Of a stretch of DNA of 64,000 nucleotides, positions 1-64,000 are shown piece by piece. The DNA comes from an uncultured Lentisphaerota bacterium. GTDB lineage: Bacteria; Verrucomicrobiota; Kiritimatiellia; RFP12; UBA1067. The position numbers and the translations under genes are program-made. Within the stretch, counting starts at the first letter, position 1, and every line of letters begins with the position of its first letter. Location: NCBI GenBank assembly GCA_946413265.1, contig CAMKJU010000007.1, positions 296 to 64,295 on the forward strand, given 5' to 3'. The notes beneath the pieces are model-generated. The model saw only the letters and a list, made by a program, of their open reading frames with translations. It ran no database searches and was not told the DNA's origin.

Positions 1-670
1 CTTTCACCCTGCACACAATAATGTAGAGATGACTGCGATTGCCCTTCAGCAGGTCGTCCGCAACATGCTGCGCGTCCTCTCCGTCGAGGACAGCGCGGAC
101 GAACACATCCCTGTCGCGGTCGCTAACGCCATATTCGCCGCAGACAAGGTCCACCATCTCCCGGACGGCCTGGCGGCGGATCTTCTCGCTCAGGCGCTCG
201 ATCGGCGATTGGGCGTCCTGGTTCCGGACCTCCTCCCTCGCCACCAGGTACTGGGTCTGACGCCGGATGTTACGCAGACGCTCCGCGCGGTGGCGCTCGC
301 CGAGCGTACGGTCGGCAAGCGTCGCCGAGTATGCGTCGCGCAGCTCCTTGTGCGTATTGCCGGCCCACGCCCACTTTGCCTCGCGCTCGTTCCTGTGGCT
401 CAGAAAAGAACGCGCGTGCATCTGGACAAACCCGACCCACTGGGCCTCCGTCTTAGGTTCAAGCTCCTCCTCAAGGCGATGGTCGGGGTCAAGCCCTGCA
501 ATCTTTATGACCGCACTCTGAACGGCGTCTTCGCAATCCTGCCTGTTACCCGACCGCCAAAGCGAGTTGACGATCTTGGGGCCGTGCTTCCGAAGGAGCG
601 TGCCCCATTCCCCGAGCGTGGGGATGTACGCGATGCTGTCGCTTGCTGCGTGTGTATGCTTGCTTGTCAT
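1..670 (-). CDS. sigma-70 family (ECF-like) sigma factor-like protein; 3' end runs off the window start
   Basis: Not in the ORF track because the window edge truncates it. My translation from the ATG at 668-670 is open to position 1. It reads MTSKHTHAASDSIAYIPTLGEWGTLLRKHGPKIVNSLWRSGNRQDCEDAVQSAVIKIAG (region-2-like) and ends VSDRDRDVFVRAVLDGEDAQHVADDLLKGNRSHLYIIVCRVK (region-4 HTH-like). Track ORF 29..748 (+) is its antisense shadow. Confidence 0.5.
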   Translation of the reverse strand, partial: MTSKHTHAASDSIAYIPTLGEWGTLLRKHGPKIVNSLWRSGNRQDCEDAVQSAVIKIAGLDPDHRLEEELEPKTEAQWVGFVQMHARSFLSHRNEREAKWAWAGNTHKELRDAYSATLADRTLGERHRAERLRNIRRQTQYLVAREEVRNQDAQSPIERLSEKIRRQAVREMVDLVCGEYGVSDRDRDVFVRAVLDGEDAQHVADDLLKGNRSHLYIIVCRVK

Positions 671-810
671 AGTGATCCTTTGTGGTTAGATGTTCATTTC
701 TATATGCGGACGCAAAAAATTGATTGGCCGGGCAGTTTTACGGACTAATGGAAAAGTTTTTTCCTGATAGAAAGAATTTCTGCTCCTCACTTGCCTGCTA
801 TCATCTTTTT

Positions 811-819
811 TGATACAAT
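811..819 (+). promoter_or_regulatory. extended -10 promoter candidate (TGATACAAT) for the rtcR-like gene
   Basis: TGnTAnAAT-type element. It would place a TSS near 826, so the 840-941 hairpin would lie in the 5' UTR. The same motif class recurs upstream of many genes in this window. Confidence 0.35.
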
Positions 820-839
820 ACCAACCGCAAACCCTTTTC

Positions 840-941
840 TTGCTTTCGCTATTGGGAGGTTAGGAGATTGGGAGACTTGGAGAAAATCTTCAAAAAGGCT
901 CACTAACTCCAAGACTCCGAAACTCCAAATAGCGAAAGCAA
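840..941 (+). repeat. about 100-nt imperfect hairpin element, copy 1 (GGAG/CTCC periodic arms)
   Basis: 5' arm TTGCTTTCGCTATTGGGAGGTTAGGAGATTGGGAGACTTGGAG. 3' arm CTCCAAGACTCCGAAACTCCAAATAGCGAAAGCAA. A second copy sits at 5684-5776 in the same orientation relative to local transcription. Confidence 0.8.
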
Positions 942-993
942 TGAACGTGCGTCAATGGTAGAGAGGTTTTGCAATTGCATCAGGAGACAACTC

Positions 994-2889
994 ATGGAAA
1001 AGAAGTCTATCAAGAAAAACATTCTAATCTCTTATTTCGGATACGAGCATGACCAGCTTGAATACAAGATGCAAGACAGGACATTCCTCGCCTCGTTCGG
1101 AAAAGACGCCAAGGCGAAGGGGTATCTCTCGCGCCTGAGTCCGAAAGACATCAAACGGACTGACATCTGGCGGCCTTCTGTCGCGCTCGCTTCCTACCCT
1201 GATCTGAAGTTCGACGATTACTATCTCCTCTACAGCGGCCTCAGGGGCCCCATGCGGAGAACCTTTGACGAGGTCGTAGAAGACATCAAGGCCCTACGGC
1301 CCAAGGTGAACCTGCACATAGAGGAGATGGCATTCAAATCGCCTTGGGACATGGTGAGCGTGTTCACGAACCTGTATAAGTTTGCCGAAGCCCATGCATC
1401 GGAATTCAGTGCAGAAGGTACCATGTGTTATGTGAACTGCAACCACGGCACAATGCAGATCAGAGAATCCCTTTTCATGCTCAGCCAGGAAGGCAAGATA
1501 CCCGGCATGCGAATATTGCCGTCCCCATGGCACGACAATACAAAACGCGACTATCGAACCCCGGTGGGAAGCTATGCGAAGGACGATCCGTCGGACTTCA
1601 ATGAAGCCTATCGCAAGTTGTCAATAGCCACGAAAAGGCAGGCTAAGAACAACGGGCTCATGGAGGGAATCTTCGTCGACAAGAGCAACACGGAATTCTT
1701 GGAGCTCCTCAACCAGATATTCTTCGTGGCGCAAAGAACAAAGGAACCGATACTCTTCACAGGCCCCACAGGTAGCGGGAAGTCGAACCTCGCCAGGAAC
1801 ATAGCAAAAACAAAGGGATTGAAAGACAAATTCGTATCCGTCAACTGCGCGACATTGGGTGGTGACCCGGGAATCATCAAAAGCGAGCTATTTGGCCACG
1901 ACAGGGGCGACTTCACGGGCGCGATCAGCACGTGCGACGGAAAACTGCAACAGGCCAACGGGGGGATTCTCTTCCTCGACGAGATTGCCGAGCTTCCCCT
2001 CGACTCCCAGGCGATGCTCCTGACGGCCATCGAAACCAAGAAGTTTAGGCGTCCGCATTCGACGGTGGACATACAATGCGACTTCATGCTCATCTGCGGC
2101 ACCAACAAGGATCTGTGGGAAGAAGTCAAGGCCAAGCGGTTCCGCCTGGATCTGCTGGAACGCATCAATACCTGGCATTTCCACCTCCCCGGCCTCGCGG
2201 AAAAAGAACGCCCCGGCTATGCCGCAAGACGGAAAGACATCGCCCTCAATTGCCAGCAAGTATTGAGTGAGTACAATAAAAAGTATTCCTCGCATCTTGA
2301 ATTTGCAAACGACGCATTACAACGTTTCATCGAATATGCAGAAGCCGACACCACCGAGTGGAAAGGCAACTTCCGGGAGTTCAACGCCATGATCTTCAGG
2401 ATGGCGACATTCGCAAACGGTCTTCAGATTGAGCTGAAAGGCGTCGAAAAGGAAATCGAACGCACCGAGTTTGAACTAAAATCATACAAGACCGACAGCA
2501 ACGTTACGGCAATAGCGACCGATGCCCCTCCTGCGGCAACGAAACAAGAGGAATTTCCAACCGCGTCGCAAACCATTAATACGCCCGACCCAACCTCTCC
2601 CCTTCCCGACGCATCCTGCAAATTCGAGTTCCTGCGCGAACTGCTTGGCGAGAAGTACGCCGAGCTCCGCCTGGACGAACTCGCCCAACTTGCCTTCGTC
2701 GCCTCGGTCTGCGCGGACGCGAAGAACCAGGCGGACGCCAGCCGGCGCCTCCGCATCAACCAGAGTGACGCAAAGGACGGTTCCCCACAGCTCTTCAAGT
2801 ACCTGTACCATTTGGGTTTGAACTTCGACAAGGTCAAGTCCTTTGCGCGCGGGTTCAAGCCCTCTGATTCGTCTCAAGTGCGCAGATAG
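994..2889 (+). CDS. rtcR: RtcR-family sigma-54-dependent transcriptional regulator (CARF-like N-domain + AAA+ + C-terminal HTH)
   Basis: AGGAGA RBS 7 nt before the ATG at 994. The N-domain matches the E. coli RtcR pattern (WRPSV..., SPWDMVSVF, NCNHGTMQI). AAA+ Walker A GPTGSGKS, Walker B GGILFLDEI, sigma-54 contact loop GDFTGA (nt 1906-1923). The C-terminal segments WKGNFREFNAMIFRMATFA and ...LFKYLYHLGLNFDKV parallel RtcR WRGNFRELSASVTRMATFA and ...LRKYLARFGLTWEAV. Confidence 0.75.
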   Translation: MEKKSIKKNILISYFGYEHDQLEYKMQDRTFLASFGKDAKAKGYLSRLSPKDIKRTDIWRPSVALASYPDLKFDDYYLLYSGLRGPMRRTFDEVVEDIKALRPKVNLHIEEMAFKSPWDMVSVFTNLYKFAEAHASEFSAEGTMCYVNCNHGTMQIRESLFMLSQEGKIPGMRILPSPWHDNTKRDYRTPVGSYAKDDPSDFNEAYRKLSIATKRQAKNNGLMEGIFVDKSNTEFLELLNQIFFVAQRTKEPILFTGPTGSGKSNLARNIAKTKGLKDKFVSVNCATLGGDPGIIKSELFGHDRGDFTGAISTCDGKLQQANGGILFLDEIAELPLDSQAMLLTAIETKKFRRPHSTVDIQCDFMLICGTNKDLWEEVKAKRFRLDLLERINTWHFHLPGLAEKERPGYAARRKDIALNCQQVLSEYNKKYSSHLEFANDALQRFIEYAEADTTEWKGNFREFNAMIFRMATFANGLQIELKGVEKEIERTEFELKSYKTDSNVTAIATDAPPAATKQEEFPTASQTINTPDPTSPLPDASCKFEFLRELLGEKYAELRLDELAQLAFVASVCADAKNQADASRRLRINQSDAKDGSPQLFKYLYHLGLNFDKVKSFARGFKPSDSSQVRR

Positions 2890-4517
2890 TAGCGCGCGTC
2901 GCCCTTCGATGTTGCACCGAATGGGTGATAGAGTGCCGGACGGAGGCGGGGCAACACATCCGCCAGACATTCATCCGCCGCATGCAGCACCTCCTCAATC
3001 TGCGTCCCGCGTCGGTACTTGTTCGAGGCCTCGTTGTAGCCGAAGTAATCCATCAGCATGGCCAATTCGCCCGGCTTCGGTTCACGACCGTCCGCCGAGA
3101 GCCGGAGGAGTACCATTCCCCGCAGGAGCTCTATGGCAAGCCGCCGGTGCGACAGCGTGTGCCGCCAAATCTGGTCGACGCATACACGCAGATTGACCGA
3201 AAGGGCCGGAACCACCCGGTCGCCGTCACGCAGGAAACAGGAAATCGCCGTCACCCGATCAAGGCTCGTGCCGAAGCCCTTGTTGAGATGGATGGCACAG
3301 GGGGCGGGAACGCCGTCCCAGCAGACCGCATGCGCCGCCTCACGGAAGCGCGCAAGCGCGTCGTAGATGCCTCCGAACTCAGCGTAATACGATTTCTCCT
3401 CGTTCTCGGCCCGCTCAAGGCGCTCGAGCTTACGCGCGAACTTCAGAGGTGCGACCCTCGCCGCACGCCGGAACTCGCTTTTCCGCGCCGCACGATCATT
3501 TTTCTCACGCGCATCCATCCGACGAAGCGTCTCCTTCAGCGTCTGTTCAATCGCCTCCGTGCCGTCCGTCAGCGCCAACCAGCACCCCTGCTGCCACCGG
3601 AAGGCGTTGCGTGGGGGCGCCACGCGCTCGAAGAGGTAGCTCGAATTCGCGCTCTGCACGATGTTGCAGGCCGCCTTCCCGGGGGCGCGACGCAGACCGC
3701 GTCCGCACATCTGGATTGTCGGCAGACGCGAGGCGTCGCGCGCGAAGATGCTTGATACGTCGGGCTGGTCGAATCCCTCCGTGAGCATCGCCACGTTCGC
3801 GACCACCTGCACGCGGCCGCTCGCAAAGGCATCGATCTGGCTCTCCTTGTCGCTCTCGCCCGTCACCACCTCGCACGCCACGCCGCCTGCGGCGAGGCGT
3901 TCGCGAAACGCCACACATTCGGCAATCGTCGAGAAGAACACGAGGCTTTTCCCCCAGCGCTTGGGGTCCGCCAGGTAGAAATCCGCAGCCGTGGCCACGC
4001 TGTAGTTCGGAATGACGTATGTATTGAACGGGCTAAGGTACCCTTCCCGCACGAGGCGGCCGATGGAACACGTGCGCACCGTCTCCTGGAAGGAGAGCTT
4101 CATGCGGTCCGTCCGCATGGGCGTGGCCGAGAGGCCGATCGTCCACCTGGCGCGCATCCGCTCGTAGAGGAGCACGCAGCTCTGTGTCGCCTCATGGTGG
4201 GCCTCGTCGAGGACGACGAGATCCACCTCCGGCGGTACCTTCTCGAAAAGCGAGACGGGGCGGATGTTATCCTGGTAGAGGTCCCGGTTCGCCTCCATCA
4301 TCTGGCGCAGCAGATGATGGCGCGGCGCCACCCAGCCGACCTTGATTGGACGCCCCAGATGCTCCTGGAAACGATGGATCACCTCCAGGGCCATGTACGT
4401 CTTACCCGAGCCGACAGGCGATTCAAGCAGGACGGAGGTGCGTCCCCGTTCCGCGAACGCGGCCAGCGCCTCCTTGATAGCCTCCTGCTGGTAGGGTCTC
4501 TCTTCGTAACGCGTCAC
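2874..4517 (-). CDS. SF2 DEAD/DEAH-box helicase (ResIII + helicase C) with a C-terminal extension of about 230 aa of unknown function
   Basis: GTG start 1 nt after the stop of the upstream gene (TAAgGTG). Motif I SPVGSGKT, motif II VLDEAHH, motif III GLSATP, motif VI QMCGRGLRR. The N-terminal 51 codons of track ORF 2874..4670 are R/S/T-rich overlap and were discarded. Confidence 0.8.
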   Translation of the reverse strand: MTRYEERPYQQEAIKEALAAFAERGRTSVLLESPVGSGKTYMALEVIHRFQEHLGRPIKVGWVAPRHHLLRQMMEANRDLYQDNIRPVSLFEKVPPEVDLVVLDEAHHEATQSCVLLYERMRARWTIGLSATPMRTDRMKLSFQETVRTCSIGRLVREGYLSPFNTYVIPNYSVATAADFYLADPKRWGKSLVFFSTIAECVAFRERLAAGGVACEVVTGESDKESQIDAFASGRVQVVANVAMLTEGFDQPDVSSIFARDASRLPTIQMCGRGLRRAPGKAACNIVQSANSSYLFERVAPPRNAFRWQQGCWLALTDGTEAIEQTLKETLRRMDAREKNDRAARKSEFRRAARVAPLKFARKLERLERAENEEKSYYAEFGGIYDALARFREAAHAVCWDGVPAPCAIHLNKGFGTSLDRVTAISCFLRDGDRVVPALSVNLRVCVDQIWRHTLSHRRLAIELLRGMVLLRLSADGREPKPGELAMLMDYFGYNEASNKYRRGTQIEEVLHAADECLADVLPRLRPALYHPFGATSKGDARYYLRT

Positions 4518-4518
4518 C

Positions 4519-5604
4519 TTACGCGGCCTCCTGCGAGAAGTTGATGCCGCCGAGGTAGAAGTTGCTGGTCCGGACCGCGTTCGGATAGAGGTCCTCGAGG
4601 TCGAAGTCCTTGGACAGCACCGTCCCCGCGAAGGAATGGAGCGTGGATTCGGGCTTGAGCAGCTCCGCATGGTGCGAGGCGAGCTCCGAGGCGAAGTTGA
4701 GGAGGTCGGCCACGCTGCACCCCACGGGCAGGAGCGGACGCTTCTTCTGTCCGATGTTCGTGAGGTCCGTCACGCCGTAGCGTACGCACGGGTTATCGGC
4801 GATTTCGTTCAGCCGCTCGCGGAGGAGCATCTGGTTGCGCGTGTTCGCCACCGAACGGCGGATCAGCCCATCCAGCAGCAAGACCTCGCCCACCGACGCC
4901 TTCGTGCCGGCCGCGGTGCACATGCGTTCCTGCAGCATCTCGACGCCGGACGGGTTGCTGAAGGACGCCAGCAGGCGACGGAAATGCTCGCCGCTGTTGT
5001 CCTTGATTTCCATCTTCGTGCGGAACAGCGGCGCCTCCGCCACTGCGCCGTTCGAGCAAATCTGCCGCCATGTGGCGAGACTCATGTCGGGCATGCCCAC
5101 GCCGTCCACGGGTACGCGACAACGCACGCGCACGTGGTAGGTGCTGTCGTTCGGCACGTCCCACGGGTCGTCGAGGTCGAGCATCGCGCTCAGCATGCCG
5201 TTGCCATATTCGACCTCCTGCAGGCGGCGGTCCTCGTGCAGGACGCCCTCAATGAATTTCACGGGCATGGGCAGGCCCTTGTCCTGCGTCAGACCCAGTG
5301 CCTGGTTCCGTTCCGTATCGACCGTCACGCGGAGCGCCAGATCGGACTCCTTCTCGGCCGCGCGCGTCATCACCTCTAGCGGTGTGAAGAACCCGAACAC
5401 GCCAAAGGGAATCCCCAGTTCGGCGGCAAGGGTCTTGTAGAACCGGTCGCTCAGTTTGTAAGTTGTCTGCCCGATAGAAAGACCTTTAATCTTCTCATCG
5501 TCGCAGTCCAGAGCCTCCACCATACGGCGAGGCGTAATGGGAATCGGCTCAAAACGATCGCCGATTCGCGAATTCATGTCGATTTTTTCTGTTTTTACTG
5601 CCAT
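4519..5604 (-). CDS. DUF932-like (phage/plasmid-like) protein
   Basis: ATG at 5604 with GGAG upstream; the track ORF begins at a TTG at 5655. The segment HVRVRCRVPVDGVGMPDMSLATWRQICSNGAV resembles the DUF932 core (R-x-[IV]-C-x-N-G) as I recall it. Translationally coupled to the helicase. Confidence 0.45.
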   Translation of the reverse strand: MAVKTEKIDMNSRIGDRFEPIPITPRRMVEALDCDDEKIKGLSIGQTTYKLSDRFYKTLAAELGIPFGVFGFFTPLEVMTRAAEKESDLALRVTVDTERNQALGLTQDKGLPMPVKFIEGVLHEDRRLQEVEYGNGMLSAMLDLDDPWDVPNDSTYHVRVRCRVPVDGVGMPDMSLATWRQICSNGAVAEAPLFRTKMEIKDNSGEHFRRLLASFSNPSGVEMLQERMCTAAGTKASVGEVLLLDGLIRRSVANTRNQMLLRERLNEIADNPCVRYGVTDLTNIGQKKRPLLPVGCSVADLLNFASELASHHAELLKPESTLHSFAGTVLSKDFDLEDLYPNAVRTSNFYLGGINFSQEAA

Positions 5605-5683
5605 GGCTTTATAATCTCCATAAACAGAAACCGTATGCACAGCACTATCTTTCAAGTTTTCTGAATTTTTTTGAATAAGTTTA

Positions 5684-5776
5684 TTGCTTTCGCTATTGGG
5701 AGTTTTGGAGTCTTGGAGTTTTCTTTAAATACTCTCCTTAACTCCGAAACTCCTAATCTCCCAATAGCGAAAGCAA
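5684..5776 (-). repeat. about 95-nt imperfect hairpin element, copy 2
   Basis: On the minus strand it reads TTGCTTTCGCTATTGGGAGATTAGGAGTTTCGGAGTT...AACTCCAAGACTCCAAAACTCCCAATAGCGAAAGCAA. It is collinear with copy 1 and lies between the sigma-54-like gene and the DUF932-like gene. Confidence 0.8.
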
Positions 5777-5797
5777 GAAAGGTTTTGTAACTGGTTC

Positions 5798-6559
5798 TTA
5801 GGTGAAAACGCTGGCCAAAGGTAGCGAAGCATATCCCCATGACAGACGACAATTCTGGCAATAGGCGTGGATATTCCCCGTGTCTGCCTTTTTCGACGTT
5901 TCTGCCTTCTTAGAACGAAAGTTGGCGCAGAAATCTGACGTAACAAAGCCCGTCTGCGTCATTGTTTTGTGATTCTCTCTAAACGCCGCCGGACTTTCAA
6001 GGGCCTCATCCCCTTCACTCTGCAGCCACTTCGCCACAGCCTCGTAGAACGCAAACTGCTTGCGAACGGCTTCAAGAATCTTGTGTGCCTCCGAATCAAA
6101 ACCATTTGGGCGATATCCCAACAGCGGGTTGCGGGGCGGAATACACGCCCATCGCCCCGATGCCGTCTCGACAATCCTGATCTCGTAGCCACGCAGAATG
6201 GAATCTAGCGGTGATGCCTCCTCGCCGTTCGGTGCCGCATACGCGCCAGAAGAATCGTCCTCATCCCGGATTTCGTCGTCATCAATGAAATCCACCTCCG
6301 AGTCGTAATCCTCCTCGGCAGCATCCGCAATTTCAGTAAAAACTTCTTCTTCCACGTCAGTCTCGACAACGATCTGGAAACTGGCGATCATCGCCTGCAA
6401 AATCTGTACTTGAGTGGCACAATCCGCGCGCAAAAACGTCGATGCCTGTATCCGTGTGGACAGTTCGACCTTGGCTTCCAGCTCATGTCTGGTGGAGACG
6501 TCCATTCGATTGGACTGCTGCATGATTGTCGCCATCTGCAATCCATAACCTAAAGCCAT
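5798..6559 (-). CDS. acidic 253-aa protein, possible divergent or truncated sigma-54 (RpoN)-like factor
   Basis: ATG 2 nt after the RNAP stop (TGActATG). Q/L-rich N-terminus, an acidic tract EEEVFTEIADAAEEDYDSEVDFIDDDEIRDEDD, then segments that by eye parallel sigma-54 region III up to but not including the RpoN box. The upstream part of track ORF 5798..6745 overlaps the RNAP gene and was discarded. Confidence 0.55.
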   Translation of the reverse strand: MALGYGLQMATIMQQSNRMDVSTRHELEAKVELSTRIQASTFLRADCATQVQILQAMIASFQIVVETDVEEEVFTEIADAAEEDYDSEVDFIDDDEIRDEDDSSGAYAAPNGEEASPLDSILRGYEIRIVETASGRWACIPPRNPLLGYRPNGFDSEAHKILEAVRKQFAFYEAVAKWLQSEGDEALESPAAFRENHKTMTQTGFVTSDFCANFRSKKAETSKKADTGNIHAYCQNCRLSWGYASLPLASVFT

Positions 6560-6561
6560 AG

Positions 6562-9500
6562 TCACTCTCCCACTGCGAAACTGTTGAACATCACCTGCGC
6601 CGACGGCGAGGACAGCGGGATGTCCCGCATTTCGCCACTCAGTAATTTCAAGATCGTCTCCTTGTTTGCACGGCGCGCGACCGATTCCATGTCCTTGCCT
6701 TCGTCCACTTTCTTCAACGCGCCGTTGAGGGATTTTGTCCCGCAATCAGCGAGAACGCGCCACAAGAGCTGGACATGCCGCGGATCCAGATCACGGTACG
6801 GAGTTATCGCGCCGTCCTCCCCGCACAGACATTTGTAGAATTCATCGTATGTTTTAGCCTTCTTACCGCTCAGGATGAGCGCGCGCACGAACTCGATGTC
6901 CACTTGGCTCTTCCCCGCATGGGCGCTCTTCATCGAAAGTTGCGTGCCGCGTTCGCCGATCGACTGCGCGGCGATCAATCCCGCCGGATACCCAACTTCT
7001 GGCAAAGTGCCGTCCGACAAAGCCCCGTAGCACGCCGCGCAGATGCCAGTTTCGCAACCACAGTTGAGTATCGAACGCTTGCCGCCATCCGGTGTCTTGC
7101 ACTTCTTGCACGTAATCGTCACTGGACGCAGGGCATAGACAAGACAACGCGTGAGATCGCCCGCCTTGCCGGTGTTGAGCTTCTTGTCGCACATCGAAGC
7201 GCGAGCGTTGAACGACGACCAGAAGATGTCCTCCCACGACATGCCGCCGACGAGCGAGCCCTGAATATCGAATTTCCGTTTCACCTCTTCGGACGGCACA
7301 AACCCCAGCTTGCCGGTCGCAAGTAGACCGCGAGGATTCGTGAACTGTTTGATCTGCTTTGCACCATTTGCCCCTGAGTTGACCATATCCGCCGCGAAAC
7401 CGTTTTTCCCGTCATACACCACAAGGTCGTAGTAACCGAACGAGACGCCCTCTTCCGTACATTTCGCGAACGCCGCACGCGCATCCTTCAAGACGGATTC
7501 GGCTTCGCCCTGTTTACAATGCTCTTCCAATCGCTTCTTCGCGGCACCGGAATCGCGCGCGCAGACGAGATATGCGCCCATCACGAAGTCTCGGTCGTAA
7601 TTCGGGGTGATCTGTCCGTTCCCCGCCGAAAAGAGATTCGCGGACGGCGCCAGACGCGGCAGCGCCTCCTGTGCAGCGTCGGAAAGCGGCAGGTAACCAG
7701 CCATCTCGTCGCCGTCAAAATCGGCCCCGAACCCCTTGCATGAAAGCGGCTGCAAACGGAATACCTCGCCGTCTGCGGGCTTCAGGACCTTTACCTTGAA
7801 GGTCTGCATGCTGTATTTGTGAAGAGACGGCTGACGGTTCATGAGCATCCAAAGCGGATGTTTTTCCAGGTACTCCTTCAGCGCATCCCATTTCTCTGTG
7901 AGCCGTTTTTTCGAGCTTTCCTTAGGCGAGCGCCAGCCGAACCCCGCTGCCGTCACACCATGCGCCGTCACACGCAGGTCCACGCTCTGTGGCTTCCCTT
8001 CGACCTTGATCCGCTCATCGGTGACGCGGTCCGCCAGAAGCTCCCAGAGGATGGACGCCGGAACGCCGACCTCGTCGAACGCGAGATCCGGCCCCGGCGT
8101 GATCACCATACGACACGAACGGTCCACGCGCCGCCCTAGTCCCTCCCGCCTCACGAGCCCGTGTTTCCCGCAGCACGCATCACGCAAAACCTGAAACACG
8201 GTCGCGACAGCCTTCTCGATCTGCGTCAACGCCTTCGCCTTGTCTTCTTCCTTCGCCTTGGCATACCGGTCGCACGCGGCGACAATCTCCCCGTACCCGA
8301 ACGGATCTACCTCGCCTTCGTATCCCACGCGGTACCTGATCGGCAGGACGGGGACGTAGCGCAACTTCGGCTGGTCGTGCAAGTTCTTGCCCGTCAATGC
8401 TTTCGCGGGATAGTCGATCGGCTCCGGCAATTCGATCACGCCCCACTTTTCTTCTTCAGCGCACACGAATGCCTCGTTAAGCGAACCGAACATCGCCGGA
8501 TCGCACACGCCTCCTTCGGCCATCTCGTTTTGCTCATTTGCAGCCTTGAGAAGGAACCGCTCGCCCGGCTTACTCGCACTACACAATTCGCACGGACACA
8601 GCACGAGCGCGTCTCCGATGCTTTCCGCCTGCTTGTCCGACGTCTTGAGGCACATCCTCCGAAGTACCTCGCCCGCATTCACCTTCCTTTTGATGAAACA
8701 ACGCACATCGCCCACGCCGTCAATGCCAAGTGCAGAAGTCTTCACCTCCAACGACAAAGTTGTGGCCGAGCCCCCTTTTGTTCCCCAAATCGGCAGTACC
8801 TCTAGGCAATCCTCCCGACTGGGACAACGGGCGTCTCGCCCGTTGCAGGCACCCGAAACGCGCATCCAATAATTGCCATTGCTTTCTTCCAGCGGTCCCT
8901 TGATCGTTACGCCAAAAAGTGACAGCAACGACGCAAGGCTCAGCGTATTCCGCTTGTCGCCCCCATTCCACGTAAAACGCATTCCACCGAACGCAAGCCG
9001 TGCGGAATCCTTCGGACAGCGGAACTGTGCCGAATGGACCGCCACCGCAGACGCCTTTCCGATTGTCCGACCCTTGCGATCCTGTTCCTCCTTGAGGCCA
9101 ATCCGTTTGAGCAGTTCGTTATCCGACATCCGCGAAAACGACACTGTCTTCTTTTTCGCGTTGACATCCATCCTGATCAGCATGGCCGCAAGATAGGCGG
9201 ACAGGACTTGGGAAAATCCAGTCTGGTCGAGTGCGGGCTTGCCCGTCCCCTTGACGGCGACGGCATCGGAGTTGCGAAGAAGGTCCGCGATGATCGGTTC
9301 CGATCCGGGATAGGCCGAAAGCGCCCACATTTCCATTTCGCCCACGCGCTGTCCGCCGCCAATGAGCCGCCCGTGCGCGGCCTGTCCCGTGGCGCAGGAA
9401 TACAATGCGTCCTTCCCGCCACGACGCGCCTGCGCTTTCAACGCGGGGATGTGGTGGAGGCGGAAGAAATGCTGGTACCCCACCACGACGGGCGATGCCG

Positions 9501-11523
9501 TTGTAACCTTGCGTCCGTCGGGCAGCGTCCAGTGCAGATATGCCTTGCCATATTCGTCGAGTCCCGTCTCTTTGAGCAGACGCTGGACCTTCTCGTGGTC
9601 GAGCGCGCCGCAACATGGCGCACCCGCCGGTCCGGACGCCCCGTCCTTCAGCACGTCCGCATCTGTCTTTCCGTTGTGGAACAACCATCCCAAATGAGTC
9701 TCCAGCAGCTGACCGGGGTTCATGCGCGAGAGGACGCCATGCGGGTTCAAGAGAATGTCAACCGTCACTGTCATGCCATCGGGAAGCTTCAGTTTCGGCA
9801 TTTCCTTCGCAGGCAACACCTTGGAGACGACGCCCTTGTTGCCGTGGCGTCCCATCAACTTGTCACCCGGCTCTAGGGCGAACGTGCGCGCAATGCGGTA
9901 CTCCAGGCGGCCTACGAATCCCGGATCGCGGTTGAGCGGCTTCTCCTTGATTTCAGGCGGGTATTCAATCTGCACGAGCTTCGCGGGGGCGGCGTCGAAA
10001 TACCGGATCGTATGGGTCTGTTCCTTGCCGTTCGCAATCTTCTTGAATTCCGCAATGGCCGTACCCTCACGCAGAGGTGCCCCCGCCGAGAGGATTTTGG
10101 TACACGTCCAGCCCGGATCAATGTCGAGCGCGTAGTCCTTCTCTTCAGTAACGGCCATTTCTTTCACGATTGCGTCGCTCACCACGACCGCGTCGTCGAG
10201 GTTCCAGCCATACCAGGGGATGTACGCGACAAGCAGGTCGCGACCGATCTTCAGCTCGCCGCCGTCCGAGCATGTCGGACACAACCCCGCGCGCTCCAGC
10301 GGGCGCATGAATTCAACAAGCCCCTCTTCGCCGCCAGACATCACGCGCGGCGCTTCCGCCCCGCTCACGGGCACGCCCTGGCGCATGTTCTTCGCGCCCA
10401 TCATGCTGCGCGCGTCGTCGTTGTGGTTCAGGAACGGAATCAGCGACGTGCACCAGCTCACAGGCGGCCGCGATGGTAGGGCCGCCTCGCCGAGGCGGCC
10501 GCTCTTCGCATTAATCTGTCCCTTCGCATCCACCCACGCCCCACGCGCGAGTTGTAGTTGGATGCCCACCATCTCGGACTCGGGGCTCTCGATCGGGCAG
10601 ATTCGTCCTTCAAACGAGGGATGGTTCTGCCGGAATTCGGCGGGCAGGAACCCAACGTGGCTTCGGCTCATCTTGAAGCGCTTGATGCCGCAGATGCGTC
10701 CAGCCGCCTCAAGAATGTTGTCCGGACGGATGACGTCAAACCCGTTGAATCGCCGTTCACCGATCGACGAAATAGGCACAAGCTCCGCAGCCAAATCACT
10801 CCAGCTATCTCGCGTTCCATTCTTCAAGACAAAGAAACGATAGTAGAGTCGAAGAAGGCGATTGCGCAGCCAAACCGGAAACGTCACCGCCATGCGGTGG
10901 TCCAAGTCATCGGCATCAAATGTTTCTATCTTGTCCTGATTCGCCTGCGCCCATTCCTTCAGATCCAAGTTCAGATCTTGCAGCGATGTGGCAAGGCCGC
11001 CCCGGCCTTGCAGCAAGGGCGAGGGCGCCCTTGCCACACCGGGCTTTCCAACCACCTCATTTGCCCACCAATGGGCGAAGGCTATTTCGTACCGGTCAGA
11101 CTTTGAGAGCTTTTCGTCACCGATGCGGATGAAGCGTCCGTCCGGCAACCCCAGACGAAGCTCCAGCTCCTTGCCATTGGGCACGCGCACCTTGCGCAGA
11201 CCCGGCATCTCGCCGAGCCAGGAGCTCCAGACAAGACGCTGGGGCGCGTCCTTGTTTTCGGCGCCGGCGCCGCGCGTCACGAATATGCCATGGTACGGGA
11301 GGGGAATGTCAAACTCTTGCGTGTCGCCGTCCGTAAAGGATATGCAGAACCGCCCCGTGAGGTCCAAGTTCTTCGCATACGCGAATTTCGCATCTTCAGC
11401 AGCGGGGAGGATGAGACTGACCTCATCCACCTCCGACGACACATTCCTGACGCATTCCGTAGCAGAGTTATTCCACGATTCAAGCGTCTCCGCATCGTCG
11501 TCTTTGAACATCAGCCAATTCAT
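6562..11523 (-). CDS. single-chain fused beta-beta' multisubunit-type RNA polymerase (compact, 1653 aa)
   Basis: Beta motifs: GRICPIESPESEMVG, SLIPFLNHNDDARSMMGAKNMRQGVP, GDKLMGRHGNKGVVSK, VDILLNPHGVLSRMNPGQLLETHLG, GGGQRVGEMEMWAL. These are followed by beta' motifs: GRRVDRSCRMVITPGP, NRQPSLHKYSMQ, catalytic GADFDGDEMA (nt 7699-7728), and AAQSIGERGTQLSMKSAH. ATG at 11523; the track uses a TTG at 11529. Confidence 0.9.
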   Translation of the reverse strand: MNWLMFKDDDAETLESWNNSATECVRNVSSEVDEVSLILPAAEDAKFAYAKNLDLTGRFCISFTDGDTQEFDIPLPYHGIFVTRGAGAENKDAPQRLVWSSWLGEMPGLRKVRVPNGKELELRLGLPDGRFIRIGDEKLSKSDRYEIAFAHWWANEVVGKPGVARAPSPLLQGRGGLATSLQDLNLDLKEWAQANQDKIETFDADDLDHRMAVTFPVWLRNRLLRLYYRFFVLKNGTRDSWSDLAAELVPISSIGERRFNGFDVIRPDNILEAAGRICGIKRFKMSRSHVGFLPAEFRQNHPSFEGRICPIESPESEMVGIQLQLARGAWVDAKGQINAKSGRLGEAALPSRPPVSWCTSLIPFLNHNDDARSMMGAKNMRQGVPVSGAEAPRVMSGGEEGLVEFMRPLERAGLCPTCSDGGELKIGRDLLVAYIPWYGWNLDDAVVVSDAIVKEMAVTEEKDYALDIDPGWTCTKILSAGAPLREGTAIAEFKKIANGKEQTHTIRYFDAAPAKLVQIEYPPEIKEKPLNRDPGFVGRLEYRIARTFALEPGDKLMGRHGNKGVVSKVLPAKEMPKLKLPDGMTVTVDILLNPHGVLSRMNPGQLLETHLGWLFHNGKTDADVLKDGASGPAGAPCCGALDHEKVQRLLKETGLDEYGKAYLHWTLPDGRKVTTASPVVVGYQHFFRLHHIPALKAQARRGGKDALYSCATGQAAHGRLIGGGQRVGEMEMWALSAYPGSEPIIADLLRNSDAVAVKGTGKPALDQTGFSQVLSAYLAAMLIRMDVNAKKKTVSFSRMSDNELLKRIGLKEEQDRKGRTIGKASAVAVHSAQFRCPKDSARLAFGGMRFTWNGGDKRNTLSLASLLSLFGVTIKGPLEESNGNYWMRVSGACNGRDARCPSREDCLEVLPIWGTKGGSATTLSLEVKTSALGIDGVGDVRCFIKRKVNAGEVLRRMCLKTSDKQAESIGDALVLCPCELCSASKPGERFLLKAANEQNEMAEGGVCDPAMFGSLNEAFVCAEEEKWGVIELPEPIDYPAKALTGKNLHDQPKLRYVPVLPIRYRVGYEGEVDPFGYGEIVAACDRYAKAKEEDKAKALTQIEKAVATVFQVLRDACCGKHGLVRREGLGRRVDRSCRMVITPGPDLAFDEVGVPASILWELLADRVTDERIKVEGKPQSVDLRVTAHGVTAAGFGWRSPKESSKKRLTEKWDALKEYLEKHPLWMLMNRQPSLHKYSMQTFKVKVLKPADGEVFRLQPLSCKGFGADFDGDEMAGYLPLSDAAQEALPRLAPSANLFSAGNGQITPNYDRDFVMGAYLVCARDSGAAKKRLEEHCKQGEAESVLKDARAAFAKCTEEGVSFGYYDLVVYDGKNGFAADMVNSGANGAKQIKQFTNPRGLLATGKLGFVPSEEVKRKFDIQGSLVGGMSWEDIFWSSFNARASMCDKKLNTGKAGDLTRCLVYALRPVTITCKKCKTPDGGKRSILNCGCETGICAACYGALSDGTLPEVGYPAGLIAAQSIGERGTQLSMKSAHAGKSQVDIEFVRALILSGKKAKTYDEFYKCLCGEDGAITPYRDLDPRHVQLLWRVLADCGTKSLNGALKKVDEGKDMESVARRANKETILKLLSGEMRDIPLSSPSAQVMFNSFAVGE

Positions 11524-11525
11524 GA

Positions 11526-12776
11526 TCAAATCCGTGTCAGCAGTTGGAGCGAACCTACTATTGCACCGAGAACGAAGCCCAGCACCTGGACGGCACAGAG
11601 ATTTTCGGACATGAACTCGTCAAGCGTCTGGTGAAATGTCGCGATGGACATGCCGTCAACAGCTTCCGTGACGCGCTGTTCAAGCCGGAGCTTGTCAAGA
11701 ATCGCCTGCTTGTTCTCGCCGATGAGCTGGGCGACCTTCACGCCGACCTTTGGCAGCACTCCCTTCTCAAGCTTTTCGCGCAGCATGTCAGAGGCGAATG
11801 CACGGTCGATGAGCACGGGAACATTCTCGCGGAGATACGTAGCAATGTAACGCTTGCCGCGCACCCTCATCTCACGGATAATTCCGCCCATCACCTTCTG
11901 TCCCTCTTCGCCTTTCATCCACAGAGTGAGCTGGTCCGCGTATGCGAGAAGCTTCTCCCTCAACATCGTCTGAGTTGCCTCGCGCACCAGCCATCCGTCC
12001 AGCTTGGCCTTCATGCTCTCATAATCGGCAAAGTTTTCCATGACATAGTCCGTAATCGCATTCGCGCCTATGCCAAACGGGATCTTCTCGTTCAGTTTCT
12101 GCCGTAGGAAGGTGCGCAATTCACCGCGCACCTCCTCGATGATTCCGCCCGCGTTTTCACGAAGTGCCTCAACCAGCTTTTCAACTATGAACCGCCGGGA
12201 TCCCTCGCTTTTGATTCGCGGCAGGATTCCCTCGTTCCATATCTTCGACCAGGTATCATCCGTTGCCAGACTGTCAATGACGGCAAGGACCTGACGTTCC
12301 ACGTACGGCGACACGAACTCGACGATCTCGGCTTCATGCTCAACAAGATACCGTTGAATCCAGTCGCGGAGCTGAGTCATCCGCCGCGTGTCGTTCACAA
12401 ACGCCAGCACCTCACCCTTCATCTCCTCGACGAGCGCATCAGGATTCAGAAGTTTCTTCCCGACCATGTTGCCGAGCGAGACGGCCATTTCGCGTTTCTG
12501 CCTCGGGATAATCCCCTGGATGCGTCCGCCAAGATGTGGCTCGTACGGTCTGAACAGATACCAAAGCGCCAGCCAGTTCGTAATGTATCCGACGGCTCCC
12601 GCAAGCAATATCGGCATAAACCAGCCAAGATACCGGTCAATACCCGCCGCCGTCTCCACAGAAATCAGCAGCCGCGCCACCACATATACGACCTCCAGGC
12701 CCAGCACTATCCAGCTGAACCGGTTAAAAAACCTATCCCATGTTTTCCACGCATCCATTTTACTTTTCGTCTTCAT
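11526..12776 (-). CDS. DUF445/UPF0754-family membrane protein
   Basis: GAVGYITNWLALWYLFRPYEPHLGGRIQGIIPRQKREMAVSLGNMV matches the YheB/UPF0754 signature as I recall it. There are N- and C-terminal TM segments. The stop TGA lies 2 nt before the RNAP ATG. The start was chosen at MKTKSK with an AGAGGAAG RBS. Confidence 0.65.
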   Translation of the reverse strand: MKTKSKMDAWKTWDRFFNRFSWIVLGLEVVYVVARLLISVETAAGIDRYLGWFMPILLAGAVGYITNWLALWYLFRPYEPHLGGRIQGIIPRQKREMAVSLGNMVGKKLLNPDALVEEMKGEVLAFVNDTRRMTQLRDWIQRYLVEHEAEIVEFVSPYVERQVLAVIDSLATDDTWSKIWNEGILPRIKSEGSRRFIVEKLVEALRENAGGIIEEVRGELRTFLRQKLNEKIPFGIGANAITDYVMENFADYESMKAKLDGWLVREATQTMLREKLLAYADQLTLWMKGEEGQKVMGGIIREMRVRGKRYIATYLRENVPVLIDRAFASDMLREKLEKGVLPKVGVKVAQLIGENKQAILDKLRLEQRVTEAVDGMSIATFHQTLDEFMSENLCAVQVLGFVLGAIVGSLQLLTRI

Positions 12777-12817
12777 GTTCTTCCTCTTGTGCCACCTTGC
12801 CAAAGCGCAACGCCGAC

Positions 12818-12826
12818 AGTATAGCA
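12818..12826 (-). promoter_or_regulatory. extended -10 promoter candidate (TGCTATACT) for the DUF445-RNAP operon
   Basis: Minus strand TTTTGCTATACT, about 35 nt upstream of the ATG at 12776. The same motif precedes aroE and the DJ-1 gene. Confidence 0.4.
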
Positions 12827-12868
12827 AAAATCGGCTGGCTCATGGGGAGTTTTTCGGCCCGGAAATCT

Positions 12869-13048
12869 TTATGTCCATCCTAGGATTTCCGACAAAGTCG
12901 TAATGCCATAACGCGACTTCAGTTGCGTCCGTACCTTTTCCAGTGCCTTCTTCTCAATCTGCCGCACCCGCTCGCGGGATATACCCAACAATTCAGCGGT
13001 TTCACTCAACGTGTGCGTCACACCATATCCAGTCTTGCTTTCACCCAT
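12869..13048 (-). CDS. stand-alone sigma-70 region-4 (HTH) miniprotein, 59 aa
   Basis: Not in the track (59 aa). AGGAAG RBS before the ATG at 13048. Translation: MGESKTGYGVTHTLSETAELLGISRERVRQIEKKALEKVRTQLKSRYGITTLSEILGWT. The core LSETAELLGISRERVRQIEKKALEKVR is a near-consensus sigma-70 region 4.2. Confidence 0.6.
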   Translation of the reverse strand: MGESKTGYGVTHTLSETAELLGISRERVRQIEKKALEKVRTQLKSRYGITTLSEILGWT

Positions 13049-13200
13049 TTCTTAACTTCCTTTCTCGGACAATTTTCACAACCCTCAAAAACAATAAACG
13101 CTACAGATGCGACAAACTCGCATCTGCACAAAAAAAACACGGAAGATTTATCCGCGCACCATAGCAGAATTCTGGCTGGGGCGAACCGAGTGCGCCTCAC

Positions 13201-13260
13201 GGTAGGGCGCGATCACCGAGCGCGCCGGAATTGCGGGCCGCCCGGTGGTCGGCCCCTACC
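13201..13260. repeat. REP-like GC-rich palindromic element pair
   Basis: GGTAGGGCGCGATCACCGAGCGCGCCG gaatt GCGGGCCGCCCGGTGGTCGGCCCCTACC. Both arm types recur at 26753-26816, and a related arm at 27978-28006. Confidence 0.75.
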
Positions 13261-13284
13261 GGTGCATAAGCGCCATGCTGGATA

Positions 13285-13938
13285 TCACAGCATGCGCAAA
13301 AACGCTTCGCGGCTTGACATCGCCTCTTCCAATTTTCCGGTCCTGCAGAGCGAGACGTAAAACGCCGCAGCAGCAGCCTGGCAGTTGATCTGTCTGTTCG
13401 GATTGAACTCGATGTCAGTGAATGCGTCGAATTCCCTCAGCTCCTCGGCCAGCTTCGGATTGGCGAGCAGCGCCTTGATGTAGAGATGATAGAAGAATGC
13501 CGTCTTCGGCTCGAGATCCCACCGGACTCCATCAAGTTCGAAGGCGAGAAGGCGATGTCCGGCGGACGCTTCCTGGACATGGTGGCCATGGTGGCGGACT
13601 TCACGCGAATCGTGGGAGTAGAGTTCCGGGAACGGGCCAACCCCGCCGTCGAACACCTTGCTCGCCTGAAACACCGACTCCACGGAGCACTCGACTCCGC
13701 CGTGCGGAAACTTCAGGTTGAAGGCGCTCAAACTCACGCCGAGCGGCTGCAGCGACTTGCTTGAAATCTCAAGCACCTTCGCCGACGGATCGATCCTGTG
13801 GATGGCGTCGTGCAGGGCAACGACGTTTTTCTGCTTCTGCGAAAAAGCGAATCCAGGATGCCAAGTGAACTCAGGAGACTCCACGGTCCTGTATCCGACA
13901 TATCTCTCCAACGGTCTGTAACAAGGTCTTTTCGCCAT
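13285..13938 (-). CDS. conserved-looking hypothetical protein (217 aa), function unknown
   Basis: AAGGAA RBS before the ATG at 13938. Non-repetitive sequence with motifs FTWHPGFAFSQKQKNVVALH, SVESVFQASKVF and FTDIEFNPNRQINCQAAAA. I cannot assign a family. Confidence 0.6.
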   Translation of the reverse strand: MAKRPCYRPLERYVGYRTVESPEFTWHPGFAFSQKQKNVVALHDAIHRIDPSAKVLEISSKSLQPLGVSLSAFNLKFPHGGVECSVESVFQASKVFDGGVGPFPELYSHDSREVRHHGHHVQEASAGHRLLAFELDGVRWDLEPKTAFFYHLYIKALLANPKLAEELREFDAFTDIEFNPNRQINCQAAAAAFYVSLCRTGKLEEAMSSREAFLRML

Positions 13939-13992
13939 ACTGTTTTCCTTTCTTTTGTTGTTTGTTCTTGTTGCCTCTGTCAATATTAAACA

Positions 13993-14459
13993 TCAAGGTG
14001 TCGTATTTCTTTCACAGGCGTTGAACATCTGCCAGAGGTTGTTCGCGAGCTGCATGAGCAGGTAGAAGTTCCTGCTGCACCGCCAGTGGTTGCAGAACAC
14101 GTGCTCAAGCCCGTAGTCGTTGTTCTTCTCGACGTCGAAGCTCGACTCAACGTTCCACCTGCGCCGCCCCCATTCCACGACCTCCGACGCCACCTCCGGG
14201 CAGCCGACGTCGTAGTTCGTGGCGAACATCCCGCGGCATGTCCCCCCTTCGTCTCCTCGCAGGCGACGACGTTGAACTCCTCGCCTTCGGACTGGGTCGT
14301 GAACTTCACTCCGCCCGTCCACGCCACGACGCCGGTCTCGGTCTTCCGCTGGTTCTCGCCCCTCGCGACGAGAGGCCCGCAGCAGCCCTTCGAGACCTCC
14401 ATCGAGTCGCACGCCATCTCGTACGCGTCCGGGGAGCGTCCCTCCTTCGGGGAAGTCAA
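13993..14459 (-). pseudogene. IS4/IS701-type DDE transposase remnant (C-terminal fragment, frameshifted)
   Basis: ...EVVEWGRRRWNVESSFDVEKNNDYGLEHVFCNHWRCSRNFYLLMQLANNLWQMF is a typical DDE_Tnp C-terminus. The upstream part continues in another frame (track ORFs 13993..14412 and 13986..14459). No N-terminal half and no inverted repeats were seen. Confidence 0.6.
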
Positions 14460-14481
14460 GGGGAAATGTGAAATAAGTCAG

Positions 14482-14519
14482 AAAAAAATATCGGGCGGCC
14501 CCCGCAGGATGGCCGCCCG
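14482..14519 (-). terminator. rho-independent terminator-like hairpin
   Basis: CGGGCGGCC-n10-GGCCGCCCG followed on the minus strand by TATTTTTTTC. No convincing minus-strand gene lies upstream of it, so its role is unclear. Confidence 0.3.
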
Positions 14520-14885
14520 AACCGCTCCAGGAACCGTCGCGCCAGCAAAACTTCAGCGCGAAAATCTAATCATTTGGAATCCTTGGGGAGTCGGAATGGT
14601 GTGTCATGTCAGAAATCACCTGCTTTTACGTGGGGCACATCTCCTCAACGCCGAGCCTTCTGATGATTGGAAACAACTATTTGAAACAACTTGCCTTTGG
14701 CGCGCGGGCTAACTCGCCCGCGCCCATTTGCCGATCCTCAAACTACCACAATTCTGAATGTTCAAGGTGCGCCCGCAGGATAATGTTGTTCTTGAAAGTT
14801 GTCATGGTTGCTTCCAAATACGTATGGGTAAAAACGCATGCGCCCTTTTGCGTGGGATATCGTGCTTGATGCAATTAATGGATTA

Positions 14886-14894
14886 TGGTACAAT
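14886..14894 (+). promoter_or_regulatory. extended -10 promoter candidate (TGGTACAAT)
   Basis: About 30 nt upstream of the ECF sigma gene ATG at 14924. Confidence 0.35.
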
Positions 14895-14923
14895 CTTGGC
14901 GCAATGCGAAAAAACAATAAAAA

Positions 14924-15355
14924 ATGCCAAGGGTCTCGACTCTTCATGCATCTGACATGTTGATGGATGACGACAGCAAGATTCTGGAAGAGCTACGGGA
15001 ACGCCCCGGCACGGGGGCGAAACTGCTCGTCGATGCATACGGACGCCGCCTTTACGCAGCGGCGATGCGTCTATGCCGCAACGAGTCCGATGCGGAGGAT
15101 CTCGTCGCGCGCACGCTCGCGCGCGCAATCCAAAGCATCGGTTCGTTCAAGGGCGAATCGGCGTTCTTCACCTGGTTGTGCTCGATCCTGGCAAACTTCT
15201 TCAAAATGGACCTGCGCAGGAAAGGCGCCAATTCCCTTGGGTTTCCCGACGAGCTGCCGGAGGTGGCTGACGAAAGGCCCTCTCCGGAAAAGAACGTATC
15301 GCGAAGGGCGGCTACGAAGTTCTTGGCGAAGGCGTGTACGGCGGATGGTATTTGA
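14924..15355 (+). CDS. ECF-type sigma factor, region 2 only (no recognisable region 4)
   Basis: DAEDLVARTLARAIQSIGSFKGESAFFTWLCSILANFFKMDLRRK is an ECF sigma-2 signature. The ORF stops at 143 aa without a region-4 HTH in any frame. Confidence 0.6.
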   Translation: MPRVSTLHASDMLMDDDSKILEELRERPGTGAKLLVDAYGRRLYAAAMRLCRNESDAEDLVARTLARAIQSIGSFKGESAFFTWLCSILANFFKMDLRRKGANSLGFPDELPEVADERPSPEKNVSRRAATKFLAKACTADGI

Positions 15356-15406
15356 CACAGGCAGAAACAATTTCAAGTCAATCAGTCAAAGAAAAGTGAG
15401 GCAGTC

Positions 15407-16753
15407 ATGAAGAAAATGCTCAAGATCGTCAAGTGGACCGCAATTACGGTCGTCGCAGCCTTTGTCGTGGCGGCGGCATACGTCGGATTGAATTCCTTTG
15501 ACTGCGAACCGCCGGACATATCGAGGTTCGTCAACCCGATGGAGGTGCCGACCGACGCGGACAACGTGTACTGCGCCTTGGACTCCGCGGCAAACGTGGT
15601 CAGCGAAAAAACCGGCAAGCTCGTACTTGATGGCATATTCGAGAACTACAAGGAGGCTTTTGAGAGGTTTTGTCAGCATAAGATCAACAAATCCAATAAG
15701 GGCATGACGACGGAGGAAAGGGATTTGATTCTTTCCGAGGCAACAAAGCCGCTTGCTCTATTCCACGAGGCGGCGCAGCGCAAGACATGGTATGCCTTTG
15801 ACCATGCTACCGGGAAGCGTCTGTTTTTCCCCGCCATCACCAGACTCTTTCAACTGTGCAGGCTTGCAGAGCTTGAGGCCATGCGCCATCTGGAGCGCGG
15901 AGAGACGAAGGCGGCGACAGGCGTTGTCCGCGACATGCTTTTGCTTGCGCGCAAGATGGAGAACGACTCGGAGTCCGCCGTCAGGTGGCTGGTGGCGAAT
16001 GGCTGTCTTTTGCGGTATGCAGACAACATTGCCATGAAGCTCGTGCAATCGGGCAAGGCGACCGACGAGGACCTTGTCCGCCTTCAGGACGCCCTGCGAC
16101 AGTTCGAGCTGCCAAACAGGCACGAACGTGCGCAGAGGATGCTGAACAACGATTTTACGGTGTGCTTCGGGCAGATGATGGAACAGGTTGACACTTCGGA
16201 GATCTCGACTTTCCTGAAGAACAGAGACAACTCGACCGCACTGGATGCATGGGTGGCGCGGATTGTACCGCTGATCAGGCCCTACGCCTTTCATCGCAAT
16301 CGCTCATGGACGACATACGCCAACCTACTTGACAAAATGAAGGAACGTTTCCGTCTCGGCTATGACAAGGCGGAGTGGGAAAAACTTGAAGAAGAGGCGC
16401 GCGTTGCGTGCGGCGCTACAACCGGCTGGCGCTTTGGCCCGAACTTTGTCGGCAAGAAGATGATAGAGGTGACTATGCCGGAGTGGCAAGGCATTGCCAT
16501 TTCCATCGCGAAAAGCAGCTTCCAGCACACAGCCGCGGAAACGGCCATTGCGGCGGCTCGGTTCAAGCGTAAGACCGGCGCATATCCTAAAACTCTGGCG
16601 GAACTTGTGCCTGAGTTCCTGCCGGCCGTGCCGGAAGACCCCTTCGCGTACGGCAAGGAACTAAAGTACGACGCGACGCGCGGCGTCATCTGGACGACCG
16701 ACAAGGACTCCAAGAAGAACCGCAACTACGAGTTCAACATCAACGGCCGCTGA
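15407..16753 (+). CDS. membrane-anchored hypothetical protein (possible ECF-associated partner)
   Basis: GAGG RBS and an N-terminal TM helix (IVKWTAITVVAAFVVAAAYVGL). It directly follows the ECF gene. No family recognised. Confidence 0.6.
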   Translation: MKKMLKIVKWTAITVVAAFVVAAAYVGLNSFDCEPPDISRFVNPMEVPTDADNVYCALDSAANVVSEKTGKLVLDGIFENYKEAFERFCQHKINKSNKGMTTEERDLILSEATKPLALFHEAAQRKTWYAFDHATGKRLFFPAITRLFQLCRLAELEAMRHLERGETKAATGVVRDMLLLARKMENDSESAVRWLVANGCLLRYADNIAMKLVQSGKATDEDLVRLQDALRQFELPNRHERAQRMLNNDFTVCFGQMMEQVDTSEISTFLKNRDNSTALDAWVARIVPLIRPYAFHRNRSWTTYANLLDKMKERFRLGYDKAEWEKLEEEARVACGATTGWRFGPNFVGKKMIEVTMPEWQGIAISIAKSSFQHTAAETAIAAARFKRKTGAYPKTLAELVPEFLPAVPEDPFAYGKELKYDATRGVIWTTDKDSKKNRNYEFNINGR

Positions 16754-16766
16754 CAGGTGGTTTGGC

Positions 16767-18749
16767 TCACTCGTGCGGGCCGTATTCAATCGGGAACCAG
16801 GTTCTGTAGTAGTTGTCGCGGTGCCAGGTGTTGCCGGCTGAGGCGTAGTCGCAGAAAAACACGGTCGCGGGATTGCTCGCTTCAGGATTCTCGTGGTGTG
16901 AGCCAATCGGGAGCGTCGCGGAAAACGCCATCCAGATGTCGTCCGAGGGCGTGCGCACCGCCGCGAACGTCGGCATCGGCTGGCCGTCCTTGATCCCGCG
17001 CCTGAACGGCTCCGTCAGGTCGCCGTCCGCAAAGCGGCTGTCGCGGGCGAGCAGGACCGGACCCCGCGTGAATGCCACGTGGTGATTGAGCGTATGCGCG
17101 ACAACCGGCATGTCAAACTTGATCTCCACGATGTCGCCGAGCTTCCAAGCCCTCCTGACCGTGAAATACGAACCGGCCGAGACCCCTTCAAGCGCCTTGC
17201 CGTTCACCTTCACCTCCGTTTTTGCGCTCCATCCCGGAATGCGCAACCTGAGCGGGGCTTCGCCCACGCCCTCCGTGTGGCTCACGATCCGCGCGGCGTT
17301 CGAGCGGGGATAGAGCGAGTACATGTCGAACGCAACCTTGCGTCCGTCCGGCAGTTCGCCGCTCACAAGCGCCGACGAATAGAAGTTGAATGTCGCAACA
17401 CCGTCGCGCACCGCAAACAGCTTCTTGAGGAAACAGAGGAATCCGCGCGGACCGTTCGCCGTGCAGCAGTCGGTGTGCATGTAGCAATGATGCTGCCCAT
17501 GGTAGCGGTTGCCGGAGAGAGGTGTGTATCCCGCGAACTCGGCGCCGTCGGCTTTCATGGCCCCAAGATAGGCGTTGTAGAACGTCTTTTCAATCTCGTC
17601 CGCCCACTTCGGGTCGTCGGTCGTGTCCAGCAACTTCTCACAGAAGCGCATCCATGTGGTGGTGACGCACGTCTCCTGCAGCCTGAGGTACGGCAGATGC
17701 TGCTTGCGCGCCCCGTGGAACCACGCTTCGGAACAGGCGCATCCTCCCGCAAGGTTTATCTCCTCCTTCACGATGTCCTCAGCCGTCATAACAACGGCCT
17801 TGAAAATGTCCTCCACCGGCGGCACCGAGTAGTGGGCATTTCCACATTTACCCGATTTTACAATTTCACAGTACTCCAACAGCCCCTGGTAGCAGCTCAT
17901 CATCTCGTATGACTTCCAGCGGTTGTGCTTCATCACATACCCGCCATGCGCGTCAGGCTTGTTTCCGTATCCATTGCGGTCGGCAACCGATATGCCCTTG
18001 AGTGCCAAGTCGATCAGACGCGGACCGGATTCCGGTTCGGTCATTCCCTTGACGATGTAGGCGGCGAAGTCGAGATATTTCTGTTCCCCGCAGCGCTTGT
18101 ACAGCCAGACGACAGGCTCAAGAATCGACGAGCTCGCGTAGCCCGACCAGTTGCCCGTCTGCCAGAGTTCGCGCCCACGCCTGCCATTCGGCCCGATCTC
18201 CGCAATCACGTAATCGCACAGCCTCTTTGCCGCCTCAAGCGCCCTTTTTCCCCGTTCCCCATTCCCCGTTCCCCGTTCCCCATCATAGTAATGCAGCAGC
18301 CCCATCATCGTGTACTTCATGCCCCAGACATCCCACCCCTCGCCGCAGCGCAGTTCGTCTGGGTAGTTGCCGATATAGCCGTTCGGCTCCTGCGAGGCGA
18401 GCATCCTCTCCACGCCCCGCTCTATACTGGCATGGAGATCTTCCCCTCCTTTATACTTTCCATTCTCCAAATACCGCTGGTACGGAACGGCCGAATGCAT
18501 CCACTTGCCCCAGAATTCCGTCTGCCACCACCCCCGGCGCTCGGTCTTCTCCATGAACGGCGCGGTGATGTAATCGACATCCTGGGCGGCGGCGTGGTTC
18601 GCGATCATCGCATCCAGCCGTTCGCCGAGATATCCCTTGAGACGCACGTTCCCCATGTTGTCAAGGGAGTCTCCCGCCGCGAACACGCCACCCGCCATGA
18701 ACACGGCGGTCAGCGCACATACAAAACTTGGATCTATCGTTTTTTTCAT
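16767..18749 (-). CDS. glycoside hydrolase family 127-like (DUF1680, beta-L-arabinofuranosidase family)
   Basis: Signal peptide, EFWGKWMHSAV, QEPNGYIGNY, and a Cys cluster HTDCCTANGPRG resembling the GH127 Zn/Cys site. Confidence 0.6.
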   Translation of the reverse strand: MKKTIDPSFVCALTAVFMAGGVFAAGDSLDNMGNVRLKGYLGERLDAMIANHAAAQDVDYITAPFMEKTERRGWWQTEFWGKWMHSAVPYQRYLENGKYKGGEDLHASIERGVERMLASQEPNGYIGNYPDELRCGEGWDVWGMKYTMMGLLHYYDGERGTGNGERGKRALEAAKRLCDYVIAEIGPNGRRGRELWQTGNWSGYASSSILEPVVWLYKRCGEQKYLDFAAYIVKGMTEPESGPRLIDLALKGISVADRNGYGNKPDAHGGYVMKHNRWKSYEMMSCYQGLLEYCEIVKSGKCGNAHYSVPPVEDIFKAVVMTAEDIVKEEINLAGGCACSEAWFHGARKQHLPYLRLQETCVTTTWMRFCEKLLDTTDDPKWADEIEKTFYNAYLGAMKADGAEFAGYTPLSGNRYHGQHHCYMHTDCCTANGPRGFLCFLKKLFAVRDGVATFNFYSSALVSGELPDGRKVAFDMYSLYPRSNAARIVSHTEGVGEAPLRLRIPGWSAKTEVKVNGKALEGVSAGSYFTVRRAWKLGDIVEIKFDMPVVAHTLNHHVAFTRGPVLLARDSRFADGDLTEPFRRGIKDGQPMPTFAAVRTPSDDIWMAFSATLPIGSHHENPEASNPATVFFCDYASAGNTWHRDNYYRTWFPIEYGPHE

Positions 18750-18791
18750 TTTGCCACCTGGATGTTCTTCTGCACGGCACCCGCGACGACT

Positions 18792-20399
18792 CTATTTTAC
18801 AGAGGATGGGGGTTGGTGGTGGATGTATTTCTCCATGCCGTACGGGAAGTCGGTGAGGCGGTAGTTGCCCACGGTATCCCAGTGCAGCGCGAAGGACTTG
18901 TAGAAATAGAGGTATATCCACGGACAGTCCTCGCGCACGATCTCCTGCGCGCGCGCCCACGCCTCGCGACGGGCCTCCGGCGTTTCGGCGGACATCGCCT
19001 CGTCGTAACATTTGTCAAATTCCGGGTTGCGGTAGTTGCAGTGGTTCGCGCCCGGCGAGCAGTTCCGGGAATGGAAGAGCTGGAGAAATGTCTCGGCGTC
19101 GGGATAGTCTCCCACCCAACCGAACATGAACAGCGTGACATGCCCGTCCGACACCGCCTTGAGGTACGCGGCCCATGTCATGAACTGCGGTTCCAGACGT
19201 ATCCCGATGCGGTCGTAGAATCCCTGCAGAAGTTCCACCTCCTCGCGCGCGCCCTGGTCCGCACGGCCGAGCGATATCGGAAGGACAAGCCGCTTGCCAG
19301 TCTTGGGATCGATGCCGCCAGGGAAACCAGCCTCCGCAAGCAGCGTCTTCGCCTTCTCGACATTGAACGAATACTTGAACGGCGTCTCGATGCGACCGTC
19401 CACGCCAAACGGCAGCGGGCCGTCGGCCGGCTCCACGCGGTCGTTCAGGAATCTTTTCCACGCGGGCGCGTCGAAAGCGCAGTTCAGCGCCTGACGCAGT
19501 TTCTTGTTTTTGCCGAGAAGCGGTTTGTCCATGTTGATGCCCACGTACATGACCTGCATGATTGGGGCGGAAAGGAGCCGCACGCCCTGCGCGGCCAGAC
19601 CTGGCGCAAGCTTGCCGTGCTTGTCCACCACCGCGTCCCAGTTGTTGCGGTCAATGCCGCCCAGGGCATCCAGCTCGTGGCCGAGGAACATCAGCCACTG
19701 CGTGGATGGATCGGACACGACGAGGTACTCCAGCCTGTCGTACGGCGCGGGATTCCCGACCTCCGCCCAGCCGCGCCATCCCGTCTCGCGCGTGAACACC
19801 ATGCGGTGGTTGCGCCACCATTCCACCAGGCGGTACGGACCCGACCCGACAGGGTGCTGGCCGAACTTCGCGCCGTACGTCTCCAGCGCCTCGTGCGGAA
19901 CAATGCCGGTAAAGGACATCGCCATCAGCCACGGGAATACGTGAAACGGCTTCGTCAATGTAATAGCCACAGTCCGGTCGTCGGAGGCCTTCACGTCCGC
20001 CACGTAGTCCATGGTCCACATGCCGCTGGACGCATTCGACTTGTCGCGGAGGCGGTTGAGAGAGAACACCACGTCGTGTGCGTCCATGAGGCGTCCCTTG
20101 CCGCCGGGGAAGCAGGGATCGTCTTGGAAGCGGATGCCTTCCCGCATGCGAAACGTGTAGACTATGCGGTCCTTGCTGATCGTCGGCAGCTCGCACGCGC
20201 ACGGAATCAATTTGTACGGGCGCGCAACGTAGTCAATGCCCAGCGGCGGCTCGTACACAAGCTGGATCATGCGGGAGTCCGGCACGGACGACGAATGGAT
20301 CGGGTCCATAGATGCGATGCGCTCGATCGGACGCCTGTATGTGACCGCCGACACCGCGATGGGAAGAAACAAAAGGAGAATGGTTGACAGAGTTTTCAT
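18792..20399 (-). CDS. ABC transporter substrate-binding protein, family 5 (peptide/oligosaccharide type)
   Basis: Signal peptide MKTLSTILLLFLPIAVSA. SBP_bac_5-like N-terminal region ...VYTFRMREGIRFQDD...HDVVFSLNRL. Confidence 0.7.
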   Translation of the reverse strand: MKTLSTILLLFLPIAVSAVTYRRPIERIASMDPIHSSSVPDSRMIQLVYEPPLGIDYVARPYKLIPCACELPTISKDRIVYTFRMREGIRFQDDPCFPGGKGRLMDAHDVVFSLNRLRDKSNASSGMWTMDYVADVKASDDRTVAITLTKPFHVFPWLMAMSFTGIVPHEALETYGAKFGQHPVGSGPYRLVEWWRNHRMVFTRETGWRGWAEVGNPAPYDRLEYLVVSDPSTQWLMFLGHELDALGGIDRNNWDAVVDKHGKLAPGLAAQGVRLLSAPIMQVMYVGINMDKPLLGKNKKLRQALNCAFDAPAWKRFLNDRVEPADGPLPFGVDGRIETPFKYSFNVEKAKTLLAEAGFPGGIDPKTGKRLVLPISLGRADQGAREEVELLQGFYDRIGIRLEPQFMTWAAYLKAVSDGHVTLFMFGWVGDYPDAETFLQLFHSRNCSPGANHCNYRNPEFDKCYDEAMSAETPEARREAWARAQEIVREDCPWIYLYFYKSFALHWDTVGNYRLTDFPYGMEKYIHHQPPSSVK

Positions 20400-20475
20400 G
20401 TAGAGCATATTGATTCCGAACAATTCACAGGCGTTTGCCCAAAAGCGTATTCATTGCCACTAATGCAAATTGTCC

Positions 20476-21408
20476 CTACAGTACCTTGAGGAATTCGACG
20501 AGCGACTTCCGGTCCTCAGGCGGAAGCGCCTCGCCGCCGGGCATTAGGGGCACGACGGCGTTTAGGTCCTTGATCTTGCCTTCCGTGAGATACGCCGTGC
20601 GCAATCTGAGTCCGCGCAGTGCGGACACCTTCCGTCCGCGCGAGACCTTCCGCGCGCCGAGTACGGGACCGTCGTGGCAGTCCATACAACTAGCCGCGAG
20701 GAACACCTCGCTCCCGCGCCGCTGTTCGGGGTTGAGACTGTCCGTATGGCCCGCGCACCAGAAATCGTACGGCGTACCCTCCGTGACGAGCGTCTTGAGA
20801 TACTCCACGACGGCGTCCACCACGTTCGTGCCGACGAGGCCGTCGTCCCCGTACTCCGACCGAAAGCGCGCGGCGAGTGCGGCGTCCCCGGACAGACGCG
20901 CGGCAACGCCCGCGAGCGGACCACCCCAGCTGAAGTGCGGCTCCTCGATCATCTTGCCTACAACAGCGTGCAGGTTCGAGAGACTTCCATCGTGGAGGTA
21001 CGCCGTGGCGAACGCGGCATTGTACACTGGACGCGTCAGTATGTCATGGTGGATTCTGGAATCGGTGCCGCCTGCTCCCAGATGATGACAGGCCCCGCAA
21101 ACGAGTCCCTGCGACACGCGTGAAGCGGTGAGCCGCCGGTCGTTGAAGAGTTTCTGCCCGATCTTGGCGCGCCCCATGTGGTGGGCGAGGCCCGGCGGTA
21201 GCGGCACGAAAAGACGCGTTCCCGGCACGTCGATTCCAAACTGTGCGTAGAGTGCCGCACGCGCGGCGACTGCCTCCGCCTCAAGTCTGGCCGCCTCCGC
21301 GGCGGCAGCCTCACGCTGCGCGCGCCTGTGCAACGCGAAGATCCCTGCCACAACAAGGACTAGTGCCGCGCACGCGCCGACTATCGACCACTTAACCCGC
21401 CGCGTCAT
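20476..21408 (-). CDS. di-haem cytochrome c peroxidase family protein
   Basis: Two CxxCH motifs (CGACHH, CMDCHD), an N-terminal TM helix, and CCP/MauG-like length and layout. Confidence 0.65.
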   Translation of the reverse strand: MTRRVKWSIVGACAALVLVVAGIFALHRRAQREAAAAEAARLEAEAVAARAALYAQFGIDVPGTRLFVPLPPGLAHHMGRAKIGQKLFNDRRLTASRVSQGLVCGACHHLGAGGTDSRIHHDILTRPVYNAAFATAYLHDGSLSNLHAVVGKMIEEPHFSWGGPLAGVAARLSGDAALAARFRSEYGDDGLVGTNVVDAVVEYLKTLVTEGTPYDFWCAGHTDSLNPEQRRGSEVFLAASCMDCHDGPVLGARKVSRGRKVSALRGLRLRTAYLTEGKIKDLNAVVPLMPGGEALPPEDRKSLVEFLKVL

Positions 21409-22589
21409 CTCGGACTCCCCTTTTCTGATGCTAAAGGCACCGACACGCCGTCCACATTCTCCATGTCCGGAAACTCAGGACACCACACGCGGGCCGTGGC
21501 GAAGAGCGAACGGAACATTGCCCTGTATTCCTTCAAGTAGCGTTCGCGGCGCAGCTGGTCAATGGCTGTCTTGCGGTCGCTCCGTATCTTGGCCTTGCCT
21601 CCGCGCGCCGACTCCTTGGCCGCGCGTTCCCGTAGTTCGGCCATGCGAGTCTCGATTTCCTGCGTCGTGACGTTGAGCTTGTCGCCCCTGTCGCGCTCCA
21701 GGAACTTGTCGATGCGGATAGCGGAGCGGACATCGTCCCACTTAAGCCCTTCCGGCAGCACACCTTCCTTGAAGAACTGCGCCACGGTCAGGCCATGGGG
21801 CTTCAGCGCAGCGGCCATCTGCGACATTCTCGACTTCTCGTCGTCTGACGTCACGGCGAAGCCGCGCCGGTCGGCCTCGGCGCGCATGACGGCCTTGACG
21901 ATCCAGACCTGCATCTCGCGTCGGCGGAGGGCGCGTTCGTCCGGTTGCGCCCTGCCCATCCGGCGCAAGTCGTCACGCGCGTTCTGTACGCGCAGGTCAA
22001 GCTCCGCTGCAGTAACAACCTGCCCTGCGGCAACGGCGGCAACACGCGAAGGACGCCATCCCCACATCCCGGCGTAGAGGGGCGTTCCCGTGTCGATGCG
22101 CTCCAGCTCAGGGAACTCGGGACAGTGCACTTGCGCCTTATCGCGCAGCGAGTGGTAGAAATCTGGGAAGGAGACCGTGCGCAGGCCTTCCTTCACAAGG
22201 GCGTTGATGAGCAGCCCCTCCTTGAGGTCCTGCCGGCGCGCCTGCTCCGGGATCGGCCCTTCCTTGAAGAAGCGTTCCGCCGTCATCCCGTGGGCGGCAA
22301 ACCATGACGCAAGGATGTCGGTTGTCGCACGCTCGTCCTCCTCCGCCACCGACACGCCGCGCTGCACGGCCTCGCCGAGCAGCACCTCCTTGGCAATCCA
22401 CGTCCGCGCCGTCTCGCGCAGGTCGCCGCCGAGCGCCTTGGCGCGCAGGTCGAGCTCGCTGGCCGTGAGGGAAACTCCGTTCACGGTCGCGACGACGCGC
22501 CAGGGCCTGCGCATCCACAGCCACGCACCCCCGACAACCAGCGCGGCGAGGACGATTAGCACCACTACCCTTACAAGCGCCTTGCGCAT
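21405..22589 (-). CDS. SurA N-terminal-domain-like periplasmic chaperone (two repeated modules)
   Basis: Start at MRKALVRVVVLIVLAAL (TM/signal). Repeated modules VNGVSLTASELDLRAK... and AGQVVTAAELDLRVQN.... The start overlaps the DJ-1 stop (TGATG). Confidence 0.5.
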   Translation of the reverse strand: MRKALVRVVVLIVLAALVVGGAWLWMRRPWRVVATVNGVSLTASELDLRAKALGGDLRETARTWIAKEVLLGEAVQRGVSVAEEDERATTDILASWFAAHGMTAERFFKEGPIPEQARRQDLKEGLLINALVKEGLRTVSFPDFYHSLRDKAQVHCPEFPELERIDTGTPLYAGMWGWRPSRVAAVAAGQVVTAAELDLRVQNARDDLRRMGRAQPDERALRRREMQVWIVKAVMRAEADRRGFAVTSDDEKSRMSQMAAALKPHGLTVAQFFKEGVLPEGLKWDDVRSAIRIDKFLERDRGDKLNVTTQEIETRMAELRERAAKESARGGKAKIRSDRKTAIDQLRRERYLKEYRAMFRSLFATARVWCPEFPDMENVDGVSVPLASEKGSPR

Positions 22590-23140
22590 CACGAGAACTC
22601 TGTGATCATTCCGTTGGCAATACCGTAGGCAGTCCGCTCGTCCGTCAGGTGGGCGAGCACGACGAGCGCAAAGAGCATCGCCGCGCCAGGTCCCTGTCCG
22701 GTGATGATCTGTCCGTCCGCGATCACCGGCACCGACTCGACAGGCCGGCCCATCTGCGGCGAACAGGAGGGATAGCACGTAACCGACTCGTCCTCAATCA
22801 CCTCCGCCTTTTCCAGCACCGTGGGCGCCGCGCAGATGGCGCACACGAGCCCGCCCTCCGCCTTTTGGCGACGCAGCCGCTCCAACAGCGGTTCGCATTC
22901 TGAAAGATTCTGCGTGCCTTCTCCGCCGCCAGGTAGTATAATAGCGTCGTATTCGTCTTCTAGCACGTCGGGGAGACGCGCGTCGGCCTCCATCTGGATG
23001 CCGTGTGCGGAACGGACGGCCTTGCCGTCCGACAGCGATGCCGTGACTACGTTGACGCCTCCGCGACGGAGGACGTCGACTATGGATACAGCCTCGATGT
23101 CCTCGAAGCCGTCCGCAAGTGGAACGAGTGCCTTTTTCAT
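22589..23140 (-). CDS. DJ-1/PfpI (ThiJ) family protein
   Basis: MKKALVPLADGFEDIEAVSIVDVLRRGG...AIILPGG...VCAICAAP, with the nucleophile-elbow Cys. Confidence 0.8.
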   Translation of the reverse strand: MKKALVPLADGFEDIEAVSIVDVLRRGGVNVVTASLSDGKAVRSAHGIQMEADARLPDVLEDEYDAIILPGGGEGTQNLSECEPLLERLRRQKAEGGLVCAICAAPTVLEKAEVIEDESVTCYPSCSPQMGRPVESVPVIADGQIITGQGPGAAMLFALVVLAHLTDERTAYGIANGMITEFS

Positions 23141-23149
23141 GGTGGAAAG

Positions 23150-23158
23150 AGTATAGCA
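23150..23158 (-). promoter_or_regulatory. extended -10 (TGCTATACT) 9 nt before the DJ-1 ATG (near-leaderless)
   Basis: Minus strand TTTTGCTATACTctttccaccATG. Confidence 0.4.
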
Positions 23159-23160
23159 AA

Positions 23161-23559
23161 ATGATGACCCCAGAGACAATAGCAAAAATCAAGTCGTTGA
23201 TGGCAGAGGCCTCCGTGTTCGAGGAGGACCTCGAGGAGACGTTCATCCTCGGAGGCGGTCCTGGCGGGCAGAAGACGAACAAGACGTCCAGCGTCGTGCG
23301 CCTCTTCCACCCGCCAAGCGGACTCCAGGTGCGCTGCGGCGAAAACCGTTCGCGCGAGATCAACCGCTGGCTCGCGCGCCGCACCCTCGCCGAGCGCATC
23401 CTCGCGCGCGAGCAGGGACGCAAGTCCGCCGAACAGCAGGCCCGCGAAAAGAAGCGGCGGCAGAAGCGCCGTCGCTCCCGCCGCCAGAAACAGCGAATGC
23501 TCGAGGAAAAGCACGCCCACTCCGAGATCAAGGCGAACCGCAAGCCCGTAGACTGGTAA
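23161..23559 (+). CDS. RF-1-domain (GGQ) peptidyl-tRNA hydrolase, ArfB-like
   Basis: GGGPGGQKTNKTSSVV GGQ motif and a basic C-terminal tail KKRRQKRRRSRRQKQ. Confidence 0.7.
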   Translation: MMTPETIAKIKSLMAEASVFEEDLEETFILGGGPGGQKTNKTSSVVRLFHPPSGLQVRCGENRSREINRWLARRTLAERILAREQGRKSAEQQAREKKRRQKRRRSRRQKQRMLEEKHAHSEIKANRKPVDW

Positions 23560-23595
23560 CCTGCGGTCCGCGACACGGCGTGGGGCAAGCACTCC

Positions 23596-24378
23596 TTACG
23601 CGAGCTCCGCCTTCAACGCCTCCTCGGCGCGCCATGCGTAGTACTTCTTCAGCTTGAGCTTCGAGGCCGCCGCCTCGTCGCAGAAGAACCAGCAGTCGGG
23701 GTGCATCTGGAGCGCGCTCGCCGTGCAGAACTGCGACACGCCGCCCTCGACCGCGCCCTTCACCGCGTCCGCCTTGTTCGCGCCGAACGCGAGCAACACG
23801 ATCCGCTTCGCCTCCATGATGGAGCCCACTCCCATCGAGAGAGCCTGCTTCGGCACGTCCGCCGCCTTCTTGAAGAAGCGGGCGTTGTCCTTGATCGTCT
23901 GCGGCGTGAGCGACACGATGCGCGTACGGCTCGTGAGCGAGCTGCCCGGCTCGTTGAATGCGATGTGGCCGTCGGACCCGATGCCGAGCACCTGGAGGTC
24001 GATGCCGCCGGCCTTCTTGATCGCCGCCTCGTAGGACTTCACTTCCTTCCGCCAGTCCTTCGCGAGGCCGTTCAGCACGTGCGTGTTCTTCTTGTCGATG
24101 TCGATGTGGTCGAAGAGGTTCTTGTCCATGAAGTAGCGGTAGCTCTGATCATGCGTGGGCGGCAGGCCGAGGTACTCGTCGAGGTTCCAGCTCTTCGCCT
24201 TCTTGAAGCTGATCTTGCCCGCAGCGCAGTCCTTGGCGAGCGCCTGGTACATGGGCACAGGCGTGGAGCCGGTCGCAAGGCCCAGCACGGCTGTCGGCTT
24301 CGTCTTGAGCAGCGCGGCCACGAGGTCGGCAGCCTTGCGGCTCGCCTCTTCCTTCGTCTTGCAGATGATGATTTCCAT
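23596..24378 (-). CDS. nagB: glucosamine-6-phosphate deaminase
   Basis: VLGLATGSTPVPMY, WNLDEY, GIGSDGHIAFNEPGSSL. Confidence 0.9.
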   Translation of the reverse strand: MEIIICKTKEEASRKAADLVAALLKTKPTAVLGLATGSTPVPMYQALAKDCAAGKISFKKAKSWNLDEYLGLPPTHDQSYRYFMDKNLFDHIDIDKKNTHVLNGLAKDWRKEVKSYEAAIKKAGGIDLQVLGIGSDGHIAFNEPGSSLTSRTRIVSLTPQTIKDNARFFKKAADVPKQALSMGVGSIMEAKRIVLLAFGANKADAVKGAVEGGVSQFCTASALQMHPDCWFFCDEAAASKLKLKKYYAWRAEEALKAELA

Positions 24379-24411
24379 TTACTTTCTCCTTTGTTGGTTT
24401 GGTTGTTGGGG

Positions 24412-25233
24412 TTACGAAAGCGATGCGCGCATAGCGGCGCGGTCGGCCGCAAGGCCGGTCCAGAGCTCGAACGACTTCGCGCCCTGCCCCACGAGGAAGT
24501 CGAGTCCGTCCGTTGCGACTGCCCCCGCCGCGCGGGCCGCAGACGCCGTGGGCGGGAACGTCACGGTGGGCACGATGTCGAGAACGAATTGTCCGGGATG
24601 GAAACACTCTGGCGGCAGTGCGCTCGGCTCGCCAGGGTGGAGTCCCATGGGCGTCGCGTTCACAACGAGCTCCGCCTGTGTCGCCGCCGCGCCCCAGTCG
24701 GGTCCGCACACCTCCACGCGCGTGCCGAGTCCGAGGGCGTTTAGCTTCTCGGCGAGCGCCGACACGCGCGCGCCGTCGAGGTCGGCGAGGACGAGCGACG
24801 CGGCCTTCTCGTAGCAGCACGCTGTCGCGAGCGCGCTCCCCGCGCCGCCGCAGCCGACGATGAACACGCGCTTCCCCGCGAGCGTGAAGCCGTGTCCGGC
24901 AAGGCCTTCCACAAAGCCGATCACGTCCGTGTTGTAGCCGGTGATCGTGCCGTCGGGCTCAAACTTGAGAGTGTTGCACGCGCCGTAGCGCGACACGCTC
25001 ACATCCACGTGGTCGAGAAGAGGAATCACCGCTAGCTTGTGCGGCACCGTCACATTGAGGCCCGCGTAGCCCTCGCGCTGCTTCTCGCGCACGAACGACT
25101 CCACGTCCTCCGGCGCCACGTCGAACTTCTCGTACGTGCCGTCGAAGCCGATGGCGCGGAAATTGGCCGCGTGCATCTTCGGCGACAGCGAATGCGCCAC
25201 CGGATGCCCGATCACCGCAAATTTCATTTTCAT
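24412..25233 (-). CDS. aroE: shikimate dehydrogenase
   Basis: VIGHPVAHSLSPKMHAANF, GLNVTVPHK, GYNTDVIGF, GCGGAGSA. Confidence 0.9.
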   Translation of the reverse strand: MKMKFAVIGHPVAHSLSPKMHAANFRAIGFDGTYEKFDVAPEDVESFVREKQREGYAGLNVTVPHKLAVIPLLDHVDVSVSRYGACNTLKFEPDGTITGYNTDVIGFVEGLAGHGFTLAGKRVFIVGCGGAGSALATACCYEKAASLVLADLDGARVSALAEKLNALGLGTRVEVCGPDWGAAATQAELVVNATPMGLHPGEPSALPPECFHPGQFVLDIVPTVTFPPTASAARAAGAVATDGLDFLVGQGAKSFELWTGLAADRAAMRASLS

Positions 25234-25263
25234 GTCAACTCTCTCTTCCTTGCGACGCTGGAT

Positions 25264-25272
25264 AGTATAGCA
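25264..25272 (-). promoter_or_regulatory. extended -10 (TGCTATACT) upstream of aroE
   Basis: Minus strand ATATGCTATACT, about 30 nt before the ATG at 25233. Confidence 0.4.
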
Positions 25273-25330
25273 TATCCGCCCGTATCCGCGTCATGCGAAT
25301 CACAATCACTTCAAATGCGCGACGCGGCAA

Positions 25331-25359
25331 TTGACGCACAAGGCAGGTTTTACTATACT
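25331..25359 (+). promoter_or_regulatory. sigma-70-type promoter (TTGACG-N17-TATACT)
   Basis: Near-consensus -35 and -10 with a 17-nt spacer, 22 nt before the ATG at 25381. Confidence 0.5.
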
Positions 25360-25380
25360 ACCCGCCCCCAGAGAAAAGAA

Positions 25381-26739
25381 ATGAAAGACATACCAAACGA
25401 GGAAAAATCGTCCGCCGTGACGCTCTCCGACATGGAGATATTCGTGTTCCCCGAACTGATGTACGCCCTCGTGCTCGCGAACATCCTCTCCCCGCGCCTC
25501 TGGGCCTGGCGCGACCTTCCGTGGTTCGACGGCATCCGCGAGATGCGCCCGAAACGGCGCCTCCAGCGTCTCCGCCAGCACATCATGGACAACTACACGT
25601 TCAACCTCGACCTCGAGACTTGGGGACTCACCACCCAGCAGCGCGAGCTCGCACGCTTCGCCCCCTTCCTCTCCCCCGACGAGATCACCAAGTCCAACGC
25701 CCTCTTCGGCTACCAGGGCGACGTCTACTACTACGACATCGACATCCGTCGCCACTTCGGCCTCGACAAGTACACCTCTGACACCATCCCCTACTGGAAG
25801 ACCGAGACGATCGAGGCGATGGACGCCTTCCGCCACAAGGAAGGCCACGCCGTCGGCGCGGGCGAGTGCGTGTCCCTCGCCGGCCTCTACGCCGCCGCCG
25901 CTTTCGTCGTATGCGGCCTGCCCCTCGAATCCATCTACCTCATGGCCACGCCCCTCCACTCGCAGAACTTCCTCGACGTGGACACCGGCATCCTCACGAA
26001 CAACCGCCGCCTCGTCACGAGAGCCATGTGGGCGAACGGCACCGTAATCTCCCAGCAGGCCCGCCGCGCCCTCGAACATGAGCGCGTGACGATCGTCTCG
26101 CACGCAACCGGCTACATCCACCTCCTCTACCCCACGGCTACGATCGATCCCGCCGCCTACGCGCATTTCTCCAAGCGGCTCGCCTCCTTCCTCATACCAC
26201 CCGAAGACGCAGCCGATACGCGCCTCGTCACGCCGCGCCTTCCGGATTCATCGCGCGTCGCGTTCGACCGCTCCGACGCCCCGCTCGACCTCACGCCCGA
26301 AATGGACTACGCCGAAATCGCCCAGCGTCTCGACGCCCTCCGCGCGACCAACCGCGCCGCCGCGCTCGCCCCCTACGCCGCGCGCGAACTCGCCATCACG
26401 GAAGAAGGCCCATTCATCCAAGCCGCCCTCCAACGCAACCCCGTTTCCAAATCTGCCCTGGGAGGGTCGCGTTCCTGCGCGACCGAAACCGTCGCCCGCA
26501 TCGCCGCACTTCCGAACGAATCAATCTACGACGGCCCCTCTCGCCTCGCGCAGCCGGACGAGGTATGGAACTTCGGACGTGGCGACGGTCTTGAGAAATG
26601 CCTCCTCGCAGCAAACATCCTCGGCGGCACGGAGATTCGCATCGACAACAACTCGGCCGCCCTGCTTGACGGCGGACGCATAATCTGTACCTTCCCTACA
26701 GCCAAATCCCCCCGTTCCAGCACCTGGCCCCTTGTTTAA
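25381..26739 (+). CDS. hypothetical protein (452 aa), possibly transglutaminase-like Cys core
   Basis: The start is supported by the promoter at 25331-25359. GAGECVSLAGLYAAAAF resembles a papain/transglutaminase-type Cys motif. The upstream part of track ORF 25039.. is antisense to aroE. Confidence 0.6.
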   Translation: MKDIPNEEKSSAVTLSDMEIFVFPELMYALVLANILSPRLWAWRDLPWFDGIREMRPKRRLQRLRQHIMDNYTFNLDLETWGLTTQQRELARFAPFLSPDEITKSNALFGYQGDVYYYDIDIRRHFGLDKYTSDTIPYWKTETIEAMDAFRHKEGHAVGAGECVSLAGLYAAAAFVVCGLPLESIYLMATPLHSQNFLDVDTGILTNNRRLVTRAMWANGTVISQQARRALEHERVTIVSHATGYIHLLYPTATIDPAAYAHFSKRLASFLIPPEDAADTRLVTPRLPDSSRVAFDRSDAPLDLTPEMDYAEIAQRLDALRATNRAAALAPYAARELAITEEGPFIQAALQRNPVSKSALGGSRSCATETVARIAALPNESIYDGPSRLAQPDEVWNFGRGDGLEKCLLAANILGGTEIRIDNNSAALLDGGRIICTFPTAKSPRSSTWPLV

Positions 26740-26752
26740 TCGGGGGTACATG

Positions 26753-26856
26753 CGGCGCGCTCGGTGATCGCGCCCTACCATGCGAATCGGTAGGGGCCGA
26801 CCACCGAGCGGACCGCACTAACTGGGAAAGCCGCCATCTTGGCGGCACACTGGGAC
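26753..26856. repeat. REP-like elements plus a 40-nt conserved tail (left flank of the ORF6N cassette)
   Basis: CGGCGCGCTCGGTGATCGCGCCCTACC (reverse complement of 13201-13227), then GGTAGGGGCCGACCACCGAGCGGACCGC, then ACTAACTGGGAAAGCCGCCATCTTGGCGGCACACTGGGAC. The last 68 nt repeat at 27978-28045. Confidence 0.8.
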
Positions 26857-26901
26857 AATGGGCATCTTGCCCGTTGCGGGTCACCGTTGACACGTGACGC
26901 C

Positions 26902-26996
26902 GTTTACTTTTGAAGTTTTATAAAACATTAAATTGAACTTGACGTTTTATAAAACATTTAAAATAAAACAACGTTTTATAAAACATCAAAAGTAAA
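26902..26996. repeat. AT-rich symmetric array of three 12-bp perfect palindromes GTTTTATAAAAC at 29-bp spacing
   Basis: Palindromes at 26915-26926, 26944-26955 and 26973-26984. Outer inverted repeat GTTTACTTTTGA / TCAAAAGTAAAC. The whole 95 bp is centred on the middle palindrome. Confidence 0.85.
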
Positions 26997-27870
26997 CTTC
27001 CTTCAAAGGACCTGAAAGCGGAGAGGCGGGCGGGCGGAGACGAGACGCGCGAGCGAACCGTTTGGATCGAGCGACGCGAAGACCGCTTCGCCACGATGTC
27101 GGGGATGTTGGACTTGTCCATTGACGAGAAGGCGAAGCACTTCTTGCCGAGGTGGTTCAGCGACGCGCCCACGTGGATGAGCACCGTCTTATCGATTACG
27201 AGAAAGCGGTCGTGGAACTTGTCGGAGACTTTGACCGTAAGCGAGTTGGCGTACTGGGCATTGAACTGCGCCACATCGACGGCATGGAGCAACTTGTTCC
27301 GGGAGTTCTTCACCACGAGCACCTGCACGCCCTGCCGCTTCTGCGCCATGAGCGGCAGAACGGAGTCGGCGAAGTACGGGTCGATGACGATCAGTTCCTG
27401 ACGCGCCATGCGCACGAACTTTTTCATCTGCTCGAACGCATCGTATATCTGGCCGTCATAGAACACCTTCTGCGGCGGGAACTTCTTGTCCTGCATCGCG
27501 TCGAGAATCAGCTTGAAGCGCTCTTCGTTGCGGACCTGATTGGCGTCGTTCTTTGCCTGGTCTGCGATTTGCCGTCTGTCTGTCGCTTCAATACGGGCGA
27601 GAAGTGGCGCGATGGAAGCGAGAGCCTTGCGCATAGCGACAAATGCCCGCATGATTTGAATGTTTGAGGCGACTGCACTGGGGGATTGTAGGACACCGCT
27701 TAACATTGCGACCCCATTTTCGGTAAAAGCGTATGGCATGTATTTCAAGTGTTGCCCACGCCCTCCGTTTAAGATGCCAATTGGCATCTTAAACATTCTT
27801 CATGGCTCAACTGAAACATGAAGTCATCAGGGAATCGTTCAAGATTGCGTTTAACCTGTCGATTGATTTG
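26918..27870 (-). pseudogene. ORF6N-domain / PLD-like protein gene, frameshifted and N-terminally truncated
   Basis: Fragment 1 (track ORF 27769..28026): ...[24 protein letters not shown]. Fragment 2 in another frame: ...[47 protein letters not shown], then PLD-like [26 protein letters not shown]. Confidence 0.6.
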
Positions 27871-27977
27871 TATCAGAAATGTCTCGAAACTGATACAATC
27901 GGCGTACCGCCCGTTGTGGAAGAACGAACGCCCACGCAAGCCGCAGCGGGAGCGGCCGCGCTTGTCGCGACCTAAAT

Positions 27978-28045
27978 GGTAGGGCCCGCTCGCCAAGCGG
28001 GCCGCGCTAACTGGGAAAGCCGCCATCTTGGCTGCACACTGGGAC
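27978..28045. repeat. REP-like element plus conserved tail (right flank of the ORF6N cassette)
   Basis: GGTAGGGCCCGCTCGCCAAGCGGGCCGCGCTAACTGGGAAAGCCGCCATCTTGGCTGCACACTGGGAC. It is a direct repeat of 26789-26856, and the last 40 nt are nearly identical. Confidence 0.8.
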
Positions 28046-28085
28046 TCGATTTTTCAATTCTGGCGTTCCACGGGACGGCGGCTTA

Positions 28086-28094
28086 TGATATACT
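28086..28094 (+). promoter_or_regulatory. extended -10 (TGATATACT) 6 nt before the ATG (leaderless candidate)
   Basis: TGATATACTatatgcATG at 28086-28103. Confidence 0.4.
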
Positions 28095-28100
28095 ATATGC

Positions 28101-29555
28101 ATGAAAATCATCCTTGCGACAGCTACCGCCGCGTTAGCATGCGCCGCGGCAGCGGGAACGAACGACGTGCCCGTCATCGACGAGCCCGTCGATTCCGCGT
28201 TCCAGACCTCCTTCGGAGCCGACCTTCGCATCCGCGAAGAGATCATGCACAACGTGCCGGGCCTGCCCGGCGCGCCGGGCGCCATGATGCCGCGCGCCTA
28301 CAAAAAGAACATCAACCACCTGCGCGTCCGCCCGCGCGTGTACGGGCAGTTCGACTACGAGGAATTCACCCTGTACGGACGCCTCGTGAACGAGTTCCGC
28401 GAGCACTTCATCGAGAACGGCGTGAAGCGCAAGCGCCGCGCATACAACTTCCCCGACGAGGTTGTGCTGGACAACCTCTGGTTTCAGGGCAAGGGTCTCT
28501 TCGACGGCTTTCTCGACTTCCGCATCGGACGCCAGGACCTCTTCGACGGCCTCCACTCCACGCTCGGCCTCGACCGCATCATGATCGACGGCGCGCCCTT
28601 CGTGGGTTCGCGCAGCTGCTATGCGGACATGCTCCGCTTCACGCTGCACCCCACCGAGACCTCGAAGCTCGACGCCTTCGCGCTCTACGACAACGGACGC
28701 AACAACTACCGCTACGGCAACCGCCTCTCGCGAGGCCGGCCCATGAACGCCATCCACCCCGCCGACTCGCCGGAGATGGACGAATGGGGCGGCGGACTCG
28801 TCTGGAACGACGAACTATTCGAGAAGCGCCTCCCCTACCAGCTCTTCGTCGTTCACAAGCACGCGGAGGACTACCACACCGCATCCGGCGCGCGCATGCC
28901 CGACAAGCAGATCACCACCTTCGGCGTACACGTGATGCCGCAGATCACGGAGAACGTCTCCCTCGACCTCGAAGGCGCGAAGCAGTTCGGCACGAAGTCC
29001 AGCGACGTCCAGGCCGGCGGCTGGATGGGCTACGCGGCAATCGACTTCCACAAGCACGTGACCTCGCCCGACCAGATCCGCCCCTACACGCGCCTGAGCG
29101 CCTACTACCTCTCCGGCGACAAGCACCGCACGGGCGCACATGACAATGACACCGCCTGGGACCCGATGTGGGCGCGCGCGCCTATGGACTCGGAGATGTT
29201 CCAGTACGGCACGCTCTACGGCCTCGGCTACTGGAGCAACATGACCTACCCGAAACTGACCGTTGGCGCCGACATCGGCAAGCTCCACCGCGTCTCTGCC
29301 TACTCTGGCCCAATGTTCGCGGCGGTGCAGGACCATCTCGGCCACGCGGATGGCTCCGGCGACAGCATGTACAAGGGCTGGCTCACGGCCGCACGGTACG
29401 ACTTCCCGCTGCGAATTGCCCCCAAGGGTGCCACGGGCTTCGACCGCTTCACCGTCTTCGGTCATATCATCGCCGAGGTATTCAACCCTGGCGACTACTA
29501 TGATTCATCACGTCCGGCATACTTCATCCGCTGGGAGCTGATCTTCAAGTTCTGA
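28101..29555 (+). CDS. outer-membrane beta-barrel porin-like protein (alginate-export-family-like)
   Basis: Signal peptide MKIILATATAALACAAAAG, alternating beta-strand-like sequence, and a C-terminal ...WELIFKF ending in Phe. Confidence 0.5.
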   Translation: MKIILATATAALACAAAAGTNDVPVIDEPVDSAFQTSFGADLRIREEIMHNVPGLPGAPGAMMPRAYKKNINHLRVRPRVYGQFDYEEFTLYGRLVNEFREHFIENGVKRKRRAYNFPDEVVLDNLWFQGKGLFDGFLDFRIGRQDLFDGLHSTLGLDRIMIDGAPFVGSRSCYADMLRFTLHPTETSKLDAFALYDNGRNNYRYGNRLSRGRPMNAIHPADSPEMDEWGGGLVWNDELFEKRLPYQLFVVHKHAEDYHTASGARMPDKQITTFGVHVMPQITENVSLDLEGAKQFGTKSSDVQAGGWMGYAAIDFHKHVTSPDQIRPYTRLSAYYLSGDKHRTGAHDNDTAWDPMWARAPMDSEMFQYGTLYGLGYWSNMTYPKLTVGADIGKLHRVSAYSGPMFAAVQDHLGHADGSGDSMYKGWLTAARYDFPLRIAPKGATGFDRFTVFGHIIAEVFNPGDYYDSSRPAYFIRWELIFKF

Positions 29556-29617
29556 TCTCTGCGCTCCCTGCCTCTCTGCGCCTCTGCGTGAAATTCATTC
29601 GCAGGGGGCATTCATTT

Positions 29618-30730
29618 TTACCCTACGATGAGTTTCCCCACGAACGGGATGCGGCGGATTAGGACTCCCACCGCCGAGGCGATGACATACGACACCACCG
29701 CCGTGACAAATATCGTCGCAGGCGTGTTGCAGTGCGGACGCACCGCGTCGAACACCGCGAGCAGCACGAACATGTGCAGAAGGTAGGTGCCGTAGCTCGC
29801 CTCGGAAAGCGGACGCACTATCCACCGGTAAAACGCTCCGTCCGCCTTGATCTTCCGGACGAGCATGAACGCCGCGATCACCGCGACCGCCACTCCCGTG
29901 GAACAGTATTCGATGCTCATTTCCAGATCGACCGCAAAAGCATACGGCTTCGCGCACGGGAATTCGGGTATCCGAAAATAGAATCCGCCGCCCACGATGG
30001 CCGCGCCCGCCAGCCAGAGCGGAACCGACACGGCGAGCGTCCGCCGCCAGGAGAACTCGGGTGCGAACCGACGGAACCAGAAGCCGAGCAGCATGTAGCC
30101 GATGAAGCCGCTCACGTAGTGGAACATGCCGAACATGTTCCAGGGACACTCCCCGTAGAGATACGGCACGGCGCCGAACGACGGATCGCCGTAAAGAGCT
30201 GTCCACACGCGGCGCAGGTACGGAAACGTCGTCGTAACAAGCCAGAGAATCAGCCAGCCGCGCAGTTCGCGCTCCGTGACCTTCTCGGCCCACGGCGAGA
30301 GAAGCGGCATCAGGAGATACAGTCCAAGCAGCATCGGCACGAACCAGAGGTGTCCGCCGGCGTCCGGGAAATTGAAGCACGCCTTGCCCCAGCTGTCGCC
30401 GAACCACCAGACGTATGCGCAGACCCATACTATAAAGGGTACGAGTATGCGCGCAAGGCGCCGCCGGAAGAATTCGCCCGTCGGCTTCTTCAATGGGAAG
30501 AGAAGATAGCTTGATGCCATCACGAACAGCGGCACGCACACACGACAGACGCTTTCTACGATGGCGATCCAGATGGCGTCCCACTTGTTCGCGATGGACG
30601 TGATGTTCGGCGCCTCGCCGCCCAGGTAAAATGGTTCGCTGGAGTGGATGACCATGACCATGAAGCAGGCTATGATCCGTAGCCAGTCCAAAAACACAAT
30701 ACGATTGCCGGTTGTCTTTTCTGTTTCCAT
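29618..30730 (-). CDS. acyltransferase family 3 (OafA-like) membrane protein
   Basis: RIVFLDWLRIIACFMVMVIHS is an Acyl_transf_3 N-terminal signature. About 10 TM segments. Confidence 0.75.
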   Translation of the reverse strand: METEKTTGNRIVFLDWLRIIACFMVMVIHSSEPFYLGGEAPNITSIANKWDAIWIAIVESVCRVCVPLFVMASSYLLFPLKKPTGEFFRRRLARILVPFIVWVCAYVWWFGDSWGKACFNFPDAGGHLWFVPMLLGLYLLMPLLSPWAEKVTERELRGWLILWLVTTTFPYLRRVWTALYGDPSFGAVPYLYGECPWNMFGMFHYVSGFIGYMLLGFWFRRFAPEFSWRRTLAVSVPLWLAGAAIVGGGFYFRIPEFPCAKPYAFAVDLEMSIEYCSTGVAVAVIAAFMLVRKIKADGAFYRWIVRPLSEASYGTYLLHMFVLLAVFDAVRPHCNTPATIFVTAVVSYVIASAVGVLIRRIPFVGKLIVG

Positions 30731-30943
30731 TTCAATATCCCGTTTTTTGGGTTGGAACGAGTGGGTTTGCGTAGAAAATTATATCACAATTCTGAGTCCC
30801 TGTGAGTACATTCGCAACCCGTCATTAAACTGTGTGTCCGTTTTAAGCCGGCTAATAATTCCACCTCAATCTGGCTTGATATGCGGGAGAAAAATCGGGT
30901 ATAATATCGGCCACAGCCGAATCAGCAACAAGAAAGGATAAAG

Positions 30944-32557
30944 ATGAAACTGTCTCTTGAATCGATCGCCAATGACAAACAGTCGTGGGAAAAGGCCGGC
31001 GTGAAACTGCCGTCGTTCGACATTGCCGCCATGCGCGCGCGTACCGAGTCCGAGCCAGAATGGGTGCATTTCGGCGCGGGCAACATCTTCCGCGGTTTCA
31101 TTGGTTCGCTTTCGCAGCGGCTGCTGAACGAAGGACTTTCGCAGACGGGCATCATCGCCTGCGACACGTTCGACTACGACATCATCGACCAGATCTACAC
31201 CGCGCAGGACAACCTGACGCTCAACGTGCTGCTCAACCCCGACGGCACGGTGTCCAAGGAAGTGCTCGCGGGCGTCGCGAAGGGCGTCAAGGCGAACTTC
31301 GCGGACGCGGAGTCGAAGGATTACCTCAAGTCGGTGTTCCGTGCGCCGTCCCTGAAGATGCTGTCCTTCACGATCACGGAGAAGGGCTATCAGCTGCGCC
31401 AGACGAACGGCGCGTACCTTCCGGTGGTGGAGGCGGACATGAAGGAGGGCCCCGAGGCAAGCCGACACGCGATGTCCATCGTCGCGGCGCTGCTGCTGGA
31501 GCGCTTCCGCGCCGGCAAGCTTCCGATCGCCGTCGTCTCGATGGACAACTGCTCGCACAACGGCGAGAAGCTCAAGGCGTCCGTCGTCGAGATGGCGAAG
31601 GCGTGGGTGGCGAACGGCTTCGCGCCGGTGGAGTACCTCGCCTACGTGGAGGACGAGTCGGTCGTGTCGTTCCCCTGGTCGATGATCGACAAGATCACGC
31701 CGCGTCCGCATCCGCGCGTTGTGGAGATGCTTGCGAAGGACGGCATCGAGGGCATGGAGCCGATCGTCACCTCGAAGAAAACGTTCATCGCCCCGTTCGT
31801 CAACGCCGAGAAGCCGCAGTACCTCGTGGTGGAGGACCGCTTCCCGAACGGACGCCCCGCGCTTGAGAAGGTCGGCGTTTACATGACGGACCGCGACACG
31901 GTGAACAAGACGGAGAAGATGAAGGTCACGACGTGCCTCAATCCGCTCCACACCGCGATGTCGATGTACGGCTGCCTCCTCGGCTACACGCTCATCTGCG
32001 AGGAGATGAAGGACGCGGACATCGTGAAGCTCGTCAAGCGCCTCGGCTACGTGGAGGGACTGCCCGTCGTGGTCGATCCGAAGATTCTCTCCCCCAAGGC
32101 GTTCATCGACGAAGTGGTGAACGAGCGCCTGCCGAACGTGTTCATGCCGGACGATCCGCGCCGCATCGCCACGGACACGTCGCAGAAGGTGGGAATCCGC
32201 TTCGGCGAGACGGTCAAGAGCTACATCGCGACCGGACGCGACCTCAATACGCTCGTCTCGCTCCCGCTCGCGCTTGCGGGCTGGATGCGCTACCTGCTCG
32301 CCGTCAACGACGCGGGCGAGCCGATGGAGGTTTCGGCGGATCCGCTCAAGGACGAACTGCAGGCAAAGCTTGCGGGAATCGCGTGGAACGATCCTGCATC
32401 CTATTCGGGACAGCTCAAGCCCATCCTCGCGAACGCGTCCATCTTCGGAACCGACCTCACCCAGACGCCGCTCGCGGACAAGGTGGAGGGCTACTTCCTC
32501 CGTCTGCTCGAAGGCCCAGGGGCGGCCCGCCGTCTGCTGCAGGCCGAGCTGGCATAA
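30944..32557 (+). CDS. mannitol dehydrogenase-family oxidoreductase (UxuB/UxaB-like)
   Basis: VHFGAGNIFRGFIG Rossmann N-terminus and family-typical length. A TATAAT at 30900-30905 and an AAAGGA RBS lie upstream. Confidence 0.65.
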   Translation: MKLSLESIANDKQSWEKAGVKLPSFDIAAMRARTESEPEWVHFGAGNIFRGFIGSLSQRLLNEGLSQTGIIACDTFDYDIIDQIYTAQDNLTLNVLLNPDGTVSKEVLAGVAKGVKANFADAESKDYLKSVFRAPSLKMLSFTITEKGYQLRQTNGAYLPVVEADMKEGPEASRHAMSIVAALLLERFRAGKLPIAVVSMDNCSHNGEKLKASVVEMAKAWVANGFAPVEYLAYVEDESVVSFPWSMIDKITPRPHPRVVEMLAKDGIEGMEPIVTSKKTFIAPFVNAEKPQYLVVEDRFPNGRPALEKVGVYMTDRDTVNKTEKMKVTTCLNPLHTAMSMYGCLLGYTLICEEMKDADIVKLVKRLGYVEGLPVVVDPKILSPKAFIDEVVNERLPNVFMPDDPRRIATDTSQKVGIRFGETVKSYIATGRDLNTLVSLPLALAGWMRYLLAVNDAGEPMEVSADPLKDELQAKLAGIAWNDPASYSGQLKPILANASIFGTDLTQTPLADKVEGYFLRLLEGPGAARRLLQAELA

Positions 32558-32574
32558 ACACGTTGCTTGCGTCC

Positions 32575-33852
32575 ATGTCCAACTTTTCGTCAGAGCCGCT
32601 TGCCGCGCGGATGCGTCCCCGCACGCTCGAGGAGGTCGCCGGACAGGCGCACATCCTCGGGCCCGGCAAGCTGCTCCGCCGCGTGATCGAGGCGGACCGC
32701 CTCACGAACATCATCCTGTTCGGTCCGCCCGGCTGTGGCAAGACCACGCTCGCGGAGGTGATCGCCAAGACCACGCGCCGCAACTTCGTGCGCTGCTCGG
32801 GCGTGGTCTCCAACGTCGCCGAAATCCGCAAGGTCTGCGACCGCGCGCGCAACGAGCTCGGCGGCATGGGCACGATCCTCTTCATCGACGAAATCCACCG
32901 TTTCAACAAGGCGCAGCAGGACGTGCTCCTGCCCTACGTGGAGGACGGCACGGTCGTGCTGATCGGCGCGACGACGCACAACCCCTCCATGTTCGTCAAC
33001 ACGCCGCTCACCTCGCGCTCGCTCGTCTTTGAGCTCAAGCCACTCGCGCCGGCGGATGTGGCCGCCCTTCTCGACCGCGCGCTCGCCGACCCCGACCGCG
33101 GCTACGGCAAGGTGCCGACGACGTTCGATCCCGACGCGCGGCAGTTCCTTTCCGAAATCTGCGACGGCGACGGACGCCACGCGCTCACCGCCCTCGAAGT
33201 GGCGGTACGCTCCACGCCCGCCTCGGCGGATGGCGTGATCCACCTCACGCTCGACGTGATCCAGGAGTGCGTCCAGCGCCGACAGGTGCAGTACGACAAG
33301 AAAGAGGACGGCCACTACGACACGATCAGCGCGTTCATCAAGTCGGTGCGCGGTTCCGATCCCGACGCAGCCATCTACTGGCTCGCGAAGATGATCGTGG
33401 CCGGCGAAGACCCGCGCTTCATCGCGCGCCGCCTCGTGATTCTCGCCTCCGAGGATATCGGCAACGCCGACCCGCGCGGACTCACCATCGCCGTGGCCGC
33501 GCTCCAGACGGTCGAGTTCATCGGCATGCCCGAGGCGCGCATCACGCTCGCGCAGGCCACCACCTACCTCGCCACCGCGCCGAAGTCGAACCGTTCCTAC
33601 GAGGCGATCGCAAAGGCCATCCACGATGTCGAGACCGGCGCCGTGCAGCCCGTCCCCGAGCACCTCAAGAACGTCCACGTGAAGGCCATTGGTGCAGAAG
33701 AGCACGACGGCTACAAATACCCGCACACCTACGCAGGTGCCTGGGTGGAGCAGTCCTACCTGCGCATTCCGGAAACCTACTATCTCCCATCCGATCAGGG
33801 CTACGAAGCCACGATCGCCAAGCGCATGGAATCCCTACGCGGTCACCGCTGA
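32575..33852 (+). CDS. rarA: replication-associated recombination protein A (MgsA/RarA AAA+ ATPase)
   Basis: LAARMRPRTLEEVAGQAHILG, GPPGCGKTTLA, ILFIDEIHRFNKAQQDVLLPYVEDG, IGATTHNPS. C-terminal MgsA domain ...AIYWLAKMI..GEDPRFIARR. Confidence 0.9.
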   Translation: MSNFSSEPLAARMRPRTLEEVAGQAHILGPGKLLRRVIEADRLTNIILFGPPGCGKTTLAEVIAKTTRRNFVRCSGVVSNVAEIRKVCDRARNELGGMGTILFIDEIHRFNKAQQDVLLPYVEDGTVVLIGATTHNPSMFVNTPLTSRSLVFELKPLAPADVAALLDRALADPDRGYGKVPTTFDPDARQFLSEICDGDGRHALTALEVAVRSTPASADGVIHLTLDVIQECVQRRQVQYDKKEDGHYDTISAFIKSVRGSDPDAAIYWLAKMIVAGEDPRFIARRLVILASEDIGNADPRGLTIAVAALQTVEFIGMPEARITLAQATTYLATAPKSNRSYEAIAKAIHDVETGAVQPVPEHLKNVHVKAIGAEEHDGYKYPHTYAGAWVEQSYLRIPETYYLPSDQGYEATIAKRMESLRGHR

Positions 33853-33889
33853 CGCGCGAAGCCAAAGTCCAGGGTGGTATGTCACATTG

Positions 33890-34357
33890 TCAGCGCGAGG
33901 ACGCCGCTACGCTGTTACGGCCTCCGCTGAGGGCGAAGCTCACCGAAACGCCTTCTCGCGACAATACCGCACGGCAGGAATCCGTGTCTATGTCAAGGAC
34001 GGTCCAGCCGTCTGCGGTCTGTCCCCGCGCAAGAAGATGGTTCCGCGGCGGCGTGTGCGCCGCATCGGTGAAGCCCACCACTGGCTCGCCGTTGGGCGGC
34101 ACGTTCAGCGCACACACGCGCACGATTGAACGGATGTACTCTGCAAGCTTCTCCTGTTCCAGATTGGTTGCGGGTATTTCAAGTTCGACAGCAGACTTCG
34201 ACGGCATGTGTATTCCGGGATTGTCGGGATTGAACCCTGCCGGAGGACGACCGAACGGCATGCGTTCAAGTATCGTCTGGTACGGCTTGAAGCCATCGTC
34301 AACGGCAACGACGGCGAGTGCCGCACCAATCATGAATGTTGTCAGGCATTTCTTCAT
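33890..34357 (-). CDS. secreted or membrane-anchored hypothetical protein
   Basis: N-terminal hydrophobic segment MKKCLTTFMIGAALAVVAV. No family recognised. Confidence 0.5.
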   Translation of the reverse strand: MKKCLTTFMIGAALAVVAVDDGFKPYQTILERMPFGRPPAGFNPDNPGIHMPSKSAVELEIPATNLEQEKLAEYIRSIVRVCALNVPPNGEPVVGFTDAAHTPPRNHLLARGQTADGWTVLDIDTDSCRAVLSREGVSVSFALSGGRNSVAASSR

Positions 34358-34459
34358 AAAGTACTCCTTGTGTCAACGCCCAACAGTATACCCGTTCCGC
34401 GACGTGAATGCGTCAGGAGAATGTCCGCCGTATGTCAGAAGAATGTCAAAGGCCCCAAA

Positions 34460-35407
34460 TCAGAAACCCGGAAGCGAGAGCTGGCCGGCAACTGTGACTT
34501 TTCGCCCATTCGAGAGCGAGGGATCGCTCGTATCGTATACGACGAACTTGAAGCCTCCGAAACGACGCGCCAGCTCACTTCGGATGTAGTCCGAGACTGC
34601 GGCAACATTGCCAGCGTCGTCATCGGAAAAGCCCACGGCCACCTGATGTCCAAGCGCGTTCGTGCGCTGAAGCGTGCGGAAAAGGTGTTCCACGAAGTCG
34701 CGGATGGCAAATTCCTTGGCGAGTTCCGGTCGCTGCTCGGAAGTTGCCTCAGCCACGCGGGCGCCGAAGTCGTCGTCTCCGGCAAGGCGTTCCTTGAAGT
34801 CGGGATTCGTGACGGCGTGATAGCGGCACATGGAGAGGAAGTAATCGAGCTCCTCCTCGTCCGTGCCGAACTTCTCCACCTTGTCGAAGCAGTAGCGATA
34901 GCCGCGCAGGTTCGACATCATCTCCGCTCGCTCGTCAGGGGAGAGTGCGCTGTCTATGAAGATGTTCACGGCCTCGCGGATCGTCGAGGGGGCGTGCCCG
35001 CGCGCCGTGACGATCGCGAAGATGCGCCCTTCCCGCAGCGTCTTGCGCAAGGTCTCGAAGGACGGCCCCGGCGGCTCGCCGGACGCGATGCGCGCAAGGG
35101 CGCTTTTCGTGTCGCGGATGAATGCGAGGTCGCCCGCGCGTACATCGGGCGCGTCCTGGAAGTCGCGAAACGCGGCATCGCGTCCGCCGTTGCGCGGCAT
35201 GCGGTAATGCTCCGTGTCGGTACGCACGAGAGCGAAGGTGCTGGTGGAGACGGATACCGGACGCCACACGCCGTCGCGGCTGAGTTTTTCCAGGTAGATG
35301 CGCGTGGGCATGTGGAGGATGTTGTCGTCCCAGTCGAAGATGTAGTACTTGAAGTCGCGCTTTGCGACCTCAACGTTCACCGGCTTGCCGTCGATTATCT
35401 CCATCAT
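34460..35407 (-). CDS. HAD-superfamily-like hydrolase
   Basis: Start at MMEIIDG. YYIFDWDDNIL resembles HAD motif I (DxDxT-like), followed by IFAIVTARG. Confidence 0.5.
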   Translation of the reverse strand: MMEIIDGKPVNVEVAKRDFKYYIFDWDDNILHMPTRIYLEKLSRDGVWRPVSVSTSTFALVRTDTEHYRMPRNGGRDAAFRDFQDAPDVRAGDLAFIRDTKSALARIASGEPPGPSFETLRKTLREGRIFAIVTARGHAPSTIREAVNIFIDSALSPDERAEMMSNLRGYRYCFDKVEKFGTDEEELDYFLSMCRYHAVTNPDFKERLAGDDDFGARVAEATSEQRPELAKEFAIRDFVEHLFRTLQRTNALGHQVAVGFSDDDAGNVAAVSDYIRSELARRFGGFKFVVYDTSDPSLSNGRKVTVAGQLSLPGF

Positions 35408-35420
35408 GCGCCCTTCCCGT

Positions 35421-35798
35421 TCACGTCCGATAGGGGCCCAGGAACTCCTCGCGGAAGTCGAAGCCGCCGATAAAGTCGGCAGGCGAGTCGGAGTCGGTCT
35501 TCCCGATGCGCTTCGAGTTGTAGAGGCTGAACACGATGTCGCCCACGTCCTCACATGTGTGCACGCCCCAGTCGCTCAACACGGCGTAGGCGAGCGGGCC
35601 GTAGGCATCAAGCGCGAGGTCACGGAACCAGTCGAGGAGCTCGGCACCGGTGACGTGTCCCTTGGCGGACTCAGACGCCTCGGAGATCACCTGCAGCACG
35701 AAGTCGTATGCACGCGGGTCGAAGCGCGCGTCCTTCTTCAGGATGTCACTGAAGTCGTCGGTCTCGTAGTTGATCGTGGGCGCGTCCATGGCCATCAC
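35421..35798 (-). CDS. hypothetical protein (125 aa), possibly the PVC-restricted Minf_1886-type family
   Basis: Compact acidic ORF in an operon with the HIT and HAD genes. The family assignment is from memory only. Confidence 0.45.
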   Translation of the reverse strand: MMAMDAPTINYETDDFSDILKKDARFDPRAYDFVLQVISEASESAKGHVTGAELLDWFRDLALDAYGPLAYAVLSDWGVHTCEDVGDIVFSLYNSKRIGKTDSDSPADFIGGFDFREEFLGPYRT

Positions 35799-36202
35799 AT
35801 CCGGATGCGCTCGGCAAGCGCTGCCAGCGCGTCCATCTTCCCTTCGTGGTTCGCGAAGGCGATCTCCCCGCCGCCAGCGCCGTAGCGCGGGACGATGTGG
35901 AAATGGACATGCGGCACGGTCTGTCCCGCAGCGGCGCCGTTGTTCTGCAACACGTTGAACCCATCACACGGCAGGGCCGCCTTCAGATGCGCGGCCACCT
36001 TCTGCACGCGCAAGATGATCTCCTTCAGCACGTCGGCGGGCGTGTCCAGAAGACCCGTGTAGTGGTTTTTGGGAATCACTAGGGTGTGGCCCTCGGAAAA
36101 CGGGTTGATGTCGAGGTAGGCGAGCACGAGGTCGTCCTCGCACACCTTGAAGCTCGGAATCTCGCCTGCGGCTATTGCGCAGAAAATGCAGTCGTTTTTC
36201 AT
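35795..36202 (-). CDS. HIT-family (histidine triad) protein
   Basis: MKNDCIFCAIAAGEIPS..., NNGAAAGQTVPHVHFHIVPR (HxHxHxx). Confidence 0.85.
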   Translation of the reverse strand: MKNDCIFCAIAAGEIPSFKVCEDDLVLAYLDINPFSEGHTLVIPKNHYTGLLDTPADVLKEIILRVQKVAAHLKAALPCDGFNVLQNNGAAAGQTVPHVHFHIVPRYGAGGGEIAFANHEGKMDALAALAERIRM

Positions 36203-36957
36203 CAGAAGTAGCCTCCCTTGTCGATGATCTCGCTGATCGTGTCGCCTTGGCGCACCCAGCTGAAGATATCCACCTCGTTGCGCTCGATGCCCTCGGCGCG
36301 CAGCAGCACGTCGTAGGCGATCTCGCGCGGGATGCAGAGGACGCCGTCGATGTCGCCGAAGATGATGTCGCCGGGGCGTACCGTCACCTTGCCCACCTTG
36401 ATCGGCACCTGATAGTGCGTGATCATGCAGCGTCCGAGCGAACCGTTGGAGGTGCGGTAGCGGTAGAACACTGGAAATTTCTGCTCGAGAATCTGCTTCG
36501 TATCGCGGATGCCGCCCGCGATCACCGCGCCGCGGATGCCCTTCGTGATGGCCGTCGCGGTCATCACGCCACCCCAGAGGCTCGCCTCCACGTCGCTGGA
36601 CGTATCCCATACCACAACGCCGTTGGGCTTGAACTCGTCAAGCATCTGCGCGCGGAAGGTCATCTCGCCCTCGATCATCACGTTCGGGGCGCTCTTCACC
36701 GTGAACGCCTCGCCGCACACGGTCATCTCGTCGCGGAGCGGCATGATGTCCGAGGGGAGGTTCTGGTCGAGGAGCGTGAGTTCGCGCATCACGTCGTTGA
36801 TCGCGCCGGTGTAGAGTTTCTCGTAGCGCGCACAGAGCTCCGGAATCGGAATCGGGATCTCGCAGTTCGGGATGCGCTGGCGCGTGGCGATCAGCTTGTC
36901 GAGTTTCATGAGGCCGGCTTCCTTGGCCTTGCCCCGCATGTCTTTCAGAGATGGCAT
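36202..36957 (-). CDS. RraA-family protein (RraA / 4-hydroxy-4-methyl-2-oxoglutarate aldolase family)
   Basis: WGGVMTATAITKGIRGAVIAGGIRD and GDIIFGDIDGVLCIP. The start was chosen at MPSLKD, because the longer track ORF runs into the tRNA gene. Confidence 0.65.
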   Translation of the reverse strand: MPSLKDMRGKAKEAGLMKLDKLIATRQRIPNCEIPIPIPELCARYEKLYTGAINDVMRELTLLDQNLPSDIMPLRDEMTVCGEAFTVKSAPNVMIEGEMTFRAQMLDEFKPNGVVVWDTSSDVEASLWGGVMTATAITKGIRGAVIAGGIRDTKQILEQKFPVFYRYRTSNGSLGRCMITHYQVPIKVGKVTVRPGDIIFGDIDGVLCIPREIAYDVLLRAEGIERNEVDIFSWVRQGDTISEIIDKGGYF

Positions 36958-37049
36958 TCTTGTTTGTCCTTTCAAAACGCAGACCGTGAAAGTATACCCT
37001 TTCCGCGCCGCCGCGTCAATGCGTGACGCGCGATATGCAAAGGAATAGT

Positions 37050-37125
37050 TGGTGGGACTGGCGGGGATCGGACCCGCGACCCCAACATTAAAAGTGTCGT
37101 GCTCTACCAACTGAGCTACAGTCCC
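37050..37125 (-). tRNA. tRNA-Lys (anticodon UUU), CCA encoded
   Basis: The reverse complement GGGACTGTAGCTCAGTTGGTAGAGCACGACACTTTTAATGTTGGGGTCGCGGGTCCGATCCCCGCCAGTCCCACCA folds as a cloverleaf. It has a 7-bp acceptor stem, anticodon loop CTTTTAA and T-loop TCCGATC. Confidence 0.9.
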
Positions 37126-37143
37126 GCTGTTGAAGTGGCGAAT

Positions 37144-37149
37144 AGTATA
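37144..37149 (-). promoter_or_regulatory. -10 candidate (TATACT) for tRNA-Lys
   Basis: Minus strand TTCGGTATACT, 18 nt upstream of the mature 5' end. Confidence 0.3.
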
Positions 37150-37231
37150 CCGAATCGCGCCCGCTCGTGCAATCAGATTTTCAGATTTTCAAACAAGCCG
37201 TGTAGAAAGTCCCCGACGGCGGCATCCAAGG

Positions 37232-37555
37232 TCAGACGCCGAGACGCAGAAGCGTCATGTAGACCGCAGTGCCTGCGATTATGGATAGGAGCGGGTTGCG
37301 TCGCCAGAGCTGGAGTCCGACCGTAATCGCAGCCGCGATGTAGGGAGCCGCCGCGCGCCATTGCATGCCCGTGAACGAATAGACGATGAGGCACCCGATG
37401 ATGACGGGCGAGACGAACGCGCCGAACCTCTCCACCCACGGCGGCAACGGACCCTTCCGCGCGCCGAAGAAGAGAAACGGCAGCGCGCGGAGGCCGAAGT
37501 TGACCGCAAACCCCGCCGCCACGATGCCGATCATGTAGAGCGCGTCATTTTCCAC
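37232..37555 (-). CDS. azlD: branched-chain amino acid transport protein AzlD
   Basis: 107-aa protein with 3-4 TM segments, overlapping the azlC stop. AzlD-like sequence. Confidence 0.7.
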   Translation of the reverse strand: MENDALYMIGIVAAGFAVNFGLRALPFLFFGARKGPLPPWVERFGAFVSPVIIGCLIVYSFTGMQWRAAAPYIAAAITVGLQLWRRNPLLSIIAGTAVYMTLLRLGV

Positions 37556-38144
37556 GGCGGCAGAACCCCCTCATCTGGTCGGTGAAAATGACAAGGAACA
37601 GCGCAAGCATCGCGAATTCCATCCCGTTCGTCCAGTTGCGGATCGCGTCGGGATCGACCACCATCCCCAAGAGCGCCACCGCGACGGCCCCTGACGTGAC
37701 GCCGACGATCCAGTAGGAGTGGTTGAGCGCGGAGAGATACGTGCAGTAGCGGAGATGCGCTTTTGGATCCTTCAGCGGCGACGCCGCCTCCAGGGCGTAG
37801 TTCTCGTCCGTGAGCATGAGGATCAGGTAGCACTTGCGCAGAAACGGCACGTCCTTCCAGCGTCCGAGCATCGAGAAACCGTAGAAGGCGTAGCGAAAAT
37901 TGACGGCGAGCGTCATGAGCGCGAACGCGGCGGCGGAGATGTGCGCCGCGATGTGCGGCACGCCCGCGATACTCATCGTGCCCGTCACCCACAGCGTGCT
38001 CGAGAGGAAGGCCCAGAGCGGCGCGAGCGTCACGTTCCCCTTCGCCGCGAGCAACACGCCCGCGACGAACCCCATCGTCGTGTAGCCCATCAGCACCGGG
38101 AGCGAGTCGCGCAGCGCCAGACGGAATATCCGCGCACCGGTCAT
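37545..38144 (-). CDS. azlC: branched-chain amino acid permease AzlC
   Basis: FRLALRDSLPVLMGYTTMGFVAGVL is an AzlC N-terminal signature. Polytopic. Confidence 0.75.
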   Translation of the reverse strand: MTGARIFRLALRDSLPVLMGYTTMGFVAGVLLAAKGNVTLAPLWAFLSSTLWVTGTMSIAGVPHIAAHISAAAFALMTLAVNFRYAFYGFSMLGRWKDVPFLRKCYLILMLTDENYALEAASPLKDPKAHLRYCTYLSALNHSYWIVGVTSGAVAVALLGMVVDPDAIRNWTNGMEFAMLALFLVIFTDQMRGFCRRGK

Positions 38145-38153
38145 GGAACCGCC

Positions 38154-40436
38154 TTACAGCAGCACGCCCTTCGCGGAGCCCTCGCCCTCGTCCCACCAGC
38201 TGCCCTTGGTGGTCGAGATGCGGGCGATTGCCTTCGTCGTGAGCTGGATACCGCGCGCAGTCGCGCCACGCAGCTCCACCACCGGACGCTTCTCGCCGCC
38301 GCCCTTGTCCACGAGTTCAAGCGGCTCGAACAGCATCTGGTGGATCTTCTGTCCCTTCGCGGGTTTGAACTTCACGTAGAACTGCGCGGGACACCCCGCC
38401 TCGAAGAAGAGCAGCTTGCTCTTCTCGGGTGCGAGACGGTAGTCCTTGTTGTTGATCATGCCGCCGAACGTGAAGCGCTTGATGTAGGAGAAGCCGTACA
38501 GCGGTTCCTCGTACACGCACACGAACTCCTTCTCGCGGTCCTTCTCCGGGTTGAACACGAACACCTCGAGGAGGTCCTTGTCCACGAAGATGCGGTCTTG
38601 CGGCGCGGACATCTTGTAACGGCCGTCCTTCCACACGAACACGAGCTTGTCGAGCGAAGAGCACTTGAAGAGCTCGTCGCCCGTCTTGAGTCCGGCACCC
38701 ACGAAGTGCGCCTCCTTGTCGTAGCGGATCGTGAGCTCGCTCGAGGTGAGCTTGCGCACGTCGGCCTGCTTGAACGGGCCTGCCGACACCTGCGTGCAGC
38801 GCGGATAGGTCTTCTGGTACGCCTTCACGAGGCCCTTGAGGTACTTCACCACGAACGCGCGCAGGTGCACGAGGTTGTCGTTCACCTGCTTCTCCTCGGC
38901 GAGGATGTTCTTGATCGTCTCGCGGTTCTTGTCGATGTCGAACTGCGAGATGCGGCGGATCGGGATCTTGAGCAGGCGCTCCACGTCGTCCAGCGTCACG
39001 TCGCGGCGCAGCTCGGCGCGGTACGGCTTGAAGCCCTCGATCACCGTCTGCTGCACGCCTTCGTACGTCTTCTCCTTCTCGATGCGCTTGTAGATGCGCT
39101 CCTCCACGAAGATGCGGTCGAGGGTGCGCGCGTGGAAGAGGTCGTCCAGCTCCGCGAGGCGGATCTCCAGCTCGCGGCGCGTCAGGAACATGAGGCGGTC
39201 CACGTTCTTCTGCAGGATCTGCGTGACCGTCATCAGCTTCGGGCGTCCCGCGTCGAGCACGATCGGACGCGACGTGATGGAGCGCTCGCAGTCCGTAAAC
39301 GCGTAGAGCGCGGTCTTCACCTTGTCCTGCGACTCGCCCGTCGCGAGCTCCAGCTCGATCTCCACGTTCTCGGCGGTGAGGTCGTGGATCTTGCGGACCT
39401 TCACCTTCTTCTTCTTGATCGCGTCCTCGATGTTGTCGATGAGCGAGTCCGTGGTCTTGCCCCACGGAAGCGCGGTGATCACGAGCTTGTTCTTGTCGCG
39501 GTTCTCGATGACGGCGCGCACCTTCACCTTGCCAAGGCCGTCCTGGTACTCGCTCACGTCCACCACGCCGCCGGTCTGGAAGTCCGGGTAGAGCTGGAAC
39601 GGTTTCTTCTGGATGAGGGCGATCTCCGCCTCGAGGAGTTCGATGAAGTTGTGCGGGAGAATCGACGTCGCGAGGCCCACGGCGATGCCATCCGCGCCCA
39701 TCATGAGGAGGAGCGGGATCTTCGCGGGCAGGAGCACGGGCTCCTGCTTGCGTCCGTCGTAGTTCGGCACGTAGTCCGTGGTCTTCGGGTTGAACACTTC
39801 CTTGCGCGCGAGGTCGGTGAGGCGGCACTCGATGTAACGCGTGGCGGCGGCGGGCATGCCCGTGTAGAGGTTGCCGTAGTTTCCCTGGCCGTCGATGAGG
39901 TAGCCCTTGCCCTCTCCCCACAGCTTGTTCGCGAGCACCACGATCGCGTCGCCGATGGACGCATCGCCGTGCGGGTGGTACTGCATGGCGTGGCCCACGA
40001 TGTTCGCCACCTTCGTGTACTTGCCGTCGTCCTTCTCCCAGAGCGAGTGGAGGATGCGGCGCTGGACGGGCTTGAGCCCGTCCTCCACCGCCGGGATCGC
40101 GCGCGAGCAGATCACGTAGGCGGAGTATTGGCGGAAGTTGAAGTCGAAGAGCTCGCGCAGCGGGCCGTGTCCGGTGAGACCCGGCGGCGGTTCCACGTGT
40201 TGCGGCGCCGACGGGGGGGGAGGCGGGGGAGGCGGCGCGGACGGAGTCCGCGCCCTACTGGCGGGAGGAACGGGTTTCCGCTCGTCCGCAACGGGCGGGA
40301 CGCCCGTTGTCCCAGTGTCAGCGTCCGCGGCGGGAGCGGCCGCGCTTGTCGCGGCCGAAGCCCCCGTATCGGCGAAAAGGTCGAACGAGTCAAACAGACT
40401 CGGTGGTTCATTGTTCTTGTTGTTCTTCTTGCTCAT
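38154..40436 (-). CDS. parC: type IIA topoisomerase subunit A (ParC-like)
   Basis: DGLKPVQRRILHSL, QYHPHGDASIGDAIV, DGQGNYG, active-site AAATRYIECRL. P/A-rich N-terminal tail. Confidence 0.8.
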   Translation of the reverse strand: MSKKNNKNNEPPSLFDSFDLFADTGASAATSAAAPAADADTGTTGVPPVADERKPVPPASRARTPSAPPPPPPPPSAPQHVEPPPGLTGHGPLRELFDFNFRQYSAYVICSRAIPAVEDGLKPVQRRILHSLWEKDDGKYTKVANIVGHAMQYHPHGDASIGDAIVVLANKLWGEGKGYLIDGQGNYGNLYTGMPAAATRYIECRLTDLARKEVFNPKTTDYVPNYDGRKQEPVLLPAKIPLLLMMGADGIAVGLATSILPHNFIELLEAEIALIQKKPFQLYPDFQTGGVVDVSEYQDGLGKVKVRAVIENRDKNKLVITALPWGKTTDSLIDNIEDAIKKKKVKVRKIHDLTAENVEIELELATGESQDKVKTALYAFTDCERSITSRPIVLDAGRPKLMTVTQILQKNVDRLMFLTRRELEIRLAELDDLFHARTLDRIFVEERIYKRIEKEKTYEGVQQTVIEGFKPYRAELRRDVTLDDVERLLKIPIRRISQFDIDKNRETIKNILAEEKQVNDNLVHLRAFVVKYLKGLVKAYQKTYPRCTQVSAGPFKQADVRKLTSSELTIRYDKEAHFVGAGLKTGDELFKCSSLDKLVFVWKDGRYKMSAPQDRIFVDKDLLEVFVFNPEKDREKEFVCVYEEPLYGFSYIKRFTFGGMINNKDYRLAPEKSKLLFFEAGCPAQFYVKFKPAKGQKIHQMLFEPLELVDKGGGEKRPVVELRGATARGIQLTTKAIARISTTKGSWWDEGEGSAKGVLL

Positions 40437-40462
40437 CGTTCTAAAAATTTCTGTGGGTGCGT

Positions 40463-40471
40463 ATTATACCA
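40463..40471 (-). promoter_or_regulatory. extended -10 (TGGTATAAT) upstream of parC
   Basis: Minus strand TTTTGGTATAAT, 26 nt before the ATG at 40436. Confidence 0.4.
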
Positions 40472-40626
40472 AAACCCCCCGAAACCGTGAAGGGACACGT
40501 CTCCTGGAGGTTTCACGATTTTTTTGCGGTTAGCACGGCCACCCCGTGCCGAGGTGGTTTCTCGAACACGACGTAATGCGGCTGACGGGCGGTGCCCCTA
40601 TTTCCACGCCATGATTGGCGTTGTAA

Positions 40627-43600
40627 CTACCTGATGAATACCGATAGGCCCTCTTTCTTGAACCTGTAGGCTCCGGAGACGTTCAGCGGCGTGATGTCCT
40701 CCGCCGTCGAACCCGCCGTCGCAATGATGAAGCGCATTGTCGCGCGCTTTGTCCCGGACGGGTCGCCGAGGTTGTATGTTCCGCCTTCCGACCCAACGGC
40801 GATGTCGTCGAGTTTGACGCATTCGTCCCAGTCGGCGAGATTGAACGCGCCGGGATCCTCACCGGGACTTCTGCCCGAAAACACCACCCAGAGCGTCGAA
40901 GCTGCGGGAAGCGCCGGCCACACCAGCGTCGCGTCGAACGTCCCGTAGTCAAGCGCCGTCAGCTCGATCGGTCCGGCGAACCTCGCGTCCGTCGCCGCCG
41001 TCTGCACGTTCGCGAAACATATGGCGTTGACGTAGTCGTAGCCGCCGCCCGTGAACGACGTCCCCTCCGCTCCGGCGTTGCGCAGAATCTTCTTGCCGAC
41101 CGTATCGTAGAGGCAGTATTCGCCGCCGGTCTTCGCGGGGATGAAGTTGGCGATTGCATTGTTCGACGAGTTCGTCCATGACATGCCGTAGAGTTTCAGC
41201 TTTGAATAGCCGCCTGCTCCGCCGTAGCTGGAAAATATGTACAGGGGAACGGTCGCGTCCTTCACGACATAGCCGCTGCCGTTCCAGTTGAAATTGTTGC
41301 TGCCGTAGCCTGTTCCGTTGACATTGAACACTTTTACGGCGCCGCCGCCCTTTACATAGCGCATCGACAGGCTCAAATCCTCCGCGGCGGGAAATTCGCC
41401 GAACGAGTCATTGCCGTTGTTGGGCATGAACACGTGGAACTTCCTGTCGGCGGTGATGCGCAGGCGATAGCCTCCGGCATGGTAGAAATCCACTTCTTCG
41501 GAGTATGTCTGGCTGTCGAAGTTCACTTTGGCATGCATGGTGGAGCCGGCCGTCGGCATGAAGCCGGTGTTCATATACGCGCCTTCGACGGCGGGCTGGA
41601 TCCATTCCGCGCCCTCGATGATGCTGTCGCCGAGGAAGAAGCGGTAGCAGTTTCCGGAAACGAGGGCTTCCGCCGGCAGGGTGAACGTGCCGCTCGTCGC
41701 GTCTGCGGCGACGGTGCCGATGACGGCGTGCTGCGCGTATGGCCAGTCGTCGAGGTTCGCGCCGTAGTCCTGGTCGCCCCAGGCGACGACGAGCGTCTGC
41801 GCGGCCGCCGCATCGCCGCCGAACGCCAGCGTCGCCGTGCCGGCCGTCTCGTCCAGCCCGGTCAGCTCCATCGTGCGCACGGACTTGGCGAACGTCGTGT
41901 TCGCCGACGCCTCGTTCTGCCACGCCACCGTGCCGAACACGCCCGTCACCTCGTTGGACGCCGTCACGCGCACGTACGCCTTGCCCGCCGTCCACAGGAC
42001 GTCATCGAAGGGAATCGTCGCCGTCCACGCGCCTTCCTCGCCGAGCGTCAGGCCGATCTTCGTGCCGTATGCCGTCGTGGCGCCGTATTCGAGCCACGCG
42101 ACGGTCGTGCCGCTGCCGGCGGCGACCGTGCCGCTTGCGGCGATCTGCTTCAGCGACGTATCTGGCTCAAGCACCGGCGCGGACGGAATGCTCGCCACGC
42201 CCGTCGCGCCAAGCGTCACCACGACGGGAGTCGAGACGCCGACGCTGTTTTCGGCGTAGAGCGTCGCGGTGATCGCGCCCTTGCTCCAAAGGCCGGAAAC
42301 CATCGCCGTGCCGGAGGAGCCGGTCGTCCTGTCCTCCGCGAGAACGGCATTGTGCTCGACGCCTTCGGCAGAGAACGTCGCCTTGACGTCCGGGGCGTCG
42401 GTGCCCGCCTTCGCGAGCGCCCACGCGACCGTCGCCGTGTCGCCGGACGCCGTTATTGCGCAGTTCGCCATGTCGAGGATCGGCACGCCCTCTTCGACTT
42501 CGTAGAGCATCGCGGCGGAGTACATCAGCGGGGCGATGTCGCCGGGCGTCGCATCGGCGGGCGCGACGACGAAGCGCACGGCCGAGCGGCCGGAGGTCGG
42601 CAGGTTGCCGACGGTGAACGTGCCGCCGGTAGAGGTCGCCGTTATGTCGCCAAGCTTGTATCCGGCGTCCCAGTCGTCGAGCGCGACGTCTTCCGGCTCT
42701 TCTCCGTCTTCCAGCACCTTGTACACCATCCACACCGACGCCTCCTTGCCGGGCGCCGTCCACGTCAACGTCGCGTTAAACGTCGAGTTGTCGAACTCCG
42801 TTATCCCAACCGTTCCGCTCTTCTTGGCCGCAGATGCGCTCTGCCCGCCGGAGGGCGTCAGCGCCGGATAGCCGACAACCGCGCCGCCTTTGAACGCCGT
42901 CCCTTCCGCGCCGAGATTGTGTATGAGCGTGCTGTTGTTCTTGTTGTAGAGGCAGTATTCACCGTCCTTCTTCACCGGGATGAAATTGGCCTCGACCGTT
43001 CCCGACGTGTTCATCCACTTCATGTAGTAAATCTTGACGGCGGAAAAGTTGCCGTCGCCGGTATGGTTCGACCACAGGAACAGCGGATTCGCGGGTTTTA
43101 CCACTTGATTGTTGTTGTAGTTGTTCCAATTGGTTGTAGGGGTGGCGGTCTTGCCGTCGATCTTTATCGAGTTGGAACTCCTGTCGGAATACTGGTAGGA
43201 AAGCGTGATGACATGGTCGGCGGTCGTGCTGACGGCTTGGAATGTTATGTTGCCGACGCGGGTGTTGTTTATCTGTCCGGAACCATTGACGCCGAGTTGG
43301 ATGTGGTTCGGCCATCCGGTTGACGCCCGTATGACGTACGCCCAGGTGTCGGAATACGATTTGCCGTCCATGTTCATCTTGAACTCGGCCTTCGGGTTTT
43401 GACTCGGAACGAATCCGGTGTTCATGTATGCGCCGAGGGTTTCGGGCTGGATCCAGGCCACTTCTTCGTCGTAGGCGTCGTCAACCGTCGCGCCGTCGAC
43501 GAGGAAAAGGCGGAAGAACGTGCCGGTGGCGATTGCCGGAGCCGGGAGCGTGTACGTGCCGCTTGTCGCGTCAGCCGCGACCGTTCCGAGTGGAAAGCGC

Positions 43601-44766
43601 TTGTTCGCGTCCCAGGAAGCGAGGCTTTCGCCGCAGTCCTTGCTTCCGAACGCGACGACGAGCGTCTGCTCAGGGGAGAGCGATACGCCGGAGAACTTGA
43701 GCGAGACGGCGCCGGTTTCTGCATTGAACGCCGCGAGCGACATCGTGCGCCCGGCGAAGACGGCCTCCGACACGCCGCTCGCCGCGAGCGATACGCCGTC
43801 CGACATGACGATGCCGTGGCCGAACGCACCGGTGCCGCCGGATTTGCCGAGCAGTTCGCCGCTTTTCTTGTCGTAGAGATACGCGACGTCATCCTTGATC
43901 ACGGGGACAAGATCGAGCTTGACCGTGCCGTCGGCCGCCGCCAGTTTGAAGCGGTAGAGGTTGTATGTCCCGCCGTTGTTCCATGTCGCATACGCCCCGG
44001 TGGAGGCAGTGTAGGTGTTGTAGGACGAAAACAGCGCGATGGGTCCGCCGACGGTGAATGTCGTGGTGGACATGGTCTTGGAGAAGAAGTTCGCACCGTC
44101 GCACTTGATATTGACCGCGCCGGTTCCGTAGTCCGCCGTCGCCGAATAGCGCTTGCCGGTCGAAATCGTGCCGGACGTCGCCGCACTGCTGCTTATCCTG
44201 TCGAACCGGAATGTCGCGTTGTTCATCGCAAAGCAAGTCATCGTCGAACTGTCGCTCGTCCCGGAGCGTGCGCAAAATATGCATTGGGTTTGGTTGACCA
44301 CCGCCGGCTTTATGTCGAACTCGACCTTGTCGGTGCAGAGCGGCTTCACGCCGGTGAGTATGTAGGCTCCGTTGCTGCCGTTGCCCGTGCCCTTGATGTA
44401 TTCGACTTCGCTGTCGTAGGGGAGGGCCGTCGCCGTGCCGGTGAAGATGCGAATGGTCTTGCCGCCGGGATCGACCGCCCAGTCGGAGGGAATTGTGAAG
44501 GTCGCGCCCGTCGCGTCGGCGGCGATGGTGCCGAGCTGGCGGCGGCAGGGCCATGCGGCGAAGTCCGTGCCGTAGTCCTTGTCGCCGTAGGCGATCATCA
44601 CGGTCTCTTCCGCCTCCGCCGTCCCGCCGAGCGCCAGCGCGATTTCGCGCGTCGCCGGGTCGATGGACTCGACGGACACAGTTCTTTCGGCGAACGCCGA
44701 CAAGGATGCCCCTGCGACGCAGACTGCGGCTGCGGCACTTTCGATTTTCAACAACTTGAACAACAT
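40627..44766 (-). CDS. large secreted repetitive protein (three modules of about 400 aa), function unknown
   Basis: Signal peptide MLFKLLKIESAAAAVCVAGASLSAFA. Thrice-repeated blocks such as TLVVA[FW]G..D[CY]G..L..W...G TVAADATSGT[YF]TLPA and EYCLY[ND]....L..N.GAEGT.F.GG. Confidence 0.75.
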   Translation of the reverse strand: MLFKLLKIESAAAAVCVAGASLSAFAERTVSVESIDPATREIALALGGTAEAEETVMIAYGDKDYGTDFAAWPCRRQLGTIAADATGATFTIPSDWAVDPGGKTIRIFTGTATALPYDSEVEYIKGTGNGSNGAYILTGVKPLCTDKVEFDIKPAVVNQTQCIFCARSGTSDSSTMTCFAMNNATFRFDRISSSAATSGTISTGKRYSATADYGTGAVNIKCDGANFFSKTMSTTTFTVGGPIALFSSYNTYTASTGAYATWNNGGTYNLYRFKLAAADGTVKLDLVPVIKDDVAYLYDKKSGELLGKSGGTGAFGHGIVMSDGVSLAASGVSEAVFAGRTMSLAAFNAETGAVSLKFSGVSLSPEQTLVVAFGSKDCGESLASWDANKRFPLGTVAADATSGTYTLPAPAIATGTFFRLFLVDGATVDDAYDEEVAWIQPETLGAYMNTGFVPSQNPKAEFKMNMDGKSYSDTWAYVIRASTGWPNHIQLGVNGSGQINNTRVGNITFQAVSTTADHVITLSYQYSDRSSNSIKIDGKTATPTTNWNNYNNNQVVKPANPLFLWSNHTGDGNFSAVKIYYMKWMNTSGTVEANFIPVKKDGEYCLYNKNNSTLIHNLGAEGTAFKGGAVVGYPALTPSGGQSASAAKKSGTVGITEFDNSTFNATLTWTAPGKEASVWMVYKVLEDGEEPEDVALDDWDAGYKLGDITATSTGGTFTVGNLPTSGRSAVRFVVAPADATPGDIAPLMYSAAMLYEVEEGVPILDMANCAITASGDTATVAWALAKAGTDAPDVKATFSAEGVEHNAVLAEDRTTGSSGTAMVSGLWSKGAITATLYAENSVGVSTPVVVTLGATGVASIPSAPVLEPDTSLKQIAASGTVAAGSGTTVAWLEYGATTAYGTKIGLTLGEEGAWTATIPFDDVLWTAGKAYVRVTASNEVTGVFGTVAWQNEASANTTFAKSVRTMELTGLDETAGTATLAFGGDAAAAQTLVVAWGDQDYGANLDDWPYAQHAVIGTVAADATSGTFTLPAEALVSGNCYRFFLGDSIIEGAEWIQPAVEGAYMNTGFMPTAGSTMHAKVNFDSQTYSEEVDFYHAGGYRLRITADRKFHVFMPNNGNDSFGEFPAAEDLSLSMRYVKGGGAVKVFNVNGTGYGSNNFNWNGSGYVVKDATVPLYIFSSYGGAGGYSKLKLYGMSWTNSSNNAIANFIPAKTGGEYCLYDTVGKKILRNAGAEGTSFTGGGYDYVNAICFANVQTAATDARFAGPIELTALDYGTFDATLVWPALPAASTLWVVFSGRSPGEDPGAFNLADWDECVKLDDIAVGSEGGTYNLGDPSGTKRATMRFIIATAGSTAEDITPLNVSGAYRFKKEGLSVFIR

Positions 44767-44865
44767 GCTGCGCTCCTTTAGTTGGAAACCATCTTTTCGA
44801 GGAAACCTATTCCCCAAATCCGCATGTTAGTTTAGCATTTTTTTGTTGGTCGTCAAGCGCCAATT

Positions 44866-46233
44866 CTACACGAAAGGCGCAGAAGCCCATTTGCCGCGCG
44901 TGAAGTCCGGGATGTCGCACGCCTGCGAGCGGTTGCGGACACTCCTTTCGCTCAGCTCGAAGATCGAGCTCCATGCCGCGAAGTCGTACACGCTCATGTC
45001 GAGCGGCAGTCCGTTCCGCAGGCAATAAGCCCAACGGTAGTCCATGAGGTAGTCCTGTCCGCCATGGCCGTTGTCCTTCTTCGCGGCCTCCCGCTGTTCC
45101 CTCCAGAGCGGCGATCCGTACTTGGCGCGGAAATCCGCGAGTTCGGCACCCGCCATGAACCTGTTCGCGCCCCCGTTGAACCGCTTCTCCAGCGCCACCT
45201 GCAGCGGGCGCGTGGACAGCATTCCGTTAAAACCGTATATTCTGTTGCCGCGGGTGTACGGCATGGGCACGTTGTTGCACTGGCGCAGCTGGATCGTCCG
45301 GCCCTTGACGGTGCGGATCGAGGTGGTGTTGAAGTCGTTGGCCTCGAACTTGATCTTGGCCACGGGCGCGTCCGGACCATAGGTCCTGCGTGCGAGCTCC
45401 TGCCACCCGTATGCCTTGGAGCCCATCGAGACGAGATACTCCATCCGGTCGCCGCGGTTGATGTTCATCGCGAGCGAGATCGGGCCCAGGGCGTGTACCG
45501 GGTAGCACATCCCCGTATGGTCGATCAATGCCACGAGGGACGAGAACATCTGTTCGCGCTTGGGGCCGCGGAAGCCCTGGGAGTTGGGCCCCACGAAGCG
45601 CGTTTCGTGCAGGTAGTCGCCTTCGCCGTGTACCAGTTCGCCGAACACGTTCTGCCGCGCGGCGTTGATCATCGTCATCGCGTCCTCGTCGTAGCAGCAG
45701 TTCGAGAGCATCATGCAGTGGCAGCGGTTCTTCTCCGCCAGCTCCACCGCCTCCCACGCCTCGTCGACGGACCGGACGCCCGGCACCTCGACCATCGTGT
45801 GAATGCCGCACGTGAGCGCATGGAGCGCGATTTTGGCGTGAGACGTCCAGTTCGTGTTGATGTGGACAACGTCGCATACGCCGGAATCGCACAGCGCCTT
45901 GTACGCCTCCGGACCGATGAAGAGCCTCGGCTCCCTGAAGCCGTGCGCTTTCATCTGCTGCTGATGCCGCTTCGCCTTGGCCTCGTCGAGCTCGCACAGC
46001 GCGACCACCTCGACGCCCGGCACGTTGCACAGGCGGTGCACGGCGGCGCCGCCGCGTCCGCCCGTGCCGACAACCGCGACGCGGATCCTGTCCAGTTTCG
46101 GCGCAACGAACGCGCCGCTCTCGGCGCCCTGAGCGCGGCTCCCGATCGCCGCCGCCGTCGCGGCCAAAGCGACCTTTTCAAGAAAGCCTCTTCTGCTGAT
46201 TTCCAGCTTTGCGGACATGTCGGTTTTCCTCAT
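44866..46233 (-). CDS. Gfo/Idh/MocA-family oxidoreductase with Tat signal (GH109-like)
   Basis: SRRGFLEKVALAATAAA twin-arginine motif and IRVAVVGTGGRGG Rossmann fold. An alternative ATG exists at 46218. Confidence 0.75.
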   Translation of the reverse strand: MRKTDMSAKLEISRRGFLEKVALAATAAAIGSRAQGAESGAFVAPKLDRIRVAVVGTGGRGGAAVHRLCNVPGVEVVALCELDEAKAKRHQQQMKAHGFREPRLFIGPEAYKALCDSGVCDVVHINTNWTSHAKIALHALTCGIHTMVEVPGVRSVDEAWEAVELAEKNRCHCMMLSNCCYDEDAMTMINAARQNVFGELVHGEGDYLHETRFVGPNSQGFRGPKREQMFSSLVALIDHTGMCYPVHALGPISLAMNINRGDRMEYLVSMGSKAYGWQELARRTYGPDAPVAKIKFEANDFNTTSIRTVKGRTIQLRQCNNVPMPYTRGNRIYGFNGMLSTRPLQVALEKRFNGGANRFMAGAELADFRAKYGSPLWREQREAAKKDNGHGGQDYLMDYRWAYCLRNGLPLDMSVYDFAAWSSIFELSERSVRNRSQACDIPDFTRGKWASAPFV

Positions 46234-46268
46234 GTTGATTTTCCTCTCGCAGTTCGTCCACGGCGGAC

Positions 46269-46277
46269 ATTATACCA
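46269..46277 (-). promoter_or_regulatory. extended -10 (TGGTATAAT)
   Basis: Minus strand TTTGTGGTATAATG, about 35 nt before the ATG at 46233. Confidence 0.4.
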
Positions 46278-46662
46278 CAAATCTCTGGGAAGTTGGGGCC
46301 CCCCGCAGATTATTGGCGGCGACACCCCTACTGTACCTCCACCACCACCTTGAAGAACCGCATCGCCGCCTTCTCCGCCGCCGTCGCCCCTTCAAATTAT
46401 TCAGCTTTCAACTTGTAGAACCGCTGCGGGTCGGATTTGTGGTTGAAAATCAGCATGCCGTTGTCGCCAACCGTAAGCGCGGGTGAGGGGAGGGTGAGGG
46501 AGGAAGACCAGAGACCTGAGACTCGCGGAGACATTGAGACTTTGGCGGCCTTGTGTGGCACGTCACTTATCGCGATAGGTGAAATGGCGGGTACTGGGCG
46601 TGAGATTACGGTGCGGAACGTGGTTTGTGGGAATTTCGGCTCGGCGGGACGCCTCGCCCCAC

Positions 46663-49600
46663 CTAGGCCTTCTCGTCCGGCATCGGCTTCACGCCGATGT
46701 CCGCCAGGCGCATCGAGATGATGCGCGAAATACCCTTCTCCTGCTGGCTCACGCCGTAGACGAGGTCGCTACCTGCGATGGTGTGCTGGTTGTGCGTGAT
46801 AATCAGGAACTGCGAGCGGTCGAGGAAGTCCTTCAGGGCCTCCACGAAACGCCCGATGTTCGCGTCGTCGAGAGCCGCGTCGAGCTCGTCCAGCATGCAG
46901 AACGGCGCGGGCTTGATCATGAAGATCGCGAACAGCAACGCGACAGCCGTCATCGTGCGCTCGCCGCCGGAGAGGAGCGTGACGCTCTGCGGACGCTTTC
47001 CGGGCGGACGCGCGATGATGTCGATACCGCATTCCAGCGGGTCCTCGGCGTTCTCGAGCAACACGAGGCGCGCCTCGCCGCCGTTGAACAGCTTCGTGAA
47101 CATGCGCTGGAAGTTTTCGTTCGCCTGCTCGAAGGTGCTGCGGAACATCTCGCTCGACTTCGAGTTCAGGTTCGTGATCAGCTCAAGTATCTTCTCGCGT
47201 GCGGCGAGGAGGTCCGCCTCCTGCTCCTTCTCGCGCGTGTAGCGTTCCTCCAGCTCGCGGAAATCGTCGATAGCCGCCATGTTCAGCGGACCGAGCGCCG
47301 CGATCTGCGCGTTCAACTCGTTCACGCGGGCCTCAAGCGTCTCCGGCGGCGGCGGTTCCTTGCCCTTCCCCCAGTCCGGATCCGGCTCGCGCAACACGGC
47401 CTGCGCGTCGAGTCCGTATTCCTGGCTCAGGTGCTCGTACACGTTCTGGCGGCGCATGGACGCCTCGGTGGCGGCGACCTCGAGCTTGCCCTTGAACGTC
47501 CGCGCCTCGTCGAGCGCCCGACGGCGCTCGCCCACGGACGCCTCGGCCGCCGACAGGCGGGCCTGCAACTCGCCGCGCGACGCCCGCGCCTCCTCCACCT
47601 GTCCGTGGATCGCGGACGCCTTCTCCTTCAACTCGTCCAGGGAGCCCATCAGATCCACGGTCTCGTCCTGCAGACGCTGGATCGACTCCTCGTACCCGCG
47701 GATGCCGGCCTCACGTCCCTCGATCATCTTCTGCAGCTCCGAACGCCGGCGCGCGGCGTCCGCGCCCTGCTGCGCCGTGAGCTGGAGCTCGTTCTCCATC
47801 TGCGCCGCCGTGATGCGCCGCTCGGTGAGCTTGCGGCTCTCCTCGGCGTGCGCGATCTCCACGCGCTGCAGCTCGTCCTGCTGCTGCGCCGTACGCTCCA
47901 TCAGCGCGTCGCGCTTCGCGAGCGTCTCCTCCAAATCCTGCACCAGCGCGGCACGCCGCGCGTCGTCGCCCGCGTTGGCCTCGACGAGCGTCTTCAGCTC
48001 CGCCGACACCGCATCGAGGCGCGCCTTCACGGCCGCCGCGTCGCGCGCGACGGTGCCGTGTTCGCCCTCCGCCTGCGCCGCGCCGCGCCGGGCCGCCGTG
48101 AGGCGTTCCTCGGCCGCGCGCGACTCGTCCGTGAGCGCGATCGTGCGCGCCGCGCCGGTTTCCAACGTCTCCTTCGCGCGCGCGATGCGGTTGCGCAGGT
48201 CCTCCAGCTCGTTCTCGGCCTCGGTAATCGGCGAACGGTGTCCGGACGACGGGGCAACCGCCGTCGAGGGCGTCCACTTCCCGTCCGCGCCGTCCACGAG
48301 CACCACGTCGCCGAGCAGACGGTCCGCCGTCTCGCGGTCGCCCTCCGACAGCGCCAGATGGTCCACGAGGCGGTCACCGGCCGCAACGGCCGCCGCGCCT
48401 TCGCGCCCCGTCTCCACGGCAACGATCCGCACGTCGCCCGAAACATCCTGCAACACGTTCTCGAGCACGGCCTTCGCGGCCGTCTCGTCCTTCAGCATCT
48501 CCAGCTGCGCGCCCTTCTCGGCTGCGGCTGTCTGCATCTCGCCCAAGTGGTCGCGCGCCTCGGCGATCTCCTCGCGCAGGGTCGTGAGCGCCTCGGACGC
48601 CGCCCGGGCCAGTTCCGCCGCTTCGGCCTCCGCCGCCTTCGCCGACGCAAGGCGCGCCTCGACGTCCGCCAGATTTTTCTGCGCCTCCGCGTCGCTCGCC
48701 TGGAGCTGCGCCTCTTCGCTCGTCAGGCGTTCGCGCTTGAGAATCACCTCGCGCGCCTGGTTCTCCAGACGCGCGATCTCGTCGCGCACCTCGGTGGCAT
48801 GGCGGTCGCAGGCGACGGACTCGAACCGCCCCTGCTGCAGACCCTGGCGCAACGCGTCGATCTTCGTGGTCGACTCGCCGAACGTCGCCTCAGCCTCCTC
48901 GAGCGCCTCCCGCGCGCTCGCAAGCCCGTCCTCCAGCAACGCGGTCTTCTGCTGGAGCGACTCCGTCTGCATCCCGATTTCCTCGAGCTGCTGGCGGGTG
49001 AGGTCGATTTCGCGTCCGTCGCGGTCGCGCCACGCACGATACTCCGCGATGCGCTGCTCGTTGACGCCGATCACCTCGCGGGCGCGGGAGTAGGCGCCGT
49101 CTGCGGCCGCCGCCTCCGTCGCGAGCGAACCGAGACGCTCCTCGAGGGCGTGCATGTCCGCATGGATCTGCTGCGTGCCGCTCTCGGCGGCGTTCACCTC
49201 GGCGGTGAGGTCGATGATCGACTGGTCCGTTTCGCGCTGCTTCTGGGCGTTGCCCTCGAGCGCGAGGTTGAAATACTGGAGTTTTCCCTTGCAGAGGAAG
49301 ATGTCGAGCCCGCGCAGCTCCTCGTGCAGTTCCTTGTAGCGCTTGGCCTTGCCTACCTGACGCTGGAGGGAGCCGATCTGGCGCTTCATCTCGCGCAGGA
49401 CGTCCGCCTCGCGCTGGAGGTTCTGCTCGGTCTGGTCGATCTTGCGCATCGCCTCCTTGCGGTCGGCCTTGAACTTCGTGATGCCGGCCGCCTCCTCGAA
49501 CACCGCGCGGCGGTCCTCGGGCTTCGACGAGAGAATCGCGTCGATCTGGCCCTGCGCCATCACGGAGTAGGACGACGTGCCGATGCCCGTGCCCATGAAG

Positions 49601-49980
49601 AGGCGCTTGATGTCCTTCAAACCGCAGCGCACCTTGTTGAGGAAGTACTCGCCCTCACCGGAACGGTAGACGCGACGCGTGACCGTGACCTCATGGTACT
49701 CGGTGCCGAGTTCCTTCTCGCAGTCGGCGAAGGTGATGGACACCTCGGCGAGGCCGAGCGGCTTGCGCGTGTCCGTGCCGTTGAACACCACGTCCACGAG
49801 CTTTGAGCAGCGGATCGCCGTGGGACGCTGTTCGCCCAGCACCCAGCGGATCGCGTCCGACACGTTCGACTTGCCGCAGCCGTTCGGCCCGACAATGGCG
49901 ATCATGCCCGGCTCGAACGTGAGCCGGGTGCGGTCCGCGAAGGACTTGAAGCCGAGTATGTCCAGTTGCTTGAGGTACAT
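46663..49980 (-). CDS. smc: chromosome segregation protein SMC
   Basis: MYLKQLDILGFKSFADRT...IVGPNGCGKSNVSDAIRWVLGEQ, long coiled coils, a hinge, and the C-terminal LSGGERTMTAVALLFAIF...LDELDAALD. Confidence 0.95.
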   Translation of the reverse strand: MYLKQLDILGFKSFADRTRLTFEPGMIAIVGPNGCGKSNVSDAIRWVLGEQRPTAIRCSKLVDVVFNGTDTRKPLGLAEVSITFADCEKELGTEYHEVTVTRRVYRSGEGEYFLNKVRCGLKDIKRLFMGTGIGTSSYSVMAQGQIDAILSSKPEDRRAVFEEAAGITKFKADRKEAMRKIDQTEQNLQREADVLREMKRQIGSLQRQVGKAKRYKELHEELRGLDIFLCKGKLQYFNLALEGNAQKQRETDQSIIDLTAEVNAAESGTQQIHADMHALEERLGSLATEAAAADGAYSRAREVIGVNEQRIAEYRAWRDRDGREIDLTRQQLEEIGMQTESLQQKTALLEDGLASAREALEEAEATFGESTTKIDALRQGLQQGRFESVACDRHATEVRDEIARLENQAREVILKRERLTSEEAQLQASDAEAQKNLADVEARLASAKAAEAEAAELARAASEALTTLREEIAEARDHLGEMQTAAAEKGAQLEMLKDETAAKAVLENVLQDVSGDVRIVAVETGREGAAAVAAGDRLVDHLALSEGDRETADRLLGDVVLVDGADGKWTPSTAVAPSSGHRSPITEAENELEDLRNRIARAKETLETGAARTIALTDESRAAEERLTAARRGAAQAEGEHGTVARDAAAVKARLDAVSAELKTLVEANAGDDARRAALVQDLEETLAKRDALMERTAQQQDELQRVEIAHAEESRKLTERRITAAQMENELQLTAQQGADAARRRSELQKMIEGREAGIRGYEESIQRLQDETVDLMGSLDELKEKASAIHGQVEEARASRGELQARLSAAEASVGERRRALDEARTFKGKLEVAATEASMRRQNVYEHLSQEYGLDAQAVLREPDPDWGKGKEPPPPETLEARVNELNAQIAALGPLNMAAIDDFRELEERYTREKEQEADLLAAREKILELITNLNSKSSEMFRSTFEQANENFQRMFTKLFNGGEARLVLLENAEDPLECGIDIIARPPGKRPQSVTLLSGGERTMTAVALLFAIFMIKPAPFCMLDELDAALDDANIGRFVEALKDFLDRSQFLIITHNQHTIAGSDLVYGVSQQEKGISRIISMRLADIGVKPMPDEKA

Positions 49981-50010
49981 TTACAGAAGCGCTGTTTTGT
50001 TGAAGCGTGT

Positions 50011-50019
50011 ATGATACCA
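50011..50019 (-). promoter_or_regulatory. extended -10 (TGGTATCAT) upstream of smc
   Basis: Minus strand TTTTGGTATCAT, 30 nt before the ATG at 49980. Confidence 0.35.
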
Positions 50020-50064
50020 AAATCGCGGCCTGACCGCAATCCCGATTCGACAATTCACCTTCTG

Positions 50065-51516
50065 CTATTCGCGCGATGGCACCGGGGCGTCAATGCCGAA
50101 CAGACGCGGAGCGGGGATGATGAAGTCAAAGAAATCGCTATCCGGCACAACAGGCGAAAGCTCCCCCGCATAGACGAGGACCGTCCTCACGGACATGCCT
50201 CGTCTCAGCGGCAGACGCGCAACCTTCTCGCGCACGTCATCCACCACGTCACCACGAATCTCCCGCCTACGCTTCACTTCCACGACATACGCCGTACTGC
50301 TCGTCTGCAACAGAAGGTCGATCTGGCATCCCCCGCCACGGGACATGAGCTTGTTGCGGTAGGCGGCAGCGGAGACGAAACTCCTGTTCCCCAGCCCCAG
50401 GGCGTCAAGGAGCGTCGGCAGATTGTTCATGACTAGGTTCTCGAACTGAAACCCCATCACGCTCTCCCAGCCTGGAAGTGCGGCAAGGGAAGAAAATCTG
50501 TAGGCGCCGCGTCTGATCTCCTCGGAGACGGGAAGCACGTATCTAAGGAAGAAGCGCGCGTAGTTGTCGCGTATGCGGTAGCGCCCCGTCCGGGCACGAC
50601 GGCCTGTCGCCGGATTCAGACCGCCGTCCTCATCGATGAAGCCCGCCACTTTCAGCTCCTCCAGCGCTTCTGACATGTGGCCGTTGCGCTCCCGGTCCAG
50701 CCGTTCCGCGATTTCGGACGTGCCGAGCGATTCCCTCGCCAACGCATGGAGGATGTCCTTCTTGAGCGTATTGGAGTCGCTGAGCATGTCGTTGAATATC
50801 TCATTGAAATCCCTGAACAGGTAACCCTCGGGCGTGAAACAGGTTCGCCTGATGTTTTCATCCGCCGGAAGCGCGAAATCCATCTCCTCCAGATAGCGGG
50901 GCACCCCGCCGGTCACGGCCAAGACGTCCAGAATCTCACGCCAATCCGTCCGCTTGGCCCGCGCCCCCCAGAACTTGAGGCATTCCGTAGGTGGCAGTTC
51001 TGGAACCACCACGTCAAGCGAGACCCGCCCCACAAAACCCTTGCTTCCGAGAATGTTCTTCTGTATCCACGTGGACACGGATCCGCAGAGAAAGACGATC
51101 AACCGAGGATGCTCGTGGAAAAGGTTGTCCCACGCGACCTTCAGTTTCGCCGGAAACCGATGGTCGTACTTGCCCATCCAGGAAATCTCGTCAAGCAGAA
51201 CGACCGTCTCCCGGTTGTCCAGGACAGAATCAAGAAGCTCGAACGCATCGCCCCAGTCGGATACCTTCGTCTTCGGAAGCCGCGTCTGCCGCGCAAGCCG
51301 CCGCGTGAACTCGTCGAGCTGGTCCTGGTTCGTCATGCCCTCGTCGGGGGCGAGGCCTTCAAAGCTCAGAAACCTAGCGCCGCTTCGCACTGCGAACTGC
51401 TTCAGCAGCGTGGACTTGCCGATGCGCCGCCGTCCGCGACAGACGACGAGCGACGGAACTTTCTTCCGCCACAATTCCGTAAACCGCGCCAGGATCTCGC
51501 TGCGTCCGTAAAACAT
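50065..51516 (-). CDS. AAA-type ATPase (archaeal-ATPase/DUF234-like)
   Basis: FYGRSEILARFTELW...VCRGRRRIGKSTLLKQF (Walker A) and VVLLDEISWM (Walker B). The C-terminal DUF234-like region has a restriction-endonuclease-like tail. Confidence 0.65.
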   Translation of the reverse strand: MFYGRSEILARFTELWRKKVPSLVVCRGRRRIGKSTLLKQFAVRSGARFLSFEGLAPDEGMTNQDQLDEFTRRLARQTRLPKTKVSDWGDAFELLDSVLDNRETVVLLDEISWMGKYDHRFPAKLKVAWDNLFHEHPRLIVFLCGSVSTWIQKNILGSKGFVGRVSLDVVVPELPPTECLKFWGARAKRTDWREILDVLAVTGGVPRYLEEMDFALPADENIRRTCFTPEGYLFRDFNEIFNDMLSDSNTLKKDILHALARESLGTSEIAERLDRERNGHMSEALEELKVAGFIDEDGGLNPATGRRARTGRYRIRDNYARFFLRYVLPVSEEIRRGAYRFSSLAALPGWESVMGFQFENLVMNNLPTLLDALGLGNRSFVSAAAYRNKLMSRGGGCQIDLLLQTSSTAYVVEVKRRREIRGDVVDDVREKVARLPLRRGMSVRTVLVYAGELSPVVPDSDFFDFIIPAPRLFGIDAPVPSRE

Positions 51517-51545
51517 AATTCCGATCTCCTCGAATGTTTGCTGGG

Positions 51546-51554
51546 ATTATACCA
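51546..51554 (-). promoter_or_regulatory. extended -10 (TGGTATAAT)
   Basis: Minus strand TTCTGGTATAAT, with a GAGGAG RBS before the ATG at 51516. Confidence 0.4.
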
Positions 51555-51582
51555 GAAACGCGCAGCAGCAGCAACACAATTC

Positions 51583-51670
51583 GGGCACCAAATTGCATTT
51601 TTGCAATTCCGTGCCCGGAATCCCGCCCGACAGGCAGGGCACGAAATTGCTTTTTCAGCAATTCCGTGCC
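51583..51670. repeat. two tandem palindromic hairpins of about 34 bp (GGGCAC-N4-TTGC...GCAA-N4-GTGCC)
   Basis: 51583-51616 GGGCACCAAATTGCATTTTTGCAATTCCGTGCCC and 51637-51670 GGGCACGAAATTGCTTTTTCAGCAATTCCGTGCC. Confidence 0.8.
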
Positions 51671-51680
51671 GAACCTGCAT

Positions 51681-52091
51681 TCACTTCTTGGGTGCGCCGT
51701 GCTGCTTGCAGAAGTTGTAGCCCGGCTCGGGGGCGCGGGTGCAGCGCGTACCCTCGTAGGTGAGGGCGCGGCAGCGCGTGGGCGAAACCTTCACCTTGCG
51801 GTCGGCCGCATGCATCTTGCAGTAGTCCTTTTCACCGTCCTTGCGGTTCTTGCAGCGCGTGCCGTTCGCCGACATGCACCAGCAGGTACCGTCGTCCTTT
51901 GGTTTTTCCTTGCCCTTCTTCGTCACGCCGTCCTGCGCGGAGAACTTCGCGCCGTTCAAGCCCACGGACGCGCCTGTGGTGCGGGTCGGACCCGAACCGG
52001 CTGGATAGCCGTTCCTGAAGCTGCGGTGGAACGTGTATCCCGACGCGGCGAGCGCCACCGCCGCGACGCATGTCATCAGAATCTTCTTCAT
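51681..52091 (-). CDS. small secreted basic Cys-rich protein with a duplicated C-x-GTRC-x-C-x2-H motif
   Basis: Signal peptide MKKILMTCVAAVALAASG. Motifs CMSANGTRCKNRKDGEKDYCKMH and CRALTYEGTRCTRAPEPGYNFCKQH. Confidence 0.6.
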   Translation of the reverse strand: MKKILMTCVAAVALAASGYTFHRSFRNGYPAGSGPTRTTGASVGLNGAKFSAQDGVTKKGKEKPKDDGTCWCMSANGTRCKNRKDGEKDYCKMHAADRKVKVSPTRCRALTYEGTRCTRAPEPGYNFCKQHGAPKK

Positions 52092-52149
52092 TTCATTTCT
52101 CCTTTCAACAACAGAGAGCGCTCACGGCGATCCTGGAATCTTACGGTGT

Positions 52150-52710
52150 TTAGATGGCTTGATCTCGGACCACGTCCCAGCCCGCGACGCCAAGGATGTG
52201 CGAAAACAGCACCGCGCCAGCACAGGCGTCGTAGAGCGCGTCGTGCCAGGTGCGGCCGGGGCAGAGCGCGTCCACGCGAGCCTGGAGACCGAACACGCGC
52301 ACGACGTCGCCGAGCGCGTAGGACTTCAGCGTGGGCCAGAAGCGGCGCACGAGGCGGAGTGTATCAAACCACGGACCGAACGGCGCGAGCGGCGCGCGTT
52401 TCACGAGGATCGTCCGCTCCGTGGCCGCGTTGTGCGCGACAAGCGGCACGCCCTGGAGGCGCGTGGCGAGGCCCGGCCAGAGGTCGGCGAAGGACGGCGC
52501 GGCGGCGAGTTCGGCGCGGAGCTGCGCCCAGCGTCCCGGCGCGCGCGGCGAAAAGGGCCGATCGACGGGGATGCGGAAGTACGTCTCCCAGCGCGACGCC
52601 GCCACGGGCTCGCCGTCGACGATCTCCACACAGCCGAGCTGCCAGGGCTCGTTCTCCCATCCCGGCATGGTGCCAGTCGTCTCGAAGTCAAGCGAGACGA
52701 GACGCGTCAT
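52150..52710 (-). CDS. DEDD-type 3'-5' exonuclease (DnaQ/epsilon-like)
   Basis: MTRLVSLDFETTG (Exo I), VAHNAATE (Exo II), WHDALYDA (Exo III, DEDDh). The rest of track ORF 52150..53748 is an antisense shadow. Confidence 0.75.
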   Translation of the reverse strand: MTRLVSLDFETTGTMPGWENEPWQLGCVEIVDGEPVAASRWETYFRIPVDRPFSPRAPGRWAQLRAELAAAPSFADLWPGLATRLQGVPLVAHNAATERTILVKRAPLAPFGPWFDTLRLVRRFWPTLKSYALGDVVRVFGLQARVDALCPGRTWHDALYDACAGAVLFSHILGVAGWDVVRDQAI

Positions 52711-53984
52711 TTTTCGTAGTCCCTCTTGAGGAAGCAGAGCCGCGCGACGAGGATCACGAGCGCGCCCGCGAGGTAGAAACCCGCAAGGGACGCGAGGCCT
52801 GTCTGCATGCTGAACGCCTGTTTCATCCAGCCGAGCACGGTGGAGGAGGACGATCCGAAGATGAACGCGCAGCAGAGCATGATGCCGCCAGCCGACGCAT
52901 GGTAGCGCGGCTTGATCACGTCGAAGAGCGAGGCGAAGAGGTTCGAGTCGTACACGCCGCGGAACACGCCGAAGAGCGCCATCGCCACGCAGCAACTGAC
53001 AAGCGTACTCGCGTGCGCCATCCACCAGATGAACGGCACGGCGAGCGCAAGGCCGACGATGTTCGTCTCCATGCGGATGCCGGGACGCGTCTTCGCGAGG
53101 CGATCGGACACGCGGCTCGCCACCATCACGCCCACGAGCGCGCCGAGGTAGTGCCAGACGACCGCGAACAGCGCCGGCGCGCCCTTCAGCCACGGCAGCC
53201 GTTCGGAGAGGGCGTTGAAGTCCCCCGCAAAGACCTCCGACGTCTTGAGGTAGTCCGGCATCCACGTCTTGAATCCGATGTCCACGTAGATCATCATACC
53301 GAAACCGAGCGCGAGCAGCATGGCGCTCGGCTTGCCCACCATCGCCTTCACGGCCTCGACGGCGGACGCCTTCTGCGGCGCACCGGCGACGGGCGCGGGT
53401 TTCGTGTCCTTCAGCAGGAAGGCGAGCGCCACGGCCCACGCGAGGCCGATGCCGCCGAACAGACGGAACGGCGTGCGCCAGCCGTCGGCGCCGCCTTCGG
53501 CCATCCAGCCGCTCGCCCACGAGCAGCCGATGATACCGAGGTAGAGGCCCACCTGCAGGAGGGAGAGCGCGGTCGCGCGCGTCTCCTTGTGGAGCTGGGA
53601 GATGAGCGACGTGGCGGACGGGTAGTAGAAGGTCTGTCCAAGTCCGTTCAGGACGCCGTATGTGAGGATGAGCAGCCCCACCGTGCCCACGAAACCGCTG
53701 CAGAAGATGCCGCAGCAGAACACGGCCACGCCGATCGTCACCATCCACTTGCGCCGGAAGAGGTCCGCCGCAATGCCGGCGAACGGCACGCAGATTCCGT
53801 ACATGAACGTGAACACCGTGCCCACCACGCCGATCGCGGTACTCGACACACCGAAGCTATCGCGGATGGAAGGCAGAGTGGCGGAGTAGATCTGTCGCGT
53901 GCCCTGCTGGAGGAAGAACGCCACCCACAGAAGCAGGAGGGCGAACCACTTGTAGTTCGGAGACGTTTCTTGTTCGTTGCTCAT
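52707..53984 (-). CDS. MFS transporter
   Basis: 12-TM pattern with GIAADLFRRKWM (MFS motif A-like). The stop overlaps the exonuclease start (ATGA). Confidence 0.8.
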   Translation of the reverse strand: MSNEQETSPNYKWFALLLLWVAFFLQQGTRQIYSATLPSIRDSFGVSSTAIGVVGTVFTFMYGICVPFAGIAADLFRRKWMVTIGVAVFCCGIFCSGFVGTVGLLILTYGVLNGLGQTFYYPSATSLISQLHKETRATALSLLQVGLYLGIIGCSWASGWMAEGGADGWRTPFRLFGGIGLAWAVALAFLLKDTKPAPVAGAPQKASAVEAVKAMVGKPSAMLLALGFGMMIYVDIGFKTWMPDYLKTSEVFAGDFNALSERLPWLKGAPALFAVVWHYLGALVGVMVASRVSDRLAKTRPGIRMETNIVGLALAVPFIWWMAHASTLVSCCVAMALFGVFRGVYDSNLFASLFDVIKPRYHASAGGIMLCCAFIFGSSSSTVLGWMKQAFSMQTGLASLAGFYLAGALVILVARLCFLKRDYEK

Positions 53985-53998
53985 TGCTTGGTATCCTT

Positions 53999-54736
53999 TC
54001 ATTTGATGTTTGACGGGACGTAGCGATAGCCCGCGCGGTAGACGGTTTCGATGCACGCGCCCGCCGGGCCTAACTTCGCTCGGAGACGGCAGATCGCTTG
54101 GTCGATGGAATGTGTAGTGCCAAAATACGTCTCGTCCTCCCACAGCACCTTCAACAGGTCGTCGCGGCTCACCGCCTCACCTGGATGGCGCGCAAGATAG
54201 TGGAGTATCTTGTACTCGTTGATGAACAAATCCTTCACGCGCCCGCGCGCGTCGACGAGCTTGAGGCGTTTCGCCTCCACGCGGAAGGACGCGAACGTGA
54301 AGTCGCCCGTTTCGAGCGTGGAGGTGTCGGGAGCCGCTGCGGGTGCGGCCGATGCGGCCGGCGAAGCAGATACCTCCGCCCGACGGAGTGCCGCCGCCAC
54401 GCGCGCAAGCAACTCGTCGTTGTCGAAGGGCTTCTTCACGTAGTCGTCGGACCCCAGGCCAAGCCCCAGGATCACATCGGACTTCTCGCCCTTCGCCGTC
54501 AGGAGAATCACCGGCAACGCGGTATCCGTGCGCCGGATCTCGCTCAATACCTCGTACCCGCTTTTCTTCGGCATCATCACATCGAGGAGCAACAGATCTG
54601 GACGCTTCTGTGCCACCTGCGCAAGCGCCTCCTCTCCGTTGACGGCGAAGCGCACCGTGTGCCCTGCGGACTTCAACAGCGTGCGCAGCGCGCTCCGCGT
54701 GGCGGGATAGTCCTCTGCGACCAGAATGTCAGCCAT
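53999..54736 (-). CDS. OmpR-family response regulator
   Basis: MADILVAEDYPATR...DLLLLDVMMPKKSG...LTAKG receiver domain, and the winged-helix C-terminus ...VYRAGYRY. Confidence 0.9.
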   Translation of the reverse strand: MADILVAEDYPATRSALRTLLKSAGHTVRFAVNGEEALAQVAQKRPDLLLLDVMMPKKSGYEVLSEIRRTDTALPVILLTAKGEKSDVILGLGLGSDDYVKKPFDNDELLARVAAALRRAEVSASPAASAAPAAAPDTSTLETGDFTFASFRVEAKRLKLVDARGRVKDLFINEYKILHYLARHPGEAVSRDDLLKVLWEDETYFGTTHSIDQAICRLRAKLGPAGACIETVYRAGYRYVPSNIK

Positions 54737-56015
54737 TTCCTGCCTCCTTGAGTTCAAGCGTGAATATCGTTCCGCCGCCCTCGCGCGCCGCGCACGTGAG
54801 GTCACCGCCCATCTCGCGCGCGTACGACCGCGCAATCGTCAACCCCAGACCGAAACCTCCCACGGACGCCGTGGTGCTATCGTCTGCCCGCCAGAAGCGC
54901 GTGAAGGCGTTGCGCAGACCATCAGGCGTCAAACCCGGTCCGCGGTCGCGCACCTCCACGCGCACGCCGGCACCGCCCTTCTCGGCGACGACCTCCACCG
55001 GCGCACCCGGCGCATATTTCGCGGCGTTGTCGAGCAGATTGATCAGAATCGCCTTCACGGCGTCCGCATCTGCATAGATGGGCAGAGGTCCCTCGGCTAA
55101 TACGGACGGCGCGTTCTCGGGGAAGCGTCCGCGCATGAGCCGCACGACGTTTTGCACGAGTTCGGCCGCATCGAAGTCCGTCATCGTGAATTTCTTCGTG
55201 CGCCGCTCCAGACGCGAGAAGTCGAGCAGTTCCGCCACGAGCGACTTCAGGCGCACGGATTCTTCAGCGATTACCTCGTATGCCTCATGCCTGTCCTCAT
55301 CCGATGTAATCTGCCCTTTGCGCAGCATCTCCGCGTACGGGATGATCGCCGTGAGCGGCGTGTTGAGTTCATGCGAGACGAGCGATACAAAGTTCGTCTT
55401 TGTCAGCGCCTCATGCCGCGCCCGCCACGCCGCACGCACGAGCAACCACGCACCCACGCCCGCGACAAGCAGCACGAGAGCGACAAAACATCCGCCCACC
55501 CAGTAGAGCATCGTTGGATCATCGAACGGCAGACGTTCCGGATTCCCCACAAGTACACCGACAACCTCTGTCTTTAGCCGCTTTGCGTCATTCTTTTGTA
55601 TGCGTTGCCAGGCGACCAAATGTTCGCCAAACTTCTGCAAGTTACGGTTATCCGGCGCCCGCCCCTTCGCTTTCCATGTATAGTCTGAAGGGAACTGAGC
55701 CTCAAGGTCGGGCGGGATATTCAGGTTGCAGACAAGGCCCTTTCCCTTCCGCCAGATGAAGGCTCCCTGCGCGTAGGGTTCGTCTTCAAGTGTCTGCCGC
55801 AGTTCGCGTTCGCGGTCAGCTGCGGACTTCGGGCGGATACGCCCCTCCATGTTGTGCATGAGGGCCTTCCACCGTTCACCGCGCATGTCCTCAAACGCCT
55901 GCCGGTTCGCCTTCACGTCCCGCACCACATGCGTGAGCAGCCACAACCCCGCGCACGCGAGCAACAACGCAGGCACCACGACAAATGCAACTTTGACTAT
56001 AAGGTCTTTGTTCAC
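54729..56015 (-). CDS. sensor histidine kinase (HisKA + HATPase_c)
   Basis: H-box LVSHELNTPLTAI, N-box LINLLDNAAKY, G-boxes DRGPGL and GGFGLGL. A GTG start at 56015 sits 6 nt after the -10. The TTG/MWYNG start in the track is the promoter itself. Confidence 0.85.
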   Translation of the reverse strand: MNKDLIVKVAFVVVPALLLACAGLWLLTHVVRDVKANRQAFEDMRGERWKALMHNMEGRIRPKSAADRERELRQTLEDEPYAQGAFIWRKGKGLVCNLNIPPDLEAQFPSDYTWKAKGRAPDNRNLQKFGEHLVAWQRIQKNDAKRLKTEVVGVLVGNPERLPFDDPTMLYWVGGCFVALVLLVAGVGAWLLVRAAWRARHEALTKTNFVSLVSHELNTPLTAIIPYAEMLRKGQITSDEDRHEAYEVIAEESVRLKSLVAELLDFSRLERRTKKFTMTDFDAAELVQNVVRLMRGRFPENAPSVLAEGPLPIYADADAVKAILINLLDNAAKYAPGAPVEVVAEKGGAGVRVEVRDRGPGLTPDGLRNAFTRFWRADDSTTASVGGFGLGLTIARSYAREMGGDLTCAAREGGGTIFTLELKEAGNG

Positions 56016-56021
56016 GGTTCC

Positions 56022-56030
56022 ATTATACCA
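56022..56030 (-). promoter_or_regulatory. extended -10 (TGGTATAAT) 6 nt before the GTG start (leaderless candidate)
   Basis: Minus strand TTGTGGTATAATggaaccGTG. Confidence 0.4.
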
Positions 56031-56251
56031 CAATCTTCGGATTGGAGACCATACCAGAATTCAAGAGTTATTTCCGTTACGTTTCTCGAACGGAGAAAAG
56101 CCGACATCCTCCACGAATGTGGCACACCCGCGCCGAGCAGGTTTTTCGTGCCTGGCGAAGCGCCGCCGGCCGTCGGGTTCGTCTTGCCTGCTTAGGTTAC
56201 TCGCCCATACCGCTTAACGGCCACTGCAGGCAAGGGGAAAATCGACCCACA

Positions 56252-56412
56252 GTATGGACAACTGCCCGTCCCCGTGTGGACAGGATGCGTTTGGCGTATG
56301 GACAGGATGTGTTTTGCGTATGGACAGGCGGCGGAAATGGCTCCATTTCTTTTTTAAATGGGCCCATTTCAAGATGAAATGGGCCCATTACTATTATATA
56401 ATGGAGCCATTT
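56252..56412. repeat. 21-22-bp periodic array: about 4 direct repeats GT[AG]TGGACAGG... followed by 4 palindromes AATGG-NN-CCATT
   Basis: Direct repeats start at 56252, 56274, 56296 and 56318. Palindromes at 56335-56348, 56356-56369, 56377-56390 and 56399-56412. Confidence 0.85.
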
Positions 56413-56801
56413 CCCGCCACTGTTCACGGCTTGAGGCATCTTGTTCACGAATGTGTAGAACCTGTAACATGGAGTGGCAACCGTTTGTGCGTGCAGAAAG
56501 CGGTGTCATGCCCGCCGTCCACGCTGCGGCGTGGGAATCCGCAAACGAAATGGTACTTCATGCCGCCGCTTTTGTTGCAGGTTGAGATTGTGAGCCGAGT
56601 ACGCCGTTACGGCAACTCCACCTTCACCTTGAAGAACCTGTGGGCAGAGTTGGTGGGCGAAGCCCACTCCGCGTCCGTCAACTTTTCCTTGCCAGGACGG
56701 TATACACGTGGACGAGCGAACAAAGAGGCAATCAGATTTCAAGTAACTTGTTTTTCGTGAAGTTTTAACCCTCTATACCGCTCGTGCGGTTGCTCATCAC
56801 C

Positions 56802-59009
56802 TCATTCGCGTGGTTTTGCGGAGCAGCAGAGGCGGAAGCCGAAGGTGTCGCAATGGAAGCTAGGGATGTGATTGTTGTATTTATTGCGGAAATCGGAGCG
56901 ACAGTCCAAGGCAGAGTTATTATGACTGCCGCCACGCAATATAACACGGTCCGAACCCGACCAAGAACCTCTGGAATCGGCACCATACCCCGACACGCCA
57001 AACGGGCGGCACCACTCCCACACATTCCCGTGCATGTCATAAAGGCCCCAGGCATTAGGACGATACGACCCGACAACCGTGTGGTGATGCGAATGACCGC
57101 CTCTCCCATCCGGCCTGTGCCGGGAGAAATCTGCCATAGACTCCCTCCATCCATGGGCTTTCTGGTTGAGTGCAAACCGCCCCAACTGCTTTAGGTCATC
57201 CTCGGAACTACCGCCATTATTGTATGCGCTTTTTGTCCCCGCTCGGCAGGCGTACTCCCATTGTGCCTCATTGGGAAGATCAAAAGCGAGGCCCGTCCGC
57301 ATACTGATCTTTCCAATGAAACTATCTAGATCTACGGCAGAAAACGCCGGCCTCTTCGCGTTCTCGCCCTTCCCGAGGATCATCTCATAAGAGATGTTTT
57401 CTATCGGCCGCATGTAGCCTTTACAATTTGCCGGGTTACTCCCCATCACCAACTCGTACTGCCTCTGCGTTACCTCGAAGACGCCGATGTAGAACGGCTT
57501 CGTGAGCGTAACGCGGTGGGACTCGTCCTTCTGATCTTCGCCCATTATGAACGACCCTGCATTGATTCGGCGCAAGACCAGTTTCGTCGTTTTGTACTCG
57601 TCAGTCCAGCCACTCGACGGTGGATCATTGTCGCGCCACTTGACAGGATATCTTTTGGCGTTAGGGCCGGGGGAAAGATCAATTATACAATAGCGTCGGC
57701 CGTTGTTTGCGGTCGTGCCGAAGCGCGGCCCCACCATGTCCTGCGCTTGCACTGGGACCGGCACGTCAAGTGCATCCACCTCCGCAATGCGCTTCTCTAC
57801 TAGCGATTTCATCAGCCCCTTTACAAGATCGTCGGCTATGGCCTTTCGGTAGAGCGTTGCAGCATGGGCACGATACGGATTGGTGTTCTTTGCCTTAAAT
57901 TTCCACCAGTAGTCAGCCGCCTTCAGCACGTTGAAATCCTTTGTGTCTTCTGGATTCAGCTCAAACTTTGCCGCCTTGATGCCGAGTTTAGAAAACACCT
58001 TGAGCGCCTTCGGCCAGTCGCCGAGCCGCACGTATGCGTCGGCAAGACCGCGCAAGGCGGCGGTGTCGCTCGGATTCCTCTTGAATGCGGCTCTGAATGA
58101 CTTGACATCCGCTTCCGCCTTTGACCGCATAGACGCTATGCGGTAAATCGTTTTAAGCCGCTGTGCCTCGTCCCTGCCAGTACGATTCAGCGCGTTCAAT
58201 GCAAGTGAAGCCACTTCCTCCTCAGGGATTCCCTTCACCGAGTTGCGAAGTAACTCTAGCACATCCGCCACCAAATCGTACTCCTTCGCGAGTGTGTAGT
58301 AGTAGATCGCACACTTTAGAAGAATGTACCTTGCCGCAACTCCCTCAGCCTCTTTCGCGAGACCCGCCGCCGCTTCGCCAACCTCTTTTGCCGTCTCCTT
58401 CTTCTGGCTATAACTCTTAAAGTGCGCAGACATCAGCTCATTTACCAGCGGCTGCACCCGCTTAATTTCCTCTTTCGTAGGCATAGTCCATGATGCCACT
58501 TGAGACACACTTTTCACATCTTGTACGTCGATTTTATCCAGTGAACAGCACATTCTGAATTTTGGATTTTTTGAATATCTAAGTGTCACAAGCGCAATAT
58601 GCCAATCGCCGTCCTTTAGAGCTTCGGCTACGACCTTTCCGGCCTCCGATTTTTTAGCGGTAAAGCAGAAAAAATCTCCTTCTGAGAATGACTGGGAACC
58701 TAGTCCGTCAATCGTGCGAATTTCGACAGCCCAGAAATTGTCTCTTATGACATACTCTGACCCAGAGTAGTTACTAAGCAGGTCATCGTATGCATGTCTA
58801 CTGGAAGCCGTCCTGACCTTAACATTGAAGATTGTAGGCTCGGTTACCAATTCTGCCTTGAACATCGTAAGTGACATTCCAGAAGGTTTTATAACATCAT
58901 TGGTTGTACTGCCATTGGCTACGCCAAAGGTAAAACAAACCATCATCAGTGACAAGCCTTTCCCAGACAGGGCCACTCTATTCGTCTTCTTTAATACGTT
59001 CACGTTCAT
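56802..59009 (-). CDS. FGE-sulfatase (SUMF1/formylglycine-generating enzyme family) domain protein with a long helical-repeat N-terminal region
   Basis: C-terminal motifs LPNEAQWEYACRAGT, GLYDMHGNVWEWC, RGGS. Signal peptide. Visibly lower GC than its surroundings. Confidence 0.75.
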   Translation of the reverse strand: MNVNVLKKTNRVALSGKGLSLMMVCFTFGVANGSTTNDVIKPSGMSLTMFKAELVTEPTIFNVKVRTASSRHAYDDLLSNYSGSEYVIRDNFWAVEIRTIDGLGSQSFSEGDFFCFTAKKSEAGKVVAEALKDGDWHIALVTLRYSKNPKFRMCCSLDKIDVQDVKSVSQVASWTMPTKEEIKRVQPLVNELMSAHFKSYSQKKETAKEVGEAAAGLAKEAEGVAARYILLKCAIYYYTLAKEYDLVADVLELLRNSVKGIPEEEVASLALNALNRTGRDEAQRLKTIYRIASMRSKAEADVKSFRAAFKRNPSDTAALRGLADAYVRLGDWPKALKVFSKLGIKAAKFELNPEDTKDFNVLKAADYWWKFKAKNTNPYRAHAATLYRKAIADDLVKGLMKSLVEKRIAEVDALDVPVPVQAQDMVGPRFGTTANNGRRYCIIDLSPGPNAKRYPVKWRDNDPPSSGWTDEYKTTKLVLRRINAGSFIMGEDQKDESHRVTLTKPFYIGVFEVTQRQYELVMGSNPANCKGYMRPIENISYEMILGKGENAKRPAFSAVDLDSFIGKISMRTGLAFDLPNEAQWEYACRAGTKSAYNNGGSSEDDLKQLGRFALNQKAHGWRESMADFSRHRPDGRGGHSHHHTVVGSYRPNAWGLYDMHGNVWEWCRPFGVSGYGADSRGSWSGSDRVILRGGSHNNSALDCRSDFRNKYNNHIPSFHCDTFGFRLCCSAKPRE

Positions 59010-59020
59010 TGCTTTCTCCT

Positions 59021-59968
59021 TTACAAAGTTGGGATGTTTGCATTGATTGGTGTGTTTACATCAGGTCTTACCACCGGTGTGTTTGTTACATCATGCTTTT
59101 CTGCATTTTCGTCAGTACCGCCAAAATGAGATGTCCTTTTCAACTGTGATAGTTTACGGGCAAACCTTTCATTTGCCTCTACAAACTCATTCAGCTTCAA
59201 ATTGTATTCCGCCTCCATCTTTTCCATTTCGCTTCTTTGGACCCTCTTTAATTCATCGTACTTAGCTTTCATCTCATCTGCGCGCATCCGATCCGTTCGC
59301 GCCGATTTCTCCGTTGCTCGGAGTGCGTTATTTGCAATTGCGACCCGAACTTCCATCTCGCTGATTTTCCGCTGAAATTCCTCTTGTTGCTTTGTATAAT
59401 ACTTTTGTTGTTCAATCTTTTTTACCTCATTCCATGTTATGCGGACCACCCATCCTGCAACACACACGGTCAAGATTGCAGCAACGGCCTTCACCAGAAA
59501 TACTCCAGCATCGACAAGTTTTCCTTTGTTGCGCCGTGACTCTCCCATTCTTTTGAGGGCCTCATAGTCAAGTTTCTGGAGCTTAATTCTTTCCCTCAAT
59601 GAAGCCGCCTCTGCCGATGGTGCGCTGGATTCAGATTGTTTGATTAAAGTTTCGCGCAGGTTGCCTAGATACTGTTTCTCTTCTTTGCACAATACTGGTT
59701 TGTCCAGTAGGTAGTTTATGTCCTTAATGCCAATTTCCGGCTCAATATCAGCCAACACATCCTGTATCTGCTGATCATCCGCCCTAGTCCCGAAATGCCT
59801 CTTGTAGAACACCAGGCCAAGATACAGTCGTGCACCATACGGAGCGTTGAAATAGGCATATTGCATCTCACTATCCCTACAGCACATTTCAATGGCAGTA
59901 CTGAAGTCATCAGCTGAAATTATGGTTTCCTCTGCTTCTCCATTACTCATTCCTAGATGTCCTTTCAT
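59021..59968 (-). CDS. hypothetical membrane/coiled-coil protein
   Basis: One central TM segment (AGVFLVKAVAAILTVCVAGWVV) followed by a K/E-rich coiled coil. Lower GC. No family recognised. Confidence 0.55.
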   Translation of the reverse strand: MKGHLGMSNGEAEETIISADDFSTAIEMCCRDSEMQYAYFNAPYGARLYLGLVFYKRHFGTRADDQQIQDVLADIEPEIGIKDINYLLDKPVLCKEEKQYLGNLRETLIKQSESSAPSAEAASLRERIKLQKLDYEALKRMGESRRNKGKLVDAGVFLVKAVAAILTVCVAGWVVRITWNEVKKIEQQKYYTKQQEEFQRKISEMEVRVAIANNALRATEKSARTDRMRADEMKAKYDELKRVQRSEMEKMEAEYNLKLNEFVEANERFARKLSQLKRTSHFGGTDENAEKHDVTNTPVVRPDVNTPINANIPTL

Positions 59969-60004
59969 TGCCTCTTCTCAATAAGGGTAGCGCAGCCCTG
60001 AGGC

Positions 60005-60055
60005 AAAATTAGAGCGGCGCACTCTCAAGATTCGTATCTCGTCGGAGGCGCCGCT
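60005..60055 (-). terminator. intrinsic-terminator-like hairpin plus U-run
   Basis: Minus strand AGCGGCGC-CTC-..GAGAT-acga-ATCTT-GAG-..GCGCCGCT, followed by CTAATTTTG. Confidence 0.35.
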
Positions 60056-60386
60056 AAGAGCCTTTGCAGAAACATGAATAGGAAAGTACGCCGCGTGGTA
60101 CCACGCGACGCACCACCGTATTTCACTTCTGCAGATGGATTAGCGGTCTTTCCGACGAAGCTACTTTACGCTGTTGCGTAACGTTGCCGGAGTCCTTTCG
60201 GGATTTTCCGGCTCCTTGGATTGACACATTCGTTGCGGCGCGTTAAGGATAACTCGCCCAACCATTGTGGCTTTCCAAGGTTCTGGCTTCCACGGATCAT
60301 CCGATCCGCTTTGGCCCGGTGGTGGGCTGCATCTTCCGCCCACCGTTGTCAAAGATCAAATTCCCTGCCCTATGGGGGCATAAGAG
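60005..60386 (-). ncRNA. candidate structured RNA of about 380 nt, class unknown (alternatively a long 5' leader)
   Basis: Bracketed by a consensus promoter (60393-60421) and a hairpin plus U-run (60005-60055). There are many internal hairpins, for example CGCGTGGTACCACGCG, GGTGGGC-n10-GCCCACC, CGGATCggatGATCCG and GCCGGAaaaTCCcgaaaGGAcTCCGGC. No credible ORF. Confidence 0.35.
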
Positions 60387-60392
60387 GAAATA

Positions 60393-60421
60393 AGTATAAC
60401 CCACTTCCCCGCGCATTTCAA
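60393..60421 (-). promoter_or_regulatory. sigma-70-type promoter (TTGAAA-N17-TATACT)
   Basis: Minus strand TTGAAAtgcgcggggaagtgggtTATACT, located about 70 nt downstream of the mfd stop. Confidence 0.5.
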
Positions 60422-60491
60422 GCGTGAAAATGTCCATTTTTCCAGCGCCGCTCTTGTATCCATCGCTACGTCCACGGGAATAACTTCCAAT

Positions 60492-63400
60492 TCACGATTC
60501 CATTTTGCCGCAATCTTCTGATTGGAGGATGCGTTTTGCAAGAGCGGCGAAGCGCTTCTCGGGCGTGGGGGCGGTAAGCTGTTCCACGAAGGCAGGGGTT
60601 GGCTTGTCCGCCTTGTAGAACACGGCGCGGCCTTTACGTACGTCGATGCGGCGGATGCCCGCCTGCGCGCACAGCACGCGCAACTCCGCGAGCTTCACGA
60701 GACGCAGCGCCGCCTTCGGGAGCTTTCCGTAGCGGTCGGCCAGTTCGCCCTTCAGACGCGTCACGTCCTTGAGCGTGGAGGTTTCGGCGAGACGTCGGTG
60801 GAAGTCCATGCGCTGACCTTCGTCCTCCACGTAGTCGTAGGGCAGACACGCACCCGACGCGTCGGCATCGTCCGATCCCGGCGAGAAGTCGAGGAAGTCG
60901 AAGTTGAGCGTCACGTCCACCACGCCTGGTACGTTTTCACCTTTGAGGCGCGCGACCGTGCGCTGGAGGAGCTGACAGTAGAGCTGGAACCCGACGGCGG
61001 CGATGTGTCCGCTCTGCTCGCGTCCGAGCAGGTTTCCCGCGCCGCGGATTTCAAGGTCGCGCATCGCGATGCCAAATCCCGCGCCGAGTCCCGCGTGCCG
61101 CTTCAAAGCGTCAAGGCGCTCGCGCGCCTCGGCGTCCACGAGACCTTCAACGGGCAAGAGGAAGTAGGCGTAGCCCTGCCGCGCCGAACGTCCCACGCGT
61201 CCGCGCAGTTGGTAAAGCTCGGCGAGCCCGAAGCGGTCTGCGCGATCCACGAGGATCGTGTTTGCTCGCGGGATGTCGAGTCCGCTCTCCACGATCGTGG
61301 TACACAGGAGCACATCCGAGCGTCCCTTCGAGAACGCCTGCATCTTCGCAGAAAGCATGGAGGGCGGCATCTGACCGTGTGCCACCTCGATGCGCGCATC
61401 CGGTACGAGCGCGCGCAGACGCGCCGCCACCGTTCCAATCGTCGAGACGCGGTTGTAGAGAAAGTAGACCTGCCCGCCGCGCGCGAGTTCGCGCGTGATT
61501 GCGGTACGCACCGTCTCGTCCGTATCGCGCACGATCCTCGTCTCCACGGCAACGCGTTCGCGCGGCGGCGTGCGCAGGATCGAGAGGTCGCGCGCGCCTG
61601 TCATGGAGAGGTAGAGCGTACGCGGAATCGGCGTGGCGCTCATCGTGAGGACGTCCGCCGTGGCGCGCAGACGCTTGAGGTGTTCCTTGTGGCGCACGCC
61701 GAAACGCTGTTCCTCGTCAATGACGATGAGGCCGAGGTCGTGGAACTGCACGCGGTCGGAGAGGATGGCGTGCGTGCCGATCACGATGTCGGTGGCGCCG
61801 GAGAGCAGACGCGCGCGCGTGCCTTTCTTCTCCTCGGGACTTTGGAAGCGGCTCATCGCCTCAATGCGGATGGGCGTGTCGGCGAAGCGCGCGAGGAAGG
61901 TCTCGTAGTGCTGTTCCGCAAGCACCGTGGTGGGCGCGAGCAGCGCGGTCTGGCGTCCGTTCATCGCGGCGATGAACGCGGCGCGCATCGCGACCTCCGT
62001 CTTGCCATAGCCCGCGTCGCCGCACACGAGGCGGTCCATCGGCTTCGTCTGCGCCATGTCGCGCTTCACGTCTTCGATCGCACGCGCCTGGTCGTCCGTC
62101 TCCTCGTAGGGGAACGCCGCCTCGAACTCCGTGACGCCCGGCGCGCTGATGTCGTAGGCAAAGCCCGGCACCACGGCGCGGCGCGCCTGCGTTTCGAGGA
62201 GGGACGCCGCAAGATCCTGCACTGCGCGTTGCGCGTCCGCCTTGTCCTTCGTCCAGCGCCGCCCGTCGAGACGGTGCAGCTTCACCTGCTCGCCCTTCAC
62301 GCCCACGTACCGCGAGAGGAGGTGCGCGTGCGTCACGGGCACGTGCAGCTTGCCGCCGTCCGCGTACTCGATCGTGAACACTTCGCTGCGCGTGTCGCCC
62401 ACCTCGACCTCGGTAGACCCGAGGAAGCGTCCGATACCGTAGTCAACGTGAACCACGTACTCACCCGGCTCGATGTCGAACGACTCGGAAAGACGCTGCC
62501 CCGCCACGCTCGCCATCTGCGCGCGCGGTGCGCGCCGCCGGTGCGCGAACACGCGGTCGCCCCGCGTCACCACCACGAGACCCGGCACCTCGAACCCGCC
62601 CGCGAGCTCGCCGTCCTCCACCACGAGCGCCCCATTCCGCGTAGCCGCCGCGAGGTGTGCCTCCAGACGCCCCCGCGCCGCCTCCAGCAGTTCGGGGCTG
62701 CGCGCCGACTCCGCGCTCAGTTCCGCGAACCCCGGCAGCGGCGAACTCTGGAACGTCCCCTCCGGTACGTCCGGCGGCGCAGGCATCCCCGTGAAGATCT
62801 GGCGGAAGTCCGCATTTTGCAACAGCGAATGGGAGAGGTCCACGTAGGAATTGTGGTCAACCCAGAGGATCGTCGCGCCGGACGGCAGGATGTCGAGGAG
62901 ACGCGTCTCCTCCCCGGACGGCACGCTGACGGGCGACAACTCCGCCGAGGGGATTTTCTTCACGGAGGTCTGAAGCGCGGGGTCGAACTCGCGCAGCGAC
63001 TCAAGGTCCTCGCCAAAGTACTCCGCGCGTACGGGACGCGCCGCATCCGGCGACCAGGCGTCCAGCACGCCGCCGCGAACGGCGTATTGTCCCATCGCCG
63101 CCACCTCGCCCGCGCGCTCGTAGCCAGCCGCGGACAAACTCGCCTGCACCTTTGAAAACGCACTCCCGGCATCACCTGGCACAAGGCGTATCGTCGCGGC
63201 CCCCACGGCTGCGGCGTCCGGCACGCCCGTCAGGAGCGCCGCACTCGGCGCCACGACGACGAGCGGGTACGGACGCATCCGCCATGCGCCGAGGGCCGCA
63301 GAAACCTTGAGGCGTGCGGCCGTGGACGCGGGATCGTCCTCCAACGGCGGTGGGAAGGCAAGTGAGCGTACGCCGCTTTCACCTTCCAGCACGCGCAGGT

Positions 63401-63635
63401 CATCCGCCACCGTATCCGCCTCCGGAATGCCCGGTGTGACCACCAGCACGAACGGCGCATCCTCCTCGGTCGGGCGCGCGACCCGCGTGCGCCGTTCCCC
63501 GCGCGCCAGCGCGGCAGCGGCAAACGCCGTGGCCGACCCGGAGAACGAAGGCAAAGCAAGGACAGAGGACGGGACATCCGTCCCCTCCCCAAAAGCCTTC
63601 TCGAACAAGGCGAATCTCTTACTCGCCTTCTGCAC
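60492..63635 (-). CDS. mfd: transcription-repair coupling factor Mfd
   Basis: CGDAGYGKTEVAMRAAF, LAPTTVLAEQH, VIDEEQRFGV, SATPIPRTL, and the TRG/TRCF C-terminal domain. A GTG start at 63635 (VQKASKRF...) sits 7 nt after the -10. The first 33 codons of the track ORF come from the 9-mer repeat array. Confidence 0.9.
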   Translation of the reverse strand: MQKASKRFALFEKAFGEGTDVPSSVLALPSFSGSATAFAAAALARGERRTRVARPTEEDAPFVLVVTPGIPEADTVADDLRVLEGESGVRSLAFPPPLEDDPASTAARLKVSAALGAWRMRPYPLVVVAPSAALLTGVPDAAAVGAATIRLVPGDAGSAFSKVQASLSAAGYERAGEVAAMGQYAVRGGVLDAWSPDAARPVRAEYFGEDLESLREFDPALQTSVKKIPSAELSPVSVPSGEETRLLDILPSGATILWVDHNSYVDLSHSLLQNADFRQIFTGMPAPPDVPEGTFQSSPLPGFAELSAESARSPELLEAARGRLEAHLAAATRNGALVVEDGELAGGFEVPGLVVVTRGDRVFAHRRRAPRAQMASVAGQRLSESFDIEPGEYVVHVDYGIGRFLGSTEVEVGDTRSEVFTIEYADGGKLHVPVTHAHLLSRYVGVKGEQVKLHRLDGRRWTKDKADAQRAVQDLAASLLETQARRAVVPGFAYDISAPGVTEFEAAFPYEETDDQARAIEDVKRDMAQTKPMDRLVCGDAGYGKTEVAMRAAFIAAMNGRQTALLAPTTVLAEQHYETFLARFADTPIRIEAMSRFQSPEEKKGTRARLLSGATDIVIGTHAILSDRVQFHDLGLIVIDEEQRFGVRHKEHLKRLRATADVLTMSATPIPRTLYLSMTGARDLSILRTPPRERVAVETRIVRDTDETVRTAITRELARGGQVYFLYNRVSTIGTVAARLRALVPDARIEVAHGQMPPSMLSAKMQAFSKGRSDVLLCTTIVESGLDIPRANTILVDRADRFGLAELYQLRGRVGRSARQGYAYFLLPVEGLVDAEARERLDALKRHAGLGAGFGIAMRDLEIRGAGNLLGREQSGHIAAVGFQLYCQLLQRTVARLKGENVPGVVDVTLNFDFLDFSPGSDDADASGACLPYDYVEDEGQRMDFHRRLAETSTLKDVTRLKGELADRYGKLPKAALRLVKLAELRVLCAQAGIRRIDVRKGRAVFYKADKPTPAFVEQLTAPTPEKRFAALAKRILQSEDCGKMES

Positions 63636-63642
63636 GGACGCT

Positions 63643-63651
63643 ATTATACCA
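63643..63651 (-). promoter_or_regulatory. extended -10 (TGGTATAAT) 7 nt before the mfd GTG (leaderless candidate)
   Basis: Minus strand CTGTGGTATAATagcgtccGTG. Confidence 0.45.
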
Positions 63652-63699
63652 CAGTTGGGGGCAGCACGGGCGCGGGCGGTGAGTTTCCAAGAGGTTTTT

Positions 63700-63884
63700 C
63701 GGGACTTGCGGGACCTCCGGGACAGCCGGGACAACCGGGACAGCCGGGACCTCCGGGACTTCCGAGACTTCCGGGACTTCCGAGACTTCCGGGACCTCCG
63801 GGACTTCCGGGACCTCCGAGACTTCCGGGACCTCCGAGACTTCCGGGACCTCCGAGACCTCCAGGACCTCCGAGACCTCCGAGA
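63700..63884 (+). repeat. 9-bp tandem repeat array, about 20 units of CG[GA]GAC[CTA][TAG]C
   Basis: Units cgggacttg, cgggacctc, cgggacagc, cgggacaac, ... cgagacctc, strictly in 9-nt register. Confidence 0.9.
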
Positions 63885-63891
63885 TATGCGG

Positions 63892-63963
63892 CTGTCCCGG
63901 TTGTCTTGGTTGTCCCGGCCGTCCCGGCTGTCCCGGTTGTCTCGGCTGTCCCGGCTGTCCCGG
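63892..63963 (-). repeat. inverted 9-bp tandem repeat array, 8 units of [CT]TGTC[CT][CT]GG
   Basis: ctgtcccgg ttgtcttgg ttgtcccgg ccgtcccgg ctgtcccgg ttgtctcgg ctgtcccgg ctgtcccgg. This is the reverse complement of the CCGGGACAG/CCGGGACAA units at 63717-63744. Confidence 0.9.
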
Positions 63964-64000
63964 GGGCTCAGCTCACCGCCAGCCCTTTCGCTGTCGGATA

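Follow-up and report, generated by a model that had tools for sequence, protein, structure and literature searches.

A compact single-chain RNA polymerase linked to a sigma-54-like factor and an AAA+ activator: a putative autonomous transcription module in metagenomic loci

The window analysed here, a 64,000-nt stretch from an uncultured Lentisphaerota bacterium (Kiritimatiellia; RFP12; UBA1067; assembly GCA_946413265.1, contig CAMKJU010000007.1, positions 296–64,295 of the forward strand), carries an island in which the gene of a shortened, fused beta-beta' RNA polymerase (RNAP) is found together with that of a predicted sigma-54-like factor and that of an RtcR-type enhancer-binding protein (bEBP). 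The open reading frames (ORFs) listed in an earlier note on this DNA were all found again at their positions, as were the 1–2-nt junctions that it had reported between successive genes (TAAgGTG at 4515–4521, TGActATG at 6557–6564 and TGAtcATG at 11521–11528), and the core ORFs are all intact and tightly coupled. The RNAP family is chromosomal, since genes for SMC, Mfd and a topoisomerase lie in the same window and another member sits on a 4.74-Mb contig. Forty-five further homologous loci, numbered in the form L001 or L008, were compared with the window.

Several genes accompany this core. The DUF445 membrane protein announced by the earlier note (11526–12776, minus strand; Pfam DUF445, 2.4e-23) is translationally coupled to the RNAP gene through TGAtcATG and most likely starts at ATG 12776, which is preceded by AAGAGGAAG; an alternative TTG start at 12827 falls inside the promoter-like TTGCTATACT. 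Likewise, the stand-alone sigma-70 region-4 miniprotein of 59 aa (12869–13048, minus strand) is recognised as such by Pfam (Sigma70_r4 helix-turn-helix, 1.2e-12); it shares only 45% identity with the corresponding region of the full-length sigma factor in L008, and no remnants of regions 2 or 3 were found near it. Both are local additions: DUF445 has no homologue in the other 45 loci and the miniprotein form of region 4 was not seen in any of them. On the minus strand also lie a divergent DUF932-superfamily gene (4519–5604) and, with a GTG start 1 nt past its stop codon, the gene of the expected SF2 helicase of the ResIII/DEAH type (2874–4517, 547 aa; Pfam ResIII 9e-18, DEAD and Helicase_C; phrog_16 DNA helicase, 1e-45). 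The former ORF could be extended to a TTG at 5655 but most likely starts at ATG 5604, giving a product of 361 aa, the length shared by most of its 307 close homologues (399 representative proteins in an exhaustive search). Its DUF932 label holds only by transitivity, through distant homologues that match Pfam DUF932 (PF06067; P0500 at 1.2e-5 and 25.7 bits for a cutoff of 23, P0425 at 19.9 bits), although the window protein itself has no direct match in Pfam, NCBIfam, PHROGs or PADLOC. The DUF932-like/helicase pair recurs in L001, L008 and L093 and is clade-specific.

At the left edge, a gene divergent from the activator gene runs off the window (2–670, minus strand; N-terminal 223 aa) and belongs to a family of conserved ~200-aa proteins that is found near an RtcR-type bEBP in L001, L008 and L107, and in two copies in L105, where no bEBP was found. 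The profiles do not confirm that it encodes an ECF-like sigma factor, as had been proposed: its product has no Pfam match, no sigma factor came out of a profile search against the PDB, and two relatives reach Sigma70_r2 only below threshold (E = 0.012 and 0.034); the ECF-like label is a putative one. The same holds for an IS4-type transposase remnant at 13993–14412, for which no Pfam match was obtained. The right edge also contains an antitoxin-type gene of the NADAR (DarT1-associated) family that had been overlooked before (13285–13983, minus strand; Pfam NADAR-DarT1, 6.2e-71). No DarT toxin gene was recognised beside it and the adjacent ORFs are without Pfam matches; the antitoxin-type gene therefore appears to be an orphan rather than half of a DarT1–NADAR pair.

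Concerning non-coding features, the long hairpin described previously is real (RNA fold of −50.8 kcal/mol, z = −9.5) but not single, being one of two copies of a palindromic element of ~105 nt (TTGCTTTCGCTATTGGGAG ... CTCCAAATAGCGAAAGCAA, with an internal 8-nt GGAG periodicity), whose 19-mer arm occurs four times in the window for zero expected. Copy 1 (836–946; −45 kcal/mol, z = −5.7) is preceded by a sigma-70-like promoter and followed by the start codon of the bEBP gene, and copy 2 (5680–5780) separates the sigma-like gene from the DUF932-like gene. Among the fetched loci the palindrome occurs only in the near-identical relatives L093 and L094, unrelated GC-rich hairpins taking the position of copy 2 in relatives, and it is thus not conserved with the system. 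A promoter-like extended −10 element, GATTTTTGCTATACTGTCGGCG (12811–12832, minus strand), precedes the DUF445-RNAP-sigma operon. Nearly the same 20-mer precedes the RNAP operon in L008 and two genes in L091, and in L001 a related TTGCTATAAT is found before an ordinary GreA-like gene. From these sequences, we infer a host sigma-70-type promoter, and a housekeeping-type motif shared by relatives at this place favours a module expressed by its host. As evidence against a module of the sigma-54 type, canonical TGGCAC-N5-TTGC sites are not enriched, either in the window or over 46 loci (79 observed for 78.8 expected), and no conserved intergenic k-mer emerged across the loci, so that no promoter served by the system itself was found.

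The RNAP gene (6562–11523, minus strand) encodes the 1653-aa fused beta-beta' chain that the earlier note had read in it, with Pfam matches to Rpb2_6 (2.7e-39), Rpb1_2 (1.9e-26), Rpb1_5, Rpb2_7 and Rpb2_3. Both catalytic barrels, the beta lysines, the beta' NADFDGD motif, the bridge helix and the trigger loop are present, and the catalytic motifs GRHGNKG, GGQRVGEMEMWAL, ADFDGDEM and GERGTQLSMKSAH are conserved across a family of ~65 clusters of roughly 1350–1930 aa. In 17 members with identities down to 26%, ~120 positions are invariant, every catalytic motif included (GDKL..RHG.KG, GGQR.GEME.WAL, DFDGD and GERGTQ), and so are the bridge-helix and trigger-loop motifs, which supports the polymerase part of the module proposed below. 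The chain aligns only to E. coli beta 428–848 and 1026–1339 and beta' 229–516 and 622–943; beta 1–428 is strongly reduced, and beta 848–1026 and beta' 943–1407 are largely absent. It is neither a separate full-length beta nor beta' subunit, and its NCBIfam scores stay below all cutoffs (rpoB 229–238 bits for 801–896, rpoC 197 for 963, fused rpoBC 287 for 4632). Such low rpoBC scores, the missing segments, a sporadic distribution and a chromosomal site beside variable genes indicate, indirectly and as judged from the window and the family comparison, that this is not the housekeeping polymerase of the organism. It is highly improbable that the ORF is simply the housekeeping enzyme or that the island is a decaying relic in which nothing new operates. 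The sigma fragment, the possible IS remnant and the orphan antitoxin gene do suggest some decay at the right edge, but the core ORFs are intact and coupled, the invariant positions of the RNAP are maintained at low identity, and the ordinary rpoB genes of related phyla gave matches that stand apart and are much weaker.

The gene following that of the RNAP (5798–6559, minus strand) encodes an acidic protein of 253 aa for which a sigma-54-like nature had been claimed, and fold prediction together with profile–profile alignment supports a truncated sigma-54-like factor. Although Pfam and PDB sequence-profile searches returned no match, its AlphaFold model (pLDDT 69.5) displays an N-terminal helical hairpin, an acidic linker, and a beta-hairpin followed by an ELH-HTH-like C-terminal domain. 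Sigma-54 chains make up 17 of the 19 Foldseek matches of this model in the PDB; they also occupy all of the top 16 places for each of two independent models, the second being that of a homologue only 17% identical, even if the individual E-values are weak (0.08 or worse). When the family alignment was compared by hhalign with an alignment of sigma-54 from nine species, residues 154–253 matched E. coli sigma-54 322–409 (P = 4e-4; P = 6.5e-5 and a probability of 64% with the C-terminal half alone), a collinear match that spans the beta-hairpin/ELH/HTH region and hence the −12-reading module, although in the window clade another residue stands in place of the arginine of the ...STISR... helix. 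The remainder of sigma-54 counts against this identity. No Sigma54_AID or Sigma54_CBD match was obtained in 31 family members at E ≤ 10, the N-terminal 70 residues align without significance, Region I and the core-binding domain are thus undetected, and the −24-reading RpoN box is absent in the window clade, whose factor stops at the equivalent of E. coli ~405; in longer relatives (~335 aa) there is an additional helical tail, modelled at low confidence, with a putative relation to the RpoN box. No viral structural analogue of the factor was found. Among bacterial sigma factors, only sigma-54 is known to depend on an ATPase, and the housekeeping core enzyme is its only known partner.

The third gene, on the opposite strand (955–2889, plus strand), encodes a bEBP of 644 aa composed of a CARF-like RtcR sensor domain, a sigma-54-interaction AAA+ domain, an AAA lid and a C-terminal region. 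Its assignment to the RtcR family, made previously from the letters, agrees with Pfam (Sigma54_activat, PF00158, 2.2e-42; RtcR, PF06956, 5.1e-18; AAA_lid_14) and PADLOC (RtcR--CARF_AAA_HTH, 2e-112), and the sigma-54-contact loop reads GDFTGA, a one-residue variant of GAFTGA that keeps the F, T and G residues. The protein is not an RtcR equivalog (NCBIfam RNA_repair_RtcR, 386 bits for a cutoff of 650), and no gene of the island is RtcA or RtcB by Pfam, as had been noted. Among the loci compared, PF00158 is present in every activator and about 20 of 27 retain a GA[F/Y]T[G/D]-type loop; its loss in six activators of the RtcR clade (L001, L008, L106, L107, L115 and L116) counts against the proposed module. 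Between loci the N-terminal domains differ and the AAA+ core stays the same, a pattern that interchangeable sensors would be expected to give.

These three genes travel together. Where the context is informative, the sigma-like gene comes directly after the RNAP gene in 39 of 40 loci, its start adjoining or overlapping the RNAP stop as in the TGActATG of the window, and every sigma-like homologue on a contig long enough to judge sits in an RNAP context. In 23 of 29 loci, a Sigma54_activat AAA+ gene is found close by, over RNAP identities of ~30–93% and including lineages whose RNAPs are only ~30–40% identical; the six loci with no activator within reach, which count against the linkage, are all close relatives of the window. 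The shared neighbourhood that would be expected of a functional unit is thus observed, and only the RNAP/sigma-like/activator core is conserved. It is improbable, in our view, that the sigma-54-like protein and its activator act on the host RNAP while the fused polymerase is a separate effector without promoter-specific initiation, which, like YonO or QDE-1, might for instance synthesise RNA on foreign or damaged DNA. In favour of this rival, the flap and much of the beta' C-terminus on which canonical sigma factors rely are missing from the compact enzyme. The loss of the flap and of most beta lobes also counts against the module reading, since it makes the docking of a sigma-54-like factor on this enzyme hypothetical; a promoter motif was not found, and the islands of L008 and L105 contain full-length sigma-70-family genes. 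Nevertheless, the sigma-like gene is linked to the RNAP gene far more closely than to any other, and its product shows no detectable trace of the canonical core-binding domain through which sigma-54 contacts the host core.

The family is sporadic, with dozens of metagenomic loci in which the flanking genes differ. An unlikely reading, if less so than the previous one, is that the same mechanism serves an integrated mobile element (ICE, prophage-like or transposon-borne) and transcribes the genes of that element, in the way of polymerases encoded by phages or killer plasmids, rather than host stress or defence genes. Such an origin would fit several features: the island's gene of the DUF932 superfamily, which is typical of mobile elements, the SF2 helicase, the orphan antitoxin-type gene, the possible transposase remnant, the changing flanks, and an island GC content (54–60%) lower than in most of the window (typically 60–65%). 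However, a family-specific motif found no member in 2.9 million viral contigs, none was present in 50,697 phage and 72,556 plasmid records, no integrase, relaxase, capsid or replication gene stands beside the core in the loci inspected, and no tRNA gene was found at the island.

Comparison with known systems helps to place this gene set. Like canonical sigma-54/bEBP systems (RtcR-rtcBA, PspF), the window combines an activator with PF00158, a GAFTGA-type loop and the RtcR CARF-AAA+-HTH architecture with a factor bearing an ELH-HTH module and an acidic linker, and by analogy the same logic may be expected, i.e. a closed complex until ATP-driven remodelling. It differs in that the polymerase is a dedicated 1653-aa chain instead of the host alpha2-beta-beta'-omega enzyme, the factor is half-sized with no detectable Region I, core-binding domain or RpoN box, and rtcBA and TGGCAC-N5-TTGC promoters are missing, with an activator below the RtcR equivalog cutoff. 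The fused RpoBC of Helicobacter and Wolbachia also joins beta and beta' in one chain in the same order and is the best NCBIfam match (2e-85), but it is a full-length housekeeping enzyme (~2840–2890 aa), whereas the window RNAP is accessory and without most beta N-terminal lobes, flap/beta-i9, SI3 and most of the beta' C-terminus. YonO of the SPbeta prophage and NCgl1702-like RNAPs are single-chain two-barrel enzymes of mobile elements (PMC5467207, PMC2919709). They share with the window family both barrels on one polypeptide and an accessory status; judged by their descriptions, their beta/beta' homology is barely detectable and no sigma-like partner is reported, whereas the window family, which has a sigma-54-like factor and an activator, is picked up by the standard Pfam models of beta and beta' (1e-26 to 1e-39). 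Finally, the non-virion multisubunit RNAPs of the jumbo phages phiKZ and AR9 (PMC7598289, PMC5449584) are likewise of a reduced beta/beta' type, without host subunits and with a dedicated non-standard promoter-recognition subunit, and jumbo phages also have an SF2 helicase that co-varies with their polymerase (PMC7824862). Unlike the window enzyme, they are phage-borne, split in four or five polypeptides, and unlinked to sigma-54-like factors or AAA+ activators.

Taken together, the core is probably a three-gene, autonomous, activator-gated transcription module of the sigma-54 type, in which a compact RNAP, a sigma-54-like factor and an AAA+ activator cooperate; the self-contained, signal-gated orthogonal system proposed by the earlier note would thus be retained for these three parts. 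The comparisons show what the parts are, that their catalytic and contact motifs are intact and that their linkage is conserved; that they cooperate at all, in which order, on what signal, at which promoters and for which targets is inferred, as follows. The host sigma-70 RNAP would express the module from ordinary extended −10 promoters, and the small factor would bind the compact polymerase and hold it inactive, as a closed complex, at promoters of its own. The sensor domain would then receive a signal, probably an RNA-damage or nucleotide-derived ligand in view of its CARF/RtcR type, and the AAA+ ring, hydrolysing ATP and acting through its GA(F/Y)TG-type loop, would remodel the factor so that the promoter opens, resulting in transcription independent of the host polymerase. 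The most likely role, and the weakest step of this scheme, would be to keep linked genes of stress or conflict expressed at times when the host polymerase is unreliable; PADLOC recognises only the activator, besides weak helicase matches, which counts against a role in defence.

As the gene set is recurrent and no published description of it was found, it looks undescribed, self-contained and switchable. More tentatively, several bacterial lineages could carry an undescribed autonomous machine made of a minimal single-chain RNAP, its own sigma-54-like factor and its own sensor-ATPase. If true, it would be the first accessory sigma-54-type system independent of the host polymerase, and could keep chosen genes expressible when that polymerase is blocked, as might happen under phage attack. 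A half-sized single-chain RNAP and a reduced sigma-54-like factor would reveal which parts are essential for activator-dependent initiation, and would add a branch of two-barrel polymerases far nearer to cellular enzymes than either YonO or the polymerases of phages. Such a natural ATP-gated orthogonal expression device would also offer a compact three-gene switch as a tool. Besides, it raises the idea that some genomic islands may insure their own expression against a shut-off of the host polymerase.

The three genes at the heart of the island (window 1-13048), which encode a fused β-β' RNA polymerase (RNAP), a sigma-54-like factor and an AAA+ activator, fairly probably form one activator-gated transcription machine that is independent of the host core enzyme. 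Domain identities, intact motifs, tight conserved linkage and chromosomal location are established for this core. By analogy with sigma-54 systems, the polymerase, the factor and the activator would assemble together, and the activator would remodel the complex from the closed to the open state; a CARF ligand, dedicated promoters and target genes would likewise belong to such a scheme. The ORF positions and gene junctions proposed in the earlier note match the ORF map and the junction sequences. On the minus strand, the DUF445 gene (11526-12827; Pfam, 2.4e-23) is joined by TGAtcATG to the RNAP gene (6562-11523), which is in turn joined by TGActATG to the gene of an acidic 253-aa protein (5798-6559). 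A long hairpin separates the latter from a 378-aa DUF932-like ORF (4519-5655), which meets the gene of a 547-aa SF2 helicase (2874-4517; ResIII, DEAD and Helicase_C domains) at TAAgGTG. The 644-aa activator is encoded on the plus strand (955-2889).

The 1653-aa polymerase had been recognized as a fused β-β' enzyme, which is confirmed by Pfam matches to Rpb2_3 (residues 295-327, E = 1.6e-05), Rpb2_6 (539-719, 2.7e-39), Rpb2_7 (723-758, 7.5e-07), Rpb1_2 (1130-1286, 1.9e-26) and Rpb1_5 (1427-1537, 6.6e-15), and by the presence of the catalytic motifs GRHGNKG, GGQRVGEMEMWAL, ADFDGDEM and GERGTQLSMKSAH. The family profile aligns with residues 428-848 and 1026-1339 of Escherichia coli β and with residues 229-516 and 622-943 of β'. 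The first ~430 residues of E. coli β are cut to ~180, the flap/βi9 segment (β 848-1026) and SI3 are almost without counterpart, and so is most of β' past residue 943 (E. coli numbering). Because the motifs are present and the alignment is reduced in this way, the protein is apparently a minimal and catalytically complete β-β' fusion. Its family comprises ~65 clusters at 90% identity, with lengths of roughly 1350-1930 aa; the named clusters are all labelled hypothetical, and their taxon names are only Kiritimatiellae and unclassified 'bacterium'. Could it be a relic, or simply a housekeeping polymerase? We consider this highly improbable: some 120 positions, including all RNAP motifs, are invariant among 17 members whose identity goes down to 26%, the protein scores far under the NCBIfam cutoffs for rpoB, rpoC and fused rpoBC (287 bits versus 4632 for rpoBC), and ordinary rpoB/rpoBC sequences rank after the family in the search, at 300 bits or less.

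The 253-aa protein encoded next to the polymerase had been proposed to be a sigma-54-like factor. Conventional searches are silent on its family: no match was obtained in Pfam at E <= 10 (31 members), in a PDB profile search or in an hhalign comparison with a single E. coli RpoN sequence. The sigma-54 signal came only from a purpose-built sigma-54 alignment and from structure prediction, and both back the proposal. A first AlphaFold model (29 homologues, pLDDT 69.5, pTM 0.61) was compared with 350,542 PDB chains, and sigma-54/SigN chains of RNAP-sigma-54 complexes account for 17 of its 19 matches and for all of the top 16. For a second model, built from a 339-aa homologue with 17% identity (pLDDT 58.5), the top 16 PDB matches are again sigma-54 chains. 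The E-values of these structural matches are individually weak (0.08 or worse for both models), which we attribute to a flexible multi-domain shape; the weight of the models lies in their exclusivity to sigma-54 and in the replication, not in single E-values. Against a nine-species sigma-54 alignment, hhalign pairs residues 154-253 with E. coli sigma-54 residues 322-409 (P = 4e-4), and the C-terminal half taken by itself gives P = 6.5e-5 with a probability of 64%. The β-hairpin that precedes the matched region is collinear (YEIRIVETASGRW versus PDVLVRKHNGHW), with a sub-alignment that is not significant alone. The protein thus carries the ELH-HTH module of sigma-54 after an N-terminal helical hairpin and an acidic linker. 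Its C terminus coincides with the start of the linker that leads to the RpoN domain in sigma-54, so that it has no RpoN box, and neither Region I nor a core-binding domain could be demonstrated in it. It should be labelled sigma-54-like rather than assigned to the RpoN family.

Genomic linkage ties these proteins together. On the contigs of six distant RNAP members with 30-74% identity (P0051, P0052, P0080, P0019, P0042 and P0028), the RNAP gene is directly followed by a small gene whose product (240-350 aa) matches no Pfam domain; the pair has a Sigma54_activat AAA+ gene as its neighbour. A metagenome scan with the family-specific motif GLGRRVDRS.R.VITP.P added 38 usable loci, and all loci were annotated with profiles of the window proteins before counting. 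The small gene lies directly 3' of the RNAP gene in 39 of the 40 loci with at least 800 nt downstream, the lone exception being a fragmented RNAP gene, and an AAA+ activator gene is found in 23 of the 29 loci with at least 3 kb downstream; the RNAP homologues thus share their neighbourhood. The six activator-less loci are close relatives of the window, and in the three examined the pair is followed by unrelated genes. The factor and the activator might instead act on the host RNAP, with the fused enzyme as a separate effector. Beside the near-constant pairing of polymerase and small gene, and the small protein's undemonstrable core-binding domain, we regard this arrangement as distinctly unlikely and retain the self-contained machine. 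The DUF932-like/helicase pair is confined to the Kiritimatiellae-type clade and to L001, a relative's locus whose RNAP is only 38% identical to that of the window, while the DUF445, NADAR and region-4 genes occur in the window only, among the annotated loci.

The activator was correctly described as an RtcR-type regulator with a GDFTGA loop. It carries Sigma54_activat (2.2e-42), RtcR/CARF (5.1e-18) and AAA_lid_14 domains in Pfam, its nearest NCBIfam model is RtcR (386 bits versus a cutoff of 650), and the PADLOC model RtcR--CARF_AAA_HTH matches at 2e-112. PF00158 is present in all associated AAA+ proteins. In canonical systems, the L1 loop (GAFTGA-type) contacts sigma-54. A loop of this kind (GAYTGG, GAFTGA, GAFTDA, GAYTDA, GSWTGA, GNYTGV or GDFTGA) is retained in about 20 of the 27 aligned activators, and has been lost in six of the RtcR clade (L001, L008, L106, L107, L115 and L116; e.g. 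GAASGI, GFPNAN), whose AAA+ domains look intact. This loss speaks against a uniform mechanism. The N-terminal domains also vary, some being CARF/RtcR and others of ~200 aa without an assigned family, and short forms stop at the AAA lid without a DNA-binding domain.

The module is chromosomal, since the window also encodes GH127, SMC, Mfd/TRCF and the gyrase/topoisomerase IV A subunit and one RNAP family member sits in a 4.74-Mb contig. The RNAP family was not found in IMG/VR, phage records or PLSDB plasmids; the sigma-like alignment, which is too variable for a metagenome scan, had no match in viral contigs, and a viral structure library held no structural analogue of the small protein. A role for this machine in the service of a mobile element is, beside these results, possible and rather unlikely. 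Neighbouring genes across the loci (NUDIX, PARG, PapZ_C, TCAD9, ThiF/JAB, SRA domain, Tle1-like lipase, nucleoside hydrolase and full-length sigma-70-family genes) are suggestive of conflict or stress islands. Distant RNAP modules are adjoined by genes with domains of conflict systems, namely a 1557-aa TCAD9 gene (L009 4664-9337), a ThiF gene with a JAB domain (L005 2556-4151) and, judged by eye, an HD-domain dGTPase-like ORF (L091 4435-5643). Full-length sigma-70-family genes with regions 2, 3 and 4 lie inside or beside two RNAP islands (L008 18615-19946, 443 aa; L105 15208-16110, 300 aa), and the compact polymerase could therefore also use sigma-70-type factors. Some 3.6 kb away from its activator gene, L001 (19035-22098) further encodes two proteins of families that bind the secondary channel of RNAP: one of 723 aa with GreA/GreB and HTH_GRAD domains, and a DksA/TraR zinc-finger protein of 281 aa. 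These two genes may simply be housekeeping.

How the module itself is expressed is suggested by GATTTTTGCTATACTGTCGGCG at 12832-12811 on the minus strand, which precedes the DUF445-RNAP-sigma-like operon. At this position lies TTTTTGCTATACTGTCGGCG, an element strongly conserved ahead of genes in Kiritimatiellae-type loci. This element recurs in L008 (~8476-8497), where a near-identical sequence precedes the RNAP operon, and ahead of two genes in L091 (~1401-1422 and ~3404-3425); in L001, the related TTGCTATAAT stands in front of an ordinary GreA-like gene. The 12811-12832 element is probably a host extended -10 promoter, TTTTTGCTATACTGTCGGCG being the lineage's extended -10 and start region, in which case the host polymerase would express the module. 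Because the TTG picked by ORF finders as the DUF445 start (12827) falls inside this promoter-like element, the true start is probably ATG 12776. Canonical sigma-54 promoter sites are not enriched in the window or across 46 loci, and a de novo intergenic k-mer search returned no system-specific motif, only the housekeeping-type extended -10 element.

The long hairpin described in the earlier note is present, but it has a second copy: a ~105-nt near-perfect palindrome with an internal 8-nt GGAG periodicity stands at both 836-946 and 5680-5780 (-45 and -50.8 kcal/mol, respectively), and its 19-mer arm matches the window four times versus zero expected. Both copies appear to lie within transcribed regions, one in the activator gene's 5' leader, the other in the sigma-like/DUF932-like intergenic space. 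The palindrome has no Rfam match. A role as enhancer or promoter was considered. The palindrome is restricted to near-identical relatives, however, and other relatives carry unrelated GC-rich hairpins at its spot, so we reject it as a conserved component of the system and interpret it as a REP/terminator-like insert that varies between loci.

Elsewhere in and around the island, the calls of DUF445 and helicase agree with Pfam, and the 59-aa region-4 miniprotein (12869-13048, minus strand) is borne out by a Sigma70_r4 helix-turn-helix match (1.2e-12). A fresh remnant of the L008 full-length sigma was considered for it and rejected (45% identity, no traces of regions 2/3). The ECF-like sigma proposed at 1-670 is an ORF that runs off the window without Pfam match. 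Members of its ~200-aa family lie close to the RtcR-type activator in L001, L008 and L107, and L105, where no activator is within reach, has two; the family's sole link to sigma factors is a Sigma70_r2 match below threshold, obtained for two members, and Pfam and PDB profiles do not support it as a sigma family. The proposed IS4 remnant (13993-14412) likewise lacks a Pfam match, although its sequence looks transposase-like. Absent from the earlier note is a minus-strand NADAR/DarT1-type antitoxin gene (13285-13983; Pfam NADAR-DarT1, 6.2e-71). No recognizable DarT toxin gene adjoins it, and it may be an orphan antitoxin that gives immunity to DNA ADP-ribosylation; in L001 and L010, ADP-ribose-related genes (PARG, NUDIX) likewise adjoin the RNAP module. 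Just beyond the island, a 143-aa ORF (14924-15410, plus strand) has Sigma70_r2 as its sole domain (5e-14) and is overlapped by an ORF in a different frame. It resembles an ECF sigma gene that has been frameshifted or truncated, and adjoins a 448-aa protein without Pfam match. Finally, positions 56000-60000 (GC 0.47-0.53 versus ~0.62 elsewhere), with a 735-aa TPR and FGE-sulfatase-domain gene and a 315-aa ORF without Pfam match, may be a further region of horizontal origin.

RtcR-like regulators outside rtc operons, tied to restriction-modification systems, have been reported by Makarova et al. (PMC4012209). Full-text literature searches (including PMC2919709, PMC4012209, PMC7824862, PMC7159879 and PMC12839542) turned up no account of a compact β-β' RNAP in linkage with a sigma-54-like factor and a bacterial enhancer-binding protein. 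The known accessory two-barrel polymerases (YonO, NCgl1702-like, killer-plasmid and jumbo-phage) are, by contrast, far more divergent or phage-borne (PMC2919709, PMC5467207, PMC7598289, PMC7824862), and no sigma-54-type partner was found for them in the literature searched. The parts and their logic are sigma-54-like; what is new is the packaging, which pairs a truncated factor with a minimal polymerase of its own.

Follow-up and report, generated by a model that had tools for sequence, protein, structure and literature searches.

RtcR of Escherichia coli and Salmonella is a CARF-AAA+-HTH activator of the sigma-54 promoter of rtcBA (Hughes et al. 2020, PMC7790460; Kotta-Loizou et al. 2022, PMC9650030). 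RtcR homologs, as well as RtcR_PspF-type CARF-AAA+-HTH regulators, accompany operons for restriction or defence (Makarova et al. 2014, PMC4012209), among them the superoperons of Type II CoCoNuT (Bell et al. 2024, PMC11090510). Non-Rtc, defence-type outputs of RtcR homologs have been predicted in print already, in 2014 and again in 2024 (PMC4012209, PMC11090510). Sigma-gated defence is exemplified by DdvS, the ECF sigma of a CBASS-CRISPR island (PMC11506125), and by the CalpL-CalpT-CalpS ECF-like sigma system (bioRxiv 10.1101/2024.05.08.593097).

An RtcR-like gene of an uncultured Lentisphaerota bacterium is described here, in a stretch of 64,000 nucleotides (the window), along with related loci (L numbers). 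The protein shares with RtcR of E. coli and Salmonella the three-domain architecture, a full-length alignment to the family model, and an L1 loop containing F and T; rpoN is in the genome, and a -24/-12 promoter adjoins the gene. Unlike RtcR, it carries ~100 additional residues (a CARF-domain insert and a linker rich in P and T), its gene has neither rtcB nor rtcA linked to it, and the genome also encodes a canonical RtcR. The neighbours are genes for a helicase, a protein of unknown fold, an AAA+ ATPase, sigma factors, and a fused RNA polymerase (RNAP).

As in the defence-linked RtcR homologs, the sensor-activator is decoupled from Rtc and placed on accessory genes of the defence-island type, and sigma-54 promoters head the putative target operons; the island in L029 features five perfect sites and a PspF2-like activator. 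In contrast to those homologs, the outputs are not McrBC/CoCoNuT, restriction-modification, or any system named in PADLOC. PADLOC and Pfam scans of all neighbours revealed no McrBC/CoCoNuT components, and the helicase matches generic SF2 models only. In the window lineage the regulator is convergent with part of the cassette, rather than heading a one-strand superoperon, and the cassette brings its own sigma factors and fused RNAP. Sigma-70-family factors, a RpoD-like sigma (195–317 bits against MzaA models) and the ECF-like product of geneX, make the cassette similar to the MzaA, DdvS and Calp loci, but the other components of Mza, CBASS and Calp are absent, and a sigma-54 activator sits atop the sigma genes.

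Domains and motifs of the RtcR-like protein

The gene and its elements are the following.

811..819, + strand: putative extended -10-like promoter of the rtcR-like gene (TGATACAAT), read from the sequence
840..941, no strand: REP-like GGAG/CTCC hairpin of a genome-wide family, in the 5' UTR of the rtcR-like gene
994..2889, + strand: RtcR-like enhancer-binding protein, 631 aa (Pfam, NCBIfam NF038308 and PADLOC matches)
1147..1542, + strand: CARF-like sensor domain of the RtcR type, residues 52–183 (PF06956, 65.7 bits)
1690..2178, + strand: sigma-54-interaction AAA+ domain, residues 233–395 (PF00158, Sigma54_activat, 145 bits)
1762–1785, + strand: Walker A, GPTGSGKS (motif reading)
1906–1923, + strand: L1 loop, GDFTGA, residues 305–310 (motif reading)
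1969–1983, + strand: Walker B, LFLDE (motif reading)
2627..2838, + strand: C-terminal HTH region of the RtcR type, ~residues 545–615 (alignment reaching the NF038308 end; also aligned with the canonical RtcR HTH of the same genome)

The ORF is intact. The ATG at 994 has been taken as the start; an alternative ATG is found at 955. All three RtcR regions recognized in the original prediction, including GDFTGA at nt 1906–1923, are borne out by Pfam, NF038308 and the motif coordinates. The relation of the N-terminal domain to RtcR/CARF, on which the prediction hinged, is upheld by the profile search, as the PF06956 (Pfam RtcR) score of 65.7 bits lies above the cut-off of 23.1 bits. By eye, ILISYFGYEHDQL, further upstream of the PF06956 match, is the probable first beta-strand of the CARF-like domain. 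AAA_lid_14 is matched as well. The NCBIfam RtcR model NF038308 aligns over positions 20–528 of 530, C-terminal HTH included, with 386 bits, below its equivalog cut-off of 650 bits, and PADLOC RtcR--CARF_AAA_HTH with 374 bits. A low-complexity P/T/A-rich linker, missing in the canonical RtcR, precedes the HTH.

Compared to GAFTGA, the L1 loop keeps Phe and Thr, and Ala is changed to Asp. At least 10 loci, in relatives 43–99% identical, hold an intact ORF. The clade of the window protein (clade 1) conserves the sigma-54 interaction domain, including Walker A and B and the Phe and Thr of L1. The L1 motif is lost in related clades, being replaced by GTHSTA in clade 2 and by GFPNAN in L017, and an internal TAG interrupts the copy found in genome G309. 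The TGATACAAT element is present also in L012, in which the hairpin inserted in the 5' UTR is missing. ORF 994–2889 is probably a functional enhancer-binding protein of the RtcR family, of a lineage separate from canonical RtcR, dedicated as sensor-activator to a rare accessory cassette.

A second RtcR lineage in the genome

The genome carries a single rtcB gene, located on contig C49 and paired with a divergent, canonical rtcR; its sigma-54 promoter is TTGGCACgatatCTGCT. One full copy of rpoN resides on C40. The genome search proposed along with the original prediction located rtcB and rpoN, one copy each, and no rtcA. In the window rtcA is missing, and no RtcB-like sequence was detected (tblastn E ≥ 0.8), as predicted. 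Genes for RtcB or RtcA are also missing among the gene calls of seven loci reached through the regulator, and tblastn identified only cassette genes in the remaining loci. In a maximum likelihood tree canonical RtcRs of the PVC bacteria, including the C49 copy, form a 100/100 clade which excludes the window protein. A gap separates the two groups in homolog searches, the long-form group scoring ≥441 bits, canonical RtcRs ≤341 bits.

Given one rpoN and a canonical rtcR-rtcB locus, the window gene is an extra copy. It is a second, divergent RtcR paralog, and not an orphan left by gene loss. The prediction that the sensor has been rewired to a different output is sustained by the canonical pair on C49, the separate lineages, and the constant linkage described below, which together support a wiring of the regulator to something other than rtcBA.

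The cassette and its distribution

Genes and repeats flanking the regulator are listed below.

1..670, - strand: geneX, divergent, ECF-like sigma-70-family protein of 250 aa (C7:213–965, the last 83 nt outside the window; ORF, hhalign)
2874..4535, - strand: SF2 helicase (ResIII/DEAD-type), ~553 aa (Pfam ResIII, DEAD, Helicase_C)
4519..5604, - strand: unk361, 361 aa, fold unknown, always directly upstream of the helicase (no family match)
5684..5776, no strand: second copy of the REP-like hairpin family, between the RNAP operon and unk361
5798..6559, - strand: acidic protein of 253 aa, directly after the fused RNAP (no family match)
6562..11529, - strand: fused beta-beta' RNAP, 1655 aa (Pfam Rpb2_6, Rpb2_7, Rpb2_3, Rpb1_2 and Rpb1_5 in one ORF)
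11526..12827, - strand: DUF445 membrane protein, first long gene of the RNAP operon (PF04286, 84 bits)
12869..13048, - strand: ORF of 59 aa resembling sigma-70 region 4, by eye from ELLGISRERVRQIEKKALEKV

The 3' ends of the helicase and rtcR-like genes overlap by 16 nt. The 59-aa ORF is preceded by the extended -10-like element TGTGAAAAT. The hairpins at 840–941 and 5684–5776 were considered as activator sites or operon punctuation, and rejected, as they belong to a genome-wide REP-like family, found as 64 paired copies in 58 contigs of this genome, and as L012 has no hairpin at the 5' UTR position.

The alignment of the geneX family (A5) matches an ECF sigma of this genome over regions 2 and 4 (hhalign probability 95.7%, E 9e-9). 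Homologs of geneX were identified by tblastn in L006, L010, L012–15, L017, L019 and L022; genes in L024, L031 and L032 join the family through blastp links, mutual and to L010, and alignment A5. No match to unk361 was found in Pfam, NCBIfam, PHROG or PADLOC, and the label DUF932-like, given to it originally, has no support in Pfam. In a large protein collection unk361 has 300 relatives, of which the 120 listed are all devoid of Pfam domains. Searches of the PDB gave neither a sequence match (best E 0.21) nor a fold match (best E 0.25; AF2 pLDDT 72.9). The 253-aa acidic protein has no Pfam match at E up to 10, and its AF2 model (pLDDT 40) is too poor for fold search.

In 15 related loci the paralog lineage invariably adjoins the pair made by unk361 and the SF2 helicase. 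Often found with them are geneX, RpoD-like sigmas, a fused beta-beta' RNAP, and a double-AAA+ ATPase along with its 97-aa partner. The clade-1 regulator is convergent on the helicase operon in 12 loci (L006–L015, L019, L020, L022), and the 3' ends touch or overlap wherever the helicase is the last gene. A clade-3 variant regulator in L017 is likewise convergent on the helicase operon. In clade 2 (L031, L032) the regulator is divergent from geneX-unk361-helicase, in which unk361 is 69% and the helicase 61% identical. In L007, L008 and L022 the regulator is divergent from the operon encoding the 97-aa protein and the ATPase; no ATPase operon was found within 10 kb in L006, L019 and L011. The helicase is 75–85% identical in loci where the regulator reaches only 43–73%.

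In a sample of 301 genomes across the class unk361 was found in two only, and the cassette is therefore not a conserved housekeeping locus. It is a rare accessory cassette, confined to rumen/gut Kiritimatiellae/Victivallales, with a core made by unk361 and the SF2 helicase. No cassette protein matches a defence system named in PADLOC over its full length: unk361, geneX and the 97-aa protein have no match, IetA matches one AAA+ domain only of the cassette ATPase (138 bits), and PbeA only ~90 residues of the helicase. Defence-type genes surround the cassettes (GmrSD, PLD and PIF1 in L029, RmuC in L023, a DarT1-associated NADAR gene in the window). Because of this context, the biological role of the cassette is probably defence-like.

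Sigma-54 promoters and candidate activator sites

As the original prediction had it, no convincing TGGCAC-N5-TTGC site is found in the locus; matches with up to two mismatches are fewer than in shuffled sequences, and none lies in an intergenic spacer on the right strand. In the window no -24/-12 promoter precedes unk361, the RNAP operon or geneX. The RNAP/helicase operon, convergent to the regulator, had been named as the only plausible neighbouring target. The list was incomplete, as it missed the ECF-like geneX (1–670, - strand) and a sigma-54-type promoter located beyond the contig end. The contig of the window (C7) ends 295 nt before the window start. A TGGTAC-N5-TTGCT site (CCAATGGTACagttaTTGCTT) is located at the end of contig C101, ahead of the 97-aa ORF and the ATPase gene. 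Contigs of three relatives place this promoter ~330 nt before the window start: in L012, L013 and L014 sequences 90–98% identical to the C101 end and to C7 from position 62 are found in one contig, separated by 33 nt. C101 is thus predicted to abut C7, across a junction not assembled in this genome. That rtcBA might lie beyond the window start, headed by a sigma-54 promoter, had been envisaged; the promoter is there, and the operon is that of the 97-aa protein and AAA+ ATPase.

Sites of the same type recur beside the RtcR-like genes. In clade 2 the spacer holds perfect TTGGCAC-N5-TTGCTA promoters (CCTTGGCACggcttTTGCTAAT and CTTTGGCACgcttcTTGCTATA in L031 and L032), which the first ATG follows after ~75 nt; another ~75 nt upstream of the promoter lies TGCAATAnnATTGTTGA, a conserved block and candidate activator site. 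In L007 and L022 the site beside the gene is CGGCAC-N5-CTGCT. The spacer between the regulator and the 97-aa/ATPase operon features CGGCACgttctCTGCT in L007, L008 and L022, and, at the equivalent position, CGTTGGTACagttaTTGCTT in L012–L014 and TTGGTATagttaATGCT in L015. The L012 site fits the extended consensus of the strongest sigma-54 promoters of the genome, such as CGTTGGCACGGTTATTGCTTGTA on C12. The palindrome CTATACtttaGTATAG (CTATAC-N4-GTATAG; C7:146–161), unique in the genome and ~135 nt upstream of the promoter as measured in L012, is another candidate activator site. Distant cassettes devoid of the regulator keep canonical sigma-54 promoters, located directly before unk361 in L018 and L029. 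In two more loci with no such regulator, TGGCACgctttCTGCA follows a PspF2-like activator gene (L023), and TGGCATgccttCTGCT precedes geneX-p84-ATPase-unk361-helicase, arranged as one gene string (L024). Ordinary -24/-12 sites beside RtcR-like genes of the group (L031, L032, L007/L022, C101) leave the notion that the promoter served must be non-canonical without support.

Sites with a score of 19/21 are not rare genome-wide, 235 being observed versus ~310 in shuffled sequences, and the case for these promoters therefore draws on where they lie, on their extended similarity, and on their recurrence in separate lineages. Several clade-1 loci (L009, L010/L017, L020) have decayed versions only, in which GC of the -12 element is changed to TA or GT. 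In the window lineage unk361-helicase is preceded by an A-rich, -10-like TTCAGAAAAC/T block, with no -24/-12 element. As clade 2 proteins feature GTHSTA in place of GAFTGA, the canonical Phe is missing where promoters are perfect. The TTGCGTCTGCAA block, which in L006, L009, L011 and L020 recurs ahead of the sigma-70 gene, the 97-aa gene and the geneX homolog, was considered as a -12 element and rejected, since its distance from any GG varies between 10 and 14 nt; an operator, or a portion of an extended -10 promoter, is the likelier reading.

Proposed mechanism

Starting from the observed domain content, paralogy, conserved linkage, and presence and positions of promoters, we infer signal, DNA site and activation by analogy with RtcR. 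The CARF-like domain would keep the AAA+ domain inactive until a nucleic-acid signal derived from stress or infection binds. The signal-bound regulator would then form a ring, with the HTH bound to the upstream site. The GDFTGA loop would touch sigma-54, and ATP would serve to open the -24/-12 promoter held by the host sigma-54 holoenzyme. The most likely target in this genome would be the TGGTAC-N5-TTGCT site before the 97-aa/AAA+ ATPase operon on C101, and in the sister clade geneX-unk361-helicase. It seems rather likely that the regulator switches on the helicase/ATPase cassette through ordinary sigma-54 promoters.

Alternative explanations

The regulator might instead be the ATP-driven switch of a private transcription apparatus of the island, remodelling a complex in which the fused RNAP is joined by the 253-aa acidic protein. 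It would do so at non-canonical promoters, among which the conserved block before unk361 would be a candidate, and not act on the host sigma-54 holoenzyme. We regard this as unlikely. The long-form paralog and the acidic protein co-occur at the genome level: among the window genome and 19 genomes reached through unk361, both are found in 7 and neither in 9, and 4 are discordant. Of the latter, G302 and G305 have only a short contig at the locus and G306 a variant regulator; in G309 the acidic protein is missing with no excuse beyond MAG incompleteness. The genes are adjacent in the window, L007, L010, L012, L014, L015 and L022, and ~6 kb apart in L009. The RNAP of L017 is beside the clade-3 variant regulator, and in L016 RNAP and acidic protein are found with unk361-helicase in a contig which stops before any regulator. 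Cassettes with RNAP have no -24/-12 site before unk361, most of those without RNAP have one, and the L1 Phe is kept in the RNAP-linked clade. Yet no similarity between the acidic protein and sigma-54 was detected (hhalign probability 0.07 against RpoN of the same genome). TGnTAAAAT/GAAAAT extended -10-like elements at the starts of the RNAP gene, unk361 or the sigma-70 operon suggest initiation of the sigma-70 type, and RtcR-like regulators of sister clades adjoin perfect host-type sigma-54 promoters. L006, L011, L019 and L020 hold the regulator and unk361-helicase-sigma70 with no RNAP within 10 kb, and G309 lacks any copy.

A broader version of this idea, in our view improbable, is that the RtcR-like protein, an ATPase sensing infection or stress, is the switch of a transcription kit which is self-contained and moves horizontally, and acts on a partner other than sigma-54. 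The kit would include the fused beta-beta' RNAP, a small acidic initiation factor, the ECF-like and RpoD-like sigmas, and the region-4 mini-protein, and from private promoters would express the helicase/AAA+ effector module when the host RNA polymerase is inhibited or hijacked.

It is similarly improbable that the protein is a regulator independent of sigma-54 (a repressor, or an activator of the sigma-70 type like TyrR or PexR) in which the HTH binds DNA and the CARF and ATPase domains serve sensing only, or else a decaying copy. The non-consensus GDFTGA, the loss of the motif in clade 2 and L017, and the sigma-70-like elements at the cassette operons of this lineage fit independence from sigma-54, and the internal TAG of the G309 copy would fit this view or decay. 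The conservation in clade 1 of L1 Phe/Thr, Walker A/B and the rest of the interaction domain, and the recurrence of -24/-12 elements beside the gene in three arrangements, argue for sigma-54 dependence, and the intact ORFs of at least 10 loci, 43–99% identical, against decay.

That the protein is a second RNA-repair regulator, acting in trans on the C49 rtcB promoter or sharing the regulon of canonical RtcR, is very improbable: it has the domain architecture and HTH type of RtcR, and the genome, having no rtcA, hosts an atypical Rtc system, but the rtcB locus is already served by its own divergent RtcR, the paralog lineages fall outside the canonical clade, the helicase linkage is constant, and the gene calls of the seven loci found through the regulator include neither RtcB nor RtcA.

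Significance

What is new is the cassette, along with its link to a private RNAP; the rewiring of RtcR homologs is in itself of a known kind. CARF activators of the RtcR type are emerging as general devices which sense damage or infection and turn an operon on, beyond RNA repair. Regulation of the cassette through ordinary sigma-54 promoters would add to these an output missing from curated libraries, in which unk361 and the SF2 helicase are accompanied by the double-AAA+ ATPase and the ECF-like sigma. With promoters that can be read from the sequence, and candidate activator sites, the wiring lends itself to direct tests in E. coli. Should the coupling to the RNAP observed at the genome level be functional, this would be the first indication that an enhancer-binding protein can serve a non-canonical polymerase.

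The regulator and its canonical paralog

The regulator gene carries three AAA+ motifs:

994-2889, plus strand: rtcR-like ORF, 631 aa (alternative ATG at 955)
1762-1785, plus strand: Walker A motif in the regulator ORF
1906-1923, plus strand: GDFTGA loop in the regulator ORF
1969-1983, plus strand: Walker B motif in the regulator ORF

Pfam RtcR matches residues 52-183 (65.7 bits) and Sigma54_activat residues 233-395 (145 bits), AAA_lid_14 being also matched. The alignment to NCBIfam RtcR NF038308 takes in positions 20-528 of the 530 in the model and scores 386 bits, under its equivalog cut-off of 650 bits; the PADLOC model RtcR--CARF_AAA_HTH matches at 374 bits. The original prediction had located the GDFTGA loop exactly, the CARF-type, AAA+ and C-terminal regions it described are all matched by models, and RtcB-like sequence, said to be missing from the window, was not found there. 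The window spans 296-64295 of contig C7 in genome G000. This genome has one rtcB, on contig C49, one rpoN, and 8 sigma-54 activator loci (tblastn); rtcA was not found in it. On C49 a canonical RtcR (CARF domain, 229 bits) is divergent from rtcB, and the spacer contains TTGGCACgatatCTGCT. The window's gene, taken earlier for an orphan, is a paralog. Gene order on C49 (L005:6037-11183) is rtcR, sigma-54 promoter, small ORF, rtcB, another sigma-54 activator gene.

Homologs, all from Kiritimatiellae, Lentisphaerae or Victivallales, split into a long form (600-650 aa, at least 441 bits) and a canonical form (520-530 aa, at most 341 bits). Canonical PVC RtcRs, the C49 copy included, make one clade in the ML tree (100/100). 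Clades 1a and 1b, which hold the window's protein and its relatives, lie outside it, and so do clade 2 (P0043, P0057, P0073) and a variant from locus L017.

A conserved helicase/ATPase cassette

Contexts were collected by two routes, from 5 long-form homologs and from 19 genome loci reached via unk361, a 361-aa protein. Clade-1 regulators, as that of the window, are always convergent on an operon with unk361 and then an SF2 helicase, and regulator and helicase 3' ends meet or overlap in all loci in which the helicase ends its operon. Between loci whose regulators share only 43-73% identity, unk361 and helicase are 75-90% identical. One frequent companion is an RpoD-like sigma-70 (373 bits against the RpoD model), which either precedes unk361 or follows the helicase; G000 lacks it, and has its housekeeping rpoD on contig C18. 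Also frequent are a fused beta-beta' RNAP accompanied by an acidic protein of 253 aa, the double-AAA+ ATPase AAA727 and its 97-aa partner, and geneX:

1-670, minus strand: geneX, ECF-like sigma, 250 aa (full gene C7:213-965; ORF and hhalign)

The geneX family matches a G000 ECF sigma (hhalign probability 95.7%, E 9e-9). This divergent ECF-like sigma recurs in cassettes: in L024, L031 and L032 it is the first gene behind a sigma-54 promoter, and in L022 it immediately precedes the fused RNAP.

unk361 is rare: of 301 genomes sampled in the class, 2 have it, and it was found in 19 species genomes, every one a gut or rumen MAG. Its relatives make 300 protein clusters, with a Pfam domain in 0 of the 120 listed, and detectable ones are confined to about 300 gut and rumen sequences. 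The 361 aa gave no family match, and a moderate structure model (pLDDT 72.9) no match in the PDB. The protein (window 4519-5604) is 80-91% identical between loci with regulators only 43% identical. As judged from sequence, this protein of unknown fold is under strong constraint. The helicase is a generic SF2 enzyme whose C-terminal part has no assigned family, and the likeness of AAA727 to IetA is confined to one AAA+ domain. C89:11559-13745 (minus strand) encodes another double-AAA+ ATPase of AAA727 type (50% identity), with TTGGCATgaaatCTGCT about 15 nt ahead of its ATG, which implies a leaderless or very-short-leader sigma-54 transcript.

Sigma-54 promoters at cassette loci

In clade 2 (L031, L032) the regulator is divergent from a geneX-like gene (225 aa), unk361 (69%) and helicase (61%); the spacers hold perfect sites, CCTTGGCACggcttTTGCTAAT and CTTTGGCACgcttcTTGCTATA, and a conserved block upstream, TGCAATAnnATTGTTGA. 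L007, L008 and L022 have the regulator and the 97-aa/AAA727 operon in divergent orientation, with CGGCACgttctCTGCT between them. In the window's closest relatives the site lies ahead of the same operon, just downstream of geneX (CGTTGGTACagttaTTGCTT in L012-L014, TTGGTATagttaATGCT in L015). One end of G000 contig C101 features CCAATGGTACagttaTTGCTTTTAGAG, then the 97-aa ORF, then AAA727 (86% identical to the L007 protein). Single contigs of L012, L013 and L014 (90-98% identity) span both the C101 end and C7 position 62, with 33 nt between them, and sequence comparison thus makes the following G000 layout almost certain:

AAA727 <- 97-aa <- P(sigma-54) / geneX <- / -> rtcR-like / <- helicase <- unk361 <- 253-aa <- RNAP <- DUF445 <- 59-aa

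A REP-like hairpin lies right at the C7/C101 assembly break. No credible TGGCAC-N5-TTGC site was found in the locus, in agreement with the original prediction, and the promoter nearest to the regulator is just beyond the window start. The proposal of a rewired sensor is supported as to the output, a cassette other than rtcBA, but not as to a non-canonical promoter, the nearest one being of sigma-54 type.

Distant cassettes without a window-type regulator also carry sigma-54 promoters. L018 has TTGGCACatattCTGCT ahead of unk361; L023 has a PspF2-like activator, TGGCACgctttCTGCA and unk361-helicase-RmuC; in L024, TGGCATgccttCTGCT precedes a single gene string, geneX-p84-AAA727-unk361-helicase, an order that ties the cassette modules together. 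The L029 defence island includes PIF1, unk361-helicase, two GmrSD genes, PLD, RhuM/Fic and an RtcR_PspF2-like activator. Five near-identical perfect promoters (TTGGCACg.a..TTGCT; 3270, 6064, 8009, 9815, 20759) place this whole Kiritimatiellae island under one sigma-54 regulon. Sites of score 19 are not rare in G000 (235, against about 310 in shuffles), so the promoter case rests on position, likeness to the extended consensus (example on C12, CGTTGGCACGGTTATTGCTTGTA) and recurrence. Promoters recur in lineages with diverged flanking sequence; L009, L010/L017 and L020 have decayed versions only.

Other elements, loop variants and repeats

No -24/-12 element was found ahead of unk361 or the RNAP operon in the window's lineage, which features a conserved A-rich block, TTCAAAAAAATTCAGAAAAC, ahead of unk361 and an extended -10-like TGnTAAAAT/TGTGAAAAT ahead of the RNAP operon. 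The DUF445-RNAP operon starts, behind TGTGAAAAT, with a 59-aa ORF (12869-13048, minus strand) that resembles only region 4 of sigma-70; in L015, L017 and L022, TGnTAAAAT lies directly ahead of the RNAP gene. In clade-1b type loci a small block that contains a palindrome, TTTTGCGTCTG(C/T)AAT, is found repeatedly ahead of the sigma-70 gene of the cassette, of the 97-aa gene and of the geneX homolog (L006:16164-16284; L009:15768-16059 and 9624-9800; L011:16182-16676; L020 upstream of 15508), and may be an operator or promoter element.

The L1 loop of clade 1 keeps Phe (GDFTGA, NAFSGA or SAFTGA) or has Tyr there (GDYTGA). Clade 2 has GTHSTA instead of GAFTGA, and the L017 regulator GFPNAN. These sister regulators (L017:14423-16030, L031:10001-11974, L032:5673-7445) are linked to the same helicase pair; the Phe-less loop of clade 2 and the perfect sigma-54 promoters alongside make an unexplained mismatch.

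GGAG/CTCC-periodic hairpins at 840-941 and 5684-5776 belong to a REP/MITE-like family with clamp TTGCTTTCGCT...AGCGAAAGCAA, which has 64 paired copies spread over 58 G000 contigs. The copy at the very start of C7 is the probable cause of the assembly break. Other REP-like families supply the long periodic inverted repeats that frame the C49 rtcR-rtcB spacer.

A proposed private RNA polymerase

Long-form regulator and 253-aa protein occur together in G000, G301, G303, G304, G308, G310 and G311. The regulator occurs without the protein in G302 (short contig) and G309, the protein without the long-form regulator in G305 (short contig) and G306 (variant regulator); both are missing from the nine genomes whose cassettes are distant. 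This genome-level correlation is real, and keeps alive the earlier idea of a private RNAP. The 253-aa protein has no Pfam match, and comparison with G000 RpoN gave no sequence evidence of sigma-54 likeness (hhalign probability 0.07); its AF2 model (pLDDT 40) is unusable.

Role of the cassette

We rather favour, with some reserve, a regulator dedicated to the helicase/ATPase cassette, which would act as its sensor-activator of sigma-54 type and work via host sigma-54. Patchy distribution, the L029 and L023 neighbours, the use of a CARF/sigma-54 activator and a NADAR gene suggest a defence-like role:

13285-13983, minus strand: DarT1-associated NADAR antitoxin gene (Pfam, 239 bits), adjoining the island

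The adjoining 157-aa ORF (13986-14459) gave no family match.

RtcR-like CARF-AAA+-HTH proteins unlinked to Rtc have been associated with R-M systems (Makarova et al. 2014, PMC4012209), and RtcR homologs head CoCoNuT and restriction superoperons (Bell et al. 2024, PMC11090510); rewiring of the RtcR sensor is therefore of an already known kind. New are the output cassette, the two ways in which its genes are ordered with respect to the regulator, the presence of a canonical RtcR in the same genome, and a coupling to a fused RNAP and additional sigma factors.

Follow-up and report, generated by a model that had tools for sequence, protein, structure and literature searches.

A Possible Cut-Down Sigma-54 Relative Encoded Directly behind a Fused β-β′ RNA Polymerase in Kiritimatiellae

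To our knowledge, sigma-54 (RpoN) is regarded as one undivided family that has no known paralogues and is linked to the canonical core enzyme of bacteria. In sigma-54, a block made up of a hairpin, an extra-long helix (ELH), and a helix-turn-helix (HTH) closes off the cleft, recognizes the −12 region, and maintains the bubble. Here we describe a half-size acidic protein, the target, that is encoded directly behind a single-chain RNA polymerase (RNAP) in the window, by which we mean the whole 64,000-nucleotide stretch of DNA analyzed. Like sigma-54, the target presents in order N-terminal helices, an acidic and poorly conserved tract, a hairpin, a long helix, an HTH, and a hairpin; the profile similarity runs from E. 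coli residue 259 to approximately 404, and to 457 in long-form relatives, and the family accompanies AAA+ proteins with a Sigma-54 interaction domain. Unlike sigma-54, the target is without a core-binding domain, an RpoN box, a recognizable region I, or Pfam/NCBIfam matches, it is encoded in the polymerase's own operon, and it is paired with a single-chain RNAP of 1655 aa instead of an α2-β-β′-ω core.

Other described systems share individual features with the locus. As in the RtcR/sigma-54/rtcBA system, a nearby CARF-AAA+-HTH protein matches RtcR models almost end to end and carries a GAFTGA-like loop; unlike in that system, there is no −24/−12 promoter, no rtcA or rtcB match among the flanking proteins examined, the ATPase neighbors a helicase, an uncharacterized protein, and the RNAP−partner pair, and the ATPases of other lineages are non-CARF and without an HTH. 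In the jumbo phages, phiKZ gp68 and AR9 gp226 are small extra proteins that confer initiation competence on a reduced β/β′-type polymerase, as we propose for the target, and a formal equivalence to sigma factors has been ascribed to AR9 gp226 (PMC7598289). These phage proteins have neither sigma similarity nor an ATPase activator, whereas the module here lies on a bacterial chromosome, was not found in IMG/VR viral contigs, and has sigma-54-type similarity. The fused rpoBC proteins of Helicobacter and Wolbachia likewise hold β and β′ in one polypeptide and are the best NCBIfam matches of the fused RNAP. They are, however, full-size housekeeping enzymes of ∼2840−2890 aa (vs 1655 aa here), and the fused RNAP scores far below their cutoffs, reads DFDGDEM where the bacterial motif is DFDGDQM, and has its own partner. 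We found no description of this module in the literature. Its components in the window are as follows.

5798..6559, minus strand: target gene, encoding a 253-aa acidic protein, plus stop (ORF, 2-nt RNAP spacing, Shine-Dalgarno-like motif, family of homologues)
6365..6559, minus strand: N-terminal region, aa 1−65, a variable start and then conserved helices (IQASTFLRADCATQVQILQAMIA) (AF2 helices 22−59, conservation)
6206..6364, minus strand: acidic tract, aa 66−118, predicted disordered (23 D/E and 1 K/R in 53 aa; pLDDT <50)
6134..6187, minus strand: β-hairpin YEIRIVETASGRWACIPP, aa 125−142 (AF2 strands 126−133 and 136−140; greedy HHalign alignment)
5801..6091, minus strand: ELH, HTH, and hairpin-like domain, aa 157−253 (HHalign vs E. 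coli sigma-54 325−404)
6562..11529, minus strand: fused β-β′ RNA polymerase, 1655 aa (Pfam, NCBIfam, alignment with homologues)
955..2889, plus strand: RtcR-like CARF-AAA+-HTH ATPase, 644 aa, L1 loop GDFTGA at residue 318 (Pfam RtcR and Sigma54_activat)

An earlier note on this DNA had placed the target ORF 2 nt after the RNAP stop, and we reproduced this from the sequence: the ATG at 6559 lies 2 nt past the RNAP TGA (6562−6564), with a GGAGAG Shine-Dalgarno-like motif within the 3′ end of the RNAP gene. The peptide strings quoted there were all found in the protein. The fused RNAP, which contains Rpb2_6/7 and Rpb1_2/5 domains in a single chain together with a catalytic GADFDGDEM and the β motif GRHGNKGV, is translationally coupled to the target. 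A chance reading frame can be eliminated for the target ORF by the at least 76 conserved homologues. The protein has a pI of 4.5 (D+E = 43 vs K+R = 23), and its helices, acidic tract, and folded domain follow one another as regions I, II, and III do in sigma-54 (PMC7057263). The acidic tract, which resembles region II by position and composition, carries D.E.D..D(D/E)D, a motif found family-wide, and D93 and D95 within it are invariant throughout the broad family. In the AF2 model of the full-length protein the C-terminal domain is confident, with the long helix predicted at 156−181 (pLDDT 85−94); the same domain modeled alone is less so. No helix is predicted at the would-be HTH recognition helix, a stretch occupied in the target's subfamily by a CxxC motif, and C139, H197, C211, C234, and C237 are conserved in the close subfamily.

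The similarity to sigma-54 emerges from profile−profile comparison at the level of the family. When 56 family sequences were compared with 80 sigma-54 sequences, HHalign returned a probability of 87.8% (P = 3.3 × 10−6, score 53.4) over 162 columns. This alignment pairs residues 113−305 of one homologue, P0123, with E. coli sigma-54 259−457 and covers the PDV hairpin, the ELH, and the HTH of sigma-54. The ELH-HTH subregion alone gives a probability of 81.5% (P = 1.1 × 10−5), and the family-level comparisons span 82−88% (P of 3 × 10−6 to 1 × 10−5). Against only eight sigma-54 sequences the broad family gives P = 5 × 10−4 over 86 columns, and the distant family members alone P = 1.2 × 10−4. Real sigma-54 scores 39−53 vs 13−25 for the controls, namely 24.9 for the reversed profile, 16.4 ± 2.0 (maximum 22.9) for block shuffles, and 13−24 for real decoy families. 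The hairpin/linker subregion alone aligns best in the expected register (P = 0.012), as do the long forms by themselves and the single sequence P0115, each of these three being weak singly. In this register, LEAVRKQFAFYEAVAKWL of the target aligns with the sigma-54 ELH, YCQNCRLSWGYASLPLASVF pairs with sigma-54 KYLHSPRGIFELKYFF, and, in a greedy HHalign alignment, the target hairpin YEIRIVE..GRWACIPP stands opposite sigma-54 PDVLVRKHNGHWTVELN. A conserved Arg of the family helix is aligned with sigma-54 R336, which is invariant in the eight-sequence alignment A3 and is the activator-bypass residue of sigma-54 (PMC7057263); in the target this position is taken by Q168, with R165 three residues before it. 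The by-eye alignment of the C-terminal half made in the earlier note is thus recovered, in the same register, for the family. The link of the target itself to sigma-54 is transitive, through distant relatives, at a probability (88%) below the usual 95% comfort level; with only the close subfamily of the target as query, HHalign detects no signal against sigma-54.

Other searches did not return this similarity. The HMMER check suggested at the outset gave, for the 34 members searched, no match to Sigma54_AID (E ≤ 10), CBD, or DBD, and Pfam yielded for them only chance matches to the acidic tract (HUN, DAPDH_C); the ELH and HTH, which form the first part of Sigma54_DBD, are recognized at the profile−profile level and for the family only. 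An HMM of 80 sigma-54 sequences found nothing significant among all family proteins, none of them rising above decoy level, and BLASTP against E. coli RpoN detected no similarity (E = 0.95). The target has no match in Pfam, NCBIfam, PADLOC, or PHROGs, and PDB sequence and profile searches with it returned nothing. Foldseek searches of two AF2 models against the PDB (twice) and BFVD gave no sigma-54 and nothing significant, the weak matches being to winged helices of the ArsR/MarR type (E about 7).

The Q/L-rich N-terminus had been read as region I, and aa 1−65 do occupy the same position; the family N-termini score 6.6 in HHalign against sigma-54 residues 1−60, and the shuffle mean is 6.4, with 24 of 60 shuffles reaching the real score. 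Homology to region I is not demonstrable and was rejected as unsupported, the likeness extending only to position and helical character. The reported absence of a core-binding domain holds: there is no Pfam Sigma54_CBD match, HHalign against the CBD subprofile gives P = 0.65, and this ∼130-aa domain could not be accommodated in the ∼20 residues that lie between the acidic tract and the hairpin. The target also ends before the RpoN box, as had been noted, its end corresponding to S404 of E. coli sigma-54. Long-form relatives carry a 90-aa extension with GITVPRTRQGKRAL opposite sigma-54 GIMVARRTVAKYR; homology of this extension to the RpoN box is unsupported, its score (11.9) being at shuffle level (10.5 ± 1.9). 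The sigma-54-like layout proposed in the earlier note is supported in part, in its C-terminal block at the level of the family.

The target belongs to a rare family. We found 76 homologues of 230−260 aa with conserved blocks, and the A1 profile gives ∼50 clusters at 50% identity, each of 220−350 aa. The A4 profile, which was built without the long forms, matches them over their full length at 60−100 bits; judged by these matches, the short and long forms are one family. A search from the distant alignment gave 6 matches only, swamped by acidic low-complexity words. A profile search of contigs based on the RNAP alignment drew mostly archaeal RNAPs, owing to the DFDGDEM pattern, and its only relevant loci were L016 and L017. 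Scans of IMG/VR viral contigs showed no relatives of the module.

Pairing of the two genes is constant. A family gene lies directly behind a fused RNAP of 1623−1973 aa in 11 of 11 contigs with enough sequence (counted among the window, L001−L004, L015, L017, L096, L097, and L178−L180), the two genes overlapping by up to 4 nt or standing up to 30 nt apart. RNAP identity falls to 34−39% at L015 and L017, the distant loci in which it was measured. RNAP homologues lacking this gene, which had been named as grounds for abandoning the idea, were not encountered; every fused-RNAP homologue examined has the partner gene.

A Sigma54_activat ATPase stands beside or near the RNAP−partner pair in 9 of the 11 contigs, spanning three deeply diverged lineages. 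Its gene overlaps the partner stop in L017, L096, and L097, adjoins the partner in L015, and lies 3−9 kb off in the window, L003/L004, L178, L179, and L180; no AAA+ gene occurs within 10 kb of the pair in L001/L002. In the long-form lineage the ATPase gene is translationally coupled to the partner gene, and the ATPase has no DNA-binding domain of any kind. The L1 loops are aromatic and GAFTGA-like (GDFTGA, GAYTGA, GAYTGG, GNYTGG, GAYTDG, and NAFSGA), apart from a degenerate GFPNAN in L003. The window's own 644-aa ATPase, our candidate activator, matches RtcR--CARF_AAA_HTH of PADLOC at 2 × 10−112 and scores 386 bits with the NCBIfam RtcR model (cutoff 650). In its lineage the RtcR-like gene is on the opposite strand to the pair, and in L178 housekeeping genes lie between them; within Kiritimatiellae the RtcR-like neighborhood could be plain synteny. 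For the link to a GDFTGA-bearing RtcR-like ATPase drawn in the earlier note, what the genomes show is an association: the domains and loop are as described there, and a Sigma54_activat ATPase recurs in three lineages, at 3−9 kb in the window's own lineage and with none nearby in L001/L002.

Taken with the similarity of the folded domain, these arrangements make it somewhat probable, in our judgment, that the target serves the adjacent fused RNAP as a dedicated partner subunit, that it is a cut-down descendant of sigma-54, and that the RNAP is activated by a bEBP-like ATPase. From sequence, we infer a function as an initiation/specificity and gating subunit. In such a scheme the partner would retain helices at the N-terminus, a disordered acidic tract, and the block of hairpin, ELH, and HTH, and would have lost the core-binding domain and, in the short form, the RpoN (−24) domain as well. 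Translational coupling would supply it stoichiometrically with the RNAP, to which it would bind and which it would steer to a small set of promoters. Sigma-54 is anchored to RNAP mainly through its core-binding domain; lacking this, the partner would have to bind by another interface. The complex would stay closed, as the sigma-54 holoenzyme does, until remodeled by a bEBP-type AAA+ ATPase, for which the CARF-containing RtcR-like protein is the candidate in this genome, and the outcome would be an orthogonal, signal-gated transcription unit alongside the host RNAP. Partner binding, promoter specificity, ATPase dependence, and the genes transcribed are all steps that we infer.

The same partner could instead be a lineage-specific accessory RNAP subunit unrelated to sigma-54 in descent or mechanism, such as an assembly/stability factor, an acidic DNA-mimic-like regulator, or a specificity factor like jumbo-phage gp68/gp226, with the profile similarity reflecting convergence of a long amphipathic helix and an HTH-like motif. 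We regard this as unlikely. It would accommodate the firm coupling to the RNAP, the uniformly negative sequence- and fold-level searches for sigma-54, and the missing core-binding domain and RpoN box, and noncanonical RNAPs do use specificity subunits without sigma similarity (PMC7598289). Convergence sits poorly, however, with an HHalign score of 53 vs 13−25 for reversed, shuffled, and decoy controls and with an alignment that is colinear over 162 columns and shares its register among several subprofiles, and an unrelated subunit leaves unexplained why Sigma54_activat ATPases with GAFTGA-like loops occur in the same operons.

Were the partner an ordinary DNA-binding regulator of the operon, of HTH or zinc-binding type, the RtcR-like ATPase would act only through the host's canonical sigma-54 holoenzyme, switching on, for example, the helicase/378-aa defense-like genes or the RNAP operon. 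The weak winged-helix matches, the conserved Cys/His residues of the close subfamily, the housekeeping genes that part the RtcR-like gene from the pair in L178, and the absence of that gene near L001/L002 all fit such a regulator, but the locus is without a canonical −24/−12 promoter: the consensus TGGCAC-N5-TTGCW with ≤2 mismatches gives 15 matches vs 27 expected, none with <2 mismatches, in a scan with the canonical consensus from which the fused RNAP's own promoters may differ. Moreover, a simple repressor is not expected to remain coupled to a polymerase down to 34−39% RNAP identity, and the long-form ATPase, whose gene overlaps the partner stop codon, has no DNA-binding domain; we consider this reading rather improbable. 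Very improbable, to our minds, is that the partner is mainly an inhibitor or lock (an anti-polymerase plug) of the fused RNAP, removed by the ATPase and playing no part in promoter recognition. What is retained would then be the cleft-blocking parts of sigma-54 (RI/ELH) with an acidic RII-like tract only (PMC7057263), and the −24-reading RpoN domain is indeed gone from the short forms; yet the best-conserved part of the family is the HTH-hairpin block, which in sigma-54 contacts −12 DNA.

To return to the reading of the partner as a reduced sigma-54 descendant, the partner is almost always accompanied by a sigma-54-type activator ATPase, an association suggesting that partner, fused RNAP, and ATPase are a self-contained, switchable transcription system. 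More broadly, and tentatively, PVC bacteria (Kiritimatiellae and Verrucomicrobiales) may carry a complete second enhancer-dependent transcription system. Its parts would be a minimal two-barrel RNAP in a single chain, a mini-factor derived from sigma-54 that lacks the core-binding and −24 domains, and an AAA+ activator of its own (CARF-gated here); it would lie among conflict/defense-type genes and fire only on a signal. If so, the family would be the first of sigma-54 paralogues and the polymerase the first noncanonical RNAP with sigma-54-type ATP-dependent activation. A half-size relative reduced to the block that plugs the cleft and reads −12, and serving a 1655-aa single-chain polymerase, would mark out the smallest working core of the sigma-54 mechanism, offer a handle on the origin of sigma-54, and indicate that ATP-gated initiation is portable to a different polymerase; for engineering, three genes would make up a compact, orthogonal, and inducible transcription system. 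Given the CARF-type sensor and neighbors of nuclease, NYN, and helicase type, this private RNA polymerase may also be part of a defense or stress response.

The module is flanked in the window by the following features.

11526..12827, minus strand: gene of a DUF445 membrane protein, overlapping the start of the RNAP gene (Pfam)
4519..5655, minus strand: unknown protein, ORF of 378 aa (synteny in L003, L178, L179, and L180)
2874..4517, minus strand: ResIII/DEAD superfamily-2 helicase, ∼547 aa, listed ORF to 4670 (Pfam, PADLOC, synteny)
5680..5780, no strand: palindromic element B, between the target stop and the 378-aa gene
840..941, no strand: palindromic element A, a second copy of element B

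The DUF445 gene is upstream of the RNAP only in the closest relatives, with other upstream genes in L001, L003, and L178, and is probably outside the module. In Kiritimatiellae the 378-aa gene keeps its place beside the module, and its protein has no match in Pfam, NCBIfam, PADLOC, or PHROGs; homologues of 359−361 aa point to the ATG at 5604 as the true start. The helicase gene, with PbeA-like and restriction-helicase matches in PADLOC, converges on the RtcR-like gene. Nuclease, NYN, and helicase genes are among the neighbors of the module. A scan of the spacer for sigma-70 promoters and terminators gave nothing informative, and Rfam returned only sub-threshold miRNA-precursor matches for the long hairpin. 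The core of elements A and B has no further occurrence in 64 kb (0 expected). The arms of element B, a candidate cis element, are 41 nt each and consist of TTGCTTTCGCTA and four 8-nt GGAG repeats, and its second copy, element A, ends 14 nt before the start codon of the RtcR-like gene.

The earlier note had placed a 253-aa acidic ORF 2 nt behind a fused RNAP gene, near an RtcR-like protein with a GDFTGA loop, and all of these elements, including the acidic tract, are borne out. The three genes concerned are the following:

5798-6559, minus strand: target gene, an ORF of 253 aa
6562-11529, minus strand: fused beta-beta' RNAP, 1655 aa, with Rpb2 domains 3, 6, and 7 and then Rpb1 domains 2 and 5 in one chain
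955-2889, plus strand: RtcR-type CARF-AAA+-HTH protein, 644 aa, with the L1 loop GDFTGA

The target ATG lies 2 nt beyond the TGA of the 1655-aa ORF and is preceded by a GGAGAG motif. The protein is acidic (pI 4.5), with 23 D/E against 1 K/R in residues 66-118. Because the 1655-aa ORF carries its domains in one chain and scores far under the cutoffs of the housekeeping rpoB, rpoC, and fused rpoBC models, it is a fused beta-beta' polymerase in reduced form. The catalytic motif is GADFDGDEM (RNAP residues about 1266-1276), in which the catalytic loop has Glu, like archaeal and eukaryotic RNAPs, rather than the Gln of bacterial ones; the matches of a genome scan with a GADFDGDEM-type pattern are almost exclusively archaeal RNAPs. 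Elsewhere, the window encodes chromosomal housekeeping functions (SMC, gyrase/topoisomerase IV subunit A, Mfd). We note, 0.5 kb upstream of the DUF445-RNAP unit, a DarT1-associated NADAR antitoxin gene (13285-13983, minus strand; Pfam 6e-71); the neighboring ORF at 14086-14712 (plus strand) has no PADLOC match, so no DarT toxin was identified beside it.

The target is a genuine gene, one of a rare and self-contained family. Among 5.8 billion proteins searched, 76 relatives of 230-260 aa turned up, none of them annotated, and the few named ones come from Kiritimatiellae MAGs. Searched with a profile, 1.84 billion cluster representatives gave only 50 clusters, each of 220-350 aa, with no member of sigma-54 length among them. 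Five blocks are conserved: an N-terminal helix pair, the acidic motif D.E.D..D(D/E)D, a hairpin YEI+V...G.W.C.PP, a long helix R...Y..IA.WLE, and a C-terminal FSRYIRN.RLSW..GSIPL..LF, which in the target's own subfamily reads NIHAYCQNCRLSW..ASLPL.SVF. A long form of 331-353 aa has ~90 extra residues beyond the final LF. Since an HMM made without the long forms matches them over their full length at 60-100 bits, the three subgroups constitute one family.

A fused RNAP of 1623-1973 aa stands directly ahead of the family gene in every contig with enough sequence (the window and the relatives' contigs L001/L002, L003/L004, L015, L017, L096, L097, L178, L179, and L180), with spacings that range between a 4-nt overlap and a 30-nt gap. 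RNAP homologues that lack the partner, which would have spoken against the proposed link, were not encountered in this set. Identity to the window RNAP falls to 34-39% in the distant loci measured (L015, L017). Since the genes upstream of the RNAP vary from lineage to lineage, it is the RNAP-partner pair that forms the conserved unit.

Direct tests of the proposed likeness to sigma-54 were negative. The HMMER comparison with Sigma54_AID, CBD, and DBD that the earlier note had suggested gave no match in any of 34 members, and a PDB sequence search, a sigma-54 HMM run against all family proteins, and Foldseek with both AF2 models likewise gave none; BLASTP against E. coli RpoN returned E=0.95. 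A signal did emerge from profile-profile comparison. The first sigma-54 alignment contained E. coli and plasmid-borne rpoN genes, and the second source was 72 metagenomic sigma-54 proteins with 31-44% identity to Bacillus thuringiensis sigma-54, the scan's first sequence. The broad family alignment against 8 sigma-54 sequences gave a probability of 31% (P=5e-4, score 35.3, 86 columns), and the distant members alone against these 8 gave 55% (P=1.2e-4, score 39.5, 85 columns). With 56 family sequences against 80 sigma-54 sequences, the probability was 87.8% (P=3.3e-6, score 53.4, 162 columns), and against the sub-region of the extra-long helix (ELH) and helix-turn-helix (HTH) only, it was 81.5% (P=1.1e-5, score 38.9, 81 columns). 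Control scores were far lower: 24.9 for the reversed family, 16.4 +/- 2.0 for block shuffles (maximum 22.9), and 13-24 for real decoy families (AAA+ proteins, RNAPs).

The 162-column alignment sets residues 113-305 of one family protein, P0123, opposite E. coli sigma-54 259-457. The register that had been proposed by eye is reproduced: target residues 157-253 fall opposite sigma-54 325-404, and a greedy setting places YEIRIVE..GRWACIPP opposite PDVLVRKHNGHWTVELN. Weaker sub-tests keep this register (long forms alone, P=0.04-0.08; the single protein P0115 alone, P=0.05; hairpin/linker sub-region, P=0.012). The conserved helix Arg of the family aligns with sigma-54 R336, invariant in the eight-sequence alignment, an ELH residue at which mutation relieves the need for the activator (PMC7057263). 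In the target's subfamily, the equivalent is Q168, with R165 one helical turn earlier. AF2 predicts a 26-residue helix (156-181, pLDDT 85-94) exactly at the R336-aligned region, and a predicted terminal hairpin at the position of sigma-54 KYL..GIFEL. The target's own subfamily by itself gives no profile-profile signal with sigma-54, and the target's tie passes through its distant relatives. Homology of the family to the ELH-HTH of sigma-54 is supported at the level of sequence profiles.

The FSRYIRN motif of the distant members aligns with the HTH recognition helix. A CxxC of the Kiritimatiellae subfamily stands exactly at this position, and in that subfamily C139, H197, C211, C234, and C237 (target numbering) are invariant or near-invariant; they may form a putative zinc site in place of the recognition helix. 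Two plasmid-borne "hypothetical proteins", L013 412-1548 (Paracoccus pantotrophus plasmid NZ_CP058691.1) and H30 (P. versutus), align with part of E. coli sigma-54 (residues 124-468 and 329-468) at just 25-30% identity and may represent further divergent or truncated relatives of sigma-54.

The remaining parts of sigma-54 are absent or unrecognizable. The suggested likeness to region I did not hold, as the N-terminal helices score 6.6 against it, equal to the shuffle mean. That there is no evident core-binding domain (CBD) agrees with HHalign, which finds no match, and with the about 20 residues available for it. The target stops at the equivalent of S404 and therefore has no RpoN domain, ending before the RpoN box as had been noted; in the long-form extension, GITVPRTRQGKRAL lines up with GIMVARRTVAKYR at a shuffle-level score. 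No canonical -24/-12 promoter was found at the locus. With three defining parts absent or unrecognizable, the target protein is outside the sigma-54 family as defined, and the term sigma-54-derived mini-factor suits it best. The earlier interpretation is partly supported, through the ELH-HTH homology and the three-gene association; a likeness to region I or the RpoN box is not supported, and the RtcR-like protein is a candidate activator in this particular lineage.

A Sigma54_activat (sigma-54 interaction domain) gene accompanies the pair in the long-form, L015, and Kiritimatiellae loci. Long-form loci (L017, a Verrucomicrobiales MAG; L096; L097) have it overlapping the partner stop codon, with an NYN RNase gene behind it; in L015 it follows immediately, on the opposite strand. 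In the Kiritimatiellae group the ATPase is RtcR-like and lies 3-9 kb off, past an unknown 360-aa protein and a ResIII helicase. Here the proximity may be plain synteny, as ribosomal protein genes stand between the pair and the RtcR-like block in L178. The association of RNAP, partner, and ATPase is supported overall, although L001/L002 have no Sigma54_activat gene within 10 kb. The long-form ATPases stop at the AAA+ lid and lack a DNA-binding domain. An aromatic GAFTGA-like L1 motif is retained in the accompanying ATPases (GAYTGA, GAYTGG, GNYTGG, and GAYTDG in distant and long-form loci; GDFTGA in the window and L180; NAFSGA in L178 and L179), except for the degenerate GFPNAN of L003. Among genuine sigma-54-type activator ATPases (bEBPs), a minority have Tyr where the others have Phe (PMC7057263).

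In the sigma-54 holoenzyme, the cleft is blocked by region I together with the ELH, acidic region II lies in the paths of DNA and RNA, the ELH-HTH recognizes the -12 region and afterwards holds the bubble, and bEBP L1 loops use ATP to pull region I away (PMC7057263). By comparison, the family appears to retain the ELH-HTH block, with N-terminal helices and an acidic tract at the positions of regions I and II, but lacks the CBD anchor and, in short forms, also the -24 reader; a reduced polymerase is encoded with it in every case, and in most cases a bEBP-type ATPase too. Read most simply, the partner would be a subunit devoted to an orthogonal RNAP, conferring specificity and gating, with the RNAP's own ATPase opening the enzyme; the candidate activator in this genome would respond to some signal through its CARF domain. 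Functionally, the partner's nearest analogues are the fifth subunits of jumbo-phage RNAPs, which are unrelated to sigma (PMC7598289); unlike these, the RNAP-partner module is chromosomal and tied to AAA+ activators, and it has no relatives in the viral contigs scanned. In a literature search with incomplete journal coverage, no account emerged of a fused RNAP that has both a sigma-54-like partner and a bEBP-like ATPase.

The neighboring genes fit a conflict or stress context: the window helicase has restriction-type matches, and NYN, TCAD9, CYTH, and Mrr-type proteins occur in other loci. TCAD9, CYTH-like, NYN RNase, and Mrr-type nuclease genes surround the three-gene core at L096 1-4512 and 12435-13523, L097 9437-10561, and L015 4020-4895. 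A sigma-70-family gene (regions 2, 3, 4) lies between the helicase and RtcR-like genes in L003 (13684-15015), L178 (15721-16761), and L179 (11192-12523) and is absent from the window and L180.

Two copies of a ~100-nt palindrome were also found:

5680-5780: copy 1, between the target and the next gene (378-aa gene)
840-941: copy 2, ending 14 nt ahead of the RtcR-like start codon

The arm consists of TTGCTTTCGCTA and then four 8-nt GGAG repeats, and the core sequence has just these two copies in the whole 64 kb, each immediately ahead of one of the two units that converge (the RtcR-like gene; the 378-aa gene and helicase). The arms are kept at both sites in L180 (10774-11145, 16004-16046), whose partner protein is 92% identical, and are absent from the more distant L003 and L179. 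These palindromes could function as promoter or activator sites; alternatively, they could be a small mobile element (MITE). Separate GC-rich GTAGGG...CCCTAC palindromes, intergenic in several Kiritimatiellae loci (window 13200-13261, L003 10780-10831, L180 15882-15939), look like REP-type elements.
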